Below, in pieces: positions 1 through 64,000 of a DNA stretch of 64,000 nucleotides; positions within the stretch are counted from its first letter, which is position 1, and every line of letters starts with the position of its first letter. The position numbers and the translations under genes are program-made. A model generated the notes under the pieces. It saw only the letters and a list, made by a program, of their open reading frames with translations, was not told where the DNA came from and did no database searches. The stretch lies in contig JBBCJC010000001.1 of the NCBI GenBank assembly GCA_037189525.1, positions 841,750 through 905,749 of the forward strand. The letters run 5' to 3'. The stretch comes from Gemmatimonadales bacterium (GTDB taxonomy: Bacteria; Gemmatimonadota; Gemmatimonadetes; Gemmatimonadales; GWC2-71-9).

Positions 1-3000
1 GCCCGACGCCATGGCCCAGAGCTCCCAGTGATTGCCGATGCCCTGGATCTGCCCATGCGCACCGATCGCGACCCGCGCGCCGCCCTCGATCATTTTCTTC
101 GAGAACTCGGCGTGCCGCGAGAAGACATACTCGTCGGGGTGGAACCAACCGCCCTGCTGATAGTTGGTCCCGCCACGCCGCAGCGCGCGCTGCTGGATCT
201 GACCCTTCGGCATGAAGGTCGCCAGCTTCTTGTTGCCAATCACGTCTTCGTTCGTGTAGAAATACTCCTCACCAAACGGGCCGCCGTACGACACGAGGAG
301 CGTCGGCGCGTTGGTGGTCTGGCTCGCCTTGAAGAGTTCCACCACGTCTTCATAGATGGGCAGAATCGGCAAAGCGTGCTCGACGCCGGGGTAGCCGTCG
401 AGCGCGTGCGTGATATCGAGTTTATAGTCGAGCCCGCCCTCGGTGGTCGGCATGATACCGAATTCCTTGGCGGCCATGATGATCCATTGCCGCTGCTGGC
501 GGTTACCCGACATGTACATCTTGAGGGTCTGGGTGCCCCAGTAGTCGCTGTAGCGCTTGAGGACGCGCTTGGCGTCTTCGAGACTGTTCATCGGCTCGTT
601 ATTGGGGAGACCGACGCCGGGGCCGGTCGAAAAGATCCGGGGCCCGATCAGATCGCCCGTTTCGACCCGGTCCTGATAGCTCACGATGTCGCTGACCGCG
701 GTCTGCGGATCGCGCGTCGTGGTCACGCCGTACGCCAGGGTCGTGAGGTACTGCCAGACCTGGCCCGGGTGAATTTCAGGAATCAGCCACTGGGCATGGT
801 AGTGGACGTCGACCATACCCGGCATCACGGTCTTACCCGACACATCGATGATGCGCGCGCCCGACGGCACCGGTACGGAGCCCCGAGGTCCGACGGCAAC
901 AATGCGGTTGTTGCGCACCACAACATCGGCGTTCTCGATGATCTCCTTGCCCTTCATGGTGATGGCGCGGCCGCCGCGCAGCACGGCGGTCCCGGTCGGC
1001 AGATCACGCCGAACCTCGACCTTGATCCGCAGTTCGTCCGGCCGGTAACCGGGTTTGACCGGAGGCGTCTTGGCCTTGGTGGTATCCTTGGCTGCCGCCG
1101 AGTCCTGAGCCGGCGGTTTGGGCTTGGTGGTATCGGCCGCGGCCTTCCGGACACTGTCGACCTTGGCGCGCTCGACCGCCTTGAGGCTGTCGGTCACGAC
1201 TTTGGCGCGATCCAGGTTATAGCTGAAGAGCGCATTGCCGAGCGTGAAATAGACGGTCCGACCGTCGGCCGACCAGGAGGGGGATTCGCCACCGATATCC
1301 GACAACTTCTTGGTGGGCACCGAACCGCCCATCGCGACGTTGACCGTCGGCACCGCGCCGCCCACGACGGGTACGACCGCGTGGTACACATCGGTGTTGA
1401 TCTGCGCAATCGCCTCGCCGCCCGTAGGCGACATCAGCACCACACCGGCCGGCGTCGGCGTCGGATTGGGCTCCGTGGGCCCGTCCAGATGCGTCCCGCC
1501 CTTGTTGGAGACGTTGAGCACATCCGCGGCAAGCGGCGTCACCCGGCGCGGCAGGAAGGTCGGACTTTCATGCCCTGCATCGAAGGCGCTCGCATAAAAC
1601 GGCATCGGCCCGACGATACGAACGTGCTGCTTGACGTCGGTACCGTCCCAACGGAACGAGACCAGTCCCTCGAACGGATGCGACGCATAGATCCGATCGG
1701 GCTGGCTGCGCACGAAATGGGCAACGTCCCGGCCCGCCGTCGGCGCGATAACCGTGACGTCACCTCCCGCCGTCGGGACCCAGACGAAATCGCCGCCCAG
1801 GACCCCGCCGCCATGTCCGGTCGCATCGATCAGGTCGCGCGCCGCCTGGCGGGTCGCCACGATTCGGCTGCCGTCCGGCGAAAAGACGGGGTTGGTATAG
1901 AGCGCCGACACCCGGGTCGCCGCAACCGGCCGGGCATTCCGCGCGCCGAGGGCGAGCATCATGATCTGCCCACCTGCCGCATCGCCCCAGGTAATCCAGG
2001 CCAGCGTCTTGCCGTCGGCCGACCAGGTCGGCTGGAACTCACCGACGTCGGCCGCACTGACGCGACGGGGCGTGCCGTTGGGCAGATCCATCAGGTAGAG
2101 ACGGCTCAAGGCCACGAACGCCAGCTGCTTCCCGTCTGGCGACACAGCCGGATTCCGGATCTGCCGTGCCGTGAAGGTCGCCGTCGTGTCCATCCGATAG
2201 ACGAACTTCACTTCGGGACCGACATCGAGCTTCACATCGGCGCTGAAGGGGATCTTGGACGGCCCGCTCTTGTCGACCGGCACCCGCCAGATCTCGCCGC
2301 CGTAGGAAATCACCACGGCCCGCGAGTCGGGCGTAAAGGCATAACCGGGCAGCGCATCGAGCGTGGCCCGCGCCTCCATGTCATCGCGCTGAATCGGATA
2401 GACCAGCCAGTCTTCGTCGCCGGTGGCCAGATTGCGGAGCCGGAGCCCGGTCTGGGTCTCGTGACGCGAGGCATAGGTCAGCCACTTGCCGTCGGGTGAC
2501 ACCTGCGGACGTACCGCCGAGCCGTAACGACCGCTCATCGGGTTCAGGGTGCCGTCGTCCCGATCGTAGTAGCCGATCTGATACTGCGGGAAGATGGCGT
2601 TATAGTGCCAGTCGCCGCTGCGCGCCGCAAACCAGACCCGGCGGCCATCGGGCGCGAACGAGGCGCCGATGGTTTTGAGCTGGGCATTCTGCGGCGTGGG
2701 CGGAATGAGGGGCAAGCCGGCGCCCCCGTCGACGTGGAAGAGCATCAACTTGGCCGTGGGGAAGGTGCCGCTACCACGGCTCACCGCCACGTACTTACCG
2801 TCGGGCGAGAACGTCGGGGAGATGTACTGGAAGTTGTTCCCCTGGGTCAGTTGGGTAGTGTCCTTCTTGTCGAGGGAGATGATCCAGACGTTGTCGCCCC
2901 CGCTCCGATCGGACGTGAACACCACTTTCTTCCCGTCCGGGCTGAAACGCGGTTGCGCATCGTACGCCAGCCCGGTCGTGAGCGGGGTCGCCTTACCGCC

Positions 3001-3240
3001 ATCGATCGGCATGGTATAGAGGTCGCCCAGCAGATCGAAGACGATGGTCCGACCGTCCGGACTCACGTCGAGCGACATCCAGGTGCCGCGCGTCGCCGTG
3101 AACTCGGCTTTGCGGGCTGCGTCGAGCGGCAGCGGTTTGGCCGGCGGCCCGCCCGGGGCGCCGGGGGCCTGGGCCGAGAGGGTCGGCGCGGTTCCGACCA
3201 ACGCGGCAAGCGCCGCGGCAACTACGATCGATTTCGTCAT
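1..3240 (-). CDS. Secreted amidohydrolase with N-terminal TolB-like/PD40 beta-propeller (3'-truncated by window edge)
   Basis: Missing from the ORF track because no stop lies in the window. Manual minus-strand translation from ATG at 3240 gives MTKSIVVAAALAALVGTAPTLSAQ... GTWMSLDVSPDGRTIVFDLLGDLY, metal motif DVHYH, and ends AHGQIQGIGNHWELWAMASG at base 1. Collinear with the 3249..6644 protein. Confidence 0.9.
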   Translation of the reverse strand, partial: MTKSIVVAAALAALVGTAPTLSAQAPGAPGGPPAKPLPLDAARKAEFTATRGTWMSLDVSPDGRTIVFDLLGDLYTMPIDGGKATPLTTGLAYDAQPRFSPDGKKVVFTSDRSGGDNVWIISLDKKDTTQLTQGNNFQYISPTFSPDGKYVAVSRGSGTFPTAKLMLFHVDGGAGLPLIPPTPQNAQLKTIGASFAPDGRRVWFAARSGDWHYNAIFPQYQIGYYDRDDGTLNPMSGRYGSAVRPQVSPDGKWLTYASRHETQTGLRLRNLATGDEDWLVYPIQRDDMEARATLDALPGYAFTPDSRAVVISYGGEIWRVPVDKSGPSKIPFSADVKLDVGPEVKFVYRMDTTATFTARQIRNPAVSPDGKQLAFVALSRLYLMDLPNGTPRRVSAADVGEFQPTWSADGKTLAWITWGDAAGGQIMMLALGARNARPVAATRVSALYTNPVFSPDGSRIVATRQAARDLIDATGHGGGVLGGDFVWVPTAGGDVTVIAPTAGRDVAHFVRSQPDRIYASHPFEGLVSFRWDGTDVKQHVRIVGPMPFYASAFDAGHESPTFLPRRVTPLAADVLNVSNKGGTHLDGPTEPNPTPTPAGVVLMSPTGGEAIAQINTDVYHAVVPVVGGAVPTVNVAMGGSVPTKKLSDIGGESPSWSADGRTVYFTLGNALFSYNLDRAKVVTDSLKAVERAKVDSVRKAAADTTKPKPPAQDSAAAKDTTKAKTPPVKPGYRPDELRIKVEVRRDLPTGTAVLRGGRAITMKGKEIIENADVVVRNNRIVAVGPRGSVPVPSGARIIDVSGKTVMPGMVDVHYHAQWLIPEIHPGQVWQYLTTLAYGVTTTRDPQTAVSDIVSYQDRVETGDLIGPRIFSTGPGVGLPNNEPMNSLEDAKRVLKRYSDYWGTQTLKMYMSGNRQQRQWIIMAAKEFGIMPTTEGGLDYKLDITHALDGYPGVEHALPILPIYEDVVELFKASQTTNAPTLLVSYGGPFGEEYFYTNEDVIGNKKLATFMPKGQIQQRALRRGGTNYQQGGWFHPDEYVFSRHAEFSKKMIEGGARVAIGAHGQIQGIGNHWELWAMASG

Positions 3241-3248
3241 GGCCCGCC

Positions 3249-6200
3249 TCACCGGATTCCCGACGTCACGGCCGGAGCCGTCCGTCGCCACGGTTCATCT
3301 GCCGCCGCCTGCTGACGAGGCCAGATCTCATTCATCGTGTCACCCTCATAGAGCCGTCCATTCTTCATCACGAATCGGACGGAGTTGCTGTTACGAATGT
3401 CGTCGAGCGGGTTCCGGTCGAGCACCACGAGGTCGGCCAGCTTGCCGGCCTCGATCGAGCCGAGATCGCGCCCCAATCCGATGGCGCGAGCCCCGCAGAT
3501 GGTGGCAATCCGGAGCGCATCATGATTCTTCATGCCGCCGCTCTGCACTGCCCACAGTTCCCAGTGATATCCCAGGCCCTGCAACTGTCCGTGGCTGCCG
3601 ACCCCGCTGCAGCCTCCCGCCTCGATCAGGCGTTTGCCGAACTCGGCGTGCTTGCGGAACATGTACTCCGACTCGTGCGCCCAGCCGGTCGGCCCGGGGC
3701 CCGGGTTCCGGCGACGGATCTTGGCATCCAGTTCCTCGGGCGGCGTAAAGTGGCGCAGCTTCCGATCGCCCATGGTGTTTTCCCGGGTGTAGAAGTAATT
3801 CTCCGCCCAGGGGCCGCCGTAGGTTACCAGCAGCGTCGGGCTGTTGACCGTGCCCGATGCCTTGAACAGCTGGATCACGTCGTCATAGATCGGATAGATC
3901 GGCAAAGTGTGCTCGATGCCGGGATACCCGTCGATGGCGTGGGTCATGTTGAGCCCGAACTGCAGGCCGCCTTCCGTCGTCGGCATCAGCTTGAGTTCCT
4001 GCGACGCCATGATCAAATGCTGGCGTGCCTGCCGATTGCCGGCGATATACATCTTGAACGTCTTGGTATCCCAATACTCGCTGTACCGCTTGAGCACGTC
4101 GCGGGCCCGCTGCAACGAGGTAATCCGGTGAGCGCCGAAGACGCCGGGGCCGGTCGAGTACACCCGCGGACCGTTCATCAGACCGGCATCGACCCGGTCC
4201 TGGTAGCTCAGCACGTCCGTGGTGCTGGTCTGCGGATCGCGCGTCGTGGTGACCCCGTAGGCCAGGTTGATATCGTACTGCCAGTTCCGCTGCCAGTGGA
4301 TGCCCCACGCGGGCCACATGTGGGCGTGGGTATCGACGAATCCGGGGATGATCGTCTTGCCGCTGACGTCGACGACCCGCGCATCGGCCGGCGCGCTTCC
4401 CGCAGGACCGACACTGACGATCCGGTTGTTGCGGACGACCACGTCGCCGCGCTCGATGATCTCGTCGCCCCGCATGGTGACGACACGCCCGCCGCGCAGA
4501 ACGACCGTGCCCTGCGGAACGTCGCGATCGACGCTGACCCGAATCCGCCGCTCGACGGGACGATACTGATGCTGGAACCGGATCGTGGTGTCCGCTCCGG
4601 CCGCAATCAGACTGTCGTCGACCGCGAGTCCGCGCTGCACGTCGTAGGAGACGAACGCGTTGCCGATCGACCAGTGTACCGTCCGTCCATCGGCGCTCCA
4701 GACGGGGAATTCACCGCCGATGTCCGTCAGGCGGAGGATCCGCACCGCCGCGCTGTCCGGCTTGGCGACCGACACCGTCGGAACCACGCCGCCGATCTGC
4801 GGCACCCGGATCAGGTAGACATCCTGGCCGAACGCAGCGAGCGCGAGGTCGCCGCGCGGCGCCATCAGAATCGCATCGGCACGCGGTCCGACGACGGTCG
4901 GTTCCCGCGCATCGGCGAAGTTGGGCGGCAGGACATGACTGTGTTCATCGCGCGGCGCAAACGGGGCCTGGTACTCCGGACCGTTCCCGGGCGAGACGAA
5001 GCCGACCGGCAGCGGTCCGGTTGCCTGGAGGTGCTGCCGGAGATCGGTGCCATCCCAGCGCATCGACGAGAGCGCGGCCGTGAACGACACCGGCGGCTGG
5101 CCGGGAGGCGGCGGGAAGAACCCGTAGAGATAGATGCGGCCGGTATCGGCCGTGAAATGCGGCAGTCGAAGATTGCCATTGGTCGACCGGATCACGGTGG
5201 CTTCACCGCCGGACGCTGGAACCCAGACGAACTCCGCGCCGAGCCCGTCACCGACGGACGGGCCGACCTGTTCGACGAGATTCCGGCGCTCGGCGCGGAC
5301 GGCCACGACCCGGCGGCCATCCGGCGAAAAGGCTGGCGTTTGCCAGTACGCGCTCTCGGCATTGAGCCGAGTCGGCTGACCACCGGCCAGATCGAGACGC
5401 ATCAGGGCGCCGTCGCGACCGTCCCAGGTCACATACGCGAGCGCGCTGCCGTCCGGCGACCAGGCCGGGTAGTACTCGCCGACATCGCTGGTGGTCACCC
5501 GGCGCGGCGTGCCGTCCGGCAGGTCCGCGACATAAAGACGGTCAAGCGCGGTGAACGCCACGCGCCGGCCATCGGGCGACGGCACCGCGTTCCGGATCTG
5601 GCGCACCGTGAACGTCGGGGTGTCCTCGATCGGATACTCGAACGCCACCTGCGGACCGATCGCCACTTCGGCATCGACGCTGAACGGAATCTTGGCCGGC
5701 GCGGTGCCGTCGACCGGCACGCGCCAGATCTCGCCGCCGTACGAGAGCACCACGGCGCGGGAATCCGGGGTGAAGGCGTAACCAGGCAGCGCGTCGTGAT
5801 CGGGAATCGCTTCGATGTTGTCGCGCTGAATCGGGAAGGCCAGCCAGCGTTCGACGCCGGTAGCCAGTTCGCGAATCCGGAGCCCGGTCTGCTGCCCGTC
5901 GCGGCTGCCATAGGTCAGCCACTTCCCGTCGGGCGACACGGCGGGACGAATAGCCGAGCCGAGCCGGCTCGACAGCGTCGTGGTGGTGCCCGCCTGGCGA
6001 TCGTAGACGCCGATCTGGAACTGCGGCATGGCGGCGTTGTACTGCCAGATCCCCTGACGCGCGGCGTAATAGATGTAGCGGCCATCGGGCGACGGCGCTG
6101 CACCGAAATACGCCAGCGGGCCTGGCGCGCGGGTCAGCTGCAATCCGGAGCCGCCCGACACATCATATAGATGGAGCTTGGGCGTCCCGAAGTTCGTGGT

Positions 6201-6644
6201 CGACGAGGAGGCCACGATGTACTGCCCGCCGGGCAACCAGGCCGGCGAAAGGTGCCAGCCGTTGTTGCCGTAGGTCAGGCGCCGGATCCCGGACCCGTCG
6301 GCATTGGCGATATAGACGTTGTCGCCGCCGCTCCGATCGGAGACGAACACCAGCTTGGAGCCGTCGGGACTCCAGCGGGGCTGCGCGTCGTACGCGAGTC
6401 CGCTGGTCAGGCGCGTGGCTTTGCCGCCGGTGATCGGGATGGTGTACAGGTCACCGAGCAGATCGAAGACGATCCGACGGCCATCCGGACTCACATCGAG
6501 CGAAATCCAGGTCCCCTGTGTCGTAGTGAATCGGGCGACACGTGCCGACTTGAGCGGCAGACTGTCCGACCGATCCTGGGCCATTGCCGCGTGGCTTGAC
6601 GCAAGACCGCCAAGCACGAGCAACGCCATGCGAAGACGTTTCAT
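3249..6644 (-). CDS. Secreted amidohydrolase with TolB-like/PD40 beta-propeller, 1131 aa
   Basis: Signal peptide, repeated (W/F)SPDG motifs, PGFVDTHAH metal motif, C-terminal LGSIEAGKLADLVVLDRNPL. Confidence 0.92.
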   Translation of the reverse strand: MKRLRMALLVLGGLASSHAAMAQDRSDSLPLKSARVARFTTTQGTWISLDVSPDGRRIVFDLLGDLYTIPITGGKATRLTSGLAYDAQPRWSPDGSKLVFVSDRSGGDNVYIANADGSGIRRLTYGNNGWHLSPAWLPGGQYIVASSSTTNFGTPKLHLYDVSGGSGLQLTRAPGPLAYFGAAPSPDGRYIYYAARQGIWQYNAAMPQFQIGVYDRQAGTTTTLSSRLGSAIRPAVSPDGKWLTYGSRDGQQTGLRIRELATGVERWLAFPIQRDNIEAIPDHDALPGYAFTPDSRAVVLSYGGEIWRVPVDGTAPAKIPFSVDAEVAIGPQVAFEYPIEDTPTFTVRQIRNAVPSPDGRRVAFTALDRLYVADLPDGTPRRVTTSDVGEYYPAWSPDGSALAYVTWDGRDGALMRLDLAGGQPTRLNAESAYWQTPAFSPDGRRVVAVRAERRNLVEQVGPSVGDGLGAEFVWVPASGGEATVIRSTNGNLRLPHFTADTGRIYLYGFFPPPPGQPPVSFTAALSSMRWDGTDLRQHLQATGPLPVGFVSPGNGPEYQAPFAPRDEHSHVLPPNFADAREPTVVGPRADAILMAPRGDLALAAFGQDVYLIRVPQIGGVVPTVSVAKPDSAAVRILRLTDIGGEFPVWSADGRTVHWSIGNAFVSYDVQRGLAVDDSLIAAGADTTIRFQHQYRPVERRIRVSVDRDVPQGTVVLRGGRVVTMRGDEIIERGDVVVRNNRIVSVGPAGSAPADARVVDVSGKTIIPGFVDTHAHMWPAWGIHWQRNWQYDINLAYGVTTTRDPQTSTTDVLSYQDRVDAGLMNGPRVYSTGPGVFGAHRITSLQRARDVLKRYSEYWDTKTFKMYIAGNRQARQHLIMASQELKLMPTTEGGLQFGLNMTHAIDGYPGIEHTLPIYPIYDDVIQLFKASGTVNSPTLLVTYGGPWAENYFYTRENTMGDRKLRHFTPPEELDAKIRRRNPGPGPTGWAHESEYMFRKHAEFGKRLIEAGGCSGVGSHGQLQGLGYHWELWAVQSGGMKNHDALRIATICGARAIGLGRDLGSIEAGKLADLVVLDRNPLDDIRNSNSVRFVMKNGRLYEGDTMNEIWPRQQAAADEPWRRTAPAVTSGIR

Positions 6645-6883
6645 CCAAGCAACTCCCTGATCCGAGTGTCGAGCGAATCGAAGACTCTGAGGAATCTACG
6701 AGCCCGGCGGCGTCCGTGTTCCAGGAACGCCGGCGAGGCGTGAAAGGTAACTCCCGACCGACACCTGGAGGGTTTGCGGGCGCGACGGGTACCGTTCCTG
6801 TGCGGATCAGGCCAGATTTTGCGTCACCAACCTATGGTTGGCCATCGGGCCTACGCAGTTAGACCGGTACCCAAGGAGTCACC

Positions 6884-7204
6884 ATGGCGAGATCGACGCT
6901 CGGCAGTGCTGCTCGGAACGCGATCAAGAAGATCAAGAAGGCAGCTTCGAAGGTCGAGAAGAAGGTGCAGGGCGAGATTCGGAAGCGGAAGATCAAGCGG
7001 GGCCTCAAGACGGCGGCCAAGGGTGCGGCAGCCGTGGGCGCGGGCGCGCTAGCCGCCGTGGCGGCGACGAAGGGTGTCCGTACGCTGCGTGCACGCGCAG
7101 CCGCAAAGGCCAAGACCGTCAAGGCCAAGGCGGCGAGCGGGACCAAGCGTGCCAAGAAGGCCGTGAAGCGGACCGTGCGGAAGGCCAAGCGCGCCGCTCG
7201 CTAG
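6884..7204 (+). CDS. Small Lys/Ala/Arg-rich histone H1-like protein, 106 aa
   Basis: AAGGAG RBS just upstream. About 36 K+R against 2 acidic residues. High-GC3 codons (AAG, GCC). Confidence 0.75.
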   Translation: MARSTLGSAARNAIKKIKKAASKVEKKVQGEIRKRKIKRGLKTAAKGAAAVGAGALAAVAATKGVRTLRARAAAKAKTVKAKAASGTKRAKKAVKRTVRKAKRAAR

Positions 7205-7219
7205 TTGAACGGGTTGGTT

Positions 7220-7275
7220 CCGAGCGCCCCTCCGGCCGGCACTCCGCAAGGTGCGCCGAGCCTGTGGGGCGTTCG
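7220..7275 (+). terminator. GC-rich stem-loop after the basic protein gene
   Basis: GAGCGCCCC...GGGGCGTTC outer stem with an inner GCAA-capped hairpin. No clear U-tract. Confidence 0.3.
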
Positions 7276-7303
7276 CCGTCTTCGATTGCTCGAGGAGAAT
7301 TCC

Positions 7304-8272
7304 ATGCGTTCCGCTCTGCTGGTTGCCGTGCTGGTCGCGGCCGGTGGCGCCCCGGTGTCGGTCAGCGCGCAGGTCACCGAGCCGCCCGTCGAAGCCATGT
7401 CGCTGCTCGGAAAGCCGCTGCGGCGGCCGGCGCTCTCGCCCAATGTCGAGGCCGTCTACGAAAAGAACCTCGCGTCCGCGCGAGCGGCCTGGGAGCGCAC
7501 CCCGGAAAACGCCGACTCGATTATCTGGCTCGGCAGGCGCCTGGGCTATCTGGGCCGCCACGCCGAAGCGATCGAAGTGTTTTCGCGGGGCATCGCGCTG
7601 CACCCGAAAGATGCGCGGCTCTATCGCCACCGGGGCCATCGCTTCATCACCATCCGGCGGTTCGATGCAGCCATCCAGGACCTCAATCAGGCCTACGCGC
7701 TGGTACGCGGGCGACCGGATGAGGTCGAACCGGACGGAATTCCGAACCCGCGTGGCATCCCGATCAGCACGCTCAACACCAACATCCGTTACCACCTCGG
7801 CCTGGCGCACTACCTCAAGGGCGACTTTGCCAAAGCGCTGCCGTTCTATCAGGAGGACGTGGCCGCGGCCGTCAATCCCGACATGGTGGTGGCCACCAGC
7901 CACTGGCTCTACATGACGCTGCGCCGGCTTGGCAGGCCGGCCGAGGCCGCCAAAGTGCTCGAGCCGATTGGGGCGGACATGGACATCATCGAGAACGGGG
8001 CGTATCATCGCCTGTTGCTCCTGTACAAGGGCCAGCTGCCCGTCGACTCGCTGCAGGGCCCATCCGGCACGCGCGATGCGGTCCAGGATGCCGGCATTGG
8101 ATACGGCATCGGCAACTGGCATCTCTATAACGGACGTCGGGCCGAAGCGCGCCGAGTCTTCGAACAGGTCCTCGCGACGCCGCAGTGGGGCGCCTTCGGA
8201 TACATCGCAGCAGAAGCGGAGCTGGCCCGCGCCAGTGGCCGACGCGGGAGCGCCAACGATCGCGGCAACTAA
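7304..8272 (+). CDS. Secreted tetratricopeptide-repeat protein
   Basis: GAGGAG RBS, then MRSALLVAVLVAAG signal peptide. TPR-like motifs (WLGRRLGYLGRHAEAIEVFSRG, YHLGLAHYLKGDFAKAL). Confidence 0.85.
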   Translation: MRSALLVAVLVAAGGAPVSVSAQVTEPPVEAMSLLGKPLRRPALSPNVEAVYEKNLASARAAWERTPENADSIIWLGRRLGYLGRHAEAIEVFSRGIALHPKDARLYRHRGHRFITIRRFDAAIQDLNQAYALVRGRPDEVEPDGIPNPRGIPISTLNTNIRYHLGLAHYLKGDFAKALPFYQEDVAAAVNPDMVVATSHWLYMTLRRLGRPAEAAKVLEPIGADMDIIENGAYHRLLLLYKGQLPVDSLQGPSGTRDAVQDAGIGYGIGNWHLYNGRRAEARRVFEQVLATPQWGAFGYIAAEAELARASGRRGSANDRGN

Positions 8273-8319
8273 CCCGTCGTCGAGTCCGCCCAGGTAGCGG
8301 CTCGTGCACTGGAGGCTCG

Positions 8320-9516
8320 ATGCAGTCCTCCCGTCCTGGTCCGCAGGCGGCCGCGCTTGCGGCAACATTCTGGATCGTCGGTTGTGGGTCGCGACCCGAC
8401 AGCCGCACGGTCGTGATCGACACCTTGCCGTCGGGAGTCGTCCAGGTCGTCAACAGCGAACCCGGCCAACGGGCGGAGTGGACTCTGTCAGCTCCGACAC
8501 GGTTTGGCGATGGCGACGGCACTCCGGGTGAATTGATCCAGCCGAGCATCGTTCGGACCGATGCATGGGGACGGGTCTACATCGTCGACCGGCAGCCGAC
8601 GACGCTCAAAGTGTTCGACAGCCAAGGAAACTTCCTCCGAACCATCGGACGGGCCGGCGGCGGCCCCGGCGAGTATCAGGTGGTATTTCCCGCGATTGCC
8701 GGCGGACGGCTGATCGTGCATGACCCGCAGCAGCAGCGCACTTCGGTTTTCGATACCAGTGGCGCCTATCTCAGCAGCTGGCCCTCGGCCTGTTGCCACT
8801 GGAGTCACATTGCCGTCGACAGCGCCGGGCGGATCTACGTACCGCTCAATGTGCTCCCCGCCACGCCGGATGCCCCGGCGGATGTCGCCTTTACCCGCTT
8901 CCGGTTCGACGGAACCCTGGTCGACACTGTGCGCTTGCCGGGTATGCCGCTGGCACGGTGGGAATTTCGCTGGTCGCGCGGCGGACGAAGCGGAATGACG
9001 GCGGGGACGGTACCGTTCGCTGCGCGCCAGTACCACGCGGTGCATCCCGAGGGCGGCTTCGTGATCGGTTGGAGCAGTAACGGACGGCTGGCGCGCACCC
9101 GCTCGGGCTCCGACACCATATGGGTCAGTGAGTGGCCCGTGGCGACGCGGCCGCTGCCCGACTCATTGCGGCAAGCGGAGACCAACCAGTTCCTTACGAC
9201 GATGACGCAGCTGGTGGGTGAAGCCCAGGCTCGATCGGTCATTTCGATCAACGACGTGCCCACGATCGCTCCGCTCTTCACCGCCATTACCGTCGACCCG
9301 CTCGGCTATATCTGGACCCGGCGACCGCCGCTTCCGGGAGACAGCACGACCGTGTTCGACACGTTCGACGCCGATGGCATCTGGCTCGGGAGCGTCACGG
9401 TGCCGGTTGTGATGATGAGTGAGGCGTCGGTCCATGTCAGCCGGGATGCCATTTTCGCGATCGTGGAAGACGAAGATGGGCGTCCGACAATCCTTCGGTA
9501 CTCCATTACCAGATGA
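8320..9516 (+). CDS. 6-bladed (NHL-like) beta-propeller lipoprotein
   Basis: GGAGG RBS, lipobox-like IVGC, motif VFDSQGNFLRTIGRAGGGPGEY, C-terminal EDEDGRPTILRY. Confidence 0.8.
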   Translation: MQSSRPGPQAAALAATFWIVGCGSRPDSRTVVIDTLPSGVVQVVNSEPGQRAEWTLSAPTRFGDGDGTPGELIQPSIVRTDAWGRVYIVDRQPTTLKVFDSQGNFLRTIGRAGGGPGEYQVVFPAIAGGRLIVHDPQQQRTSVFDTSGAYLSSWPSACCHWSHIAVDSAGRIYVPLNVLPATPDAPADVAFTRFRFDGTLVDTVRLPGMPLARWEFRWSRGGRSGMTAGTVPFAARQYHAVHPEGGFVIGWSSNGRLARTRSGSDTIWVSEWPVATRPLPDSLRQAETNQFLTTMTQLVGEAQARSVISINDVPTIAPLFTAITVDPLGYIWTRRPPLPGDSTTVFDTFDADGIWLGSVTVPVVMMSEASVHVSRDAIFAIVEDEDGRPTILRYSITR

Positions 9517-9534
9517 CTCGAGGCTCGTCAGACA

Positions 9535-10182
9535 ATGGATAGGGACTTCTGGCACCAGAAATGGGCCGACAACGACATCGGCTTTCATGAAGGACAACCG
9601 AACGCCCTGCTCGTGCGGCAGCTTCATCGCTTGGCGCTGGCACCCGGCGCGCGGCTGTTCGTGCCGCTGTGCGGTAAGTCGCAGGACATTCCCTGGCTCG
9701 TCGGCCAGGGCTTCCGGGTCATCGGCGCAGAACTGAGTCCGGTTGCCGTCGAACAGTTTTTCGCCGGACTGGGCGTCCAACCCGAGATTACGTTGGCGGG
9801 GCAGTTGGTGCGCTAACGAGCCGACGCCATCGACATTTTCTGTGGTGACATCTTCGAACTGACATCGGCAAGATTGGGCTTGGTCGACGCCATCTACGAT
9901 CGGGCGGCACTCGTCGCTCTGCCGCCGGAGATGCGCGGGCGGTATGCGAAGCGCCTGGTTGCCATTGCGGGCATCGTTCCGCAGCTGGTGATCAGTTTCG
10001 ACTATGAGCAGTCCGCCATGAACGGACCACCATTCGCGGTGTCCGGGCGCGAGATCGGCGAACTGTATCGCGAGACTCATCGGCCATACTTACTCGAACA
10101 GCGGGAGGTTGCCGGCGGCCTCAAGGGTCAATGCCCGGCGAGCGAGCAGGCCTGGCTGCTCGAGCCGTTGGCTTCGCGATGA
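9535..10182 (+). pseudogene. tpm: Thiopurine S-methyltransferase interrupted by an in-frame TAA at 9814-9816
   Basis: MDRDFWHQKW...IGFH, LFVPLCGKSQD, GAELSPVAVEQFF. After the stop, the same frame continues IDIFCGDIFEL...AIYDRAALVALPPEMR...GPPFAV. Confidence 0.85.
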
Positions 10183-11330
10183 GTGTGCCATTCCGGCGCT
10201 TCTGGCACGGCGCTGCCCTGGCAGTTGTCCCACTCGTCCTGACGGTAGCGGGTTGCGGAGATTCGGAGTACCGACTCGACCCCGATACCCGTGGACCGAC
10301 GATAACGCTGATCGACTCGACGGCGCTGCTCATTCCGACGGACTTTGGGGTCGATCCCGAACTAGTCCCATCACGGATCGGACAGGGATATCTCATCACC
10401 GATCGATTCCAGTTCCGGACCTATCGTTTCGACAGCACAGGCAAAGCAATCGGGACATTCCCGGTTCGCCCCTCCCCCGACCCGGGAGTTGAGGCTTCAC
10501 CCGCCATTGTCCTGGCGGGCGATTCACTGATCGCAGTCCACGATTGGCGCGACGAAGTCCTGCGAGTCTTCCATCTGGAATCCGGTGCGCGCCGTTACCA
10601 GGTGCGCGCACCATTTCGAATGGGGCACGCGGGCTGGGCCGCGAACGGGAGCGAGATCCTGATCGGTACCGGGTTTATCGGAACATCGATTGCCCGCTGG
10701 CCGGGAACGCAAGAGGATCCTGTGCTGGTGGGATCAATGCCTCGACGCCTGCTCGAATCACCACGTGTATACTTCCGATACGGAGGTACCGGCATTACGA
10801 CCATCGATTCATCGCTCGTTCTCGCATTGCCGACCGAACCAGGAATCAGAATTCTGATGTTGGACGGTGCTCTGGTTGATGGGATCGTCGTTCCCGCGGT
10901 TCGTCGCAAGGGAACGCCGGCTGGACTGCTCGAGCGTGAGAAACCGATCAAACAGGAACGACGGTTTCATACTACCGGGTCGACCATCGGGGGCCTGCAC
11001 CGCCGCGCTGACGGCGGTCTGCTGATTCACTATCTCGACTGGGATCAAGTCGGCCATGATTCGCTGGCAGTCCGTCCCGTGGGTCCACTTTGGGGCAACT
11101 ATCATTCCTACTTGACGCTGCTCTCCCCAGACAGAACGCAGCTGTGTATCGATGGCCACATCCCGGCACCCAGCGACCATCGCCATAGCATGATGACGCG
11201 TGGTGATACTTTGGAGTTGTTCGCCCGGCGCGACACCATACCGGGCCATGTCCGAGTCACCATTTACCGGTACCTCGTGTCGACCGAGGGATGCGACTGG
11301 GTCGACGCGCCGCGCTGGCAACCTGATTGA
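10179..11330 (+). CDS. Hypothetical beta-propeller-like lipoprotein, paralog 1
   Basis: ATG overlaps the tpm stop (ATGA). Lipobox VAGC. Highly similar to 11404..12555. Confidence 0.8.
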   Translation: MSVPFRRFWHGAALAVVPLVLTVAGCGDSEYRLDPDTRGPTITLIDSTALLIPTDFGVDPELVPSRIGQGYLITDRFQFRTYRFDSTGKAIGTFPVRPSPDPGVEASPAIVLAGDSLIAVHDWRDEVLRVFHLESGARRYQVRAPFRMGHAGWAANGSEILIGTGFIGTSIARWPGTQEDPVLVGSMPRRLLESPRVYFRYGGTGITTIDSSLVLALPTEPGIRILMLDGALVDGIVVPAVRRKGTPAGLLEREKPIKQERRFHTTGSTIGGLHRRADGGLLIHYLDWDQVGHDSLAVRPVGPLWGNYHSYLTLLSPDRTQLCIDGHIPAPSDHRHSMMTRGDTLELFARRDTIPGHVRVTIYRYLVSTEGCDWVDAPRWQPD

Positions 11331-11403
11331 GATCAGCAGGAATGTCTGTTTCTGTTCCGACAAATGTTGACGGCGACCGAGCCGGCCCGTCTCTGACTTC
11401 GAG

Positions 11404-12555
11404 ATGAACATGTTGTCCCGGCACCTCCGTCACAGCACCGTTCTGGCCGTCATCACATTCATTCCGGTTGTGATGGGCTGCGGAGGTTCGGATTACCGAC
11501 TGGACCCGAACACTAACGGTCCGACGATAACGCTGATCGACTCGACGGCGCTGCTCATCCCGATGGATTTCGAGATCGGCCCTGAGCTACTCCCGTCACG
11601 GGTCGGAGAGAAGTATCTCCTCACCGATCGATTCCAGTTCCGGACCCACCGTTTCGACAGTTCAGGCAAGGCAATCGGGACGTTCCTGGTTCGTCCTTCT
11701 CCCAAACCGGCGAATACAGCCTCTCCTGCCATTGCCCTGCCGGGCGATTCACTAGTCGCCGTCCACGACCGGCATGACGAAGTTCTGCGAGTCTTCCACA
11801 TCGAATCCGGTGCGCTCCGTTACCAGGTGCGTGCACCGTTTCAAACAGGAAGGGCAGGATGGACCGCGAACGGAAGCGAGATCCTGATCGGCACAGAGTT
11901 TATCGAGACATCGATTGCCCGCTGGTCAGGAACACGAGAGGATCCTGTACTGGTAGGATCGATGCCTCAGCGCCTGCTCGAAGCACGGCCCGTGTATCGC
12001 AGCTATGGAGGTACCGGTATTGCAGCAACCGATTCGTCCGTCATCCTGGCACTGCCGACCGAACGGGGGATTCGGATTCTGACATTGGACGGCGCCCTGG
12101 TCGAAGGCATCGTCATTCCCGCAATTCGTCGCAAAGGCTCGCCGGCTGGACTACTCGAACAGGAAAGAAAACAGCGGACCGAACGGTTTTTCCATACGAT
12201 GGGATCGACCACCGGGAGCTTGCATCGCCGCACCGACGGAGGACTGCTGATTCACTACCTCGACTGGGATCAAATCGGTCACGATTCGCTGAGAGTCCAT
12301 GCGGTTGGCCAGCTTCTGGGCAACTACCATTCCTACTTGACCCTGCTATCCCCCGACCGAACCCGGCTTTGCATCGATGGCCATATCCCGGCACCCAGCG
12401 ACTATCGCCATAGCATGATGACGCGCGGTGATACCTTGGAGTTGCTCACCCGGCGAGATACGGTGCCGGGCCACACCCGAGTCACCATATACCGGTATCT
12501 CGTCTCCACCGAAGGATGCGACTGGGTCGACGCGCCGCGCTGGCAACCCGACTAG
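11404..12555 (+). CDS. Hypothetical beta-propeller-like lipoprotein, paralog 2 (tandem duplicate)
   Basis: Lipobox VMGC. C-terminus VTIYRYLVSTEGCDWVDAPRWQPD is identical to paralog 1. Confidence 0.8.
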   Translation: MNMLSRHLRHSTVLAVITFIPVVMGCGGSDYRLDPNTNGPTITLIDSTALLIPMDFEIGPELLPSRVGEKYLLTDRFQFRTHRFDSSGKAIGTFLVRPSPKPANTASPAIALPGDSLVAVHDRHDEVLRVFHIESGALRYQVRAPFQTGRAGWTANGSEILIGTEFIETSIARWSGTREDPVLVGSMPQRLLEARPVYRSYGGTGIAATDSSVILALPTERGIRILTLDGALVEGIVIPAIRRKGSPAGLLEQERKQRTERFFHTMGSTTGSLHRRTDGGLLIHYLDWDQIGHDSLRVHAVGQLLGNYHSYLTLLSPDRTRLCIDGHIPAPSDYRHSMMTRGDTLELLTRRDTVPGHTRVTIYRYLVSTEGCDWVDAPRWQPD

Positions 12556-12673
12556 GGCGCCGAATAGCATTGCCCCTTTACGACTGCTTGCCTGACGGGT
12601 AACGTCCGGAAACGCGCACATCCAGCCCTACCCGAGATCGTGCGCAGCGTCCCGATATGCAACCGAGGACCGG

Positions 12674-13777
12674 ATGACCTCTACCATCGCTGCTCGCGCG
12701 CTCACTGTGCTGGGTATGGCCCTCGTCACGGCCTGCTCCGCCGCGGACTCCGGCTCGGGAGATCAATCTCCCCTGGTCCTGATTGATTCGACCAATATTG
12801 CCGAGACGGACTCAACGATGCTCGGGTCCTACGCCTACCTGAGCTCCGGACCCGATGGCAGCATTCTGATTGCCGACCCCGATGCAGGTCGCCTGCTTCA
12901 CTACGCCAAGTCCGGAGCGTTTCTCCGCACCTTCGGCCGCAAGGGCGCGGGCCCGGGAGAAATGCAAAGTGCCATGACGGCGTTCCCTTTGCCGGGCGAC
13001 TCGCTTCTGGCAGCTCTCGATGTCCGTCAGAGCGCCTTTTCGATCTTTGACCTCGCCACCGGCGCCTTCCGGCGACGGGTTCGCGCACCGGTTCAAGCGG
13101 TCGGAACCAACTGGATCCGGCGTGGTGACACCGTGATCGTCGCCGTCAATGTCGCACCGGCGATCTTCGCAAAATGGGACACCAGAAGCGATAACATTGC
13201 CACGTTTGGAAGACCTCCCGCCGCGGCATCGACCCATCCCCATCTGTACATGCTCTACGGCTTCCAGAACGTCGCCCTGCTCGGCGATCGTCTCGTTGCG
13301 CAGCTACCGATGGTTCCGGGGATCGTGTTTCTCGATGCCGACGGGACGATGACCAGCGGATTGACCTATCCGCCCAAGGGAAGCCGAGGTGTTCCGGCCG
13401 ACCTCGTCGCCCGACATGGGCCCGTTCCCGATCCGACGGCGCCGATGCTGGGGTCGTCGGCCATCGGCTTGCACGTGCTGCCATCCGGACACGTCGCTAC
13501 GCTGACGCTGGAATACGACCGTCCCGATAAGCCGGAGACGATCCGCTTCTTCCTGACGCTCGTCGATGTCGATCGGAAGCAGGCTTGTGTCGACATCCCG
13601 CTGCCGGTGGCCACCGATGCCATGCTGCCGCTCCCGATCTTCCAGAACGGCCAGGTTCTCTTCCTCGCCCGGCACCTGGATGCAGGCACCAACCTCCGGT
13701 CCGTCCTCTATCGCTACCGGATCGACCCGAGCGCCTGTTCGTGGACCGCCGCAACCGAAACGGCCGCCCCCAGCTGA
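12674..13777 (+). CDS. 6-bladed beta-propeller lipoprotein
   Basis: GAGG RBS, lipobox VTAC, GAFLRTFGRKGAGPGEM motif. C-terminal C.D..LP...YRY.I...C.W shared with the two upstream lipoproteins. Confidence 0.82.
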   Translation: MTSTIAARALTVLGMALVTACSAADSGSGDQSPLVLIDSTNIAETDSTMLGSYAYLSSGPDGSILIADPDAGRLLHYAKSGAFLRTFGRKGAGPGEMQSAMTAFPLPGDSLLAALDVRQSAFSIFDLATGAFRRRVRAPVQAVGTNWIRRGDTVIVAVNVAPAIFAKWDTRSDNIATFGRPPAAASTHPHLYMLYGFQNVALLGDRLVAQLPMVPGIVFLDADGTMTSGLTYPPKGSRGVPADLVARHGPVPDPTAPMLGSSAIGLHVLPSGHVATLTLEYDRPDKPETIRFFLTLVDVDRKQACVDIPLPVATDAMLPLPIFQNGQVLFLARHLDAGTNLRSVLYRYRIDPSACSWTAATETAAPS

Positions 13778-14005
13778 GGATCCGAACACAGGCCAGCCGT
13801 CGCGTGGCACTGCCGCCCCTTGGAACCCACGGCAAAGACCGTGGGTCACATCGGACTGTCATCACCCCGTAATGTTGATGTCATGCAGGGGCCACCTGCA
13901 TTTCCAAGATTAGAGAGATACCCCTGCGTCCCTTTTCAGGGTTGGGGCATCCTAGGCACACCGCTCCCGTTTGGCGCACCTAACCGACCCGTGGCCCAAG
14001 GCTCC

Positions 14006-15310
14006 ATGGCTCTACGATCTATTACCCTTGCCGTCATACTTGGCATCGCGATCCCGCACCCGGGGCACGCGCAAGATCGACGAATGACCTTACGGGAAGC
14101 CCTGGAGCGCGCCGAGCGGGTCGACCCCCAGGTCGTTCAGGCACTCGGCGCGTATCGCAATACCTCGGCTGCCGTGCGAACCGCCTACGGCCAGTTCCTT
14201 CCGGACCTCCGTGCCACCGCGACCTGGGGCACCAGCTTTTCCGATGGTCCGTCGCGGCTCGATCCGACCACCAACGAAGTGCTGCCCGGGGGCACCACCA
14301 ACTCGAGTCTCAACCTCGGCGCCAGCGCGACCTATGACCTGTTCACCGGGTTCCGCCGCGGCCGGGATCTCACCGCCGCCAAGGCGTCCCGCGCCCAGGC
14401 CGATGCCACCGTCGACTATCAGCGCGCCCAGAACCGGCTCCGCACCACGAGGGCATTCATCGACGCAGCCCAGACGGCACAGCTCGTGGCGGTACGACGC
14501 GAAGCGATTCGGCGCGCCGAGGAACAGTTCCAGATCGCGATTGCCCGGCTGGCGACCCGGGCCGCCAACGTCGCCGACTCCCTGACAGCTACCGTCACCC
14601 TGAACGAAGCCCGCCTGCGACTCGCCTCCGAAGAACGACAGCTTGCCGCGACCGAGGCGAGTCTGGGCCGGCTGATCGGCGAGGACGGCCGGGTGGTCGC
14701 GGTGACCGACTCGACCCTGTTCGGCGTCGCCGATGTGGCCGACACCAATGCCTTGCGCGCCGAGGCAATCAGGCAAGCTCCGCATGTGGTGCGCACCGAG
14801 GCGGCGGAGGACGCGGCCGCCGCCAACCTGAGCGCGGCCAAGTCACTCTATTTTCCGAGTCTCAACCTGACGGCCAACACCTCGTTTGCCGGCAGCCGGT
14901 TCAACGATTATCAGCTCTACAACAGTCGCTCGCTGGGGCTCGGCCTGAGCTACCCGCTGTTCAACCGCTTCCAGCGCGAGCAGCAGATTGCCGGCCGGCG
15001 GAGCGACTACGAATCGGCTGCTGCGCAGGCAGCCGACGCTCGCCGGGAGGTGGGCGCAACCCTCACGACCCAGCTTGCGGCCCTTCGCGCGGCGGAGGTT
15101 CGGGTCACCACGGCGTTTGCCAACCTCGACGCGGCGCGCGCGCTGGTTCGGGTCCAGTTGGAGCGCTACCGGATCGGGTCGCTGACCATCGATGTGCTGA
15201 GTCGGGCGCAGGAGCAACTCGACGCGGCCGAAGCCGAAGCGGTGCGGGCGCGGTTCGAGTATGTACTTGCCAAAGCCGAGATCGAAGCCCTGATCGGGAG
15301 GACGTTGTGA
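14006..15310 (+). CDS. TolC-family outer membrane efflux protein
   Basis: Signal peptide, MTLREALERA, two OEP repeats (YGQFLPDL, YFPSLNL), ERYRIG...ARFEYVLAKAEIEALIG. Confidence 0.9.
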   Translation: MALRSITLAVILGIAIPHPGHAQDRRMTLREALERAERVDPQVVQALGAYRNTSAAVRTAYGQFLPDLRATATWGTSFSDGPSRLDPTTNEVLPGGTTNSSLNLGASATYDLFTGFRRGRDLTAAKASRAQADATVDYQRAQNRLRTTRAFIDAAQTAQLVAVRREAIRRAEEQFQIAIARLATRAANVADSLTATVTLNEARLRLASEERQLAATEASLGRLIGEDGRVVAVTDSTLFGVADVADTNALRAEAIRQAPHVVRTEAAEDAAAANLSAAKSLYFPSLNLTANTSFAGSRFNDYQLYNSRSLGLGLSYPLFNRFQREQQIAGRRSDYESAAAQAADARREVGATLTTQLAALRAAEVRVTTAFANLDAARALVRVQLERYRIGSLTIDVLSRAQEQLDAAEAEAVRARFEYVLAKAEIEALIGRTL

Positions 15311-16449
15311 AGCGAACCCTAACGGGCGCGGCGCTGCTGCGCACCTTGATCGCCGTCGCGCTGCCGCTATTCGTGGCTACCGGCTGCACCAAAGCCGAAC
15401 CGGATGGCGGCAGCAGCGCCGAGGGCGAGGACGGCGCCGAGTCGGGCGGTAGCAACGTCACCCTCCCCGTGGTGGGCCAGGCGGTCCGCAAGGGTGACCT
15501 GGTGCTCTCGATCGTGACGACGGGCCAGGTGCGCTCCGACGGCGTCGCGATGCTCAAGAGCGAGACCACCGGGCCGATCACCGCCGTCAAAGTGCGCCCC
15601 GGCGATCGCGTCACCCAGGGGCAAGTGCTGGTCGAGGTCGACCCGCGCGAACTCGATCTGGCCGTCGAGCAGGCCCAGGCATCCCTCGACGACGCCAAGC
15701 TCAGAGTCCTCGACAATGTCATCGGCGACTCGATCGTCACCGGTCGCGCTGTCACGGGCGAGCGGCTGCGCAGCGCCGAGATCCGCGCCGGCCTGGATAA
15801 GGCCAAGGCGGAACTCGAGCGGGCCAAATTGCAACGCGAGCGGGCCACCATCGTGGCGCCGTTCAGCGGCGTGGTCGATGAGGTCAAGATCGCGGTCGGC
15901 GAACGGCTCAGCCAGGGCCAGGACATCGCCCGCATCGTGGATCTGTCGAATCTTCGGGTCGAGGCCTCGGTGCTGGAGCACGACTTGCCGCTGATTCGCA
16001 TCGGTGGTGACGCAACCGTCACCGCAGCTGCCGTAGCCGATCGTCCGATCAGCGGGCGGATCACGGCGATCCTGCCTATGGTCGACAGCACGACGCGAGC
16101 CGGCCGAGCCGTGGTGCGCATCGGGAACAACAGCGTGCTCCGCCCCGGCATGTACGCCGACATCCGCCTCGAAGCCACTCGGCTGCCCGGTCGCGTCGTC
16201 GTACCGGCCTCGGCCGTGATCGAACGCGACGGACGCCCGCTCGTCTTCGTGGCGCGCGACGGGCGGGCGCAGTGGGTCTACATCTTCCCCGGTCGGAGCA
16301 ACGGCCTGGAAACCGAAGTCCTTCCCGACAGCGCGACCGGTCAGATCCCGGTGGCCGCGGGAGACACCGTGCTGATCGAAGGCCACCTGACGCTGACGCA
16401 CGACGCGCCGGTGCGCATGGTCGCTCGCCAGGAACGCGGCACGCCGTAA
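15307..16449 (+). CDS. RND efflux periplasmic adaptor (MFP)
   Basis: GTG start overlapping the tolC stop. Lipobox ATGC, lipoyl motifs (VRPGDRVTQGQVL, IVAPFSGVV), LRPGMYA. Confidence 0.92.
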   Translation: MKRTLTGAALLRTLIAVALPLFVATGCTKAEPDGGSSAEGEDGAESGGSNVTLPVVGQAVRKGDLVLSIVTTGQVRSDGVAMLKSETTGPITAVKVRPGDRVTQGQVLVEVDPRELDLAVEQAQASLDDAKLRVLDNVIGDSIVTGRAVTGERLRSAEIRAGLDKAKAELERAKLQRERATIVAPFSGVVDEVKIAVGERLSQGQDIARIVDLSNLRVEASVLEHDLPLIRIGGDATVTAAAVADRPISGRITAILPMVDSTTRAGRAVVRIGNNSVLRPGMYADIRLEATRLPGRVVVPASAVIERDGRPLVFVARDGRAQWVYIFPGRSNGLETEVLPDSATGQIPVAAGDTVLIEGHLTLTHDAPVRMVARQERGTP

Positions 16450-16464
16450 AGGGGCCAGCTCCGT

Positions 16465-19400
16465 ATGTCGATTGCCGCCACGGCCCTCAAACGGCCTGTC
16501 ACGACCATTGCCGCCGTGCTGGCGCTGGTACTGCTCGGCGCGGTATCGCTGGGCAAGCTGCCGGTCTCGCTACTGCCGGACGTCCAATTGCCGGTCCTCA
16601 CCATCCGGACCGCCTACCCGGGCGCGGCCCCCGAAGAAGTCTCGCGATTCATTGCCGAGCAGATCGAAGAAGCGGTCGCGGCAACTCCGGGACTGGTCGA
16701 ACTCAAATCGGTGAGCCGTACCGGCGAAGCGACGACCACGCTGCGTTTCATGTGGGGCACCGATATGGCCACCACGGTGCTGCAGGTGCGCGAACGGCTC
16801 GACAACGCCCGCGCCCGCCTGCCCGAGCGCGCCGAGCGCCCGACCCTGCTGACCAGCGACCCCGGCGAGCGTCCGATAGCCGTGCTGGGCCTGACCGGCA
16901 GCGGTGACCTGCGCAGCATTGCCCGCACCGCGCGCGACGTCCATGCCCGCCGCCTGGAGCAGTTGGCTGGAATCGCCAGTGTGGCCGTCGTGGGCGAACC
17001 CGAGGACGAAATCCGGGTCGAGATCGACCCCGAACGCACCAGGGCGTTAGGCATCACGCCCGACGACGTCGCCGCGGCGGTCCGCGCAGCAAACCCGCAG
17101 GCGCCGGGCGGCACCATTCGACGGGGACAGTTCCGCTATTCGCTGCGCGCGCTGACGGAGTTCCAGACGGTCGACGAGATCAGCAGCACGCCGGTCGGCC
17201 CGGCACGCAGCGGCATCACCCTGCGCGACGTCGGCAAGGTCTCACTCGGCATTGCCGATCCGACCACGATCACGACCCTCGACTCCAAGGCGGCGGTCGG
17301 CCTCGTCGTCTATAAGGACGCGGGCGCCAACACCGTGGCCGTGACCCGCGACATCTACGACGCCATCGACCTCCTCCGGGAGGAGTTCCCCGATCTCCAG
17401 ATCAAGGTGGTCGCTGCGCAGGCGGAGTTCGTCAACGACGCCCTCTCGAACCTGATCCAGGAAATCGTCTTCGGTGGCGCGCTGTCACTGCTGGTCATCC
17501 TGCTCTTCCTGCGCGACTGGCGCAGCTCGCTGACGATCGGGCTGATGGTGCCGCTGTCGGTCATGGTGGCGCTGACGCTGCTCCAGCTGATGGGTGTCAC
17601 GATCAACATCCTGTCACTGGGCGGATTGGCCCTGGGCGTCGGGTTGCTGGTCGACAACGCAATCGTGGTGGCCGAGGTGACCAATCGGCACATGGAGAAC
17701 GGTTTGGGAAGGGTGGAGGCGGCGCGAATCGGCACCGAAGAGGTGACCGGTCCGCTGATTGCCGGCACCCTCACCACCCTGCTCGTTTTTGGTCCGATCG
17801 TCTTCGTCGAAGGGCTGGCCGCGGCGCTCTTCCGTGACCTGTCGCTCAGCGTCGTGATGTCGGTCGGGGCGTCGCTGGTCCTGGCGCTGACGCTGATGCC
17901 GGTCCTGATGACCCGCGGTAAGGCCCCCGTCAAGAAAACGACACGCACCTCGACCGGTTTCCTCGGCGCGGCGGACCGGCTCGGCCATCGCCTCGAGCAC
18001 TGGTACGAAGCGGGAATGCGCTGGTCGCTGGACCATCCCATCCCCGTCATTGCCATCTCGATTGCCGTCACGCTGTTCACGGTGGCCATCGCGAGCCGCC
18101 TGCCGCGCGAAATCCTCCCGCGCGTCGACGAAGGAATTGCGGTGGCATATCTCCGCCTTCCGGAAGGGACGGCTATCGAGGAGACCGCGCGCCAGTCGCG
18201 CCGGATCGAAGAAGCTGCCATCGGGCTTGGATCGTCGGGGATCTACAGCCGGATCGGCGTGGCCACGGACGAGGAGGTCCTGGCGGGCGCAGACCCTGGT
18301 ACCTCCGCATCGGCGCAGTTGCTGCTGCCGGTCCCGAGCGGCATGGAAGCGGCGGCGTTTGCCGAGCGACTCCGCAAGTCGGTTCCGGACCTGGCGCGCG
18401 GCGGGCTGGCCATCGATCTGGCCGGGCAATCCGAATTCGGCAGCCTGATCGGACGCGAAGGGCGGCTGGTACGTGTGGAGGTGGCAGGTCCGCGGCTCGA
18501 CGAGTCGGCCCGCTGGGCCGATGTGATCCGGGAAAAACTCAGCGATGTCACCAGCCTGGCCGACGTTCGCGACGCCTACGCGGGTACGCAGCCGACAGTC
18601 GAAGTGACGCTCGACCGGGCGCAGATGGCACGGCTCGGCGTCACGGCCGATCAGGTCGCCAACACACTGGCGGGCGGGCTGGGTGGGGTTGCCTCGGGCG
18701 ATTTCCGCGAAACCGATCGCCGCACCCCGATCCGGGTCCGATTCACCGGGTCCTATAACGAAGATCTCCAGACCGCGTTGGCCGTGCCGATTCGCGGCGT
18801 TCCGGTCGGGCAACTGGTCTCGGTGGCGGACATTCGCGCGCCGATCGAAGTCGTGCGTATCAACCAGCGCCCGGTCAGCGTGGTCGAAGCGGTTGCGGAG
18901 GAGGGAGGACTGACCCGCGCAACCCGCGATGTGCAACGCGTGCTAGCCGACGTGGACCTGCCCCCTGGCGTGGACGTGACCCTGGGCGGCGCCGAGGCGG
19001 AGCAGCAGCGGACTACCAGCCAGCTGATGCTGGTGGCAGTGCTGTCGGTTGCGCTGGTGTTTCTCGTGCTTGCCGGAGAGTTCGCATCGTTCTCGACGCC
19101 GCTCGTCGTTCTGCTCACCGTGCCTTTGGCCGGGGCCGGCGGTATCCTCTTCCTCTGGCTGACCGGCCAGAGCATCAACGCCGTCGCGCTGATCGGCATC
19201 GTGGTAATGATCGGCATGGCTGACAACGAGGCCGTGGTCAAACTCGATGCGATCGGCCGATTCCGTGAACTGGGCCATTCGATCGACGATGCCATCGTGC
19301 TTGGCGGGCAACAACGGCTGCGCGCCATCGCGATGACCTCGATTACGACCATTACCGGCGTGCTTCCGCTGGTCTTCGGATGGGGTACCGGCGGAGAGCT

Positions 19401-19530
19401 CTATCAGCCGCTGGCCGCGAGCGTCATCGGCGGCTCGATCACGGCGCTCCTGGTCACCTTCTTCCTGATGCCCACCGTGTACGCCATGGTCGAGCGCCGG
19501 AAGCTGGCGCGAGCCGAGCGCGCCGCATGA
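16465..19530 (+). CDS. RND efflux permease subunit A
   Basis: AcrB-like layout: LKRPVTT, YPGAAPEEV, GLLVDNAIVV, RLRAIAMTSITT. Confidence 0.92.
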   Translation: MSIAATALKRPVTTIAAVLALVLLGAVSLGKLPVSLLPDVQLPVLTIRTAYPGAAPEEVSRFIAEQIEEAVAATPGLVELKSVSRTGEATTTLRFMWGTDMATTVLQVRERLDNARARLPERAERPTLLTSDPGERPIAVLGLTGSGDLRSIARTARDVHARRLEQLAGIASVAVVGEPEDEIRVEIDPERTRALGITPDDVAAAVRAANPQAPGGTIRRGQFRYSLRALTEFQTVDEISSTPVGPARSGITLRDVGKVSLGIADPTTITTLDSKAAVGLVVYKDAGANTVAVTRDIYDAIDLLREEFPDLQIKVVAAQAEFVNDALSNLIQEIVFGGALSLLVILLFLRDWRSSLTIGLMVPLSVMVALTLLQLMGVTINILSLGGLALGVGLLVDNAIVVAEVTNRHMENGLGRVEAARIGTEEVTGPLIAGTLTTLLVFGPIVFVEGLAAALFRDLSLSVVMSVGASLVLALTLMPVLMTRGKAPVKKTTRTSTGFLGAADRLGHRLEHWYEAGMRWSLDHPIPVIAISIAVTLFTVAIASRLPREILPRVDEGIAVAYLRLPEGTAIEETARQSRRIEEAAIGLGSSGIYSRIGVATDEEVLAGADPGTSASAQLLLPVPSGMEAAAFAERLRKSVPDLARGGLAIDLAGQSEFGSLIGREGRLVRVEVAGPRLDESARWADVIREKLSDVTSLADVRDAYAGTQPTVEVTLDRAQMARLGVTADQVANTLAGGLGGVASGDFRETDRRTPIRVRFTGSYNEDLQTALAVPIRGVPVGQLVSVADIRAPIEVVRINQRPVSVVEAVAEEGGLTRATRDVQRVLADVDLPPGVDVTLGGAEAEQQRTTSQLMLVAVLSVALVFLVLAGEFASFSTPLVVLLTVPLAGAGGILFLWLTGQSINAVALIGIVVMIGMADNEAVVKLDAIGRFRELGHSIDDAIVLGGQQRLRAIAMTSITTITGVLPLVFGWGTGGELYQPLAASVIGGSITALLVTFFLMPTVYAMVERRKLARAERAA

Positions 19531-22500
19531 TCCGCTGGGCAGCGGGCCGGCCGGCCGTCATCTGGGCGCTGGGTGCCGCGCTGATCCTCGCCGGTGGCGT
19601 GGCGTTCACCAAGCTGCCGTTGGCGACGCGCACCGCTGTCGAACTGCCGCGGCTGAGCGTCACGGCGTCGTGGTTCGGCGCATCGCCGGAACTGGTCGAG
19701 AGCTACGTCACCTCACCGATCGAAGAAGTCATCCAGGGCGTCCGTGGCGTCAAGAAAGTGTCGAGCCGGTCGGCTGACGCGACGTCATCTCTGACCGTTG
19801 AGCTGGAGCCCAAGACCGACGTTACGCTGGCTCGTCTCGAGATCAACGAGCGGCTCGAACTGTTACGGAGCCGTTTTCCAATCGGCGTCGTCGGTCCCTC
19901 GGTTGCGAACTATGCCCCGGAGGAGCTCGAAGAGCAGCCGCTCCTCACTTACTCGATCATCGGACCGTACACCGCCGGTACGCTCACCAAGATCACCCGC
20001 GATCAGGTGATTCCGCGGATTACCGCCGTTCCGGGCGTGGCCGGCGTCGAATTGTCCGGAACGGCCGAGCCCGGAGTTGCGGTGGTGTACGAGCCGCTCC
20101 GTCTCCGGCAGCTGGGCATCAACCCGACGCTGCTCCGCCAGGCGATTGCCAGCGCGCGGGCGGTAGAGGCACTCGGCCGCGAGCGCCGCGGGGCCAATGT
20201 GGTGACCGTCGCGCTCCGCGACCAGCCGCGCGCGCTGGAGGATCTCGGGCAACTGGTGGTCCGAGCACCGAGCGGGCGGGTTTTTCGTCTGGATGAGATT
20301 GCCACGATCCGGCCGGACGAAGACAACCGCGGAGCTTTTGCGCGCATCAACGGGGTTCCGACCGTGACGCTGCAGTTGTCGCGCCTGGCAGGGGCGGACG
20401 CCATCCGGACCGCGGCCACGATCAAAACGACGATGGAGGAGATTCGGCGTATCCTCCCGGAGGGCGTCACCTTTCGCATCGAGAATGACGAGAGCCAGGA
20501 CCTCCAGGATCAGCTCAACGACCTGCTGCTCCGGGGCGCCATCGCCTTTGCCGCGGTGATGCTGGTGCTCGCGGTGATGCTGCGCAACTTCACTTCGGTC
20601 TGGCTGGTGATGGGCAGCGCCGCCGTTGCCATCGCGGGCACGGCGCTCGGTCTCTACATCCTCGACATTCCGGCCAATCTGCTCACGCTGGCCGGGCTCG
20701 CCATGGGCATCGGCGTACTGGTACAGAACGGGCTCGTCGTGGTGGAGCGTCTCCGCCACGCTCCGGATACGCCGGAGGGACGCGCCGAGGCCGGGCGAAG
20801 GATCACGCCGGCGGTGATCGGCGCGAGCCTGACGACAGCGGTGGTCCTGCTGCCGTTCCTCTACCTGCAGGGGAACGCCCGCGCCGCCTTCCTGCCGTTT
20901 GCCGCGGCCTTCCTGCTGGCGCTCGCCTGGTCGGTCGTGAGCGCCATCGTCATGATCCCCGCGGTAGGCTCCGGCCACGGGATGCAGCGCACGACCTATC
21001 GCCGCACCGTGCGCTGGTATACCCGGAGCGTGATCGGCACGGTGCGCTGGCGTCCGATTACCATCGTCCTGGCGCTGACTGCGCTCGGTACGCTGACCTG
21101 GGGCTTCATCAAGCAGGTACCGAAGAGTTCGTTCGGCAACTGGTACGGCCAGCGCTCCGAACTGTTCGTCGGGATCACCTTCCCTCACGGCTCCGATCCG
21201 CAAAGCGTCGACCGCGCTATGCGGGAGTTCGAACGGATTGCGGTTGGCCGGCACGGTGTCGACCGGGTCGAGGCCGTCGGATTTCCGATGTTCGGGCGCC
21301 TTCGCGTCACCTTCACGCGAGATGAGAGCTACGGCATCATCCCGGCGCTGATGGAAGAAGAGATGACCCAGCGGGCCGTCTTCATCGGCGGCGCATCGAT
21401 CAGTGTGCGCGGCCGAGGACCGGGCTTCTTCAGCGGCGGCGGGGGCTCGTCGGTGGCGTTCCGTATCAAGCTGCTGGGCTATTCCTTCTCGGGCGTCGAG
21501 CAACTGGCGCGCGACCTGCAGACCCGGCTCGAGCGGATTCCCCGGGTACGCGACGTCAACATCAACGCCGGCACCTTCTTCCGCGCCGAGCGGGCGGTGA
21601 GTGTCACGCTCGAACCCGATCGCCCTGCCCTGGCCCGTTCCGGCATGACGGCCACGGAGTTCCGCCAGGCCGTTGCCCGGGAAGTCCAGGGCGCCAGCGG
21701 CGGAGACCGCCTGGAGCTTGGCGGCGATGAGGTCACCGTCAACGTCAAAGCGCGTGGCGCACAGGAACGGGCGCTCGACGAACTCCGCGATGCAATCGTG
21801 CCAAACGATACCCGGTCCCCGGTGCGCATCGGCGACCTCTCACTCGTCTCGGAGCGCGAGGGGTTGAGCGCGATCAACCGCGAAGACCAGCAGTATGTCC
21901 GGATCGTGAGTTACGATTTCCGCGGCCCGCCCCGCCTGGCGCAGCGGACCCACGAGTCGTTCATGAACTCGATCAGCGTTCCCGCCGGATACACGGTCGA
22001 CGACGAGCGGTTCGAATGGGCTGAAGACGACAGTACCAAGGGTCTCTGGCTCGTATTGGCACTCGGCCTCACGCTGGTGGTGCTGTCGGTGGCGTTCGTG
22101 TTCAATTCGACCTGGGCCGCGTTGCTGGTCTTTGCGAGTCTGCCGCTGGCGTTAGGCGGTGTGGCTGCCATCTTCTGGGCCACCGGAACGGCATTCGGGC
22201 GCGAGGCGGCGGTGGGTGTCATCCTGGTGATCGGTCTGGCGACCAACCAGGCCATTCTCCTGATCGACGGCGCCCTGGAACGCCGCGATCGCGCCAAGAC
22301 AGCCGGACGACGGCTCAGCGCCGCCGATATCGTCTACGCCGCTCGCGACCGCTCGGCCATGATCATGCTGGTGACCCTGACGACGATGGCAAGCCTGATC
22401 CCGCTGGCCGTCGGGACCGAGGTCGATAGCCTGTTCGGATCGATTGCGCTGGCCACGGCGGGAGGAACGATCACGGGCACGATCGGCGCGCTCTGGATCC

Positions 22501-22610
22501 TGCCGGCCATGCTGCTTGGCAAGCGGACATCCCCGAAACGGCGCAAGCAGAAGAAGGGGAAGCCCACCGATGTCGCGCCCGCGCCCCGGATGGAAGGAGG
22601 GTCGGCATGA
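19527..22610 (+). CDS. RND efflux permease subunit B (divergent)
   Basis: ATG at 19527 overlaps the upstream stop. GASPELVESYVTSPIEE. TM4 reads GVLVQNGLVVVE. Confidence 0.88.
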   Translation: MIRWAAGRPAVIWALGAALILAGGVAFTKLPLATRTAVELPRLSVTASWFGASPELVESYVTSPIEEVIQGVRGVKKVSSRSADATSSLTVELEPKTDVTLARLEINERLELLRSRFPIGVVGPSVANYAPEELEEQPLLTYSIIGPYTAGTLTKITRDQVIPRITAVPGVAGVELSGTAEPGVAVVYEPLRLRQLGINPTLLRQAIASARAVEALGRERRGANVVTVALRDQPRALEDLGQLVVRAPSGRVFRLDEIATIRPDEDNRGAFARINGVPTVTLQLSRLAGADAIRTAATIKTTMEEIRRILPEGVTFRIENDESQDLQDQLNDLLLRGAIAFAAVMLVLAVMLRNFTSVWLVMGSAAVAIAGTALGLYILDIPANLLTLAGLAMGIGVLVQNGLVVVERLRHAPDTPEGRAEAGRRITPAVIGASLTTAVVLLPFLYLQGNARAAFLPFAAAFLLALAWSVVSAIVMIPAVGSGHGMQRTTYRRTVRWYTRSVIGTVRWRPITIVLALTALGTLTWGFIKQVPKSSFGNWYGQRSELFVGITFPHGSDPQSVDRAMREFERIAVGRHGVDRVEAVGFPMFGRLRVTFTRDESYGIIPALMEEEMTQRAVFIGGASISVRGRGPGFFSGGGGSSVAFRIKLLGYSFSGVEQLARDLQTRLERIPRVRDVNINAGTFFRAERAVSVTLEPDRPALARSGMTATEFRQAVAREVQGASGGDRLELGGDEVTVNVKARGAQERALDELRDAIVPNDTRSPVRIGDLSLVSEREGLSAINREDQQYVRIVSYDFRGPPRLAQRTHESFMNSISVPAGYTVDDERFEWAEDDSTKGLWLVLALGLTLVVLSVAFVFNSTWAALLVFASLPLALGGVAAIFWATGTAFGREAAVGVILVIGLATNQAILLIDGALERRDRAKTAGRRLSAADIVYAARDRSAMIMLVTLTTMASLIPLAVGTEVDSLFGSIALATAGGTITGTIGALWILPAMLLGKRTSPKRRKQKKGKPTDVAPAPRMEGGSA

Positions 22611-22817
22611 GATGTCATGCCGACCCGAAGAGGTACTGCAGAGAAGTGGCAGGTCCGGCTAGTCGCCGGAGGCAGTGCGGTATCCAACCATTACACCGTT
22701 GACGTAGTCGGCTTCGAGCACTCCATCACGCCAGCGGTACTTCTTCGTCGTCATCGGCCCGGCCGTGCTCCTCGTCGGTCGGGCATAGCGTATTCCATGC
22801 CCCGCTACATCTCAGTT

Positions 22818-25091
22818 TTAGTTCCAGGGCAACGGCCGCTGCTCGAAGACGATCGACGCCGCGGTGTTTCGGACCGCCGGAGCGGTCGTCGCATCGTTGC
22901 CAAGCTGGCCCACATCATTGCGGCCCCAGCAGTAGGTGGTCAGGCGATCGCGTGAGATCGCGCAAGTATGCGCGCCGCTCCCGGTCCCGATACCTGCGGC
23001 CGCCACTTCCTTCAGCTTGAGCGTCTCAACCGCCCTGACCGGCAGGCTCGATCCGTTGGCCATCGGGTTGCCGAGCTGGCCGCTGGTATTGGTGCCCCAG
23101 CAGTACGCGTCGCCCATGGTCGTCACGCCGCAGGAGTGGTTGGCGCCCGACGAGATCATCTCGAAAATGTGTCCCCCAGCGACGGCTTGCGGACTCGAGT
23201 ACTCGGTGCCGTTGCCGATGCCCAGCTTGCCGCTGTTGCTGCCCCAGCAGTAGCCGGCGCCGCCGGTCGTTACCGCGCAGGTGAACTGATTACCCAGGTC
23301 GACCGATGCGAAGGCATGCCCGCCGACGACCAGGTTGGGAAGCGCGATGAAGGTGTTACCGAAGCTGATCTTGCCGCCATCGCCGAGCTGGCCGATGCTG
23401 TTGGCGCCCCAGCAGTAGGTCGAACCCGAGGTGGCGACACCGCAGACCGCGCCGGACCCGGCAGCAATCGACCGGAAGGTGAGGCTCGTCGCTACGGCAA
23501 CCGGTACACTCGACGCCGTGCTGTTCCCGGTGCCGAGCTGGCGCCAATCATTGTGCCCCCAGCAGAAGGCCTTGCCCGCGGCGTCGATGGCGCAGGAGTG
23601 ATCGCTCCCGGTCGCGATGTCGACGAACAGGTGTCCGCCTTCGACCCGGAGCGGGATGTAGCTGCCGCTGACGATCGAGCCGGCGCCGAGCTGGCCCCAT
23701 GCGTTGGTGCCCCAGCAGAAGGCTTCGCCGTCGATCGTGATGCCGCAGCTGGTACGTGCGTAGGTCGAGATCTTGGCGTACTTGCGTCCGCCCGGCAGCT
23801 GGATCGGCCGGCTGCTGAACTCGTTCTCCCCCAGCGCCGGGCTGCCGATCCGGCCCTGGTCGCCATTCAGACCCCAGCACCAGACGATGCCGCCGCTGGC
23901 GATATTGCAGGCGTGCATGGTGCCGACCGCCACCGAGTAGTACTTGATCACAATGACGCGAGTGGCCGTCGCAACGATGCCTTCGCTGGTGGCCGTGACC
24001 GTCACGGTACCGCGATCGCGACCCAGGATCGTCCACTGCTGCGCGCCGGGCCCGGTGATCTGGGCGGATGCGATGGCAGGATCGGACGAGGTCCAGGTAA
24101 CCTCACGACCCGTCAGCACTCGGCCTTTGGCATCCCGCAACACGGCCACCAGGTTCGGCTGGGTCCACGCTTCGACCGTATCGAGCGCGTGCTGAATGGT
24201 CACCGTCGCCACCGGCGCGATCACCGTCACGGCCACGTTGTCGCTCTTGCCTGCCGAGGTGGCGGAAATCGTCGCAGTACCCGATTCCACGGCGGTCACG
24301 AGACCGGTGGCGGCATCGACCGTCGCGACGGCCGGGTTGCTGCTGGCCCACGTCATGGCCGATCCGGCAATCGGGACGCCGCGGTCATCGCGGGCCACAG
24401 CCGTAAACGTCGTATCGGCGCCGAGCTTGAGCGTCAACGCATCGGCCGCGATGTCGACCGCGGCAACCGCGCGCGGCACGACCGTCACGGTCGTCGTCGC
24501 CGTCTTCCCTTCGACCTGGGCCGTAATGGTCGCTTCGCCGAGCGCGAGCGCCGTCACGACGCCGGTTTCGGCCTGCACCCGCACCGTTGTCGGTGCGCTG
24601 CTGCTCCAGCTTACCGGCCGGTCGAGCACGGTCCCGTTTGCCGCCGTCACGACGGACACGAGTGCGCTGTCCCGGCTGTGCTGAAGGGTGAGCACAGCTG
24701 GCGTAATGGTGACAGCCGCGACGGGCACATTGCTCACGTTGATGGCCATGCTGGCCGTCTTGCCCTCCGACGTGGCCGTGATCGTGGCGTTACCAGGCGC
24801 CACGCCGTTGACCATTCCGGCGGCGGACACCGTGGCCACCGCGGAGGAGGAGGTCGACCACACAACGATCCGGCCCGTCAGCAGCTGCCCGTCGGCGCCG
24901 CGCGTTGCGGCCGTGAACTGGGCAGCCTGCCCCACCAGCAGGTCGGATGCGCCTGCTACATCGACCTGCGCAACCGGCGCCGGCGCCGGCGGCGGCGGAG
25001 GATTCGGAGTCGGGTTGGTGCCGCTCTCGCCGCAGGCGGCGAGCACCAGGGCGAGCACACCGGCTCGCCACGAACGATGCAGAGTAGACAT
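22818..25091 (-). CDS. Lipoprotein with four Big_2 Ig-like repeats and an RCC1/BLIP-II-like propeller
   Basis: Lipobox LAAC, Pro linker, repeats W.SS..AVATV, then HSCA...G.AYCWG.N..GQLG repeats. Confidence 0.9.
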   Translation of the reverse strand: MSTLHRSWRAGVLALVLAACGESGTNPTPNPPPPPAPAPVAQVDVAGASDLLVGQAAQFTAATRGADGQLLTGRIVVWSTSSSAVATVSAAGMVNGVAPGNATITATSEGKTASMAINVSNVPVAAVTITPAVLTLQHSRDSALVSVVTAANGTVLDRPVSWSSSAPTTVRVQAETGVVTALALGEATITAQVEGKTATTTVTVVPRAVAAVDIAADALTLKLGADTTFTAVARDDRGVPIAGSAMTWASSNPAVATVDAATGLVTAVESGTATISATSAGKSDNVAVTVIAPVATVTIQHALDTVEAWTQPNLVAVLRDAKGRVLTGREVTWTSSDPAIASAQITGPGAQQWTILGRDRGTVTVTATSEGIVATATRVIVIKYYSVAVGTMHACNIASGGIVWCWGLNGDQGRIGSPALGENEFSSRPIQLPGGRKYAKISTYARTSCGITIDGEAFCWGTNAWGQLGAGSIVSGSYIPLRVEGGHLFVDIATGSDHSCAIDAAGKAFCWGHNDWRQLGTGNSTASSVPVAVATSLTFRSIAAGSGAVCGVATSGSTYCWGANSIGQLGDGGKISFGNTFIALPNLVVGGHAFASVDLGNQFTCAVTTGGAGYCWGSNSGKLGIGNGTEYSSPQAVAGGHIFEMISSGANHSCGVTTMGDAYCWGTNTSGQLGNPMANGSSLPVRAVETLKLKEVAAAGIGTGSGAHTCAISRDRLTTYCWGRNDVGQLGNDATTAPAVRNTAASIVFEQRPLPWN

Positions 25092-25123
25092 GATTCCGGT
25101 TCCTTGACCAGAGTGTGATGAAG

Positions 25124-25900
25124 TCAGTTGCGGTGAACGAGGTTGACCAGGGCGATCTCATATCGCCGGGTTGCCTCGATGTAACGAACGGCGTAAGCCT
25201 TCGGATACGGCCCGGACGGGGTGTACCGTTGCGCCGTCGGAATCTCGAAGACGGCGTTAGGCTTGGTTTCCAGAAATGCTTTGGTGATCATCGGCTCGAC
25301 GAAGATCATCTTCCCGTCATACGAGCCGTAGATGAAGGTCCGCGAGAAGATCTGGCCGTTGAGCTCGGGCGACGTCGGATCGACCCAGTGCACACCCATC
25401 ATCGGCACCGCCGCCGGGTCGGGCGCGATGTAGCCGGCCGGAATGAACTCGGCGGTGGGGAAATTGGCCGCCTTGGTGGCAAAGGCCGGATCGCTGGGCA
25501 GAATCTGCTTCCGCTCCGCATCCGGGATAGTGTAGAAATGGAAGTCGAAGTGCGACCGGTTATAGATACCGTCCGGCTCGTGGCCGAAGGCGTTCCAGTC
25601 GACCGTGACGTGCTTGAACGGCGTCGGATGGTTCGCCGGCATGGCGAGGACGTACTCGTACATGCCGTGCCCGTCGCTGGGAAGACCGTTCAGCGCGGAC
25701 TCCGTCAGCTCGATCCCGATCTCGACCGCCTCGTCATTGTCGAGCGTGACATAGGTACGCGCCGTGCCCTGGCCGATGGACACTTCGGGACCGAACCGCC
25801 GCGCGTCACGAACGCCATCGGTGGGACCATCGCTGCAGCCGACCAGCGCGGCCGACAACACCAACATCATTGCCTGAGAAACTCGACCAACGTTCGACAT
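25124..25900 (-). CDS. DUF5602/TTHB210-like lipoprotein
   Basis: Lipobox LVGC. Motifs DWNAFGHEPDGIY..HFDFHFY, VPMMGVHW, FIYGSYDGKMIFVEPMIT. Confidence 0.78.
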   Translation of the reverse strand: MSNVGRVSQAMMLVLSAALVGCSDGPTDGVRDARRFGPEVSIGQGTARTYVTLDNDEAVEIGIELTESALNGLPSDGHGMYEYVLAMPANHPTPFKHVTVDWNAFGHEPDGIYNRSHFDFHFYTIPDAERKQILPSDPAFATKAANFPTAEFIPAGYIAPDPAAVPMMGVHWVDPTSPELNGQIFSRTFIYGSYDGKMIFVEPMITKAFLETKPNAVFEIPTAQRYTPSGPYPKAYAVRYIEATRRYEIALVNLVHRN

Positions 25901-25943
25901 GGGACGGCTCCTGATTTTCGTTGACATCGCTTTGGACGATGCC

Positions 25944-25977
25944 AACCTAGGAGGCCGACCTTACCGCACGATTACCG
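25944..25977 (-). promoter_or_regulatory. Direct-repeat activator site plus -10 box upstream of the DUF5602-RCC1 operon
   Basis: Minus strand CGGTAA-N5-CGGTAA-N11-TAGGTT. Further TTAC(C/G) copies at 25995, 26015 and 26025. Confidence 0.6.
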
Positions 25978-26066
25978 GCGCCGAGCGACCGGACTTACCG
26001 GAGGATGGCTTGGATTACGGCTGCTTACGAGAACGCTTCCGTCCCGTTCCCAGGCGGAAAACGTCG

Positions 26067-26101
26067 AAGCCTCCGCACACCTGGGAGGGGTACGGAGGCT
26101 T
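26067..26101 (-). terminator. Probable intrinsic terminator after the regulator gene
   Basis: Inverted repeat AAGCCTCCG...CGGAGGCTT about 30 nt past the stop, followed by a short T run on the minus strand. Confidence 0.5.
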
Positions 26102-26133
26102 GGGCGACAAAAAAGAGCGTTACCGGCGACCGG

Positions 26134-29004
26134 TCAGACCGCCTGACCTGCCTGGATCCGGCGATACAGCTCGGTCGTTTCATCATCAGGCTCGGTCTCG
26201 AGTTCACGCTCGACCAATGCCGTCAGTTCCTGATACAGCCGCACCGCCTGCGAGCGCGCGCCGCGGCGGGCGTGCGCCGTCATCCGCAGCCGCCAGGCCG
26301 CCTCATGCAACCCATCCCGCTCGAGCAGGCGGAGGCAACTCGCCTCGACCTCCTGATACCGTTCCCGCTGGAGGAGCCACTCGGCGTATCGCAAAGCGCC
26401 GTCGACGAACAATCGTTCGATCCGATCCCGATCTTCGAGCGCCCAATCGCCGACCGACTCCCCTTCGAGGAAGGGACCGCGATAGAGGGCCAGCGCATTC
26501 TCGAGGAGCGCCGGCGCATCGGTTGCGGACCGGCGCGCCGCGGTGAGCGCCGACGACATCTGACGATCGAAGCTCGCCGCATCGAACTCGACATCGAGCG
26601 ACGGCGCCAGCCGATACCGCTCCTCGATACTGACGATCCGATCGGTGCCGCCCAACGCTTTGCGAAGGCGGTGCAAGGTGACATGGAAGGCATTGCGAAG
26701 CTGCGCCGATGACGCCTCGGGCCAGAGCGCCGCACCGACCTGCTCCTTGGTCAAGCCGCGAGGATTGGTGAGCAGCAGCAACAGCAGTTCCCGGGCCCGG
26801 GCAGAGCCCCAGGCCGCCGGGTCGATCGGCTCCCCATGCAACCGGACCTCGAGGCGCCCCAGCGCGTGCACTACGAGCGGCGTGGGCGGCGCAACGGGAG
26901 GCTGCACTTCGGTAAAGACCGGCTCGACGGCAGCCGCCCTGGGCAGCATGTCCGCGGCAACCGCTTGCTGCGCGAGGGCTACGGCGGTTTCCGTCGACAG
27001 CGCCCGCCCCTCGGCCCACAGCGCAGCCAGGCGATCGCCGACGGTGGGCAGGATCGCGGCAACCGTGCGGTCGCGCAGGTCGGTTTCCTTGGGCCACATC
27101 GGATAGACCATGCGCTCACGGCCCGCCTCCGCCGCGCCGAACAGGCGGGCAGCCAACTCGGCGTGGGCCCCGACGAGACAGGCCGCCACCCCCTCGATCC
27201 CCTTGGTAATGCCCCATCCGTCGCTGATGGCCCAATGCAGAGCAAGCGATTTGCGGTAGAGCGGCAGTGCCTCGTCCAGTCGCCCGGCCACAGCCAAGGT
27301 AAGCGCCATACCGCTCAAGCCATGGCCGATGCCGCCCTGATGCCCGGTGTCGGTGGAATAGACGCTCTCGCGCCGGTGCCACTCGAGGGCCTGCTCCAGG
27401 TCATTCCGATGGTCGGCGCAGAGCGCGAGGAAATGACAACCGATGCCGGCCATCACGGTGCGACTGTATTGCCGCGCCATGGGCACCCCGCGCTCGAGGT
27501 CATGCACGGCGGCATCGAACTCGCCCGCGATGGTATAGGCCGCGCCGCGCATGATCAGGATGTAGGCCAGCAGCTCGCGATCTTCATCGATATCATGCGT
27601 GCTGGCGAGCGCTTCGTTCAGATAACCGAATGCCTGGTCCATCTTCGACTGCCACAACGCCAGATGACCAAAGGCTACCTGAGCCCGCACCCGCGTCACC
27701 AGCGACACCGCCGAGGGGCGTTGCAGCAGGACGGCCAGGCGCCAGATCTCCTCCGACGGGCCTCGCGACCACCAGAACCAGTGCAGCGCCCAAACCAGCC
27801 GGAAGGCGTAGCCCGGCCCCTCCTCCGATCGCAGCGACCACTCCGCCACCGCGTGGAAATTGGGCACTTCGGCCAGCAGCCGGTCGACCATTTCGCGACT
27901 GGACGGACCGCCGAAGATGGCCGGCGCCACTTCCTCCGCAATCGACAGGAAGTACTGCGCGTGGCGGCGCCGGAGGAGTTCGCTTTCGCCGGCGGCTTCG
28001 AGGTGTTCCTGCGCGTACTGGCGCACCGTCTCGAGCATCCGATAGCGCGCTTCATTGTCCGCCGACTCGAGCACGACCAGCGACTTGTCGACCAGCCCCG
28101 CCAGGAGGTCCAGGATATCGAACGAACCGAGCGGCGCCAGGCTGCCCACCACTTCCGCCGCGTCGAGCGAAAAGTCCGCCGGGAACACGGCCAGACGCCG
28201 GAGCAGGATCTGCTCCGGTTCGCTCAAGAGCGAGTGACTCCAGTCGAACGCGGCGCGCAGCGTCCGATGTCGCGGCACCGCCGTCCTGCTACCTGCGCTC
28301 AGCAATTTGAGGGCGTTGCCCAGCCGCTCGGCGATCTGCTCGATCGACAGCACCCGGACCCGGGCCGCTGCCAATTCGATGGCGAGCGGAATCCCATCGA
28401 GTCGCCGGCAAATGTCCTCGATGACGGCCCGATGCCGTTCCGCCGGCGTAAAATTCGGCACCACCCCGCGTGCCCGGCTGACGAAGAGCTCGACCGCTTC
28501 CGGCATGGCCAGCGGCGGCACCAGCCAGGCCGTTTCCGCCATCACACCAAGCGCCTCACGGCTGGTGGCGAGAACGACGAGGTTGGGACACTGGGCCAGC
28601 AGCCATTCGGTCATCTGGGCTGCGGCATCGATCAGATGTTCGCAATTGTCGAAGACGATCAGCAGCGACCGGTCGCCGACAGCCGCCGCAATCCGGCCGT
28701 AGGAGGTATCCGGCGTCTGCTCCGACATGCCCAGCGCCTGCACCACCTGCTGGACCATCTGATCGGCCTCGACCACTGCCAGGTCGATCCAGACGATCCC
28801 GTCCTGCCGGCCGGCCAGACGCATGGCGGCCTCCCGGGCGAGCCGGGTCTTCCCGCTGCCACCGGCGCCGGTGAGCGTGAGCAGGCGATTGGTACCGAGC
28901 AGCTCGTCGATGGCATCGAGCTCACGGGCGCGACCGACGAACTGGCTGAGCGGCGTCGGCGGCAGCCGCGGAGCAGGATCGGGAGACGGTGTCGGGATGG
29001 TCAT
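26134..29004 (-). CDS. STAND/NB-ARC ATPase + TPR + C-terminal OmpR-type wHTH + BTAD transcriptional regulator
   Basis: FVGRARE, Walker A GAGGSGKT, Walker B LLIVFDNCEH, LDGIPLAIELAAAR. The C-terminus is SARP-like (ALGRLEV, ALWPE..AQLRNAFHVTLHRLRKAL, ALYRGPFL, ELETEP). Start could also be 29025. Confidence 0.88.
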   Translation of the reverse strand: MTIPTPSPDPAPRLPPTPLSQFVGRARELDAIDELLGTNRLLTLTGAGGSGKTRLAREAAMRLAGRQDGIVWIDLAVVEADQMVQQVVQALGMSEQTPDTSYGRIAAAVGDRSLLIVFDNCEHLIDAAAQMTEWLLAQCPNLVVLATSREALGVMAETAWLVPPLAMPEAVELFVSRARGVVPNFTPAERHRAVIEDICRRLDGIPLAIELAAARVRVLSIEQIAERLGNALKLLSAGSRTAVPRHRTLRAAFDWSHSLLSEPEQILLRRLAVFPADFSLDAAEVVGSLAPLGSFDILDLLAGLVDKSLVVLESADNEARYRMLETVRQYAQEHLEAAGESELLRRRHAQYFLSIAEEVAPAIFGGPSSREMVDRLLAEVPNFHAVAEWSLRSEEGPGYAFRLVWALHWFWWSRGPSEEIWRLAVLLQRPSAVSLVTRVRAQVAFGHLALWQSKMDQAFGYLNEALASTHDIDEDRELLAYILIMRGAAYTIAGEFDAAVHDLERGVPMARQYSRTVMAGIGCHFLALCADHRNDLEQALEWHRRESVYSTDTGHQGGIGHGLSGMALTLAVAGRLDEALPLYRKSLALHWAISDGWGITKGIEGVAACLVGAHAELAARLFGAAEAGRERMVYPMWPKETDLRDRTVAAILPTVGDRLAALWAEGRALSTETAVALAQQAVAADMLPRAAAVEPVFTEVQPPVAPPTPLVVHALGRLEVRLHGEPIDPAAWGSARARELLLLLLTNPRGLTKEQVGAALWPEASSAQLRNAFHVTLHRLRKALGGTDRIVSIEERYRLAPSLDVEFDAASFDRQMSSALTAARRSATDAPALLENALALYRGPFLEGESVGDWALEDRDRIERLFVDGALRYAEWLLQRERYQEVEASCLRLLERDGLHEAAWRLRMTAHARRGARSQAVRLYQELTALVERELETEPDDETTELYRRIQAGQAV

Positions 29005-29047
29005 GACAGTCGAGGCAGATAACATATCGTATGTCTCGGCCGGCCGC

Positions 29048-29569
29048 TCAAACGCCGCCGGTCCGTACGCCGCGCGCGGCTGCCATGACCGGCCCATTCA
29101 GAATCTGGAGCACGTCGTCCACGATGGTCGGGATCGGCCGCTCCTCCCCGATGATCATGGGCGACCCCGGCGCATCCGTCAGCGGCTCGGCGCAGCAGGC
29201 GGCAGCAGGGGTAATCACCACCAGCCGCTCGACCCGGTCCGGATCCAGCATGGCGTATCCGATGGCCGGCGCCGACATCGGGCCATCGGCCAGGACGGAC
29301 ACCCGGTCGAGGCCGAGCCCGTCGAGGAACGGCCCCAACCAGCCTGCGAAATCTTCGGCGCCGGGGGTCACGTCGGGGGCGATCAGGCGGTAACGCTCGG
29401 CCACCGCTTCGATCACGGCATTCCAGAGCGGCAGCGGGTTCGCGGCCTGGGTCAGCAGGATCACCGGCCGGCCCGAGCCCGACCGGACGTATTCGGTAGC
29501 GGTCTTTCCCACGCGGACCACGGCGCGGAAGTTCCCGGTTCGGCTCACACTGTTGTCGTCGGTCATCAT
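29048..29569 (-). CDS. Short degenerate alpha/beta-hydrolase-fold protein
   Basis: EYVRSGSGRPVILL, YRLIAPD, FLDGLGLDRVSVL, DPDRVERLVVI. No HG or GxSxG motif. GGGAG RBS. Confidence 0.7.
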   Translation of the reverse strand: MMTDDNSVSRTGNFRAVVRVGKTATEYVRSGSGRPVILLTQAANPLPLWNAVIEAVAERYRLIAPDVTPGAEDFAGWLGPFLDGLGLDRVSVLADGPMSAPAIGYAMLDPDRVERLVVITPAAACCAEPLTDAPGSPMIIGEERPIPTIVDDVLQILNGPVMAAARGVRTGGV

Positions 29570-29594
29570 ATGGTTCCAGCTCCCGTTCACAATC

Positions 29595-29628
29595 AGTCTA
29601 CCCGGGCCCTCTTACCAGCCGCTTACCG
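29595..29628 (-). promoter_or_regulatory. Direct-repeat activator site plus -10 box upstream of the hydrolase-like/regulator operon
   Basis: Minus strand CGGTAA-N5-TGGTAA-N11-TAGACT, the same spacing as 25944-25977. Confidence 0.6.
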
Positions 29629-29646
29629 AATCAGCAAGTCGTTTCA

Positions 29647-29659
29647 AATCAATGAGTTA
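29647..29659 (+). promoter_or_regulatory. Possible IHF-binding site in the divergent promoter region
   Basis: AATCAATGAGTTA matches the consensus WATCAANNNNTTR. Confidence 0.35.
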
Positions 29660-29739
29660 GCTGTTCAGCACCCAGCTACTGGCGGGGTCGCCGCCCGACC
29701 ACGGTGGCGTTGCGGCAACCATTCCAATACTCTTGAGGG

Positions 29740-29960
29740 ATATTCGTGCTGGTCGCCGGCTCGGCGTGGTCTGAGCCGGCGTGAAAAGGGAACCCGGTGT
29801 GAATCCGGGGCGGCCCCGCCGCTGTGAGGAACGACGAACGGGACAAGTAGCCCACTGCGACAGCGTATCGTTGCGGGAAGGGTGTCCTCAGTAGGATGAC
29901 TTCCGAGCCAGAAGACCTGCCAACGCGCTATTTCCTGTGTCGTCCCTCGGGGGAGGGACA
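29740..29960 (+). ncRNA. Cobalamin riboswitch (class I, AdoCbl type) upstream of metE
   Basis: AAAAGGGAACCCGGTGTGAATCCGGGGCGGCCCCGCCGCTGT...CCACTG...GGGAAG...GAGCCAGAAGACCTGCC (B12 box). L5 CCCCG (29814-18) is complementary to loop CGGGG (29948-52) of a downstream hairpin. Confidence 0.95.
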
Positions 29961-30113
29961 GCGGGCTCCGCGCTCGACGCTCGTCTTCCGACGGTGTTGG
30001 GTCCGACCGGCATGGGCTTCCTGGATTCCGATCCGGAAGCCTTCGTGTTTCCTGCCGGTGGCGCAGCTGCATTCTCCTCCGGGGTGACCATACCCAACCC
30101 GAGAGGACCTGTC

Positions 30114-32420
30114 ATGTCGTCGCACCCTGCTGTCTCCGCATCAAACCTGGGATTTCCGCGCATCGGCGCCCGTCGCGAACTCAAACGGGCTTTGGAATCG
30201 TTCTGGGCCGGAAAAGCGGATGCGGCCAGCCTCCACGCCATTGCGAGCGAGTTGCGCGCCAAGCACTGGCGACTCCAGCACGATGCGGGCGTCACCCCCT
30301 CGTCGAACGATTTCTCGTTCTACGACCAGGTCCTCGACATGGTGATGATCACGGGCGCGGTGCCCGACCGATACCGCGCGCTGGATGGTGACCCGCTCCG
30401 CCAGTACTTCGCCATGGCCCGCGGCGATCAGCGGGACGGCGTCGACCTGCCGGCGATGGAAATGACCAAGTGGTTCGACACCAACTACCACTACATCGTC
30501 CCGGAGTTCGATCAGAACACCTCGTTCCGTCTCGGCTCGGAAAAGCCGGTCGAGGAATACCTCGAGGCCAAGGCGCTGGGCATCGAGACCCGTCCCGTCC
30601 TGCTCGGACCGATCTCGTTTCTGACGCTCGGGAAAATGGCTGACGGCGGCTCGGCCCTTACGCTGCTCGACGGGTTGCTACCGATCTACGAAACGCTGCT
30701 GCGCAGGCTCGCAGCAGCGGGCGCTCGCTGGGTACAGATCGACGAACCCATCCTGGTCCTCGACCTGTCCGAGGCTCATCGAGCCGCGTTCCGCACGGCG
30801 TACGATCGGCTCGCGAAAGTGGGTGACGCACCGCAGGCCGTGCTCACGACCTATTTCGGTGCGCTGGGCGACAATCTCGACCTGGCCACGTCGCTGCCCG
30901 TCGCCGGGCTGCATGTCGATCTGGTCCGCGCTCCGGAGCAACTGGACGCGGTCCTCGCCGCCCTGCCTGCCGACCGGGTCCTGTCGGCCGGTATCATCGA
31001 CGGCCGTAACATCTGGCGCACCGACCTCGACACCGCGCTCGGCACACTGCGGACCATCGCGACCGCGCGCCCGAGATCGGGACTGATCGTGGCCCCGTCG
31101 TGTTCGCTGCTGCACAGCCCGGTCGGACTCGACACGGAAACAGCCCTCGACGCCGAGTTGCGCAGCTGGCTTGCGTTTGCCACCGAAAAGCTCTCCGAAG
31201 TCGAGGCGTTGACACAAGCACTCGGTGCGGGTGGCGAAGCCGCCGCCTCGGCGTTCGCTTCCAGCTCCGCTGCTGTGATCAGCCGACGAGCCTCGACCCG
31301 GATCCATCGAGCCGAAGTCGACGCCCGGCTCGATGCAATCACGGCCGAGTCGACCCGTCGCCAGAGCCCGTATCCGACCCGACGGTCGGCGCAGCGCTCC
31401 ATCGGACTCCCGACCTTTCCGACCACCACGATCGGCTCGTTTCCTCAGACCGCTGCGGTCCGCAACGCGCGGGCAGACCACAAGAAGGGCACGCTCGATA
31501 CGGATGCCTATGACCGTTTTCTGCGAGACGAAATCGAACGAACCGTCCGGATCCAGGAGACGATTGGCCTCGACGTGCTGGTGCACGGGGAGTTCGAGCG
31601 CAACGACATGGTGGAGTACTTCGGCGAGCGGCTCGATGGCTTTGCCTTTACCGCCAACGGATGGGTGCAGAGTTACGGGTCACGGTGTGTCAAACCACCG
31701 ATCATCTATGGCGACGTGGTCCGTCCGGCTCCGATGACGGTCAGCTGGTCGCGGTTTGCGCAAAGCCTCACCGACCGACCGATGAAGGGTATGTTGACCG
31801 GACCAGTCACCATCCTGCAGTGGTCATTCGTCCGAGACGACCAGCCGCGCGACGTGACCTGCCGGCAGATTGCCCTGGCCATCCGGGACGAGGTGGTCGA
31901 TCTCGAGGCGGCCGGCCTCCGGGTCATCCAGATCGATGAGCCTGCCATCCGAGAGGGACTCCCGCTCCGGAAAGCCGACTGGGCGCAGTACCTCGCCTGG
32001 GCCGTCGATGCCTTTCGCATCGCGTCGTCGGGGGTGCGGGACGAGACCCAGATCCACACCCATATGTGCTACTCGGAGTTCAACGATATCGTCGACGCCG
32101 TTGCCTCGATGGATGCCGACGTCGTGTCGATCGAAACCTCACGATCGAAGATGGAACTCCTGGACGCCTTTGCCAGGTTTGCCTATCCCAACGAAATTGG
32201 GCCTGGCGTCTACGACATCCATTCGCCTCGGGTGCCGCCGGAGGCCGAGATGGTTACTCTGCTTCGACGGGCAGCGGAGGTCATTCCCGCCGACCGGCTG
32301 TGGGTCAACCCCGACTGCGGACTCAAGACGCGCGGGTGGCCGGAAGTTGAACGAGCGCTGACTGCGATGGTGGCCGCGGCGCGAACCCTGCGAGCGGAGC
32401 AAGCGGCGGCCAGTAACTAG
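30114..32420 (+). CDS. metE: Cobalamin-independent methionine synthase
   Basis: [67 protein letters not shown]. Confidence 0.97.
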
Positions 32421-32429
32421 GGCGCCGCG

Positions 32430-32693
32430 ATGTCATCCGGACGGGTCGGCGTCGAATATTCTCAGGAGGTTGCTACGAACACGTCGTCGATCGACCCGTC
32501 CCGGTGCCCGCTCTGCGCGGACGACAACGGCTGCGCCATGGCCGGCAGCGACCCGACCGATCCATGCTGGTGCACCAGCGCCAGCATTCCGCCAAGCCTG
32601 CTGGCGCTGGTACCGCCCGAGTTGCAATCGAAGGCGTGTATCTGCAAGACGTGCGTCGAGGCGCATCTGCCCAGTGGGGATGCGCCTCGATGA
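32430..32693 (+). CDS. Cysteine-rich CWC family protein
   Basis: CPLC..N.C...PCWC...ACICKTC pattern, 9 nt after the metE stop. Confidence 0.8.
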   Translation: MSSGRVGVEYSQEVATNTSSIDPSRCPLCADDNGCAMAGSDPTDPCWCTSASIPPSLLALVPPELQSKACICKTCVEAHLPSGDAPR

Positions 32694-32711
32694 ATTGCCG
32701 CCAAGACGGCA

Positions 32712-33605
32712 TCAGCCCATCAGCTGGATGATACTCGAGAAGTCGAGGGTGCCGGAGCCCGCTCGGCTGTGGACGGCGTACAAGTTGCGCGCCAGCGCGC
32801 CAAGCGGCGTCGCGGCATGGGAGGCCCGAGCGGCCTCCTCGGCCAGATCGAGATCTTTCAGCATCAGATCGGTACCGAACCCGCCGCTATAGCCACGCGA
32901 CGCCGGCACATTCTCCATCACGCCGGGCAACGGATTGTAGACCTCCAACGCCCAATTCCGTCCGGAACTCTTGGCCATGATCTCGGACAGCACCTTGGGA
33001 TCGAGTCCGTTAGCCACGCCGAGTGCCAGTGCCTCCGAGGTACCGATCATCAGAATGGCCAGCAGCATGTTGTTGCACAGCTTGGCCGTTTGCCCGGAAC
33101 CCGCGCTGCCGGCGTGGAATACATTCTTACCCATCGCCTGAAAGACGGGCCTGGCGCGTTCGAGGGCCGCTTCGTTGCCGCCCACGATGAAGGTGAGTGT
33201 TCCGGCCGCCGCTCCCCCCGTGCCGCCGGACACCGGCGCATCGAGGAACGCGGTCCCTTTTCGCTCGGCCGCGAGCCCGACCGTGCGCGCGCTGGCCGGC
33301 GCAATCGTGCTGCAATCGAGCAGCAGCACTCGGGCATCGAGCGTTGCGATCAACCCGGAAGACTCCCCGTCACCCAGATATAGGGATTCGACATGGCGAC
33401 TGGCCGGCAACATCGAGATAACGACCTCCGCTCCCTCCACCGCAGCCGTCAGACTATCGGCCAAGGGAACACCGAGTTCCGTCGCGAGTCGGCGCGCATC
33501 ATCGGAGAGGTCGAAGCCGGACACATGATATCCGGTCTTGACGAGGTTTGCGGCCATGGGTCGGCCCATGTTCCCCAGCCCGATGAAGGCAATGCGTTGT
33601 GACAT
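32712..33605 (-). CDS. mmsB: 3-hydroxyisobutyrate dehydrogenase
   Basis: IAFIGLGNMGRPMA, DAPVSGG, AKLCNNMLL, SSGRNWALEVYNPLPG. Confidence 0.93.
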   Translation of the reverse strand: MSQRIAFIGLGNMGRPMAANLVKTGYHVSGFDLSDDARRLATELGVPLADSLTAAVEGAEVVISMLPASRHVESLYLGDGESSGLIATLDARVLLLDCSTIAPASARTVGLAAERKGTAFLDAPVSGGTGGAAAGTLTFIVGGNEAALERARPVFQAMGKNVFHAGSAGSGQTAKLCNNMLLAILMIGTSEALALGVANGLDPKVLSEIMAKSSGRNWALEVYNPLPGVMENVPASRGYSGGFGTDLMLKDLDLAEEAARASHAATPLGALARNLYAVHSRAGSGTLDFSSIIQLMG

Positions 33606-33623
33606 GAGAAGCTCCTCGATCGC

Positions 33624-34736
33624 TTACGCCAGGTCCGCCAGCGGATGCGCCCCGGTATAGCGCATCACGAAGTGCTCATCGATCCACGCCGGAGTGACCT
33701 CCTCGAGCGTCGCCGGCGTCCACGACGGTTTCCGGTCGCGATCGATCAGCAGCGCGCGAATGCCCTCGGCGAAGTCGGGGTGGGCGGCACACCCAAGGGA
33801 CACGTCATATTCGAGTCGGAACACATCGCCTAACGACAGGTACGTCACCCGACGGCGCAGTTCATACGCCAATGCCGCGGAGGTCGGTGATCCCCGGCGA
33901 AAGGCGGTCACGGCGCCGGCCAACCATGGATCGGCGTCTGCGGCCTGCTGTAGACGGGAGACAATCTCAGCCAGCGTATCGTCGATACCAACGATCTCGT
34001 TGATCTGATCGAAATGGGTCCGAAGTGCGGACTCTGGTACGGTGGCGGCACGGTACCGCGTCAGGATAGCCGACAGAGCGCTTCGATCCGTGGCGGCGTG
34101 GCCTGACCAGCGGGCAGCCTCAATGGCCGATAGAACCTCGGCCCGCGCCGCATCGGGGACGACCACGTCCGCCAGCCCCGCAAAGAGCGCATCCGCGGCA
34201 TTCAGGGGCACCCCGGTCAGCGCCAGGAACAGGCCGATCCCGCCCGGCATCCTCCGCAGGAACCAGCTGCCCCCGACATCGGGGTACAGCCCGACCGAAA
34301 TCTCCGGCATCGCGAGCCGGGTCGCTTCGGTGGCTACCCGATGCGACGCGCCGGCCATGAGACCGATCCCGCCCCCCATTACGATGCCATGCCCCCAGCA
34401 CAGGAAGGGCTTGGGATAGGTGTGAATCCGGTAGTCGAGGCGATACTCTCGGGCAAAGAAATCTTCCGCGTAGGCATTCCGACCACTGCCCGCCTGGCGC
34501 ATCGAATGGTAGAGCTCATGGAGGTCACCTCCGGCGCAGAGAGCTTTCGCGCCTGCTCCCTGCAGGATCACTCCGACGACGGATGGGTTACGCGCCCACC
34601 GCTCGAGCGCGGGGTCGATCAGACGGATCATCGCGAGCGACAGCGCGTTGAGCGTCGCCTCGCTGTTCAGTGTGACCAAGCCGAAGCGATGGCCTGAGGC
34701 GGTCTCGAGCTCATCGACCAGAACGACGTCCGCCAT
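33624..34736 (-). CDS. 3-hydroxyisobutyryl-CoA hydrolase-like crotonase
   Basis: LNALSLAMI, ALCAGGDL, FFAREYRLDY, GIVMGGGIGL, AMPEISVGLYPDVG, DFAEGIRALLIDRD. Confidence 0.9.
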   Translation of the reverse strand: MADVVLVDELETASGHRFGLVTLNSEATLNALSLAMIRLIDPALERWARNPSVVGVILQGAGAKALCAGGDLHELYHSMRQAGSGRNAYAEDFFAREYRLDYRIHTYPKPFLCWGHGIVMGGGIGLMAGASHRVATEATRLAMPEISVGLYPDVGGSWFLRRMPGGIGLFLALTGVPLNAADALFAGLADVVVPDAARAEVLSAIEAARWSGHAATDRSALSAILTRYRAATVPESALRTHFDQINEIVGIDDTLAEIVSRLQQAADADPWLAGAVTAFRRGSPTSAALAYELRRRVTYLSLGDVFRLEYDVSLGCAAHPDFAEGIRALLIDRDRKPSWTPATLEEVTPAWIDEHFVMRYTGAHPLADLA

Positions 34737-34737
34737 A

Positions 34738-35526
34738 TCAGCGATTCTTCCATTCGGGCTTGCGCTTGGCGAGGAACGCGCCAACGCCCTCCTGCTGATC
34801 CTCGGTATCGAAGAGGTCGACGAACGCCTCGCGCTCACTTGGTAAGTTGTGCCGCGGCGGCAGTCCGCGCGCGCCTTGAATCAGCTGCTTACAGGCCGCA
34901 ACGCTGCTCGGGCTCTGCCCCGCAACACCTTCCGCCAGCGCCAGCGCGCGCGAAACCGACTCGCCGCGGGGCACCACCTCCTCGACCAGCCCGATGTCGA
35001 GCGCCTTCGATGCCGGCACCTTCTCTCCGGCCAGGATCATCCGTTTGGCCCACCCTTCCCCGACGAGCCAGGGCAGCCATTGCGTTCCGCCGGCACACGG
35101 CAGAAGCCCGACGCCAGCTTCGGGCAACGCCACCACGGCATGCTCTTCCGCGATCCGGATGTCGCAGGCAAGAGCGCACTCGAGGCCGCCACCCATCGCA
35201 TAGCCGTTGATCGCGGCGATCGAGACGCCACGGAACCCTGCCAGCGCTTCGAACGCCTCACCAAAGCGACGCGCCATGGCGCGTGCGATCGCCTTATCAC
35301 CCGAGGCAAACAGCTTGAGATCGGCGCCGGCCGAGAAGAATTTTTCGCCCTGGCCAGTCAGGATCAGTGAGTACACCGCGCGGTTCGCATTCAGGTCAGC
35401 GACCAGCGCCGTCAGGGCTCGAAGACTGTCTTCGGTCCAGGTATTGGCCGGTGGGTTGGCCAAGTGTACCAGGGCGGTATGTCCCCGCAATTCCAGCTGC
35501 AGGCCATGGTAGGTCGGGTTGCTCAT
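34738..35526 (-). CDS. Enoyl-CoA hydratase
   Basis: FFSAGADL, GYAMGGGLECALACD, LPEAGVGLLPCAGGTQ. Confidence 0.92.
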   Translation of the reverse strand: MSNPTYHGLQLELRGHTALVHLANPPANTWTEDSLRALTALVADLNANRAVYSLILTGQGEKFFSAGADLKLFASGDKAIARAMARRFGEAFEALAGFRGVSIAAINGYAMGGGLECALACDIRIAEEHAVVALPEAGVGLLPCAGGTQWLPWLVGEGWAKRMILAGEKVPASKALDIGLVEEVVPRGESVSRALALAEGVAGQSPSSVAACKQLIQGARGLPPRHNLPSEREAFVDLFDTEDQQEGVGAFLAKRKPEWKNR

Positions 35527-36683
35527 CGAATAGCCTCGATCGCTTCGGGTTCCAGCATTTTTCGGGAGACGATCACGCGCATGATTTCGTTGGTACCTTC
35601 GAGGATCTGATGGACGCGCGCGTCGCGCAGGTACCGCTCGAGCGGGTACTCCTTGGTGTAGCCGTACCCCCCGAACAGCTGGAGCGCCTCGTTACAGACT
35701 CGGAAACCGATGTCCGTGGCGTGCTGCTTGGCCATGGCGCAGTAGGTGGTGGCGTTACTCTCGCCCGCATCCAGCTTGCTCGCAGCGAGACGGACCATTT
35801 GCCGCGCAGACACCAGCTCGGTCGCCATATCGGCCAGCTTGAACTGCAGGGCTTGGAAATCAGCCAGGCGACGCCCGAACTGACGCCGCTCGAGCATGTA
35901 GCGCTGGGCGGCATTGAGCGCACCTTGCGCCGCACCGACCGAGCAGGTGGCAATGTTGATGCGGCCCCCGTCCAACCCCTTCATCGCAATCCTGAATCCT
36001 TCGCCTTCGGCGCCGAGCCGATACGCGGCCGGCACGCGAACGTTGTCAAAGGAGATCCCGCGAGTCGGCTGACTGTTCCAACCCATCTTTTCTTCCTTAC
36101 GACCGAAGATGACACCGGCCGCGTCCGCCGGGACCAGGAAGGCCGTGATGCCCTTCGGCCCGTCAACGCCGGTCCTCGCCATCACGACCAGCGCATCGGT
36201 CACACCGCCTCCCGACACGAACGCCTTCGATCCGGACAGGACATAGTCGTCCCCATCCTGAACGGCGGTCGTCAATAGCGAGGCGGCGTCGGAGCCCGAT
36301 CCCGGCTCGGTCAGGCAGTATGACGCCAGCTTCTCACCGCTGCTCAAGGCCGGGAACCATTCCGATGCGACCCGCTCGCCACCCCAGGTGCCGATCATCC
36401 AGGTCGACATGTTGTGGATCGTGATATACGCCGTGGTCGACGGGCAGGCCGCGGCCAGTTCCTCGAAGATGATCGCCGCGTCGAGCCGAGTCAGACCCAT
36501 GCCGCCGAGCGCCTCGCTGATGTAGAGGCCGCAGATGCCCAGTTCGCCGGCGGCGCGGATCACCTCGCGCGGGAAGATCTCCTTCGCATCCCATTCCGCC
36601 GCATGAGGCGCGAGTTGCTCGGCCGCAAACTGACGCGCCATGTCCTGAAAGGCCCGCTGGTCCTCCGACAATTCGAAGTTCAT
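35523..36683 (-). CDS. Isobutyryl-CoA dehydrogenase-like acyl-CoA dehydrogenase
   Basis: YCLTEPGSGSDA, KMGWNSQPT, GLDGGRINIA, RVHQILEGTNEIMR. Confidence 0.92.
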   Translation of the reverse strand: MNFELSEDQRAFQDMARQFAAEQLAPHAAEWDAKEIFPREVIRAAGELGICGLYISEALGGMGLTRLDAAIIFEELAAACPSTTAYITIHNMSTWMIGTWGGERVASEWFPALSSGEKLASYCLTEPGSGSDAASLLTTAVQDGDDYVLSGSKAFVSGGGVTDALVVMARTGVDGPKGITAFLVPADAAGVIFGRKEEKMGWNSQPTRGISFDNVRVPAAYRLGAEGEGFRIAMKGLDGGRINIATCSVGAAQGALNAAQRYMLERRQFGRRLADFQALQFKLADMATELVSARQMVRLAASKLDAGESNATTYCAMAKQHATDIGFRVCNEALQLFGGYGYTKEYPLERYLRDARVHQILEGTNEIMRVIVSRKMLEPEAIEAIR

Positions 36684-36691
36684 CGGGATAC

Positions 36692-38218
36692 CTACCGGAG
36701 GCTAATCGTGCTGTTGATCGGCGCAGCAACTGACTCCGATTCGAACCAGCGCGCCGTCACAGTCTTGGTCTGGGTATAGAAAAGGACCACCTGACGCCCG
36801 TAGGGGCCGAGATCGCCCAGCTTGGATGCGCGGGAGCCTGTAAACGAGAACAACGGCACCGGCACGGGAATCGGCACGTTGATGCCGACCTGGCCGACAT
36901 CGATTTCTTCCTGGAAGGTGCGCGCCGCAGCGCCCGACGACGTAAAAAGCCCGGTCCCGTTGCCGTTCGGATTCCGGTTGACGAGTTCGATCGCATCCCG
37001 AAGCGTGTCGGCCGTCATGAGACACAGCACAGGGCCGAAGATCTCCTCATCGTAGATCGTCATACCCGGCTGGACACCGGAGAAGATGGTCGGACCAACG
37101 AAGTTGCCTTGTTCAAAGCCGGGAACCGTTACATCGCGACCATCGAGTTCGAGGACGGCTCCTTCGGTGGCCCCCTTTTCGATCAGAGTCCGAACCCGGT
37201 CACGCGCCGCGCAGGAAATGACCGGACCGACATCGGTGCCTGCTTCCGTACCGGCATTGACCTTGAGCGTCTTGGCTTTGGCGACGATATCCGAAATCCA
37301 GGTTCGCGCCTCACCGACCAGCACGACCACCGAAGCGGCCATACAACGCTGCCCCGCTGCACCGAATCCGGCACCGACGATAGCGTTGAGCGTCTGCTCC
37401 TTGGGCGCATCCGGAAGCACCACGACGTGATTCTTGGCGCCCATCATGCACTGGACCCGTTTGCCGCTCTGTGAGGCGCGATGATAGACGTGAGTCCCCA
37501 CTTTGGTCGAGCCGACGAACGAGACGGCCTTGATATCGGGGTGATCACAGATGGCGTTGACCACATCGGCAGCGCCATGGACCACGTTGAGGACGCCTTT
37601 CGGCACCCCGGCTTCGAGGGCCAGCTCCACCAGGCGCATCGTCACCATCGGATCCTGCTCCGACGGCTTCAACACAAAGGTGTTGCCGGTCGCGATGGCC
37701 ATCGGGAACATCCAGAGCGGAATCATGGCCGGAAAGTTGAAGGGCGTGATCCCGGCGCAGACGCCTAACGGCTGCAGGATGGTATAGGTATCGACCCCGC
37801 CCGCAACGTTGGTAGCCAGTTCGCCCATCTGCAGATAGCCGATGTTGGCGGCATGCTCCACTACCTCGAGCCCACGGAACACGTCCCCTTCGGCGTCGGA
37901 CAGCGTCTTACCCTGTTCGGCCGTGAGCAGCGCAGCCAGTTCCTGCTGATGCGCCCGAATCAGCTGCTGATATTTGAGAAAGATTCGCGCCCGGGCGCCG
38001 ATCGGGGTCCGCCGCCAGGTGACGAACGCGGCTTTGGCCGCTGCCACCGCGGCATCGACCTCCTGCGGGGTGGCCATCGGCACACGAGCCAGGACTTCCT
38101 GTGTGGCCGGGTTGACGACATCACGCCACTTCGTCGTCTTCGAATCGACGAAGGCTCCATCGATCAGCAACTTGACGGACACGACACTCTCGACGGCGGA
38201 GCGCGGTTGAACGGGCAT
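36692..38218 (-). CDS. mmsA: CoA-acylating (methyl)malonate-semialdehyde dehydrogenase
   Basis: [51 protein letters not shown] before the ATG at 38218. Confidence 0.95.
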
Positions 38219-38250
38219 ATCGGTCTCCTTCGACCTGGAGGAGCGCGCCG

Positions 38251-39135
38251 TCATGACGACGCACCGAAAAGAGCATCGAGCTTTCGCTCGTAGCTGTGGT
38301 AATCGATCCGATCGTACAATTCCTCGCGGGTCTGCATCAGAGTGACGACCGATCGTTGCGAGCCCTCGCGTCGAATCGCCTCGTATACCTGCTCCGCTGC
38401 CCGGTTGGCGGCGCGAAACGCCGAGAGCGGATACAGGACGATGCCGACCCCGGCGTCGGTGAGTTCCGATAATGTGAAGAGCGGGGTGCTGCCAAACTCC
38501 GTAATATTGGCCAGTACAGGCACCGGCAACGCCGCGGCGAATCGCCGATACTCGTCGAGGGTGCGTACCGCTTCGGGAAAAATGAAATCTGCGCCCGCAG
38601 CTGCGTATGCTGCGGCGCGATCGACCGTGGCATCCAGCCCCTCGGTCGCCAACGCGTCGGTACGAGCAGCCACGACGAACGCCGGATCGGTTCTGGCATC
38701 GACTGCGGCCTTGATCCGATCGACCATTTCATCTCGCGGTACGATCGACTTGTTGGGGCGGTGACCGCATCGCTTGGCACCGGCCTGATCCTCCAGATGC
38801 ACGCCGGCGGCACCTGCCCGCGTCAGATCCCGAACCGTGCGAGCGACATTGAAGGCCGATGGACCGAACCCGGTGTCGCCATCGACGAGGAGCGGCAGAT
38901 CGCAAACCCCGGTAATCCGCCGCACGTCGACCAGCACATCCTCCAACGAGGAGATGCCCAGATCGGGAAGGCCGAGCGAGCCGGCTGCGACCCCGCCACC
39001 GGACAGATAGACCGCGCGAAATCCCGCGCGCTTGACCAGCAGCGCATGATTGGCGTTGATCGCGCCGACCAGTTGAAGCGGGTGCTCACTCTTGAGCGCT
39101 TGTCGAAACCGTTGTCCGGCAGAAGTCGATGCCAT
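38251..39135 (-). CDS. prpB: 2-methylisocitrate lyase
   Basis: [38 protein letters not shown]. Confidence 0.95.
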
Positions 39136-39137
39136 GA

Positions 39138-40589
39138 TCAGATCACGTAGAGGTCGATGTAGTCGGGCACGGGCATCGCCTGCAGGCGATCCGAATCCAG
39201 CGAAACCGCAAGAATGGCCTGCTGCTGCTTGGCCGGGAATCGGCGCGCCAGGTTGGTGCGGAACTTGGCTTCCAGGAGCGGGATGCCGTCCGCTCGGCGA
39301 CGACGATGCCCGATCGGGTATTCGACCACGACTTCGTCGAGGCGCGTCCCGTCGTTCAGCTCGACCGTGACGCCGTTCGCAATCGACCGCTTTTCCGGAT
39401 CATGGTAGTCGGCCGTAAAGGCCGGGTCTTCGACGCAGTCGATCCGATCGCGCAGCGCATCGATACGAGGATCGGCTGCGACCTCATCCTCATAGTCCGC
39501 GGCCGTGAGCCGGCCGAAAAGCAGCGGCACTGCCACCATGTATTGGATGCAGTGATCGCGATCAGCCGGATTGTTGAGCGGCCCCTTCTTGTCGATGATC
39601 CGGATGCACGCTTCATGGGTACGGATCGTGACGCGAGTAATGTCGGCCGCGCTCTTGCCCTGATCCGTCAGCCGTCGGTGCAGCGTCATGGCGGCTTCGA
39701 CGGCCGTCTGGCTGTGGAACTCCGCGGGAAAACTGATCTTGAAGAGGACGTTCTCCATCACATACGTCCCGAAGGAGCGCTGAAAGGCAAACGGCTTGCC
39801 TTTGAAAAGGACGTCATAGAATCCCCAGGTCGGCGCCGTCAGGACCGACGGGTATCCCATCTCACCCTTTTGCGTCATCAATGCCAGTCGAACGGCCCGG
39901 CTGGTCGCATCACCCGCAGCCCATGACTTTCGGCTGCCGGTGTTCGGCGCGTGACGGTAGGTCCGCATGCTCTGCCCGTCGACCCACGCTTGCGATACGG
40001 CATCGATGATCTCATCGCGTGACAAGCCGAGCAGATTACCGACCACGGCCATACTGGCGACTTTGACGAGGACGACATGGTCGAGACCGACCCGGTTGAA
40101 CGAGTTCTCCAGCGCGAGCACACCCTGGATCTCGTGCGCCTTGATCATGGCCAGGAGCACATCCCGCATCAGCAGAGGAGGCCGACCCGCTGCCACGGCC
40201 GTGCGCGAGAGCCAGTCGGCCACCGCGAGGATACCTCCGAGATTGTCCGACGGATGACCCCACTCGGCCGCGAGCCAGGTATCGTTGAAATCGAGCCATC
40301 GGATCATCGTGCCGATATTGAACGCTGCCTGAACGGGATCCAGTTGAAACTGGGTACCCGGCACCCGCGCCCCGTTCGGTACGACCGTGCCCGGTACGAT
40401 CGGACCGAGCAGCTTGGTACAGGCAGGATACGACAGCGCCTCCAGCCCGCAGCCGAGTGTGTCGATCAGGCAGTGGCGCGCCGTCTCGAGCGCCAGGTCG
40501 GACACGGCCGATCGGTCGACGGCATAGTCGGCGATGGCAACCAGGACATCGTCCGGCGCGGGTCGGATATTGGAAATGTGACTGCTCAT
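39138..40589 (-). CDS. prpD: 2-methylcitrate dehydratase
   Basis: [47 protein letters not shown]. Confidence 0.96.
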
Positions 40590-40628
40590 GTATGCTCGTC
40601 GGCGCGAGGCGCCGGATCGGGTAAACGC

Positions 40629-41822
40629 CTAACGCGCATCCAGCGGCACATAGGGCCGTTCATCCGGCCCGATGTAGTTCGCGCTGGGGCGAATGATCTT
40701 GCCATCGAGCCGCTGTTCGATGACGTGCGCCGACCACCCGGTCGTCCGCGCAATGACGAACAGGGGTGTAAACATCGCCGTCGGAACGCCCATCAGGTGG
40801 TAGGACACGGCGGAGAACCAGTCCAGGTTAGGAAACATCCGCTTCGCATCCCACATCACCTGCTCGATCCGCGCGGCAATCTCGAACATCCTGGTCGAGC
40901 CGGCCTCTTCCGACAGCCGCCGCGCCACGTCCTTGATCACGACGTTGCGAGGGTCCGACACCGTGTACACCGGATGGCCGAACCCGATCACGACCTGCTT
41001 GGCTTCGAGCAGGCGGCGAATGTCGGCCTCGGCCTGATCCGGATCGTCATACCGCTGCTGGATATCGAAGGCGACCTCGTTAGCGCCGCCATGCTTGGGA
41101 CCTCTCAACGCACCAATCGCACCCGTAATCGACGAGTAGAGATCCGACCCCGTGCCGGCAATGACTCGCCCGGCAAAAGTCGACGCATTGAACTCGTGCT
41201 CGGCATAGAGCACCAGCGAGGTGTGCATGGCTTCGACCCAGGAGCGCCGAGGTGTACGACCATGCAACAGATGCAGGAAATGCCCGCCGATCGAGTCGTC
41301 GTCGGTCTCGACCTCGATCCGTCGGCCATGGGTGGCATAGTGATACCAGTAGAGCAGAATCGAACTGAGTGACGCCAGCAGCCGATCGGCAATGTCGCGC
41401 GCACCGGCCAGCGGATGATCGTCCTTTTCCGGCAGCACACAGCCGAGTGCCGACACGCCGGTGCGCATGACATCCATTGGGTGAGTGGCCGCCGGAAGGC
41501 GTTCGAGCACATTCCGCACGTCGATCGGCAGGCCCCGCAACGATGCCAGCTTGGTCTTGTATGCTGCCAGGTCGGTTCGATTGGGGAGACTACCGTGAAT
41601 CAGCAGGTGGGCCACTTCCTCGAACTCGCACTGCGCCGCAAGATCGAGAATATCATAGCCGCGATAGTGGAGGTCGTTCCCCGATCGACCGACCGTACAC
41701 AACGCGGTGTTGCCGGCAGTGACGCCCGACAGCGCAACCGATTTCTTTGGCTTGGGACCTGAGGTCGAACCTGCGGAACCCCCGACCTCAGTCGGGGCGA
41801 CGTTCGTTTCGGGAGAGATCAC
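40629..41822 (-). CDS. prpC: 2-methylcitrate synthase
   Basis: [56 protein letters not shown] start after GGAGG. Confidence 0.95.
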
Positions 41823-41904
41823 GCGTCCTCCGGCCGTAACGCATCCTACGGTCGGGAACGGTGGTCAGTATGCTCCGGGCGGCAACGAGGAGAATACCCG
41901 ACGA

Positions 41905-42058
41905 CCGCATCCTCTGACGCGAAGGACGCTGTCACTGCGATATGGCTCGTGGGCGGGCATTCGGGCTTGGCAGGAGTGCCTTACCGTTGCGCGACAGCGC
42001 CGGACTTTCACCGGCTTCCCCCGTATTGAGCCGACCACGACAGTCGGCCCCACGAACG
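41905..42058 (-). ncRNA. Compact cobalamin riboswitch (class II-like, lacking the P8-P12 extension) upstream of prpC
   Basis: Minus strand TTCGTGGG-GCCGAC..GTCGGC-TCAATACGGGGGAAGCCGGTGAAAGTCCGGCGCTGTCGCGCAACGGTAA-GGCA.CTCC.TGCC-AAGCCCGAATGCCCGCCCACGAG. P1 closes TTCGTGGG/CCCACGAG. A downstream hairpin GCGTCCT/AGGATGC has loop CGCG complementary to L5 CGCG. Confidence 0.85.
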
Positions 42059-42215
42059 TGCAACTTCCAAATCGAACGTAAGAGACGAACCCCCGGGGAT
42101 CAAGGCTGTCGGTTCCGGCAGTTTCGCTCCCAGCGCAACCTTTCCGACCGAACCGCTCCCGAGGTCCACCGCCCACATATCGAAACCATGCGACGATTGA
42201 CCGGAGACTCGCCGC

Positions 42216-42689
42216 TCAGCGCGCGGCGGCCGCCGGCTCGCGATGACTTCCCGAGGGACGGCGATGCGCACCGGACGTCCGAACCACCTCGTCTCCTGCC
42301 AGACGTGGTCGCTCGCGAGCCGCGACCGGCAACCGGCGACTCGCTCCGACTACCCGCCGCGCGATCTGGACACTGAGCAGGATCACGCCGAGCAGCAGAT
42401 ACCCGCCGACGAACACGGCCCAATGCAGCACATTCCCGTTACCAACCGGCTGCCCGTTGACCTGAATCGCCGAGGTGCGGGCGACATCCGGACCAAGCAG
42501 AGCGGCCAGGACCCACCCGGTGGTCCATAAGCTGGCCACGATGCCCACCGCAATCGCGGCCTGCACCGTCGCCGACCTGGCCGCCCGCCGATCGCCGCGA
42601 TTGCGGATCAGATTCCGCAACGGCAGCAGCACGGCCGCCGCGAGATAGAAGAGCCCGCCGACGCCGGCCCCAGGAATTCCCACCGTCAT
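42216..42689 (-). CDS. Small membrane protein (about 3 TM) coupled to the GT2 gene
   Basis: Starts 2 nt after the GT2 stop. Three hydrophobic segments. Confidence 0.7.
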   Translation of the reverse strand: MTVGIPGAGVGGLFYLAAAVLLPLRNLIRNRGDRRAARSATVQAAIAVGIVASLWTTGWVLAALLGPDVARTSAIQVNGQPVGNGNVLHWAVFVGGYLLLGVILLSVQIARRVVGASRRLPVAARERPRLAGDEVVRTSGAHRRPSGSHREPAAAAR

Positions 42690-42691
42690 TA

Positions 42692-43753
42692 TCAGTGCCC
42701 TTTCTCGTACGCAAGGAGCGGCCGGCCACGCACGACTTCGCGCCAGACAGCGCTCACGAAGAAGACGGCGTTGACCGTTCGGAGGACGAAGAAGCCGGGC
42801 ACGCTTGCCAGCGCCTTACCGACTTCGCCTCGTGGTACCGCTCCCACCATGACCGGGACGAGCACCGCCGGAAGGTCGATCACATAGCCGAGCAGCAGGT
42901 AGGGATTTCCGAACGCAATGGCCAGCGCCGGCAGCAGGAACAGATAGGCCAGCGACGCGATGACGGCATCCCAGCACGAGACCGCAACCGCGCTCCGCAG
43001 GAACGGAACCTCGAGCAAGCCGCGCCAATGGAGCCGCACGTTCTGCACGAACCCGTGCGACCACCGCCGCAGTTGTTTCCGCATGAACGCGAAATCGTGC
43101 GGTTCGATCGGCCGGCAGAGCGCTTCCGGAACGAAGCGCACCTTGTGGCCGCGTTGATATAACGTCCAGGTCAGATCCATGTCCTCGGCGACCGTGCGCG
43201 TCTGCCAGCCGCCGGCGGCTTTGAGGATCTCGGTTCGATACATGGAAAAGCAGCCCGAACTGATGAACGGTGTCCCGTATCCGTCCTGGACCCGCTTATA
43301 GAAGGTGAAGGCAAAGAGATACTCGAGGTACCGCCCCCGCTCCCAGATGGTTTCCACATGTCGAGGGATCACGGAGCCGCAGGCGGCCGCAACTTCGGCA
43401 TCGTCGAACGCATCGATCAGCCGCTCGATCCCGTCGGGCGCCAGGGTCGTATCCGCGTCGACCGCCATGACGAGCGGGGTGGTCACCTGGAACAACGCAA
43501 ACTGCTGCGCACCGGCTTTCGAGCCGGTATTGCTGGGAGGACGGACCACCGTTGCGCCTGCCGCGCGCGCAATATCGCCGGTGCCGTCATTCGAGCCGTC
43601 GTCGATCACGATGATCTCGGCCGGCGGCACCGTCTGCCGCTGCAAACTCGTGATCGTATCCGCGACGGACGCGGCTTCATTATAGGCCGGAATCAAGACG
43701 GTGACCGGCAAGCGTGGCCTGTTGTCGGCCCCAGATAGTTGCTGCAAAGACAT
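42692..43753 (-). CDS. GT2 processive-type glycosyltransferase (PgaC/IcaA-like)
   Basis: IPAYNE, DDGSND, DADT, TVAEDMD, QLRRW, C-terminal TM helices. Confidence 0.9.
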   Translation of the reverse strand: MSLQQLSGADNRPRLPVTVLIPAYNEAASVADTITSLQRQTVPPAEIIVIDDGSNDGTGDIARAAGATVVRPPSNTGSKAGAQQFALFQVTTPLVMAVDADTTLAPDGIERLIDAFDDAEVAAACGSVIPRHVETIWERGRYLEYLFAFTFYKRVQDGYGTPFISSGCFSMYRTEILKAAGGWQTRTVAEDMDLTWTLYQRGHKVRFVPEALCRPIEPHDFAFMRKQLRRWSHGFVQNVRLHWRGLLEVPFLRSAVAVSCWDAVIASLAYLFLLPALAIAFGNPYLLLGYVIDLPAVLVPVMVGAVPRGEVGKALASVPGFFVLRTVNAVFFVSAVWREVVRGRPLLAYEKGH

Positions 43754-43914
43754 CGTGGCGCGAATCGACTCAGACGGAGGAGACTATTGCTGCAAGCATC
43801 TCCCCGTGGACGTTTTATCACCCGATCACGCACACGCAGCCGACGAAGCGAAGCGATTCCCTGCACGACCGACGCAACGGTCGGCCGGAATTGCGACAGA
43901 AGTTCGCGACAGTC

Positions 43915-45519
43915 TCAGGATCCGGACCGAGCGGGGCCACGCAGCACCCGGCCCGGGGTGGCGCCGGTGAGCGAACCGTCTCGCAGAACTGACACGCCAT
44001 TGATATAGATATGCACCATCCCCACCGAGAACCGGTGCGGGTCCTGATAGGTAGCCAGATCCGCGATCCGTTCGGGATCGAAAACCACCAGGTCCGCATA
44101 CATCCCTTCACGCACCTGGCCCCGCTCCCGCTGGCCGACCTGCTCCATCGACAGCGAGGTCATCCGCCGAATCGCTTCCTCGAGCGACAACACCTGCTGC
44201 TCCCGGACATACCGGGCCAGGACCCGCGGAAAGGCGCCGTAGCTCCGCGGATGAGGGAAGCCGCGACCGTAGCCGACCGAATCACCGTCGGTTTCGATCA
44301 TGGCAAAGGGATGCTGCAGCACCCGCACGACGTCCGCTTCGTCCATCATGTGATAGATGGCGCTGAATCCTCCGGCCAGCTGCAGTTCGATGGCCAGTTG
44401 CACTCCATTCACCGCGTTGATGGCAAGACCGCGATCGCGGGCCAGATCCGCCATCGTCTTGCCGTTGTACGACGGATTGGACGGAAGCACCCGGAACTGA
44501 ATCCGCTCGAGTTCGTCGCCCGCCCAGTCGAGCCGCATCCGTTCCAGCATCTCGGCCTCGAGCCTGGGCCGGATGCGCGGATCATCGACGCGCGCCCTGA
44601 GTGAATCGACTCCGCCGGCCAGCGCCCAACCGGGAAACAACACGCCCGAATGGGTACTCCCGGCCGTGTAGGGATAGACGTCATGCTTGACGTCGAGACC
44701 GCGCGCCCGCGCCGAGTCGATCATGGCGATGGTGGTGCGGGTCCAACCGAACTGACCGGCACCGGCCGCCTTGTGGTGATTGATCTGCACCGGAATCCGC
44801 GCTTCGTCCGCAACCCGGATCGTCTCGCGCACGGAGGCCAGCAGGCCGCGGGCTTCGTCGCGCATGTGCGTCACGTAAATGCCGCCATGCCGCGCCGCGA
44901 CCTTGGCCAGTTCGATCACCTCCTCGATCCGGGCATAGTTGGCGGGCACATAGAGCAAACCCGTGCTCAAGCCGAGCGCGCCGTCCCGCATGTTGGCCTC
45001 GACCATGGCTTTCATCTGCTCGAGTTCGGCCGCGGTCGGCGCACGGTTGGCCAATCCCATCACGGTACGGCGAATCGAGGTATGCCCCGCGAAGTATCCG
45101 ACGTTCGGGGCCGTCCGCAGACGATCGAGATACGCACCGAGCGGCCAGGGCGTATCGCCGCTGTGGACCGGAGTCAGGAGCGTGGTGACGCCCTGGAATA
45201 GAAAGTTTTCTGCCAGCGGGCGATTGTGGATATCGGTCGCCACGTGCGCATGATGGTCAACGAATCCCGGCGCCACGACCAGCCCGGTGACATCGAACTC
45301 GACCCGCCCGCTTCCCGCAGCGATGCCGTCTCGCGCCACCCGGACGATCCGATCTCCCTGAAGCGCCACATCCGCCCGGAATCGTGGCGCTCCGGACCCG
45401 TCGACCACCGTTCCGCCACGCAGCACGACATCGTACTGCTGTGCGTAGGCCCGACCTGGGCCGGCAACGACCGCCAGCCAGACACCCAGCAACGAAACGA
45501 TCGAGGAGACACGGGCCAT
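43915..45519 (-). CDS. Secreted N-acyl-D-amino-acid deacylase (D-aminoacylase) family amidohydrolase
   Basis: Signal peptide, APGFVDHHAH, GLSTGLLYVP, THMRDE, PHPRSYGAFPRVL, GMYADLVVFDP. Confidence 0.9.
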   Translation of the reverse strand: MARVSSIVSLLGVWLAVVAGPGRAYAQQYDVVLRGGTVVDGSGAPRFRADVALQGDRIVRVARDGIAAGSGRVEFDVTGLVVAPGFVDHHAHVATDIHNRPLAENFLFQGVTTLLTPVHSGDTPWPLGAYLDRLRTAPNVGYFAGHTSIRRTVMGLANRAPTAAELEQMKAMVEANMRDGALGLSTGLLYVPANYARIEEVIELAKVAARHGGIYVTHMRDEARGLLASVRETIRVADEARIPVQINHHKAAGAGQFGWTRTTIAMIDSARARGLDVKHDVYPYTAGSTHSGVLFPGWALAGGVDSLRARVDDPRIRPRLEAEMLERMRLDWAGDELERIQFRVLPSNPSYNGKTMADLARDRGLAINAVNGVQLAIELQLAGGFSAIYHMMDEADVVRVLQHPFAMIETDGDSVGYGRGFPHPRSYGAFPRVLARYVREQQVLSLEEAIRRMTSLSMEQVGQRERGQVREGMYADLVVFDPERIADLATYQDPHRFSVGMVHIYINGVSVLRDGSLTGATPGRVLRGPARSGS

Positions 45520-45666
45520 GGAGCACGTCCTGTTCGGATGGCAAGTCATCGGATCGCTCAATAATAAGTCACCGCCGGGGGCTGGATATCGCGCGTAGTG
45601 TGGCCGAAATTGCGAAGGGCGTCTCCCAGAAAACGCCGTCCACCATGCCCGAACCGCGAGCCTGAC

Positions 45667-46911
45667 ATGAATCTCTTCCAAGCGCCGCCCATTGCTTCCG
45701 TCTTTCTCTTCCTGGCGAGCACCGCGTGCGCGCAGAAGCCCCAGGAAACCCCGGCCGTCGTGGACACCGGCCGAGACTGCGCGCCGCTCGAGACACGGGA
45801 GCATAGCGCGCCCGGCCGGCCGCCGGTCAACCCGGGTCAGACACGTGCCTGCGCTGCCCCGTCCAACGTGGCCTTCAACGTCACGGTCGTCACCACGGGG
45901 CTCGAGCATCCCTGGGCGGTGGAGCCGCTCCCGGGCGGAGACCTGCTGGTTACGGAAAAGCCCGGACGGATGCGCATCGTCTCGGCGGCGGGGCAGATCG
46001 GTGAACCGCTCGGCGGCGTGCCCGCGGTTGATCCGCGAGGACAGGGCGGCCTGCTCGACGTGGCGCTAAGCCCGAGCTTCGAAACCGATCGCACCATCTA
46101 CTGGAGCTTCACCGAACCGCGTACGGGCGGCAACGGCACCAGCGTTGCACGCGGGGTGCTGTCCGCCGATCGCCGCCAGCTCGAACAGGTCCGGGTCATC
46201 TTGCAGACGATGCCCACCTACGAGAACAACATGCACTACGGTTCCCGGCTGGCCTTCGGTCCGGATGGGATGCTCTACGTCACCACCGGGGAGCGCTCCA
46301 GCATTCAGACCCGTCCGCAAGCGCAGGACCTAGGAAGCCACTTCGGCAAAGTTCTACGCATCAAGCCCGAGGGCGGCGCGCCGGACGACAATCCCTTCGT
46401 CGGGCAGTCGGGTGCGCTGCCGGAGATCTGGAGCTACGGCCATCGGAACATCCAAGCTTCCACCTTCGATACCGAAGGCCGGCTCTGGGAAGTCGAACAT
46501 GGCCCGCAAGGCGGCGACGAACTCAACCTGGTGCAGAAGGGCAAGAACTACGGCTGGCCGCTCGCCACGTACGGCCGGGAATACTCCGGGCGTCCGGTCC
46601 CGAATGCGGGGACCACCCACGAAGGTACCGAGCAGCCCGTCTACTTCTGGGATCCGGTCATCGCCCCGTCGGGGATGGTCTACTACACCGGCAGTGCCTT
46701 CCCGGCATGGCAGGGAAGTCTGTTTGTCGGCGGTCTGCGGGATGCGCGGCTGGTCCGGCTGGTGCTCACCAACGGACGCGTCACCGGCGAGGAGCATCTG
46801 CTGATCGACCGCCGCCAGCGAGTCCGCGATGTCAAACAGGGGCCTGATGGCGCGCTCTACATCGTGACTGACCAGGCCAACGGCGAACTCTGGAAGCTCG
46901 CTCCGCAGTAA
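45667..46911 (+). CDS. PQQ-dependent soluble sugar dehydrogenase (YliI/Asd type) lipoprotein
   Basis: GLEHPWA, GQGGLLDVAL, HYGSRLAF, WSYGHRNIQ, EHGPQGGDELN, RVRDVKQGPDG. Confidence 0.9.
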   Translation: MNLFQAPPIASVFLFLASTACAQKPQETPAVVDTGRDCAPLETREHSAPGRPPVNPGQTRACAAPSNVAFNVTVVTTGLEHPWAVEPLPGGDLLVTEKPGRMRIVSAAGQIGEPLGGVPAVDPRGQGGLLDVALSPSFETDRTIYWSFTEPRTGGNGTSVARGVLSADRRQLEQVRVILQTMPTYENNMHYGSRLAFGPDGMLYVTTGERSSIQTRPQAQDLGSHFGKVLRIKPEGGAPDDNPFVGQSGALPEIWSYGHRNIQASTFDTEGRLWEVEHGPQGGDELNLVQKGKNYGWPLATYGREYSGRPVPNAGTTHEGTEQPVYFWDPVIAPSGMVYYTGSAFPAWQGSLFVGGLRDARLVRLVLTNGRVTGEEHLLIDRRQRVRDVKQGPDGALYIVTDQANGELWKLAPQ

Positions 46912-47006
46912 CGCCAACCGGGCGGGCCGCGATCACCAACGGCCCGCCTGCTAGACAGGCCCGCAATCGATCGATAGACTTGGTTCGTCCACCTCGGGAC
47001 GGGCCC

Positions 47007-47828
47007 ATGACCAGTCGAGCGCTGTTCGCACAGCTCAGAGCCGCCGTAATCATCGGCGCGCTCGGCACGCCCGCCTCCGCGCAACAGGTCCTGCGCGGCA
47101 CCATCTCGGACGATTCGACCCGCCGCGCAATCGTCGGCGCCGAAGTCACCTTCGACTCCGCAGGTACCGCGCGCGTCATCAGCGACCGGGGCGGCCGCTA
47201 CCTGATTGCGGTTCCGGCCGGCGCCACGTCGATCATGGTCCGCGCCGTAGGATACCGTCCGTTGACGGCGCCGATCGCAGCTGGCGGGAACGACACCACG
47301 ATCGTCGATTTCCGGCTCACGGGTCAGGCCGTCCGTCTGCCCGACGTCATTACCTCCACCGGCCGGCCCGCCACGCCGAGCGCGCGGACGATGGAGTTCG
47401 AGCGTCGGCGCCAAACCGGGACAGGTGCGTACCTCACTCGAGCACAGCTTGCGCAGAACGAGGCGCTCTCGCCCTCCGCTTTGCTCCGGGTCCTCCGGGG
47501 CATGCGTCTGATACCGCGACCCTCGTCGTGCGGCGGCGGATACGCGGCGGCAACCCTTCGCACCGGGTCCGCCGGGCAGAAACTGCATTGCATCTCTGAT
47601 CCCAGGCAAACGTTCCCGGCCGGATGCTATCTGTCGATCGTGCTGGACGGACGATCGCTCTGGGCCTATGACTCGCCGGAACCGCCCAACATCGACGAAT
47701 TCACGCTCCACAACATGGAGGCGATCGAGCTGTACCGCGGAGCCGGCGAGATTCCGCCAGAGTTCAACCAGTCAGGCGCTTCCTGCGGGGTGCTGGTCCT
47801 CTGGAGCCGAGTCGGAGGCGATCCATGA
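47007..47828 (+). CDS. Carboxypeptidase-regulatory-like domain + TonB-dependent-receptor plug-like domain, no barrel
   Basis: Signal peptide, LRGTISD..AIVGAEV, VRAVGYRP, FERRRQTG.G.YLTR, EAIELYRGAGEIP.EF...CGVLVLWS. Confidence 0.75.
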   Translation: MTSRALFAQLRAAVIIGALGTPASAQQVLRGTISDDSTRRAIVGAEVTFDSAGTARVISDRGGRYLIAVPAGATSIMVRAVGYRPLTAPIAAGGNDTTIVDFRLTGQAVRLPDVITSTGRPATPSARTMEFERRRQTGTGAYLTRAQLAQNEALSPSALLRVLRGMRLIPRPSSCGGGYAAATLRTGSAGQKLHCISDPRQTFPAGCYLSIVLDGRSLWAYDSPEPPNIDEFTLHNMEAIELYRGAGEIPPEFNQSGASCGVLVLWSRVGGDP

Positions 47829-49486
47829 TCGGGCGAATTGCCGCGCTGACCGCCGTCATGCTGATCCTGCTCGCCAAGCATGGCGCCGGGCAGGCGCTGC
47901 GCGTTCGGGTACTCGAGGAAGGTACCGATCGCACGATTCCCGGCGCGCTGGTCACGCTCACGACCGACAAGGGCCAGGCCCTCACCCGCGCGCTCGCCGA
48001 TGATCGCGGCCGGTTGAGCTTCGATCTGTCGAGACCGGGAGAGTACGGGCTGATCGTCGCGCGCATCGGTCACAAGAGCCTCACGATCGAACGGATTAAA
48101 ATCGAGGCCGGCGCCGTGGTCGACATCGACGCCCGAATGCCCGAAGCACCGATTCTGTTGCCCGACCTGGTCGTGGAGGCCGAGTCCTCGAAGCAATGCG
48201 GGCTCGACGGACAAAATCGCGCAGCGAGCGGTGCGCTGTGGAGTGAGATCAGCAAGGCGCTCTGGACCTTCGAACTGGCGGACGCCCGACCGGCCAATCT
48301 CGAGTCTTCGACGTACCAGAAGCGGCTCAATCGCGCCGGCGAAGTGGTCGATGCCACCGCTACGGAGTGGCGGCCTGCCGACCGGCGCCCCTTCACCTCG
48401 CCGCCGCCTGAACGCTTGCTGCGCGACGGGTTCATCACCAGCAGGGGCACCGGCCGAGAGTACCATGGACCGGATGCCGCCCTGCTTCTCTCCGAGGCAT
48501 TTGCCCGGCGCTACTGTTTCAGCGTCCGCCCGTCACCCGACTCCGTTCTGGTGGGGTTGGCGTTTCGTCCGGCGGGACGGCCGGAACAGGTCGGGGTCGA
48601 AGGAACACTCTGGGTCGAGCGCCGAAGCGCCGCGCTGCGCAGCCTGGATTTCGGATACACCAATGTCGCCGGCCTGCCGCGGCGGGACATGATCGGCGGA
48701 CAGCTGATCTTTTCGCAGCTGGGAGGCGAGTGGATCATCAGTTCCTGGCGCATGACCGTGCCGTTTCTCGTCTCGGTGGCCGGGAGGGATTATCGAACCG
48801 GACAACGGATCAGTCGCGACAGTCTGACCGGTTTCGTCGAACGCGGCGGCGAGGCCCGGCTTGCCGGCAGCACGACGACTCGCGGTCTGACGATCGAGGG
48901 CGTCGTCTGGGATTCGGTTACCGGCCTCCCGCTTCGCGGCGCCACGATCAGCGTGGCCAACGGAAGCTTTCGGGCGGAGAGCAATCAGGACGGGCAGTTC
49001 CAGCTTTTCGTCTCGGCGCCAGGTGCGTACGCCATGGCGATCGAGCATCCGGCCCTGCGGACCTATGGTCTCGGATCCATCACGGTTTCGGCGCGTGCGG
49101 AGCGGCACGAGGCCACCTGGGTCAACGCCGGCACGCCCACCGGCGAGCGATTGGCCGGCGAGCGCTGTCTCGCTCAGGGCCCGGACGCCCTGCCCCAACT
49201 CCTCCTGGTCGATCTGGGCTCGCGATGGACGGAAACCGTCGAGGTCTCCTGGCCAGGAACGATGGTCGGCGGCATGGCGCGCCGATTTGCCGTCGCGGAA
49301 GACGGCGTCTGGATCGTCGCGGACGTCGACGGCAACGGCGTCGCATCGTTCTGCGGGCTGCCGGCCACGGCGTCGCTGACCCTTCGAGCCGGACCGTCGG
49401 GTCAAACCCGCCCGACGGCGACGGTGACACCCCGCGCCGATCGCGTCACCATCCACTCCTTCCCGCCCCCTGCCACCGAGAACTGA
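47825..49486 (+). CDS. Secreted protein with two carboxypeptidase-regulatory-like domains
   Basis: IPGALVTL...ARIGH and IEGVVWDSVTGLPLRGATI. ATGA-coupled to the upstream gene. Confidence 0.75.
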   Translation: MIGRIAALTAVMLILLAKHGAGQALRVRVLEEGTDRTIPGALVTLTTDKGQALTRALADDRGRLSFDLSRPGEYGLIVARIGHKSLTIERIKIEAGAVVDIDARMPEAPILLPDLVVEAESSKQCGLDGQNRAASGALWSEISKALWTFELADARPANLESSTYQKRLNRAGEVVDATATEWRPADRRPFTSPPPERLLRDGFITSRGTGREYHGPDAALLLSEAFARRYCFSVRPSPDSVLVGLAFRPAGRPEQVGVEGTLWVERRSAALRSLDFGYTNVAGLPRRDMIGGQLIFSQLGGEWIISSWRMTVPFLVSVAGRDYRTGQRISRDSLTGFVERGGEARLAGSTTTRGLTIEGVVWDSVTGLPLRGATISVANGSFRAESNQDGQFQLFVSAPGAYAMAIEHPALRTYGLGSITVSARAERHEATWVNAGTPTGERLAGERCLAQGPDALPQLLLVDLGSRWTETVEVSWPGTMVGGMARRFAVAEDGVWIVADVDGNGVASFCGLPATASLTLRAGPSGQTRPTATVTPRADRVTIHSFPPPATEN

Positions 49487-49552
49487 GACTCCGATCGACT
49501 TTTCCGGCAAAACCGGCGATCATATCGGGGTTCCCCACATACGCAGAGCCCC

Positions 49553-52500
49553 ATGATCCGAGAGACCGCCCGACGCCATTTTGCCGGCGTCATCCTCGTC
49601 GCCATCCTGTCCCCGTTGGCCGGCGCCGTCCAATCCGTCTCGGCCCAGCAGCCGGCCTGGAGCGTCGAAACACCGACCGGGCCCGAGCGGCCGATTACGT
49701 TCGAGGCAACGCAGGGCACCTGGATGAGCCTCGCGATCTCGCCGGATGGCCGCTATCTCGCCTTCGACCTGCTCGGCCATATCTACGAGATGCCGATCGA
49801 CGGTGGCGCCGCCCGCCAGCTGACCGGCGGTCGCTCCTGGAACCTGATGCCGCGCTACAGTCCGGACGGACAGATCATCGCGTTCTCGTCCGATCGGACG
49901 GGCAGTCACGGGATCTGGCTGATGGATCGGCAGGGCGGCAACCTGCGCAGCTTGTACACCCCGGGCGACAATACCTACCGCGCCGTCTGGGCGCCCGATG
50001 GCCAGAGCCTGCTGACTGCCAACAGCAGCGGCCTCGCGACGATCGACCTGCGCGGCAACCGGACCTCGCTGATTCGCGGCCCCGGCACCATCAATGCCGG
50101 CGCTTTCGAGCCGGACGGGGCAGGCATCCTGTTCGAACGACTTGCCCGTCCCGTGTACCCCTTCGGGTTCAACCCGTATTTCACCCCCGCCGGCGGCAGT
50201 ACGATCGAACAGCTCGACCTCCCGTCCGGGCAGACCGCGACGCTGATCCAGCGCCCCGGCGGCGCCTTCGCACCGACCCTCTCACCCGACGGTACGCTGC
50301 TCGCATATCTCAACCGTCACATCGATACGACCCGCATCATTCTCAGGAATCTGTTCACCCATCGGGAACGCGTGCTGCCCGGTGCGGTCGACCCCGATCG
50401 CCAATCGAGCCGGAGCGGATACGGACCGTATCCTGCCATGGCCTGGCATCCCGACGGGCGGCGTCTCTTCCTCAATACCGGCGGCCAGATCGTCTCCGTC
50501 GACGTGACGACCGGTACGCGAACGACGATCCCCTTCCGTGCCACGATCGATCGGCAGGCATCGAGCACGATCCGCTTTGCGAGCAAGGAGCCGGACCGCA
50601 CCGCCAAGACTCGCACTCATCGCTGGGGAACCCGCACGCCGCAGGGTATCCTCTTCGAAGCTTTGGGCGACCTGTGGCTGCAGGATGCCAAGGGGGTCGC
50701 ACGTAACCTGACCAGTTCGCCCGCGCACGAGACGAGTCCTACCGTCGACCCGCGTACCGGCGCTCTCTACTACGCCTCATGGTCGGATGACAGTCTCGGC
50801 GCCGTCTATCGGATCGCCAAATCGGGCGCACGGCCGGAACGTCTCACCACGATTCCTGCGCAGTACGGCAGCATCGCGATTGCTCCGCAGGGCGATGCGA
50901 TCGCGTTTGTCCGCGGCGCCGACGGGATCGAACATGGCACGCTCCTTTCCAACGAAGGCGAATTCGACCTCGTGCTCAGGCGGGAGTCCGGAACCGAACA
51001 ACGCGTGGCCGGCATCTCCACCCAGCCGCTCGTCTATGCCGACATTGCCGGGAAGATCCCGCCCAGCGTGAGTTTTACCGCCGACGGGCAGCGACTCATC
51101 TTCACCGAGTTCGAGCGTGACACGCTGGTGCTCAAACAGATCGGAATCGATGGCGAGAACGAATCCGTCCTGGCCAAATTTCCGAACGGTGTCGCAGCCG
51201 TGCCCTCACCCGATCTGAGCCAGATCGCGCTCCGGGAGTATCAGCGCAGCTTCATCACGCCCTTCCCGACCGGCGGCGAACCCGTGGTCGTGTCGCCCTA
51301 CGAAGGGATCGGCACTTCGGCGCGCGTCGATGCCGAAGATGGCGGCTACCTCACCTGGTCCGGCGACGGACGCACGCTGGCCTGGACCCGCGGCACCGGC
51401 TTCTATGAAAAATCGGTGAGTCGAATCCTGGCCGATCAGGCCAATCCACCCGCCACGTCAACTACCGCCGAAGCGTGGAATGGCGCGCGCGTCCCGGGAT
51501 CGACGGCACAACGCACGGAGACCGCACTCGAATTGACCGTTGCGGCTCCCACCGGCGTTACGGCTCTGACCGGCGCGCGCGTCGTCACCATGAACGGGAT
51601 GCGTCAGGTCATCGAGAACGCGACCATCCTGATCAACGGAAACCGAATCACCGCTGTCGGCGCGGGACTCACGATTCCGTCCAACGCCAAAGTCCACGAC
51701 CTGGCCGGCGCCACCATCATCCCGGGCCTGATCGACGCTCACGCCCACCCGCACATCGAACACTCGGCGCTGCACGTCATCGAGCAGCAACCGACCTACC
51801 TGTCGGGTCCGCTGGCGTACGGCGTGACGACGATGGTGGAGGTTTATGGGAACGAGTACCGTGACGGCTGGCTCAGCGACATGCTGCGCACCGGACAGAT
51901 CACGGGGCCGCGCCTCTTTACCACGGGGTCCATCATTTTCGGCCAACGTCGATCATTCCGCGCGCGGATGTTCCGGCCCATCGAGACGCTGCACGATGCG
52001 CTGGAGCAGACCCGCTGGAACAAGGACCACGGCGCCATCGCGGTGAAGGACTATGCGCAGGACACCCGGAAGCGGCGCCAGCTGACGATCACGGCGGCAC
52101 GGATGATCGGGCTCAACGTCGTCTCCGAGTCGAATGCGGAGCCGCAGATGAACCTGACCCAGATTCTCGACGGTGTCACCGGCATCGAGCACTCGATGGG
52201 GCTCGCTCCGTTCTACGACGATATCACGAAGTACTGGGGAGCCACCGCAGCCGGCAACACGCCGACGCTGCTGGTCGTCTATAACGGGCCCATGGGCGAG
52301 GGCTGGTACCATCAGGCTACCAAGCTGTGGGAAGATCCCAAGCTGACCCGCTTTCTCACGCCCGAGCACCTGATGCGGCTCCGCAATACGACCCACCTGC
52401 GAAGCGACGACATGTTCGCCTGGCGTATGGGCGCGGCGGTCAAGCAGCTGTTCGACAACGGCACCTCTGTACAGCTTGGTGCGCATGGACAGCTCTACGG

Positions 52501-52804
52501 CATCGACACGCATTTTGAGTTGGACCTGCTGGTGCGGAGCGGCTTCACGCCCGCCCAGGCTTTGGAAGTCGGCACCATCCGCGGCGCCTGGTACCACGGT
52601 CTCGACCGGGATCTGGGGTCGCTCGAAGCCGGCAAACTGGCGGATCTCGTCATTCTCGACGCCAACCCGCTGGCCGACATCGCCAATGCGCAGAAGATCC
52701 GCTTCGTCATGAAGAACGGCGTGCTATACGACGGCACCAATGCGGCACGGATCTGGCCCGATGCCAAGCCGGCCGCCGTCCCGTACTTCGCTCCGCGGCC
52801 CTAG
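49553..52804 (+). CDS. Third secreted TolB-propeller amidohydrolase, 1083 aa
   Basis: QGTWMSLAISPDG..FDLLGHIY, PGLIDAHAH, GAHGQ, LGSLEAGKLADLVILD. Confidence 0.92.
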   Translation: MIRETARRHFAGVILVAILSPLAGAVQSVSAQQPAWSVETPTGPERPITFEATQGTWMSLAISPDGRYLAFDLLGHIYEMPIDGGAARQLTGGRSWNLMPRYSPDGQIIAFSSDRTGSHGIWLMDRQGGNLRSLYTPGDNTYRAVWAPDGQSLLTANSSGLATIDLRGNRTSLIRGPGTINAGAFEPDGAGILFERLARPVYPFGFNPYFTPAGGSTIEQLDLPSGQTATLIQRPGGAFAPTLSPDGTLLAYLNRHIDTTRIILRNLFTHRERVLPGAVDPDRQSSRSGYGPYPAMAWHPDGRRLFLNTGGQIVSVDVTTGTRTTIPFRATIDRQASSTIRFASKEPDRTAKTRTHRWGTRTPQGILFEALGDLWLQDAKGVARNLTSSPAHETSPTVDPRTGALYYASWSDDSLGAVYRIAKSGARPERLTTIPAQYGSIAIAPQGDAIAFVRGADGIEHGTLLSNEGEFDLVLRRESGTEQRVAGISTQPLVYADIAGKIPPSVSFTADGQRLIFTEFERDTLVLKQIGIDGENESVLAKFPNGVAAVPSPDLSQIALREYQRSFITPFPTGGEPVVVSPYEGIGTSARVDAEDGGYLTWSGDGRTLAWTRGTGFYEKSVSRILADQANPPATSTTAEAWNGARVPGSTAQRTETALELTVAAPTGVTALTGARVVTMNGMRQVIENATILINGNRITAVGAGLTIPSNAKVHDLAGATIIPGLIDAHAHPHIEHSALHVIEQQPTYLSGPLAYGVTTMVEVYGNEYRDGWLSDMLRTGQITGPRLFTTGSIIFGQRRSFRARMFRPIETLHDALEQTRWNKDHGAIAVKDYAQDTRKRRQLTITAARMIGLNVVSESNAEPQMNLTQILDGVTGIEHSMGLAPFYDDITKYWGATAAGNTPTLLVVYNGPMGEGWYHQATKLWEDPKLTRFLTPEHLMRLRNTTHLRSDDMFAWRMGAAVKQLFDNGTSVQLGAHGQLYGIDTHFELDLLVRSGFTPAQALEVGTIRGAWYHGLDRDLGSLEAGKLADLVILDANPLADIANAQKIRFVMKNGVLYDGTNAARIWPDAKPAAVPYFAPRP

Positions 52805-52817
52805 CAGATATCAAGGG

Positions 52818-52856
52818 GACGGCCTCGACTCGCGTGTCACGAGTCGAGAGTCCGTC
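52818..52856. terminator. Stem-loop after the amidohydrolase gene
   Basis: GACGG.CTCGACTCG...CGAGTCGAG..CCGTC inverted repeat. Confidence 0.35.
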
Positions 52857-52879
52857 ACCCAGCCACCAAAGGGGCGCCC

Positions 52880-53464
52880 GTGATCGGCATCGCGTTGCTC
52901 ACCCTGGTTCAGCTTGCCCTGCCGCAGGAGAGCGATTCGCTCCCCCGCCGGATGGATGGCACGATCGACTGGTCCCGCGTGGTGGTCGTGGCGCCAGCGG
53001 AGGATCCAGACCAGCAGCCCCGGGCCCGGACGGTCCGTTACAGCGACGGTTACTATCGCCGGCTCAAGGTTCACCGGACGCTGAGCTACGCGATGCTGCC
53101 GCTGTTTGCCGGACAGTTCATCACCGGTAACCATCTGATCAACAACCCCGACACGCCAGCCGACGACTGGCGCCGCAAACTCCACAAACCGCTCGCCATC
53201 GGCACCGGCGTGGTGTTTACGGCCAACACGATCACCGGCGTCTGGAACCTGATCGAAAGCAACAAGAACCCGGACGGGCGCACCAAGCGCTGGGTCCACG
53301 GTCTGATGATGCTGGCTGCCGACGCGGGGTTTGCCTACACCGGCATGGTCCTGGCCGACAAAGCCAAGCGCGATCCGACCATGCGGAACGACCATCGCAA
53401 CCTGGCGCTGGCCTCGATGAGCATGGCCGTCAGTAGCTGGGCATTGATGGCTATTCTGGACTGA
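52880..53464 (+). CDS. Hypothetical membrane protein with four His-led hydrophobic helices
   Basis: LKVHRTLSYAMLPLF / RKLHKPLAIGTGVVF / RWVHGLMMLAA / NDHRNLALASMSMA. Confidence 0.75.
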   Translation: MIGIALLTLVQLALPQESDSLPRRMDGTIDWSRVVVVAPAEDPDQQPRARTVRYSDGYYRRLKVHRTLSYAMLPLFAGQFITGNHLINNPDTPADDWRRKLHKPLAIGTGVVFTANTITGVWNLIESNKNPDGRTKRWVHGLMMLAADAGFAYTGMVLADKAKRDPTMRNDHRNLALASMSMAVSSWALMAILD

Positions 53465-53477
53465 AGCGCGCTCGCCG

Positions 53478-53774
53478 TCACGCAACCACGTCCTTGAGCG
53501 ACGGATCGCGTTTGAACTGCGCCAGCGCAAAGGGACAGGTCGCCATGAACTTGGTCCCGTTCTCCCGAGCCCAGGCCACCGCCGCGTGGAGCAGGCGCCG
53601 CCCGATGCCTTGGCCGGACAGCGACGGATCGACCTCGGTGTGGTCGATGATGACCAGGTGGTCGTTGACTCGGCTGTAGGTCATCTCGCCCAGCCGTCGT
53701 CCGTCGACCTTATATACGAATCCGCCCCGAGGGCCGTTTTCTTCGTGTTCGATGGTGCCGGTCGGTTCCGTCAT
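53478..53774 (-). CDS. YjdJ-like small GNAT acetyltransferase
   Basis: IIDHTEVDPSLSGQGIG, ATCPFA. Confidence 0.88.
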   Translation of the reverse strand: MTEPTGTIEHEENGPRGGFVYKVDGRRLGEMTYSRVNDHLVIIDHTEVDPSLSGQGIGRRLLHAAVAWARENGTKFMATCPFALAQFKRDPSLKDVVA

Positions 53775-53887
53775 TCCCTGATCCTCATCGTGTTGGTCCC
53801 GTAAAGACCGCCTTCGGCGGTCCGGGTAAGGTACATCCTGGGGTGCAGTACGGTATTCCTGGTTATCGATTCCCCCTTGCGCCTTCG

Positions 53888-53902
53888 CTTAACAGCGTTA
53901 AG
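53888..53902. promoter_or_regulatory. TetR operator 1
   Basis: Palindrome CTTAAC-AGC-GTTAAG, 9 nt before the tetR ATG. Confidence 0.75.
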
Positions 53903-53911
53903 TTGATCTAC

Positions 53912-54559
53912 ATGAACGCCCGTCACGCTGCCTCGTTCCCCGATGACACCCGAGCCCGGATTCTCGATGCGGCCCGGGAACTCTTTGTCAATCAAGGAGT
54001 TGAGGCCACGACGATGCGCGCCATTGCGGGCCGGCTCGGGGTCAGCGCTCCCGCGATCTATCACCATTTTGCCGACAAGAAGGCCCTGATCCAGGCGCTG
54101 GTGGTCACGGACCTCCATCGACTGGCTGCCGCCTTTGCCAGGGCGCAGCGGGTCCGGGACCCGATCGAGCGGCTCCGGGAGCTGGGCCTGGCGTACGTCC
54201 AGTTCGGCCTCGAAAACCCGCAGCTCTACCGCCTCCTCTTCATGACGCCCGACCTGAAGGCCGGCGCCGAGGAGGAGATCAAGGAAGCGATGGATGCAAC
54301 GCCCGAGCAGGATGCTTACGGGATCGTACGCACCTGTGTCGAGGCGGCCATCGGCGCCGGACGATTCGGCCCGCGGCATCGCGATCCCGAGCAGGTGGCA
54401 CAGGCTCTCTGGGGTCTGGTACACGGCATCGTCTCGCTCCAGGTCGTTTTCTCGTGCCAGGCCTGGATCGAATGGCGCGACACCATGGACACGGCGGCCA
54501 TGATGATCGATGCGGCGCTGAATGGGATGCAGCAGGACGGGTCGGAGCCCGCCCCATGA
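53912..54559 (+). CDS. TetR/AcrR family regulator (WHG-like C-terminus)
   Basis: ILDAARELF..GVEATTMRAIAGRLGVSAPAIYHHFADK, LWGLVHG. Confidence 0.93.
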   Translation: MNARHAASFPDDTRARILDAARELFVNQGVEATTMRAIAGRLGVSAPAIYHHFADKKALIQALVVTDLHRLAAAFARAQRVRDPIERLRELGLAYVQFGLENPQLYRLLFMTPDLKAGAEEEIKEAMDATPEQDAYGIVRTCVEAAIGAGRFGPRHRDPEQVAQALWGLVHGIVSLQVVFSCQAWIEWRDTMDTAAMMIDAALNGMQQDGSEPAP

Positions 54560-54582
54560 GCCGCTTTTTATTTGTTCGTCGC

Positions 54583-54597
54583 CTTAACGCTGTTAGG
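54583..54597. promoter_or_regulatory. TetR operator 2
   Basis: CTTAAC-GCT-GTTAGG just before tolC, nearly the reverse complement of operator 1. Confidence 0.7.
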
Positions 54598-54603
54598 TAA
54601 ATC

Positions 54604-55941
54604 ATGATGCGCATGCTACTTCCGGTTGCTCTGATCGGTACCGTCGCGGGCGGGCTCTCGGCCCAGAGCCCCGACCTGGCGAGCTTCCTCCGCGACGCAG
54701 CAGCTGCGCACGCGGGCGTTGCGATCGAGCGGTTGGCGCTCGAGCGCGATCGGATTGCCGTAGGCCGGACCCAGGCGCTCCGTCTGCCGACGTTGTCACT
54801 CGAGGCGATGTGGGTCGAGCAGAAGGGCGGCGTCGACATCGGCGACCTGATCAATCCCGCGTTTGCTGCGCTCAACGAGATCACGGCCACCGATCGTTTT
54901 CCGACCGACGTGTCGTTTCGATTCCCGCTCAAGCAGGATGCCCGAGCCCGGATTGCGCTTCCCGTGTTCGACGCCGCGATCCCGGCCGCAGTCGCCGCCT
55001 CCAGCGCCACGCGTGATGCCCAGGCCGCTCGGCTCGCGACGGCCGAACGGGACGTGATCATCGGCCTGCAGGTCGGCTTGACTCGGCATGCGGCCGCGGT
55101 GGAAGTCGTGCGACTCCGCCAAGCGACGCTCGTAGCTTTGGACGAGCAGGTTCGCGCCGCCGAACGGCGCGCCGCGGCGGGACTCGATGCCCCGGACGTC
55201 GTGCTCCGCGCCCGCGCCGATCGCGCCGAAGCTGCGCAGCAAGTTCTGGAAGCAGAACAAACCAGGGATGCCGCGCGGCGGGCCGTCAATCGTGTAGCGC
55301 GGCGGCCGCTCGATGCGGAGCTACCGAATGTAACGGACACCGCGTTTGCGGTCAGCATCCCTCCTTCGCTCGATCAGGCCAGGCTTCGGACCACCGGCCG
55401 TTCCGAACTCGAGGCCGCCGATGCCGCGGTGCGTTATGCCGGAGCCGGCCGAGCGGCGGCGCTGGCTCCGTCGCTCCCGACCGTCAGTGTCGCGTTCGAC
55501 TACGGATTTCAAGGTAACCGCTGGCGCTTTTCCGGTGACAACGACTTTACCCAGATGACGGTGCAGGCCCGATGGACGCCCTTCACCTCAGGCCGCAACA
55601 GCCGCCGCCGCGCGGAAGCTGCGCTCGACGCCGAGCGGTCGGTCCTGGTGCGCCAGGACATCGAAGCCCAGCTCACGCTCGAAGTCGAGAATGCCTGGGA
55701 CGCGGTGGTCACCGCGGAAGCCGCCTTACAACCGGCCGCCGAGTGGGAAGCCGCCGCGACGCGGACGCTCGACCTGGTACGGCGGCGGTGGGACGAGGGC
55801 CTGGCAAGTCACCTCGAACTGGTCAGCGCCCAAGCTACCGCAACTGCTGCGCACGTTTCCCACATCCTGGCGCGATACCACCTGGCCGAGCAGCGGATCC
55901 TGCTGGCCAAGGCCACGGCCACTGTCCCGTCGATCCGCTGA
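54604..55941 (+). CDS. TolC-family outer membrane protein
   Basis: Signal peptide, LPTLSL and LPTVSV OEP repeats, RRWDEGLASHLELVSAQ. Confidence 0.85.
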   Translation: MMRMLLPVALIGTVAGGLSAQSPDLASFLRDAAAAHAGVAIERLALERDRIAVGRTQALRLPTLSLEAMWVEQKGGVDIGDLINPAFAALNEITATDRFPTDVSFRFPLKQDARARIALPVFDAAIPAAVAASSATRDAQAARLATAERDVIIGLQVGLTRHAAAVEVVRLRQATLVALDEQVRAAERRAAAGLDAPDVVLRARADRAEAAQQVLEAEQTRDAARRAVNRVARRPLDAELPNVTDTAFAVSIPPSLDQARLRTTGRSELEAADAAVRYAGAGRAAALAPSLPTVSVAFDYGFQGNRWRFSGDNDFTQMTVQARWTPFTSGRNSRRRAEAALDAERSVLVRQDIEAQLTLEVENAWDAVVTAEAALQPAAEWEAAATRTLDLVRRRWDEGLASHLELVSAQATATAAHVSHILARYHLAEQRILLAKATATVPSIR

Positions 55942-55963
55942 GCCCCGAGAAATGAGTGACGCC

Positions 55964-56989
55964 ATGAAGACTGTCCATCTCCTTCCGCTCTTCGGCCTGA
56001 CGCTGGCCGCCTGCACCTCCGCGCCTCCCGCTCAGCCGGCCACCACGGCCCGCCCGGTGCGCACGGCCGTCGTCGTCGACACCATCGCTGCGCGCCCCAT
56101 CGTCGCGGTCGGAGCGCTCGGCGCCCGGAACGAATCCGAACTGGCGTTTACCGGCGCCGGGGTGGTGGCACGGGTTGCGGTCCGCGCCGGCGAACGGGTT
56201 CGTGCCGGACAGGTCATCGCCACGCTCGATCCGCAGCAGGTCGACGCCTCACTGGCCGGGGCGCGGGCTGCTCTGGAAAAAGCGGAACGCGATGCCGCCC
56301 GCGCCCGCCGCCTGCATGCCGACTCGGTCATCGGGTTGGCGATGCTGCAGGACGCCGAGACGGCCCTGACTGCCGCACGCGCCCAGCTGGAATCCGCCAG
56401 CTTCGCACGACGGACCGCGGCCATCACGGCTCCGGCGGACGGCATCGTGCTGGTCGTCCTTCGCGATGTCGGCAGCGTCGTCGGGCCGGGGGCCGGCGTC
56501 GTCCGATTTGCCGGAACCGCAGCCGGTTCGGTCTTCCGCGCCGGACTGACCGATCGCGACGCGATTGCGGTTTCGGTGGGTGACGCAGCGGAAGTCACAC
56601 TCGACGCCGTGCCGGGCCGAGTCCTTCGCGGACGCGTGATCGAGCGGGCCGCCGCGCCCTCACCGGTAACCGGCACCTACGCAGTCGAGGTCGCGGTCGA
56701 TGGTGTCACCGACCTGCCGCGCGGCCTGGCGGGCACGGTCACCATCGCCCGACGAGTCGGTGACACGGTCCGGGTAGTCCCGATCGCGGCCATCGTCGAG
56801 GCCAATCGGGAGCGCGGGGTCGTCTACGCCGTCAACGGGACCATAGCCGAACGCCGCGATGTCACCATCGCGTTCCTGTCCGGCAATCGGGTGGCCATTG
56901 CCGGCGGCCTCGACGGCGTCAGCAAAGTGGTTACCGAAGGCGCCGCCTACCTGAACAACGGCGAAACCGTGCGCGAGGTGGCGCCGTGA
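55964..56989 (+). CDS. RND efflux periplasmic adaptor (MFP)
   Basis: Lipobox LAAC, VRAGERVRAGQVIATLD, ITAPADGIV. Alternative start at 55952. Confidence 0.9.
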   Translation: MKTVHLLPLFGLTLAACTSAPPAQPATTARPVRTAVVVDTIAARPIVAVGALGARNESELAFTGAGVVARVAVRAGERVRAGQVIATLDPQQVDASLAGARAALEKAERDAARARRLHADSVIGLAMLQDAETALTAARAQLESASFARRTAAITAPADGIVLVVLRDVGSVVGPGAGVVRFAGTAAGSVFRAGLTDRDAIAVSVGDAAEVTLDAVPGRVLRGRVIERAAAPSPVTGTYAVEVAVDGVTDLPRGLAGTVTIARRVGDTVRVVPIAAIVEANRERGVVYAVNGTIAERRDVTIAFLSGNRVAIAGGLDGVSKVVTEGAAYLNNGETVREVAP

Positions 56990-59900
56990 ATCTGATCGAG
57001 CTGTCCGTCAAGCGCCCGTCGGTGACGGCGCTGCTGTTCCTCCTGATGGTAGCGTTAGGCCTGTCGGCCTGGACGACGATACCTCGGCAGGAGGACCCAA
57101 GCTTCCCGATCCCGATCTACACGGTGGTCGCTGCGCTGCCCGGGGCCACGCCGGTAGACCTGGAACGCCTGGTGGCCAAGCCGATCGAGGAGCGCCTGAG
57201 CGAGCTGGAATCGCTGGAGGAGATCAACACGCGCATTGCCGGAGACGTCGCGGTGGTTCGGGTCGAGTTCGAGGTCGGGGTCGACGCGGAACAGAAGTAC
57301 GGCGAGGTGCAGCGCGAAGTCGACGCGATTCGGGGCGAACTGCCTGATCAGCTGGCCCTACTGGAAGTTCGCAAGGCGTCGACCTTCGATGTGAGCATCG
57401 TACAGCTCGCGCTGGTCTCGCCAACCGCAAGCGATGTCGAGCTCGACCGGATCGCGGAAGCGCTCGAAGACCGGATCAAGGCAGTCCCCGGTGTGCAGAC
57501 CGCCGAGCGGTGGGGCGAAGCCACACGCCAGGTGCGCGTCGCCCTCGATGTGGGGCGGCTGACCCAGCAGGGCATTCCGATCGGCGTCGTCCTCCAGGCC
57601 ATTGGAGGCGAGAGCCTCGACATTCCGGGTGGCGCCGTCGCCGCCGGGATGCGACAGCTGTCGGTCCGCACCAGCGGATCATACGGTTCGCCGGCCGAGG
57701 TAGCCGCCACCGTGATTTCGGGAAGTGGCGACGCCGTGGTGCGGGTCGGTGACGTCGCCACCGTCGAGTGGGCGTCGGCCGATCCGACCTACCAGACGCG
57801 CTACGACGGCCAGCGAGCGATTTTCGTCACTGCCAAGCAGTTGCCCGGGTGGAACATCGCCACCGTGCGGGACGGCATCTGGACCACGCTCGACACCTTC
57901 GAATCGGAGCTGCCAGATGGTGTGACCCTGAAACGGGGCTTCGACCAGGCCAAGAACGTCAGCGAGCGCCTGTCCCGCTTGGGCGCCGACTTCGCGATTG
58001 CCATCGGCCTGGTCATGATCACCCTGCTGCCGCTCGGCCTGCGCGCAGCTGGCGTCGTGATGGTGGCGATTCCGCTTTCGCTCGCACTCGGCATTGCCGC
58101 GCTCAACGTGCTGGGCTTCTCGCTCAACCAGCTCAGCATCGTGGGCTTCGTGATTGCGCTGGGTCTCCTGGTCGACGACTCGATCGTGGTGGTCGAGAAC
58201 ATCGCGCGGATGCTGCGATCGGGCATGTCACGCGTCGAAGCAGCCATTGCCGGGACCAGACAGATCGCCAAAGCCGTCGTAGGAGCCACGGCGGTGCTCG
58301 CGTTTGCCTTTCTGCCGCTGATGATGCTGCCCGGTCTTTCGGGTCGTTATATCCGTTCGCTGCCGGTGGCCGTCGTCGTCACGGTAGCTGCGTCGATGAT
58401 CGTGGCATTCACGGTCATTCCGTGGCTGGCGAGCGTCCTGCTCTCGCGAGATGAGCATGCCGAGGGCAATCGGGTCTTCCGGGCGGTGACGAGCGCCATC
58501 AACAAGACGTATGGGCCGCTGCTCGACCGAGCCCTGGCGGCGCCGCGGGCCACGCTGGCGCTTTCTCTGGCAGTCGTCGTCGGCGTGATGAGCCTCATCC
58601 CTGTCGTCGGCTTCTCGCTGTTTCCCAAGGCCGAAACGCCCCAGTTTCGTATCGACGTGCGCCTGCCTGTCGGTGCATCGTTGGCCGCGACCGACAGTGC
58701 GGTGCGGTTTGCGGAGCGAACGGTCACGCGCCAGACCGGTATCCAGGCCGTCTTCAGCAACATCGGTCGCGACAATCCGATGGTCTACTACAACGTCTTT
58801 CCGAACGAGGAGGACGTTACCATCGGCCAGCTCTTCGTAACACTCGACCGGTATGATCCCACCATCACCCCGGCCATGCTCGACGCGATCCGCGCCGAGT
58901 TGGCCGAGTATCCCGGGGCACGGTTGGAGCTGCGGGAATTCGAGAACGGGCCGCCGATCGATGCGCCGATTGCCTTCCGGATCCAGGGGCCGGACTTGGA
59001 CTCACTGGCGCGGATCGCAGCCGACGTCGAGTCCCTGCTCCGTAGCACGCCGGGGACCCGCTACGTCACCAACCCGGTTCGTTTGCCGCGCACCGACCTC
59101 CAGGTCGCGGTCGATCGCGGCAAGGCGGGGATGCTCGGTGTCTCCACGCTGGAGCTCGACCGCGCGGTCCGGCTCGGGATCGCCGGCCTGACGGCGGGTG
59201 AGGTGCGTGAAGCCGATGGCACCGTTCGCGACATCGTGGTCAGGCTGCCGCACGAAACCCTGCCCGGCCCCGACGCCCTGCAGCGGGTCTGGGTGCCGAG
59301 CCAGCGCGGCGGCGCGGTGCCGTTAGCCCAGCTTGCGAGCGTCGGATTCCGCACCTCGCCGGCGGAGATCCGCCGCTATCAGGAGCAGCGGACCGTCACG
59401 ATCTCGAGCGACGTGGAGACCGGTCAGAATGTCGATCGGCTGACCCGCTCGTTGCTCACCTCCGTGGCGACCATCCCGGTACCGGCCGGGTATACCATCA
59501 CCCCCGGAGGTGAAATCGAGAGCCGTGGCAAGTCGTTCGGTGGCCTGGGCGGCGCCGTGGTCGTGGCAACGTTCGGGATCCTGGCCATCCTGCTGCTCGA
59601 GTTCGGGACATTCAGGACCACCATGATCGTCGCATCCGTCATTCCGCTCGGCGCCATCGGCGGTATTCTGGCGTTGCTGCTGACCGGGAACACCTTCTCG
59701 TTCACGGCGATGATCGGATTCGTGGCGTTGATCGGCATCGAGATCAAGACGACGATTTTGCTGGTCGACTTCACCAACCACTTGCGGCAGGAGGGCGTGG
59801 AGCTCGTCGATGCGGTCCGCAAGGCGGGCGAAGTGAGGTTCCTCCCGATTCTGCTCACGGCATGCACGGCGATTTTCGGACTGCTGCCGGTGGCGTTACA

Positions 59901-60018
59901 GGGGACCGGGCTGTATGCGCCGTTGGCCTGGGTCATTATTGGTGGGCTAGTAACATCGACGTTCCTGGCAAGGATCGTGACGCCTGTGCTCTATGTGATG
60001 CTCAAACCTGATACATAA
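56986..60018 (+). CDS. RND efflux permease
   Basis: IPRQEDP, GLLVDDSIVVVEN, GIEIKTTILLVDF, RFLPILLT. Confidence 0.93.
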   Translation: MNLIELSVKRPSVTALLFLLMVALGLSAWTTIPRQEDPSFPIPIYTVVAALPGATPVDLERLVAKPIEERLSELESLEEINTRIAGDVAVVRVEFEVGVDAEQKYGEVQREVDAIRGELPDQLALLEVRKASTFDVSIVQLALVSPTASDVELDRIAEALEDRIKAVPGVQTAERWGEATRQVRVALDVGRLTQQGIPIGVVLQAIGGESLDIPGGAVAAGMRQLSVRTSGSYGSPAEVAATVISGSGDAVVRVGDVATVEWASADPTYQTRYDGQRAIFVTAKQLPGWNIATVRDGIWTTLDTFESELPDGVTLKRGFDQAKNVSERLSRLGADFAIAIGLVMITLLPLGLRAAGVVMVAIPLSLALGIAALNVLGFSLNQLSIVGFVIALGLLVDDSIVVVENIARMLRSGMSRVEAAIAGTRQIAKAVVGATAVLAFAFLPLMMLPGLSGRYIRSLPVAVVVTVAASMIVAFTVIPWLASVLLSRDEHAEGNRVFRAVTSAINKTYGPLLDRALAAPRATLALSLAVVVGVMSLIPVVGFSLFPKAETPQFRIDVRLPVGASLAATDSAVRFAERTVTRQTGIQAVFSNIGRDNPMVYYNVFPNEEDVTIGQLFVTLDRYDPTITPAMLDAIRAELAEYPGARLELREFENGPPIDAPIAFRIQGPDLDSLARIAADVESLLRSTPGTRYVTNPVRLPRTDLQVAVDRGKAGMLGVSTLELDRAVRLGIAGLTAGEVREADGTVRDIVVRLPHETLPGPDALQRVWVPSQRGGAVPLAQLASVGFRTSPAEIRRYQEQRTVTISSDVETGQNVDRLTRSLLTSVATIPVPAGYTITPGGEIESRGKSFGGLGGAVVVATFGILAILLLEFGTFRTTMIVASVIPLGAIGGILALLLTGNTFSFTAMIGFVALIGIEIKTTILLVDFTNHLRQEGVELVDAVRKAGEVRFLPILLTACTAIFGLLPVALQGTGLYAPLAWVIIGGLVTSTFLARIVTPVLYVMLKPDT

Positions 60019-60076
60019 AGGCCGTTCTGTAAACGAACGTGTCGCGAATTCTAAATGGGAGGATAGCGGGAAAGGC

Positions 60077-63000
60077 ATTTCATATCCCCGCACATGCTGG
60101 GAACGTATCTTCGGCACTCAGAAAGCCGAGCAGGTGCACGGTTTATCCCGCGTGCACGCGGGGAACGTGGGACCGAGATCGGCGTCCGGATTATGTACGT
60201 TGGCACATCCCCGCATGCGCGGGGAAACGTGGCCGCCCGGACGCGGTTGCAGAAGTCGATGACGGTTCATCCCCGCATGCGCGGGGAACGCTCCACCCCT
60301 TCAACGATGTCGGCAACCTCAGCCGGTTCATCCCCGCATGCGCGGGGAACGCTCGATCAGCGCGCCGCGGTTCAGGCCGTCGGACGGTTCATCCCCGCAT
60401 GCGCGGGGAACGCCCCCCCACCATCGCTGCGACTGGGCGAGAAACCGGTTCATCCCCGCATGCGCGGGGAACGTGTCCCCTGCTCCCAGTCCGTCAGGGC
60501 CTGGAGCGGTTCATCCCCGCATGCGCGGGGAACGCTACTCCACCACGCACCCACCACGCACCTACAACGGTTCATCCCCGCATGCGCTGGGAACGCTTCC
60601 CGACGAGCCCGAGTTCGCGACGGGCTCACGGTTCATCCCCCCATGCGCGGGGAACGCATCGTGCGGGCGATTGCCGCCCAGCTCGCCTACGGTTCATCCC
60701 CGCATGCGCGGGGAACGCTCGCGACCTCATCGCCGCCCGTGACCGGCGGCAGGTTCATCCCCGCATGCGCGGGGAACGCAGTCACGCCACCGGCGGCAGA
60801 GTGGTGCGCAGCGGTTCATCCCCGCATGCGCGGGGAACGCTATCATGGTTTCAGGTTGTTGTGTTGCAATGACGGTTCATCCCCGCATGCGCGGGGAACG
60901 CCGTGGTCCGGCCCAGACGGCCAATGTTGTAGACGGTTCATCCCCGCATGCGCGGGGAACGCGTCTAGTCGCCCTGATCGACTGGGTTGGCGGACGGTTC
61001 ATCCCCGCATGCGCGGGGAACGCAGCCGCGCCAGGACGGAATCGCGGGCGTGTTCCGGTTCATCCCCGCATGCGCGGGGAACGCCCCCCTAGTTCGGTAC
61101 GTCCGCCGTGGTCCGGCGGTTCATCCCCGCATGCGCGGGGAACGCGGCAACGTGGACCCCTAGGTCCATGCCGTATCCGGTTCATCCCCGCATGCGCGGG
61201 GAACGCGAATACGAACCGGAAAGGAACCGTATTGTCGGCGGTTCATCCCCGCATGCGCGGGGAACGCCGAATTCTCGACGCACTGGCGTGGCTTGAGTCC
61301 AGGTTCATCCCCGCATGCGCGGGGACGCTGCATACGCTGATGCTCCCGATCGGCGGCCTGCGGTTCATCCCCGCATGCGCGGGGAACGCGCCCGACTGGC
61401 GTACTGCGGATCTAGATCAGCCCGGTTCATCCCCGCATGCGCGGGGAACGCCAGCCGCAGGGGGCGAGCCTCAAGCTCATCCCCGGTTCATCCCCGCATG
61501 CGCGGGGAACGCGAATCGCACGCCACGCTGCGGGACTACGACACCGGTTCATCCCCGCATGCGCGGGGAACGCCCAGGCGTTGTAGCGGATGCCACCGGC
61601 TGCCCCGGTTCATCCCCGCATGCGCGGGGAACGCCGGCTCGGCCGCGAGTGCGCACCGATCACGGCAGGTTCATCCCCGCATGCGCGGGGAACGCTCCGA
61701 CGCGCAACGCACTGCCGATGCCGAGACCGGTTCATCCCCGCATGCGCGGGGAACGCCTTCATGATCCGGACCCGAGCTGGCCGGTCGGGGGTTCATCCCC
61801 GCATGCGCGGGGAACGCACACTTCGCCAGCCAATGCGCCGCCGAGAATACGGTTCATCCCCGCATGCGCGGGGAACGCGATGGTTTTCGATCCCGCCGGG
61901 GCTGCCACGCCGGTTCATCCCCGCATGCGCGGGGAACGCGGCTGGCGGCGGAACTCAAGGCGATTGACGACCGGTTCATCCCCGCATGCGCGGGGAACGC
62001 TTCTCAAGTCCTGCTCTTAGCTCTTGTGAGGGCGGTTCATCCCCGCATGCGCGGGGAACGCCGGCGGGTGTCTACCGTGCGTTGGAGTTTTGTCGGTTCA
62101 TCCCCGCATGCGCGGGGAACGCACCCGTGCCGCCAGGTCAGCCGCTTCCGCCGCCGGTTCATCCCCGCATGCGCGGGGAACGCGGGGTCAGTCGTGACGC
62201 ACAGCGGTGTGTCGTCGGTTCATCCCCGCATGCGCGGGGAACGCTGTTTGGGACGGGCTATCCGGTAGACGTATCCCGGTTCATCCCCGCATGCGCGGGG
62301 AACGCCTGCCGTCCGATTTGCACAGCCACGACGGGTACGGTTCATCCCCGCATGCGCGGGGAACGCGGCAAATCGCCCACGTCAATAACCAAAGGAAACG
62401 GTTCATCCCCGCATGCGCGGGGAACGCAAGACAATGCTCCGCTTCTACCGGTTTCCAGACGGTTCATCCCCGCATGCGCGGGGAACGCACGAGGGAGCAC
62501 ACCAGCAAGTGGAGCCCGGTCGGTTCATCCCCGCATGCGCGGGGAACGCTGGTAAGCGGGCGGGCTGGTGCACGTGTGCGTCGGTTCATCCCCGCATGCG
62601 CGGGGAACGCCGGCAGCAAGCCGATCCGGCCCTCGATCCGCCCGGTTCATCCCCGCATGCGCGGGGAACGCCAGCTCCTCGAGGCGCCGGCCCTCCCGGC
62701 CGACGGTTCATCCCCGCATGCGCGGGGAACGCGCGCGGTTTCGACGCCGAGCAGGGCCGTGTTGAGGTTCATCCCCGCATGCGCGGGGAACGCTTGTCTT
62801 CCGGCTCCGATGCGGCGGCCCGTCCCGGTTCATCCCCGCATGCGCGGGGAACGCGTGGCGTCCGCCGAAATCGAGGCGTGGGAGTGCGGTTCATCCCCGC
62901 ATGCGCGGGGAACGCACTGCCCCCCGTGGCAATGTGCGGGCTGATCGAGGTTCATCCCCGCATGCGCGGGGAACGCGCGACGGATCAGCCTGCTGATTCC

Positions 63001-64000
63001 ACCAGAGCAGGTTCATCCCCGCATGCGCGGGGAACGCGTGGTATTGAGGGCCCGTCCTCATGAGTGACACCGGTTCATCCCCGCATGCGCGGGGAACGCG
63101 GCCTGCATCAATGGCGATCCGTCAGCGCCTCCGGTTCATCCCCGCATGCGCGGGGAACGCCCCATGGCTAAGTCCGAGCCCGACGTTCAGATCGGTTCAT
63201 CCCCGCATGCGCGGGGAACGCCCGAGCAGTGGGCACGGGTCGGCGAGGCCAGCCGGTTCATCCCCGCATGCGCGGGGAACGCATCGTTCTTTGACAATTG
63301 CCTTGCTTGGTTTGCGGTTCATCCCCGCATGCGCGGGGAACGCGCGGCACAGCGACCGCTCCTCCTCACGCTCGACGGTTCATCCCCGCATGCGCGGGGA
63401 ACGCTGATTGCGCTTGGGTTCGGCTACAACGCGAGTCGGTTCATCCCCGCATGCGCGGGGAACGCGATAGTGAGCACCACGGGAAGATGATCGGCAACGG
63501 TTCATCCCCGCATGCGCGGGGAACGCAGCTACGCGCAATGCTGGCCGAGTGTCACGTGCGGTTCATCCCCGCATGCGCGGGGAACGCGGCCGAGTCTGGC
63601 GGCCGAGGGCAAGCTAGCGCGGTTCATCCCCGCATGCGCGGGGAACGCCGAAGAAAACAGGCCATCCCTGGTAGAAGGTGCGGTTCATCCCCGCATGCGC
63701 GGGGAACGCGAGCCCTGGCGGAGCTGGCTGCGCGACGGCGACGGTTCATCCCCGCATGCGCGGGGAACGCTCGCGGCCTAAACGCAACCGAATCCCTCGA
63801 GGCGGTTCATCCCCGCATGCGCGGGGAACGCCTTCGCGGTCGCCTCAAGCTTCCGAAACGATGCGGTTCATCCCCGCATGCGCGGGGAACGCCTTGGTAA
63901 TCCGGCGCTTGCGGTCTTCATCGCCGGTTCATCCCCGCATGCGCGGGGAACGCGCCGCACGCTCCTGGCCGATTCGCTCTGCTCGCGGTTCATCCCCGCA
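60077..64000 (-). CRISPR. Type I-E CRISPR array, ~65 repeats (3 degenerate terminal, last truncated), 32-33 nt spacers, continuing beyond the window
   Basis: Plus-strand repeat CGGTTCATCCCCGCATGCGCGGGGAACGC, period 61 nt. The reverse complement GCGTTCCCCGCGCATGCGGGGATGAACCG is E. coli-like I-E. Degenerate copies at ~60077, 60139 and 60201 mark the trailer end. Confidence 0.98.

Follow-up and report, generated by a model that had tools for sequence, protein, structure and literature searches.

The prp-mms operon of the Gemmatimonadales genome analyzed here (G000) is headed by a cobalamin riboswitch that we consider likely to be a translational OFF switch, so that eight genes for a catabolic route independent of B12 would be expressed only when B12 is short. 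B12 riboswitches silence single backup enzymes; when B12 is present, this one is likely to turn off an entire backup pathway. The original prediction, that RNA-level B12 sensing switches the route of propionyl-CoA catabolism, is supported by a covariance-model match, a promoter-like site, genes for a propionate route that depends on B12 and an aconitase of AcnA-like rather than AcnB type, but it explains prpC, prpD and prpB only: the five genes downstream of these appear to encode a valine route. Features of the window, the 64,000-nt stretch of DNA that we analyzed, are collected in Table 1.

Table 1. Features of the prp-mms operon, its leader and the neighboring metE unit (window coordinates)
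Feature	Position	Strand	Evidence
Promoter-like site	42075..42103	-	TTGATC 42103-42098, 17 nt, TACGTT 42080-42075
Cobalamin aptamer	41945..42057	-	RF00174 48.6 bits; covariation with G230
Aptamer P1	42057-49/41953-45	-	helix listing
Aptamer P2 hairpin	42048-30	-	helix listing
Aptamer P4	42015-41999	-	helix listing
Aptamer P5/L5	41998-89	-	helix listing
Aptamer P6	41986-84/41964-62, with 4-bp hairpin extension 41980-69	-	helix listing
P13/L13, kissing partner of L5	41907..41929	-	L5/L13 complementarity
Middle hairpin of platform	41864..41902	-	occurs in both predicted states
Hairpin hiding SD GGAGG (41831-27) and GUG start (41822)	41820..41863	-	predicted
prpC, 2-methylcitrate synthase	40629..41822	-	NF009006 703.9 bits > 550
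prpD, 2-methylcitrate dehydratase	39138..40589	-	TIGR02330 840.9 > 458
prpB, methylisocitrate lyase	38251..39135	-	TIGR02317 417.2 > 354.4
mmsA, CoA-acylating methylmalonate-semialdehyde dehydrogenase	36692..38254, likely start 38218	-	TIGR01722 739.4 > 448.5; SD before 38218
Acyl-CoA dehydrogenase (ACAD), ACAD8 type	35523..36683	-	best PDB match 1rx0
Enoyl-CoA hydratase (ECH)	34738..35526	-	NF006566 436.2 > 286
3-hydroxyisobutyryl-CoA hydrolase (HIBCH)	33624..34736	-	NF004127 342.9 > 274; PDB 3bpt E 5.6e-63
mmsB, 3-hydroxyisobutyrate dehydrogenase	32712..33605	-	TIGR01692 410.6 > 291.6
Second cobalamin riboswitch (29733-29938, long type) and metE	29733..32420	+	RF00174 117.8 bits; TIGR01371 1103.3 > 929.95

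The cobalamin riboswitch proposed at 41905-42058 on the minus strand was confirmed by an Rfam scan of the whole window, which returned a significant covariance-model match to RF00174 (clan CL00101) at 41935-42068 on the same strand, with a score of 48.6 bits against a gathering cut-off of 31.5 (E 4.2e-9). The proposed boundaries agree with the start of P1 (42057) and the end of P13 (41907; helix names follow the numbering of PMC7367189), and the switch does lie directly in the prpC 5′ leader, with the aptamer followed by a predicted expression platform whose last hairpin includes the prpC GUG at 41822. Both the P3-P6 four-way junction and the L5-L13 kissing loop are present. L5 (GUCGCG) and L13 (CGCGUC) pair at five of six positions, including the three 3′ positions of L5 whose importance is demonstrated in PMC10327014; relative to the common CCCCG/CGGGG form, the loop is kept with G and C swapped.

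As described in PMC7367189, Cbl-I riboswitches combine a P2 module with a long P6 extension, and Cbl-II riboswitches (IIa/IIb) have no P2 arm (short J1/3) and a small P6 extension. We rejected Cbl-I, as P2 is present but the leader has 7 nt where the model has 64, and the long P6 extension is absent; we likewise rejected Cbl-II, which the small P6 hairpin fits but the 7-bp covarying P2 arm does not. By architecture, which alone was compared, the switch matches the yvrC-like hybrid of a P2 arm with a small P6 hairpin, although its sequence, L5/L13 letters and platform differ from those of the atypical Bacillus subtilis yvrC cobalamin riboswitch.

The promoter-like site lies just upstream of the aptamer rather than 3′ of it, and from its position transcription is expected to start near 42068. 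The same TTG..17..TAnnnT pattern also precedes the nrdAB and btuB switches of this genome (three of four switches, with a genome background of 1e-4 per base). A strict scan of 41700-42400 found no promoter and no intrinsic terminator.

Within the platform, segment 41847-36 is predicted to pair alternatively with the 5′ side of P13 (41935-23). The predicted coupling of P13 to the Shine-Dalgarno (SD) sequence is 11.0 kcal/mol, with none of 600 shuffles as strong. In all four settings, this coupling peaks at the SD window (5.3-11.0 kcal/mol) and holding P13 raises the cost of opening the SD; at transcript ends 41840-41826, the anti-P13 helix has a probability of 1.00. We infer ligand binding and the direction of regulation: ligand would stabilize the L5-L13 kiss, P13 would hold, and the downstream hairpin would bury the prpC SD and GUG. 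When B12 is lacking, the 5′ side of P13 would pair with 41847-36, which repeats the sequence of its partner, and leave the SD free. Two observations count against this mechanism. In the full leader at equilibrium without ligand, SD opening still costs 5-12 kcal/mol, so the ON state needs kinetics or ribosome binding, and the spacing from the SD to the prpC start is only 4 nt. A different ON state, formed by the aptamer core (42020-09) and the anti-SD strand, was discarded, as 33% of shuffles equal it (joint test, 119/3000). Given the promoter-like site, the intact kiss and an SD-hiding hairpin coupled to P13, the modeled riboswitch looks functional.

The operon was correctly read as prpC-prpD-prpB-mmsA-ACAD-ECH-HIBCH-mmsB, eight intact co-oriented open reading frames with junctions, in operon order, of 39, 2, -4, 8, -4, 1 and 18 nt; the SD-supported mmsA start at 38218 changes the prpB-mmsA junction from -4 to 32 nt. 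The ACAD has no NCBIfam equivalog above cut-off and matches human ACAD8 (1rx0), an isobutyryl-CoA dehydrogenase, at E 1.6e-139 (next PDB match, 1.1e-95). Judging from sequence, the sets for the PrpD-type 2-methylcitrate cycle (PrpC, PrpD, PrpB and an aconitase) and for valine (isobutyryl-CoA) oxidation (isobutyryl-CoA dehydrogenase, hydratase, HIBCH, HIBADH and MMSDH) appear to be present. The aconitase, a 924-aa AcnA-like protein (G000 C3:245565) rather than AcnB, may fill the methylaconitate role. As first noted, neither a PrpR nor an MmsR gene is adjacent: no regulator gene flanks the leader, whose upstream neighbors encode a 157-aa protein without a family match and a GT2 glycosyltransferase. 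An enteric-type, PrpR-regulated prp operon was rejected, as the genome, which is 98% complete, gave no match to PrpR_N (PF06506) of this activator, with a positive E. coli control.

Repression of prpC would spread to genes 2-8 via polarity or decay. Such control of the distal genes is not automatic, because there is no intrinsic terminator and mmsA and mmsB each have a strong SD. The switch might then gate prpC (or prpCDB) only, with mmsA-mmsB expressed from an internal promoter or their own ribosome sites whatever the B12 supply. A predicted mechanism that is translational would allow this, and prp and mms genes are usually apart (among 81 prpC loci listed, only L102 and L070 have mms genes within 10 kb). 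We nevertheless regard it as unlikely: all gaps are below 40 nt, two genes overlap their neighbors, and an isobutyryl-type mutase in the genome would make it useful to control the mms genes as well.

This second mutase is part of the preferred reading, in which the switch controls all eight genes. A B12-dependent propionate route, which the original prediction needed, is encoded as a Tyr/Arg-type mutase, a B12-binding subunit, MeaB, an epimerase and PCC-like genes. The genome appears to hold two B12 mutases, one methylmalonyl-type (contig C5) and one isobutyryl-type (C3). Aligned to 1req/5req, the C5 enzyme has Tyr and Arg at the sites of methylmalonyl-CoA mutase Tyr89 and Arg207, and the C3 enzyme (G000 C3:654074) has Phe and Gln, which we take to be the signature of isobutyryl-CoA mutase. 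The best PDB match of the latter is 2-hydroxyisobutyryl-CoA mutase, which counts against our explanation; we infer from the signature an isobutyryl-CoA-type enzyme that would interconvert isobutyryl-CoA and n-butyryl-CoA. The five mms genes would then form a B12-free valine route fitting this enzyme, and the operon would bypass both mutases. With B12, the isobutyryl-CoA-type AdoCbl mutase would consume isobutyryl-CoA derived from valine, and propionyl-CoA would be removed by PCC, epimerase and methylmalonyl-CoA mutase. Without it, ACAD-ECH-HIBCH-MmsB-MmsA would convert isobutyryl-CoA to propionyl-CoA, and PrpC-PrpD-aconitase-PrpB would convert propionyl-CoA to pyruvate and succinate.

Somewhat less probable again is that the mms genes serve mainly a beta-oxidation-like propionate shunt as in C. 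elegans (propionyl-CoA via acrylyl-CoA, 3-hydroxypropionate and malonate semialdehyde to acetyl-CoA), which would place two B12-free propionate routes in the operon and make the second mutase irrelevant. Such a shunt is compatible with the valine route. As the main role, however, it is hard to square with an ACAD8-like ACAD, with an MmsB that is a HIBADH equivalog rather than a transhydrogenase, with a genome in which we found no other HIBCH outside the operon, and with the redundancy of two propionate routes in a single operon.

Each of the four cobalamin switches in the genome precedes a gene for uptake or for an alternative that needs no B12 (btuB-like, metE, class Ia nrdAB and prpC), and MetH, NrdJ and the B12 mutases are encoded. 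The metE unit, whose riboswitch the original prediction lacked, is convergent on the 3′ end of the prp-mms operon and is a separate unit with the same backup logic. B12 is probably scavenged, since no CobQ over the cut-off was found in the genome.

Relatives in the family appear to rely on the mutases, as the Phe-type motif is found in 89 of 120, the Tyr-type in 56 of 60, HIBCH in none of 120 and prpC in one of 400 family genomes, there without the switch. Because of this last distribution, the operon genes look horizontally acquired; within the genus, PrpD was found in 0/21. Operon GC3 (0.69-0.81; genome median 0.79) is not unusual, so base composition does not point to a very recent transfer. 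In a PrpC tree from a quick search, the branch of G000 is long and falls into a group whose branching is not resolved, together with G191, an Acidobacteriaceae and Steroidobacteraceae.

The leader-prpC junction also occurs in contigs of two other studies, at ~90% and ~95% identity. Run X9 has a 2003-nt contig with prpC, the leader and the upstream gene at ~90% and 83% identity, and another contig with prpD at 85%. The run X2 contig is 95% identical; it has the leader, continues into prpC for 215 nt and then departs from the G000 sequence for ~6.1 kb. A second contig of that run (record 11) diverges at 42193 and perhaps represents a strain without the element. At other prpC loci, a core covariance model that found 4/4 positive controls detected no switch (0/81; the loci surveyed were the best 80 of at least 600 matches listed), and the same link was found in other lineages neither by regex nor by Rfam on eight loci. 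A metagenome pattern of aptamer core, 200-260 nt and PrpC motif, which is blind to longer switches and prpB-first operons, gave six matches, none at prpC; viral contigs gave no matches and plasmids short aptamer pieces only. The link of prpC to a switch occurs in a single small clade, with no independent origin found in the searches made, and we know of no cultured strain of this clade.

The prpC leader is 83% identical over 152 nt to the nrdAB leader of G230 (locus L149), a genome of the same order and another family. The two have in common the -35 box, the core of the aptamer, P13 and a platform of three hairpins (coupling 7.9 in G230), but the G230 leader heads a class Ia ribonucleotide reductase rather than a prp-mms operon, and no PrpD match was obtained in G230 at 1e-120. 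Nine of 24 pairs differ, four on both sides, four on one side and one as a terminal non-pair; 3′ of P13, the platform has drifted away from that of G230 but is fitted to the start of prpC. Among 101 relatives of G230, only G230 itself has the leader. By sequence comparison, the prpC switch is homologous to this nrdAB leader, with compensatory changes, and may have been taken over from an nrdAB locus once the operon genes were in place.

It is improbable that the leader is instead left over from an nrdAB gene that the operon entered or came to lie behind, its propionate link accidental or the switch decaying. That nrdAB follows the single close homologue that we found, that the link is limited to one small clade and that the run X2 contig departs from prpC early would fit such a relic, but the fitted platform, the compensatory helix changes, the junction kept in a relative at ~90% identity and a target that is precisely the B12-free alternative argue against it. 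Even though an activating corrinoid switch is described in PMC10327014 and thermodynamic models are uncertain for GC-rich RNA, a real switch that activates, or that acts via transcription (Rho) rather than ribosome access, is very improbable, given the effect of holding P13 and the lack of metabolic sense in activation. We give roughly even chances to the fullest version of the preferred reading, in which the switch gates a complete valine-to-pyruvate route bypassing two AdoCbl mutases, having arisen through the recent grafting of a leader of nrdAB type onto genes acquired horizontally, with the platform re-tuned to the new start codon, and other members of the lineage are B12-dependent for both steps.

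If true, these findings mean direct cofactor sensing for carbon catabolism, with prp and mms genes joining the cobalamin regulon, in one small clade. They suggest that valine oxidation is the B12-free equivalent of isobutyryl-CoA mutase, and the two are worth including together when genomes are surveyed for dependence on B12. G000 and G230 offer a ready comparison for aptamer movement and platform re-fitting and, if the graft reading is true, regulon growth caught mid-process.

Cobalamin riboswitches control the B12-independent isozymes metE, nrdAB/nrdDG/nrdEF, metF, ardX-frdX and achX (PMC3766115, supplement 5). The prpC switch shares their RNA class and their logic of a B12-free alternative repressed by B12; G000 also has the metE and nrdAB cases, whereas the prpC target is an eight-gene catabolic pathway. 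The terms prpB/C/D, mmsA and methylcitrate are absent from the text and eight supplements of that study (535 sites, 197 genomes), and the literature we searched contained no report of a cobalamin riboswitch at prpC or mms genes. According to PMC10924821 and PMC4951191, B12 repression in Mycobacterium tuberculosis and C. elegans is mediated by proteins or propionate build-up. In M. tuberculosis, the methylcitrate genes (prpR-prpD-prpC-Rv1132) are clustered with metE, parallel a methylmalonyl route and are repressed by B12, with the protein PrpR driving prpDC and the two riboswitches located at metE and PPE2; unlike this system as described there, G000 has the RNA in the prpC leader, no E. coli-type PrpR that we could find, and added valine genes. 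The C. elegans propionate shunt (acdh-1, ech-6, hach-1 and hphd-1, together with alh-8) likewise switches a whole B12-free pathway against the mutase route, though transcriptionally and in response to propionate build-up rather than B12 itself, and four of its five enzyme families are found again among the mms genes, the exception being HPHD-1, which MmsB of G000 is not.

We scanned the entire window against Rfam and recovered two cobalamin (Cbl) riboswitches above the cut-off of 31.5 bits. One of them bears out the B12 riboswitch originally predicted in the prpC leader; the other heads metE, which is convergent with the operon prpC-prpD-prpB-mmsA-ACAD-ECH-HIBCH-mmsB.

Features of the window discussed in the text
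Feature	Position	Strand	Basis
Compact cobalamin riboswitch	41935-42068	-	Rfam, 48.6 bits
Second cobalamin riboswitch, heading metE	29733-29938	+	Rfam, 117.8 bits
Operon, prpC to mmsB	32712-41822	-	
Cys_rich_CWC protein, 87 aa	32430-32693	+	PF14375
Regulator-like protein, 987 aa	26134-29097	-	
CRISPR array	60084-64000		

The compact switch, in which the model's 64-nt segment is reduced to 7 nt, lies 113 nt upstream of the prpC GUG (41822), the earliest start codon in frame, with a Shine-Dalgarno (SD) sequence 4 nt 5′ of it. A promoter-like site, TTG..17..TAnnnT, is found upstream of the aptamer rather than downstream, ending 7 nt upstream of the Rfam match. It recurs before the nrdAB and btuB switches, and thus before three of the four switches in the genome, against a genome background of 1e-4 per base; a strict promoter scanner made no call at the site in the prpC leader. 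A P2 arm is present in the aptamer, whose P6 extension is no more than a 4-bp hairpin. According to excerpts of PMC7367189, B. subtilis yvrC shares this hybrid plan, from which the ligand form is not deducible. Five of six pairs form in the kissing loop between L5 (GUCGCG) and L13 (CGCGUC); relative to the genome's metE and btuB switches (GCCCCG with CGGGGG), both bases of one pair are exchanged. In P. megaterium metE, according to excerpts of PMC10327014, three positions on the 3′ side of L5 are functional, and all three are paired in the prpC switch. It is a real cobalamin riboswitch, of a class already described, and is probably functional.

A possible source run contains every sampled word of the sequence. 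Independent contigs were compared from four of the 13 matching sequencing runs, from four studies (X2, X5, X9, X11). In X9, a single 2003-nt contig spans 40695-42147, with 138 differences and 11 gaps, as well as 42250-42689; a second one matches prpD at 85%. X9 thus contains a relative ~90% identical with the same junction, so the leader-prpC junction is no assembly artefact. An X2 contig matches 41607-42420 at 95%, with its remaining 6.1 kb outside the stretch compared, so the prpC of that strain may be interrupted or replaced. No listed piece of X5 or X11 spans the junction.

Predicted folding places a middle hairpin 3′ of P13, followed by a hairpin burying the SD and GUG. A second copy of the 3′ strand of P13, AGGAUGCG, lies at 41847 within the burying hairpin; pairing of the P13 5′ side with this copy is predicted to abolish both P13 and the burying hairpin. 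Once P13 is held, the predicted cost of opening the SD and start rises from 4.8 to 15.8 kcal/mol. P13 and the SD window were fixed beforehand; shuffling the intervening sequence 600 times never gave coupling as strong (mean, -2.4; maximum, 9.6), and sliding the opened window placed the coupling maximum at the SD in all four settings (5.3-11.0, varying with the 3′ end). The alternative helix has a probability of 1.00 for transcript ends 41840-41826, 0.32 at 41820 and 0.85 at 41810. Counting against an ON state, SD opening in longer RNAs is still predicted to cost 5-12 kcal/mol without ligand. A second candidate ON pairing failed significance. A scan of the leader region found no intrinsic terminator, so control is predicted at prpC translation; we infer its spread to genes 2-8 (prpD to mmsB) from their tight packing. 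In these models, the prpC leader RNA looks functional.

The predicted eight-gene set also stands. Seven genes scored above NCBIfam cut-offs under their original names; the acyl-CoA dehydrogenase fell below every cut-off, but human ACAD8 is its top PDB match, ahead by 44 orders of magnitude. Junctions of 39, 2, -4 (or 32), 8, -4, 1 and 18 nt agree with the overlaps or gaps under ~40 nt first described. No HIBCH or PrpD match occurs in the genome outside the operon, and PrpR_N was not found anywhere in the genome (98% complete). The ACAD8-type enzyme, ECH, HIBCH, MmsB and MmsA would convert isobutyryl-CoA to propionyl-CoA without B12, after which PrpCDB would complete a B12-free breakdown.

Two mutase large subunits are encoded in the genome. 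In one (C5:200479), Tyr and Arg occupy the Tyr89/Arg207 sites, as in methylmalonyl-CoA mutase. An epimerase, carboxyltransferases, one adjoining biotin carboxylase, and a 924-aa aconitase are also encoded. The other mutase large subunit (C3:654074), flanked by meaB and a B12-binding subunit gene, has Phe and Gln at these sites, which we take to mark isobutyryl-CoA mutase; its best PDB match is a 2-hydroxyisobutyryl-CoA enzyme, which has Ile there. A second mutase of this type would account for the mms and prp gene set, and the operon would make up an entire B12-free route around one AdoCbl mutase, and probably around two.

The four Cbl switches of the genome precede a BtuB-like receptor (below cut-off), metE, class Ia nrdAB and prpC. 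MetH and NrdJ are encoded above cut-off; no CobQ exceeded it. The btuB locus (C1:461434-465201) comprises a CbiX-family gene, the switch, btuB and a diphthamide-synthase-like ATPase (PF01902). A second metE (C2:1414437-1415449; 75% aa to the window's metE) and a second nrdB (C5:1189427-1189700; 76% nt to the C2 copy) each miss their 5′ part at a contig end, and an unassembled stretch may hold further backups and switches. Within the window, the Cys_rich_CWC gene between metE and mmsB starts 9 nt after metE and may be co-regulated by its switch. From N- to C-terminus, the domains of the 987-aa protein are a STAND/NB-ARC ATPase, TPRs and BTAD, opposite to the arrangement usual in AfsR. The CRISPR array (~61 copies at 61-nt spacing), whose repeat has what we take to be a type I-E look, continues past the contig end into the start of C13.

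In the host's family, exact patterns, and hence lower bounds, place the Phe-type mutase motif in at least 89 of 120 genomes and the Tyr-type in at least 56 of 60. A Cbl switch occurs in 145 of 150, mostly one each; operon-type HIBCH occurs in 0 of 120 and operon-type PrpC in one of 400. (These counts, except that of PrpC, and the 300-genome search for a 21-nt pattern take in unpublished G035 and/or G218; none of the conclusions depends on either genome alone.) PrpD was absent from all 21 genomes of the host's genus and present in one of 400 others of the phylum (G191), which has prpC-prpD without a switch. Among the matches listed, the closest PrpC proteins (72-80% identity) are nearly all proteobacterial, so the operon genes look horizontally acquired; the PrpC tree did not single out one donor. 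The proposed survey of prpC leaders yielded no further case: among the matches listed, none of 81 other prpC loci had a Cbl switch, in up to 10 kb of DNA each, or the operon's gene order. The distribution of the switch-operon link is narrow. One Acidobacteriaceae cluster (L102) combines mmsA-ACAD-mmsB and prpB-prpC-prpD in another order, without a switch.

The 21-nt pattern matched five of 300 other phylum genomes, two of the matches being riboswitches. One, in G230 (same order, other family), heads class Ia nrdAB, and its leader is 83% identical to the prpC switch over 152 nt. Nine of 24 P1, P2 and P13 pairs differ (four on both sides, four on one, one terminal non-pair); the -35 box is common to both leaders, and G230 has the same three-hairpin platform (coupling 7.9, without shuffle control). 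The other, in G055, likewise stands before an ORF that by eye looks reductase-like. Elsewhere, then, this subtype is found on reductase leaders, and it was probably recruited to prpC, although with so few copies we infer the direction. In the G230 nrdAB promoter (L149), a palindrome, TTGAC-N5-GTCAA, overlaps the -35 box and is a possible protein site; no such palindrome was seen in the prpC copy. Elsewhere, Cbl switches precede a DUF1559/prepilin-like ORF (L131, G151:C183:9907-10136) and a LOG-family-like ORF (L134, G093:C51:2688-2806), both judged by eye from translation, and a methyltransferase-like ORF (L125, G438:C22:69153-69358).

We found no precedent, in the sources searched, for a whole B12-free route as the target of a cobalamin riboswitch. 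The accessible text of the open-access PMC/bioRxiv literature yielded no riboswitch on prp or mms genes; a prior case may stand in subscription papers, RegPrecise, RiboD tables or the PMC9600662 supplements. Excerpts of PMC2700814, PMC9600662, PMC2847961 and bioRxiv 2024.04.28.591522 held nothing on such a link. Excerpts of PMC3766115, including its 8 supplements, give 13 isozyme genes under Cbl control, the operon's genes not among them. In M. tuberculosis, as described in parts of PMC10924821, PMC4428469 and PMC12713380, B12 represses a cluster made up of prpR-prpDC-Rv1132 and metE; there, however, PrpR activates, and the switches are at metE and PPE2. At the pathway level, the analogue of the operon is the C. 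elegans shunt, as outlined in excerpts of PMC4951191.

Follow-up and report, generated by a model that had tools for sequence, protein, structure and literature searches.

A cobalamin riboswitch ahead of methylcitrate and valine catabolic genes in a Gemmatimonadales bacterium: a putative B12-independent route for isobutyryl-CoA

Introduction

Cobalamin riboswitches are known to repress B12-independent isozymes, and metE and nrdAB/nrdDG/nrdEF are the described examples (Sun et al. 2013, PMC3766115; Kazanov et al. 2007, PMC2211319). The riboswitch regulons given in the text and supplement files of Sun et al. (2013) include neither prp nor mmsA. The enzymes considered in this study have been described in other settings. 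Knockouts in Cupriavidus necator show that the mmsA3 operon is required for growth on valine and isobutyrate, and a methylcitrate mutant does not grow on valine, so that both gene sets are needed (PMC6572756). In C. elegans, B12 represses a propionate shunt (acdh-1, ech-6, hach-1, hphd-1, alh-8), which is a similar series of dehydrogenase, hydratase, hydrolase, dehydrogenase and aldehyde dehydrogenase (Watson et al. 2016, PMC4951191).

Our literature search found no description of a cobalamin riboswitch linked to a prp-valine operon. We herein describe such an arrangement in a 64,000-nt stretch of a Gemmatimonadales genome (the window), and consider it moderately probable that it encodes a B12-repressed, B12-independent route from isobutyryl-CoA through propionyl-CoA into the methylcitrate cycle.

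Operon organisation

Eight genes lie on the minus strand behind a cobalamin riboswitch, in the order prpC-prpD-prpB-mmsA-acyl-CoA dehydrogenase (ACAD)-enoyl-CoA hydratase (ECH)-HIBCH-mmsB, and neighbouring genes overlap by up to 4 nt or lie at most 39 nt apart. Families were assigned by NCBIfam profile bits against curated cut-offs. The 2-methylcitrate synthase gene prpC (40629..41822; NF009006, 703.9 bits vs 550) is separated by 39 nt from prpD, encoding 2-methylcitrate dehydratase (39138..40589; NF006943, 887.8 vs 575), which has a 4-nt overlap with prpB, encoding a methylisocitrate lyase of proteobacterial type (38251..39135; NF008455, 505.5 vs 353). After a gap of 32 nt, the ATG of mmsA at 38218, preceded by AGGAG, opens the gene for a CoA-acylating (methyl)malonate-semialdehyde dehydrogenase (36692..38218; TIGR01722, 739.4 vs 448.5). 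It is followed 8 nt later by an ACAD of the ACAD8 or isobutyryl-CoA dehydrogenase type (35523..36683; Pfam ACAD N, M and C domains, PDB 1rx0), which overlaps by 4 nt a crotonase-family ECH, predicted to be a methacrylyl-CoA hydratase (34738..35526; NF006566, 436.2 vs 286; PF00378). A single nucleotide separates the latter from the 3-hydroxyisobutyryl-CoA hydrolase HIBCH of the ECH_2 family (33624..34736; NF004127, 343.2 vs 274; PF16113, 385.8 bits), and 18 nt separate HIBCH from mmsB, encoding 3-hydroxyisobutyrate dehydrogenase (HIBADH; 32712..33605; TIGR01692, 410.6 vs 291.6).

These profile and Rfam matches confirm the first-pass annotation in placing five "valine" genes together with prpCDB behind a riboswitch. 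Its remark that the operon has no branched-chain ketoacid dehydrogenase is also borne out, as there is no 2-oxoacid dehydrogenase gene among the eight and candidates lie elsewhere in the genome. HIBCH is single-copy, no paralogue being found in the genome by tblastn. A consensus scan of limited sensitivity, which an internal promoter could escape, returned one promoter-like site in the operon, inside mmsA (1.5 expected by chance), and one terminator-like site (6.0 expected), neither count being above chance; the earlier objection that an internal promoter might uncouple the valine genes from the riboswitch thus gains no support within that sensitivity. Convergent with the operon on the plus strand is a unit for B12-independent methionine synthase, metE (29733..32420; NF003556, 1151 bits vs 541), with its own cobalamin riboswitch (29733-29938; RF00174, 117.8 bits).

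Riboswitch and leader region

The aptamer ahead of prpC (41935..42068, minus strand) scores 48.6 bits on RF00174 (gathering score 31.5; E 4e-9 over the whole window). The full model span 1-189 is aligned and the conserved core is intact by the Rfam model, with 7 nt in place of the model's 64-position peripheral insert and without the CCACTG...GGGAAGG block. Short forms lacking the peripheral extension are a known functional class of cobalamin riboswitch. The aptamer ends 113 nt from the prpC GTG start, and the leader in between (41823..41934, minus strand), the presumptive expression platform, carries GGAGGA 4 nt ahead of that GTG. The leader folds no better than shuffled sequences (z = -1.0), and no terminator-like site was found in it by the consensus scan. 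A weak candidate promoter, TTGATC-17 nt-TACGTT (42075..42103, minus strand), picked out by eye and under the threshold of the consensus scan, would stop about 7 nt short of the aptamer. B12 probably represses the operon, with an effect that is predicted to extend over all eight genes; should it act on translation of prpC alone, the shut-off of the seven downstream genes needs coupling or polarity.

B12-dependent counterparts in the same genome

Four cobalamin riboswitches occur in the genome, heading nrdA-nrdB, metE, a TonB receptor and the prp-valine operon. The genome also encodes NrdJ (714 bits) and MetH (2112 bits). CbiC was not found in this 98%-complete genome, and B12 is therefore probably imported by the cell.

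Two mutases are of particular relevance. An MCM-type mutase has a separate large subunit with a Tyr/Arg signature, and the search for icm genes that had been proposed at the outset was positive: a split ICM-type mutase with a Phe/Gln signature is clustered with a MeaB-type GTPase and a B12-binding subunit. This typing uses two alignment positions, which we take to separate the two classes, with one IcmF and one MCM as reference: Phe/Gln stand in the split mutase and in Chryseobacterium IcmF, Tyr/Arg in MCM. Isobutyryl-CoA is accordingly the predicted substrate of the Phe/Gln mutase. Among solved structures this enzyme is matched best by 2-hydroxyisobutyryl-CoA mutase (575 bits), IcmF matches it only over residues 199-567, and the carboxyltransferase gene that comes after the cluster would better suit a carboxylated substrate.

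Distribution in relatives and other lineages

Among 40 relatives, HIBCH was found in none and PrpC as one weak match (38% identity), and none of the 21 same-genus genomes has PrpC. Synteny with two same-genus genomes marks the operon as an insertion. On the other hand, an orthologue of the Phe/Gln mutase with at least 68% identity is present in 37 of the 40, counted by identity and not by the Phe/Gln residues. The operon is accessory, and the ICM-type mutase is core.

A similar pairing recurs in Chryseobacterium. PrpB was found in 15 of 121 sampled genomes, and at all 15 loci RF00174 lies upstream on the same strand, with strong aptamers of 90-105 bits. The arrangement prpBCD-mmsA-ACAD-HIBCH-mmsB-ECH is present in 13 of these 15, and HIBCH is confined to these same 13 of the 121 genomes, only inside the riboswitch operon; the other two carry the riboswitch on prpBCD alone. 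IcmF scores above its cut-off in 118/121 genomes and may serve valine catabolism. The co-occurrence of operon and ICM/IcmF is a correlation, and related genomes do not count as independent cases. Because gene order and riboswitch form are unlike those of the window, the two arrangements look separately assembled. In two further Flavobacteriales genomes, prpBCD-HIBCH is present and Rfam detects no riboswitch with it.

Riboswitch control of these genes is a minority state. Of the 80 PrpB loci kept in the comparison, whose proteins are 66-75% identical to that of the window, two have a riboswitch by a custom model, as do two of the 16 among them that were scanned with Rfam. Metagenome valine loci with at least 700 nt upstream (n=36) show a riboswitch in 2, a divergent ScfR regulator in 7 and neither in 27. 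In two metagenome contigs, L152 (102.4 bits) and L177 (54.8 bits), the riboswitch stands directly before mmsA-ACAD-ECH-HIBCH-mmsB. In L152 a further operon gene, queH, begins in overlap with the stop of mmsB; its product is the counterpart of QueG that needs no B12. In L108, the metagenome contig closest in synteny, and in G361, a genome of the same order, these genes have ScfR regulators, and no riboswitch was seen on either the prp or the valine set.

Proposed function and alternative explanations

The explanation we lean towards is that the operon is likely off when B12 is bound to the riboswitch and is expressed when B12 is short. Isobutyryl-CoA would then be converted to methacrylyl-CoA by the ACAD8-type dehydrogenase, to 3-hydroxyisobutyryl-CoA by the crotonase, to 3-hydroxyisobutyrate by HIBCH, to methylmalonate semialdehyde by MmsB and to propionyl-CoA by MmsA, each substrate being predicted from sequence. 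PrpC takes as its substrate what the five valine enzymes produce, and PrpC, PrpD and PrpB would carry propionyl-CoA on to pyruvate and succinate, giving a route from valine-derived isobutyryl-CoA with no B12-dependent step. The operon may thereby act as a pathway-level backup for two B12-dependent mutases of the same genome: the ICM-type mutase would make butyryl-CoA from isobutyryl-CoA for beta-oxidation, and the MCM-type mutase would take propionyl-CoA via methylmalonyl-CoA to succinyl-CoA.

The first-pass annotation had offered this reading second. Its headline was a propionate shunt independent of B12 and made up of the five genes (propionyl-CoA > acrylyl-CoA > 3-hydroxypropionyl-CoA > 3-hydroxypropionate > malonate semialdehyde > acetyl-CoA). 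On that reading the riboswitch would repress the shunt while MCM can work, as C. elegans does transcriptionally. That proposal now appears improbable, with the isobutyryl-CoA alternative favoured. The entry enzyme finds its best solved-structure match in human ACAD8 (1rx0, 468.5 bits; runner-up 324) and reaches only 242 bits against ACADSB (2jif), the human protein most closely related to C. elegans ACDH-1 (PMC4951191), and ACAD8 prefers isobutyryl-CoA (PMC3249182). The 3-hydroxyacid step is HIBADH here and an ADHFE1-type enzyme in the worm, a difference of family that had been pointed out correctly. The shunt does draw support from L152 and L177, in which this very series of enzymes stands under B12-repressible control, also without nearby prp genes, from the MCM-type mutase as an available B12-dependent alternative, and from enzyme promiscuity: HIBCH works on 3-hydroxypropionyl-CoA at 57% of the rate seen with the valine intermediate, MMSDH also uses malonic semialdehyde (PMC3249182), all three MmsA enzymes of C. 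necator act on both aldehydes (PMC6572756), and the worm shunt and valine breakdown have homologues in common (PMC4951191). Beside prpCDB in one operon, however, it would be a second sink competing with PrpC for propionyl-CoA, and C. necator without the methylcitrate pathway fails to grow on propionate although the five-gene set is still present (PMC6572756). Moreover, with single-copy HIBCH, turning the operon off removes the classical valine route, so isobutyryl-CoA needs another fate. At most, the operon enzymes may support a 3-hydroxypropionate shunt as a side activity.

It is also conceivable, if unlikely, that the riboswitch serves only to select between the methylcitrate cycle and MCM, the valine genes being aboard as makers of propionyl-CoA; equally unlikely is the corollary that their B12 repression is a by-product or is offset by an internal promoter that escaped notice and that the Phe/Gln mutase is irrelevant. 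The two Chryseobacterium operons with prpBCD alone indicate that the methylcitrate and MCM logic could suffice, and the putative status of the Phe/Gln mutase substrate, the carboxyltransferase gene behind it and the unremarkable fold of the expression platform fit as well. L152 and L177, with no prp genes in front of the valine genes, speak against it, as do the confinement of Chryseobacterium HIBCH to the riboswitch operon alongside nearly universal IcmF, window junctions too tight for an intergenic promoter, and the scan result. Far less credible still is that the aptamer-like element is a decayed, non-regulatory relic or works in the opposite sense, with the operon under other control such as a substrate-sensing regulator encoded elsewhere. 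The modest score, the missing extension and the ScfR-type regulators of the nearest syntenic relatives would suit a relic, but the curated cut-off is exceeded over a full-length match with intact core, position and strand are right for the first gene, short forms function elsewhere, the same functional pairing has strong aptamers throughout the Chryseobacterium loci, and no ScfR gene adjoins the operon in the window.

Comparison with known systems

The backup role favoured here follows the principle of the metE and nrd cases, in which a cobalamin riboswitch silences a B12-independent alternative where a B12-dependent counterpart exists. Both classic pairs, metE/MetH and nrdAB/NrdJ, are present in the genome, and the relation of the operon to the two mutases would parallel them; the classic cases are single isozymes, whereas here an eight-step pathway would replace two mutases. 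The ICM-type enzyme shares Phe and Gln with Chryseobacterium IcmF, and it is split like IcmA/IcmB while IcmF (NF045497; PDB 4xc6) is fused; its substrate is putative.

The mmsA3 operon of C. necator H16 (mmsA3, acaD, hbdH, crt, hibH) encodes the five enzyme types found here as a single unit, but unlike in the window its methylcitrate genes lie at a separate locus, and an AraC-type regulator gene is upstream, with no riboswitch or B12 link reported in that account (PMC6572756). The nearest gene sets are the ScfR (PF09856) clusters of L108 and G361 (PrpC 78%, MmsA 76-78%, ACAD 72-76% identity), where prp and valine genes are likewise adjacent; the two sets are transcribed separately there, each beside a divergent ScfR regulator and with no riboswitch, in contrast to the single riboswitch operon of the window, and the L108 PrpB is of a different type (40% identity). 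With the C. elegans shunt, three of five steps share families (ECHS1, HIBCH, ALDH6A1), whereas the entry enzyme is ACADSB-type in the worm and ACAD8-type here, the hydroxyacid step ADHFE1-type as against HIBADH, and control is exerted by transcription factors and not by RNA (PMC4951191). Unlike that shunt, the valine genes of the window are joined to a methylcitrate cycle, which is already an outlet for propionyl-CoA.

Operon Organization and Enzyme Families

Eight genes on the minus strand follow a cobalamin riboswitch (41935–42068, minus strand; RF00174 at 48.6 bits, gathering score 31.5). The methylcitrate cycle is represented by prpC (40629–41822; NCBIfam 703.9 bits, cut-off 550), prpD (39138–40589; 887.8 bits, cut-off 575) and prpB (38251–39135; 505.5 bits, cut-off 353), all above NCBIfam equivalog cut-offs; this cycle needs aconitase to rehydrate 2-methyl-cis-aconitate. 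They are followed by the five valine genes, namely mmsA (MMSDH, 36692–38218; 739.4 bits, cut-off 448.5), an acyl-CoA dehydrogenase gene (ACAD, 35523–36683), a crotonase-type enoyl-CoA hydratase gene (ECH, 34738–35526; above its curated NCBIfam cut-off), the gene for 3-hydroxyisobutyryl-CoA hydrolase (HIBCH, 33624–34736; 343.2 bits, cut-off 274) and mmsB (HIBADH, 32712–33605; TIGR01692, 410.6 bits against 291.6; domains PF03446 and PF14833). Curated NCBIfam cut-offs are passed under these names by seven of the eight proteins, including the distal valine enzymes HIBCH, HIBADH and MMSDH, and HIBCH, PrpB and PrpD are single-copy in the genome. The first-pass annotation had placed this gene set behind the riboswitch with no 2-oxoacid dehydrogenase in the operon, which is confirmed by gene positions and family scores.

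The remaining protein, ACAD, passes no NCBIfam equivalog. Its best match among solved structures is 1rx0, the human ACAD8 (isobutyryl-CoA dehydrogenase), at 468.5 bits, followed by the next chain at 324 bits, short-chain enzymes (SCAD) at 262–276 bits and ACADSB (2jif) at 242 bits; on sequence grounds alone, it groups with the isobutyryl-CoA dehydrogenases (ACAD8). From these families we infer the substrates of the operon enzymes, including a preference for branched C4 compounds. Gene junctions range from a 4-nt overlap up to 39 nt, and a consensus scan over 10.4 kb yielded one promoter-like site (1.5 expected by chance) and one terminator-like site (6.0 expected by chance).

The RF00174 match spans model positions 1–189 (E = 5e-11 on an 801-nt stretch). 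The aptamer is a short form, with 7 nt replacing the model's 64-position peripheral insert, and ends 113 nt ahead of the prpC GTG start on the same strand; GGAGGA lies 4 nt ahead of that start. No terminator was found in the leader by consensus scan, and the 146-nt leader, when folded, did no better than its shuffled versions. Repression by B12 is predicted, as is its reach over all eight genes, and we regard it as very unlikely that the aptamer is a relic or non-regulatory.

Mutases and Other B12-Linked Genes

Both mutase large subunits of the genome were aligned with one Chryseobacterium methylmalonyl-CoA mutase (MCM) and one Chryseobacterium isobutyryl-CoA mutase (IcmF). Two aligned positions, Phe/Gln versus Tyr/Arg, were compared, which we take to separate isobutyryl-CoA from methylmalonyl-CoA mutases. 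The large subunit on contig C5 (L008:9480–11030) has Tyr and Arg, like MCM, and that on contig C3 (L007:8005–11226) has Phe and Gln, like IcmF; the motifs at these positions are RLF/KEYQAQ in the C3 protein, RMF/KEDQAQ in IcmF and RQY/KEFMVR in MCM. The C3 protein clears no model other than the generic one for the mutase N-terminal domain (750.6 against 303.8), and its score against NF045497 IcmF (387.9 against 1500) is as expected for a split form. It neighbours a MeaB-type GTPase and the sole stand-alone B12-binding subunit of the genome. The first-pass annotation had raised the bypass of an isobutyryl-CoA mutase, and the search of the genome for icm genes did turn up an ICM-type candidate in this Phe/Gln large subunit. 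On the other hand, a carboxyltransferase gene comes after the Phe/Gln cluster, and with such a neighbour an uncarboxylated substrate fits less well. Matches to PF02310 in the genome are limited to the stand-alone small subunit and MetH, and the two large subunits may share the one small subunit.

The assembly holds four cobalamin riboswitches, which precede nrdA-nrdB, metE, a TonB-dependent receptor gene and the prpC-to-mmsB operon. B12-dependent counterparts are present as NrdJ (714 bits), MetH (2112 bits) and the two acyl-CoA mutase large subunits, and the remaining metabolic riboswitch targets are all B12-independent twins of B12-dependent enzymes. CbiC was not found in this 98%-complete assembly, which makes import the probable source of B12. 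Next to an aminotransferase gene lies a second MmsA paralogue (44% identity), and a PCC-beta-like gene lies elsewhere. A search for 2-oxoacid dehydrogenase E1 gave five strong matches in the genome. The E1alpha-E1beta-E2 cluster at L224:1472–4930 scores below the PDH equivalog cut-offs, and no model names a branched-chain enzyme (BCKDH); judged by these scores, it is a candidate branched-chain 2-oxoacid dehydrogenase and hence a candidate source of isobutyryl-CoA.

Several observations concern the neighbouring B12-linked units. The second riboswitch of the window (117.8 bits) heads metE in the unit at 29733–32420, which is convergent with the prpC-to-mmsB operon. The longest metE frame begins at 29937 and overlaps the aptamer end; since the family match begins only at residue 67, translation probably starts near 30114. 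Upstream of this riboswitch, a 987-aa frame (26134–29097, minus strand), whose DNA is 79–83% identical in two same-genus genomes, looks from its translation like a large ATPase-type transcriptional regulator. On contig C2, just past the riboswitch-controlled nrdA-nrdB and on the opposite strand, a 320-aa frame (L207:5638–6600) holds only the catalytic MetE domain (PF01717, 477.7 bits).

Origin of the Operon

HIBCH was found in none of 40 relatives, and PrpC in none of the 21 same-genus genomes, with one weak match (38% identity) elsewhere among the 40; an orthologue of the Phe/Gln mutase, counted by identity (68% or more), occurs in 37 of the 40. In a sample of 401 genomes of the phylum, HIBCH is present in three, this one included. 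Both flanks of the operon align in two same-genus genomes and the operon itself does not: in the first, riboswitch-metE is retained and 4.8 kb of other DNA comes after it, and the second is without the whole of window 29627–43927. The operon is an acquisition and the Phe/Gln mutase is not. GC content was rejected as a mark of foreign origin (63.5% in the operon, 65.6% in the window); it is synteny that shows the insertion.

The nearest gene sets, on metagenome contigs and in one same-order genome (PrpC 78%, MmsA 76–78% identity), place the prp genes next to the valine genes but in separate units; a divergent ScfR-type regulator accompanies each, and no riboswitch controls either. In the window the ScfR-type regulators are gone and the riboswitch heads a single fused operon, in which PrpB is of a proteobacterial type (66–75% identity); the PrpB type of L108, the nearest syntenic metagenome contig, is 40% identical. 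The two ScfR-type regulators of that contig (L108:1–1113 and L108:4897–6414; HTH, M78-like and PF09856 domains) are divergent from prpC and mmsA, respectively, and neither occurs in the window.

Recurrence in Other Lineages

Among the closest 80 PrpB loci in species genomes, valine genes lie downstream in two, both from Chryseobacterium and both with a strong cobalamin riboswitch upstream. A sample of 121 Chryseobacterium genomes was examined; as with all co-occurrence counts given here, the genomes are related and the counts not independent. PrpB occurs in 15 of them, and in all 15 RF00174 lies about 470 nt upstream of the PrpB gene on the same strand (90–105 bits; one truncated by a contig end). 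The order prpB-prpC-prpD-mmsA-ACAD-HIBCH-mmsB-ECH is found in 13 and prpBCD only in two; HIBCH is present in exactly those 13 of the 121, and IcmF above the 1500-bit cut-off in 118. Since gene order and aptamer form are unlike those of the window, the two arrangements look separately assembled. The leader is unusually long: its aptamer-to-prpB spacing is constant in the 15 genomes, and the approximately 440 nt from aptamer to prpB start at L081:8534–8976 contain no convincing open frame. One of the prpBCD-only genomes (G066) has a second cobalamin riboswitch (L196:5829–6014, 133 bits by our own covariance model, R1) after prpD and before a 767-aa frame.

Eighty metagenome HIBCH loci added two contigs, L152 and L177, on which a riboswitch (Rfam 102.4 and 54.8 bits, respectively) directly precedes mmsA-ACAD-ECH-HIBCH-mmsB; prp genes are absent from the front of the set. 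In L152:6101–12692 the operon extends to queH, and the start of this gene overlaps the stop of mmsB. QueH replaces QueG as its B12-independent counterpart, and the whole set resembles an operon made up of B12-independent alternatives.

Riboswitch control is nevertheless the minority state. Of metagenome valine loci with at least 700 nt upstream, 2/36 have a riboswitch, 7/36 ScfR and 27/36 neither; among PrpB loci, a riboswitch was found in 2/80 by R1 and in 2/16 of those scanned by Rfam. R1 has only 12 base pairs; it recovered four riboswitches on which it was not trained, all Rfam-confirmed, and its negative result on 78 of the 80 PrpB loci is only moderately strong, Rfam having been applied to 16 of the 80. 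Two other Flavobacteriales loci, L219 (G749) and L220 (G744), have prpB-prpC-prpD directly followed by HIBCH. Weak R1 matches upstream of their prpB (12.5 and 10.5 bits) were unconfirmed by Rfam, which found no cobalamin riboswitch there, and were counted as absent; tblastn with the window mmsA, ACAD and mmsB found nothing adjoining. We also dropped a search for the aptamer core by regular expression, as it missed all Chryseobacterium riboswitches and matched many coding regions.

Interpretation

The first-pass annotation had offered two readings of the five valine genes, a propionate shunt or isobutyryl-CoA breakdown that bypasses the mutase and feeds PrpC. The second, in its B12-independent form, is favoured, and we hold it to be somewhat more probable than all else together. 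The last product of the valine enzymes, propionyl-CoA, is what PrpC takes as substrate, and therefore the eight genes can be read as one linear B12-free route that would lead from isobutyryl-CoA to pyruvate and succinate. Two mutases would be its B12-dependent twins, the MCM-type enzyme for propionyl-CoA and the ICM-type one for isobutyryl-CoA. This link to PrpC, the twin logic of the riboswitch targets, and the contrast between a core mutase and an accessory, riboswitch-gated HIBCH route in two unrelated lineages are the reasons for the preference. Experimental support comes from C. necator, which cannot grow on valine or isobutyrate without the homologous operon and whose valine use depends on the methylcitrate pathway (PMC6572756).

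The propionate shunt of the C. elegans type, running through 3-hydroxypropionate, fares less well and appears quite improbable. Homologues of ECH-6, HACH-1 and ALH-8 (crotonase, HIBCH and MMSDH) do lie behind the riboswitch with repression predicted, and the later steps are chemically plausible, given that MMSDH accepts malonic semialdehyde and that HIBCH turns over 3-hydroxypropionyl-CoA at 57% of its rate on the valine intermediate (PMC3249182); L152 and L177 are equally compatible with the shunt and the favoured reading. However, two of the five worm-defining enzymes are unmatched: at the entry step the dehydrogenase resembles ACAD8 rather than the ACDH-1/ACADSB type, and at the hydroxyacid step the operon has an HIBADH instead of an HPHD-1/ADHFE1-type enzyme. 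The shunt would also compete with PrpC within one operon, and a C. necator methylcitrate mutant shows no propionate use despite the five genes (PMC6572756). A side activity of the operon on propionyl-CoA is possible. Another explanation, unlikely yet a stronger contender than the shunt, is that the riboswitch serves the choice between methylcitrate cycle and MCM, with the valine genes carried along as passengers; the two Chryseobacterium genomes with a riboswitch on prpBCD only speak for it, as does the fact that the substrate of the C3 mutase is a predicted one. To a broader, tentative proposal we give slightly less than an even chance: ICM/IcmF would be the default fate of valine-derived isobutyryl-CoA in many bacteria, and the HIBCH route, whether or not joined to the methylcitrate cycle, would serve under B12 shortage as a riboswitch-gated backup that moves horizontally.

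Significance and Comparison with Known Systems

If the isobutyryl-CoA reading is true, two whole pathways, the methylcitrate cycle and the classical valine route, enter the B12 regulon, and B12 supply would rewire valine and propionate catabolism in B12-dependent soil and host-associated bacteria. The genomic evidence, so far correlational, would also bear on the purpose of the widespread IcmF/ICM mutases, and the backup proposal, if true, gives IcmF a physiological role. The idea is open to direct testing in culturable Chryseobacterium strains.

For metE and nrd genes, repression of B12-independent alternatives by riboswitches is already described (PMC3766115; PMC2211319). A literature search largely without subscription journals, which covered the text and supplement of PMC3766115, found no description of a cobalamin riboswitch ahead of prp or mmsA-type genes. 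The known cases are single B12-independent isozymes; here the same logic appears to span a catabolic route of eight steps, and unrelated lineages show it again in differing gene orders. The control principle converges with that of the C. elegans shunt (homologue names from PMC4951191). This parallel is tempered by the starting point, in that the chemistry of the window operon more likely begins one carbon skeleton earlier, at isobutyryl-CoA.
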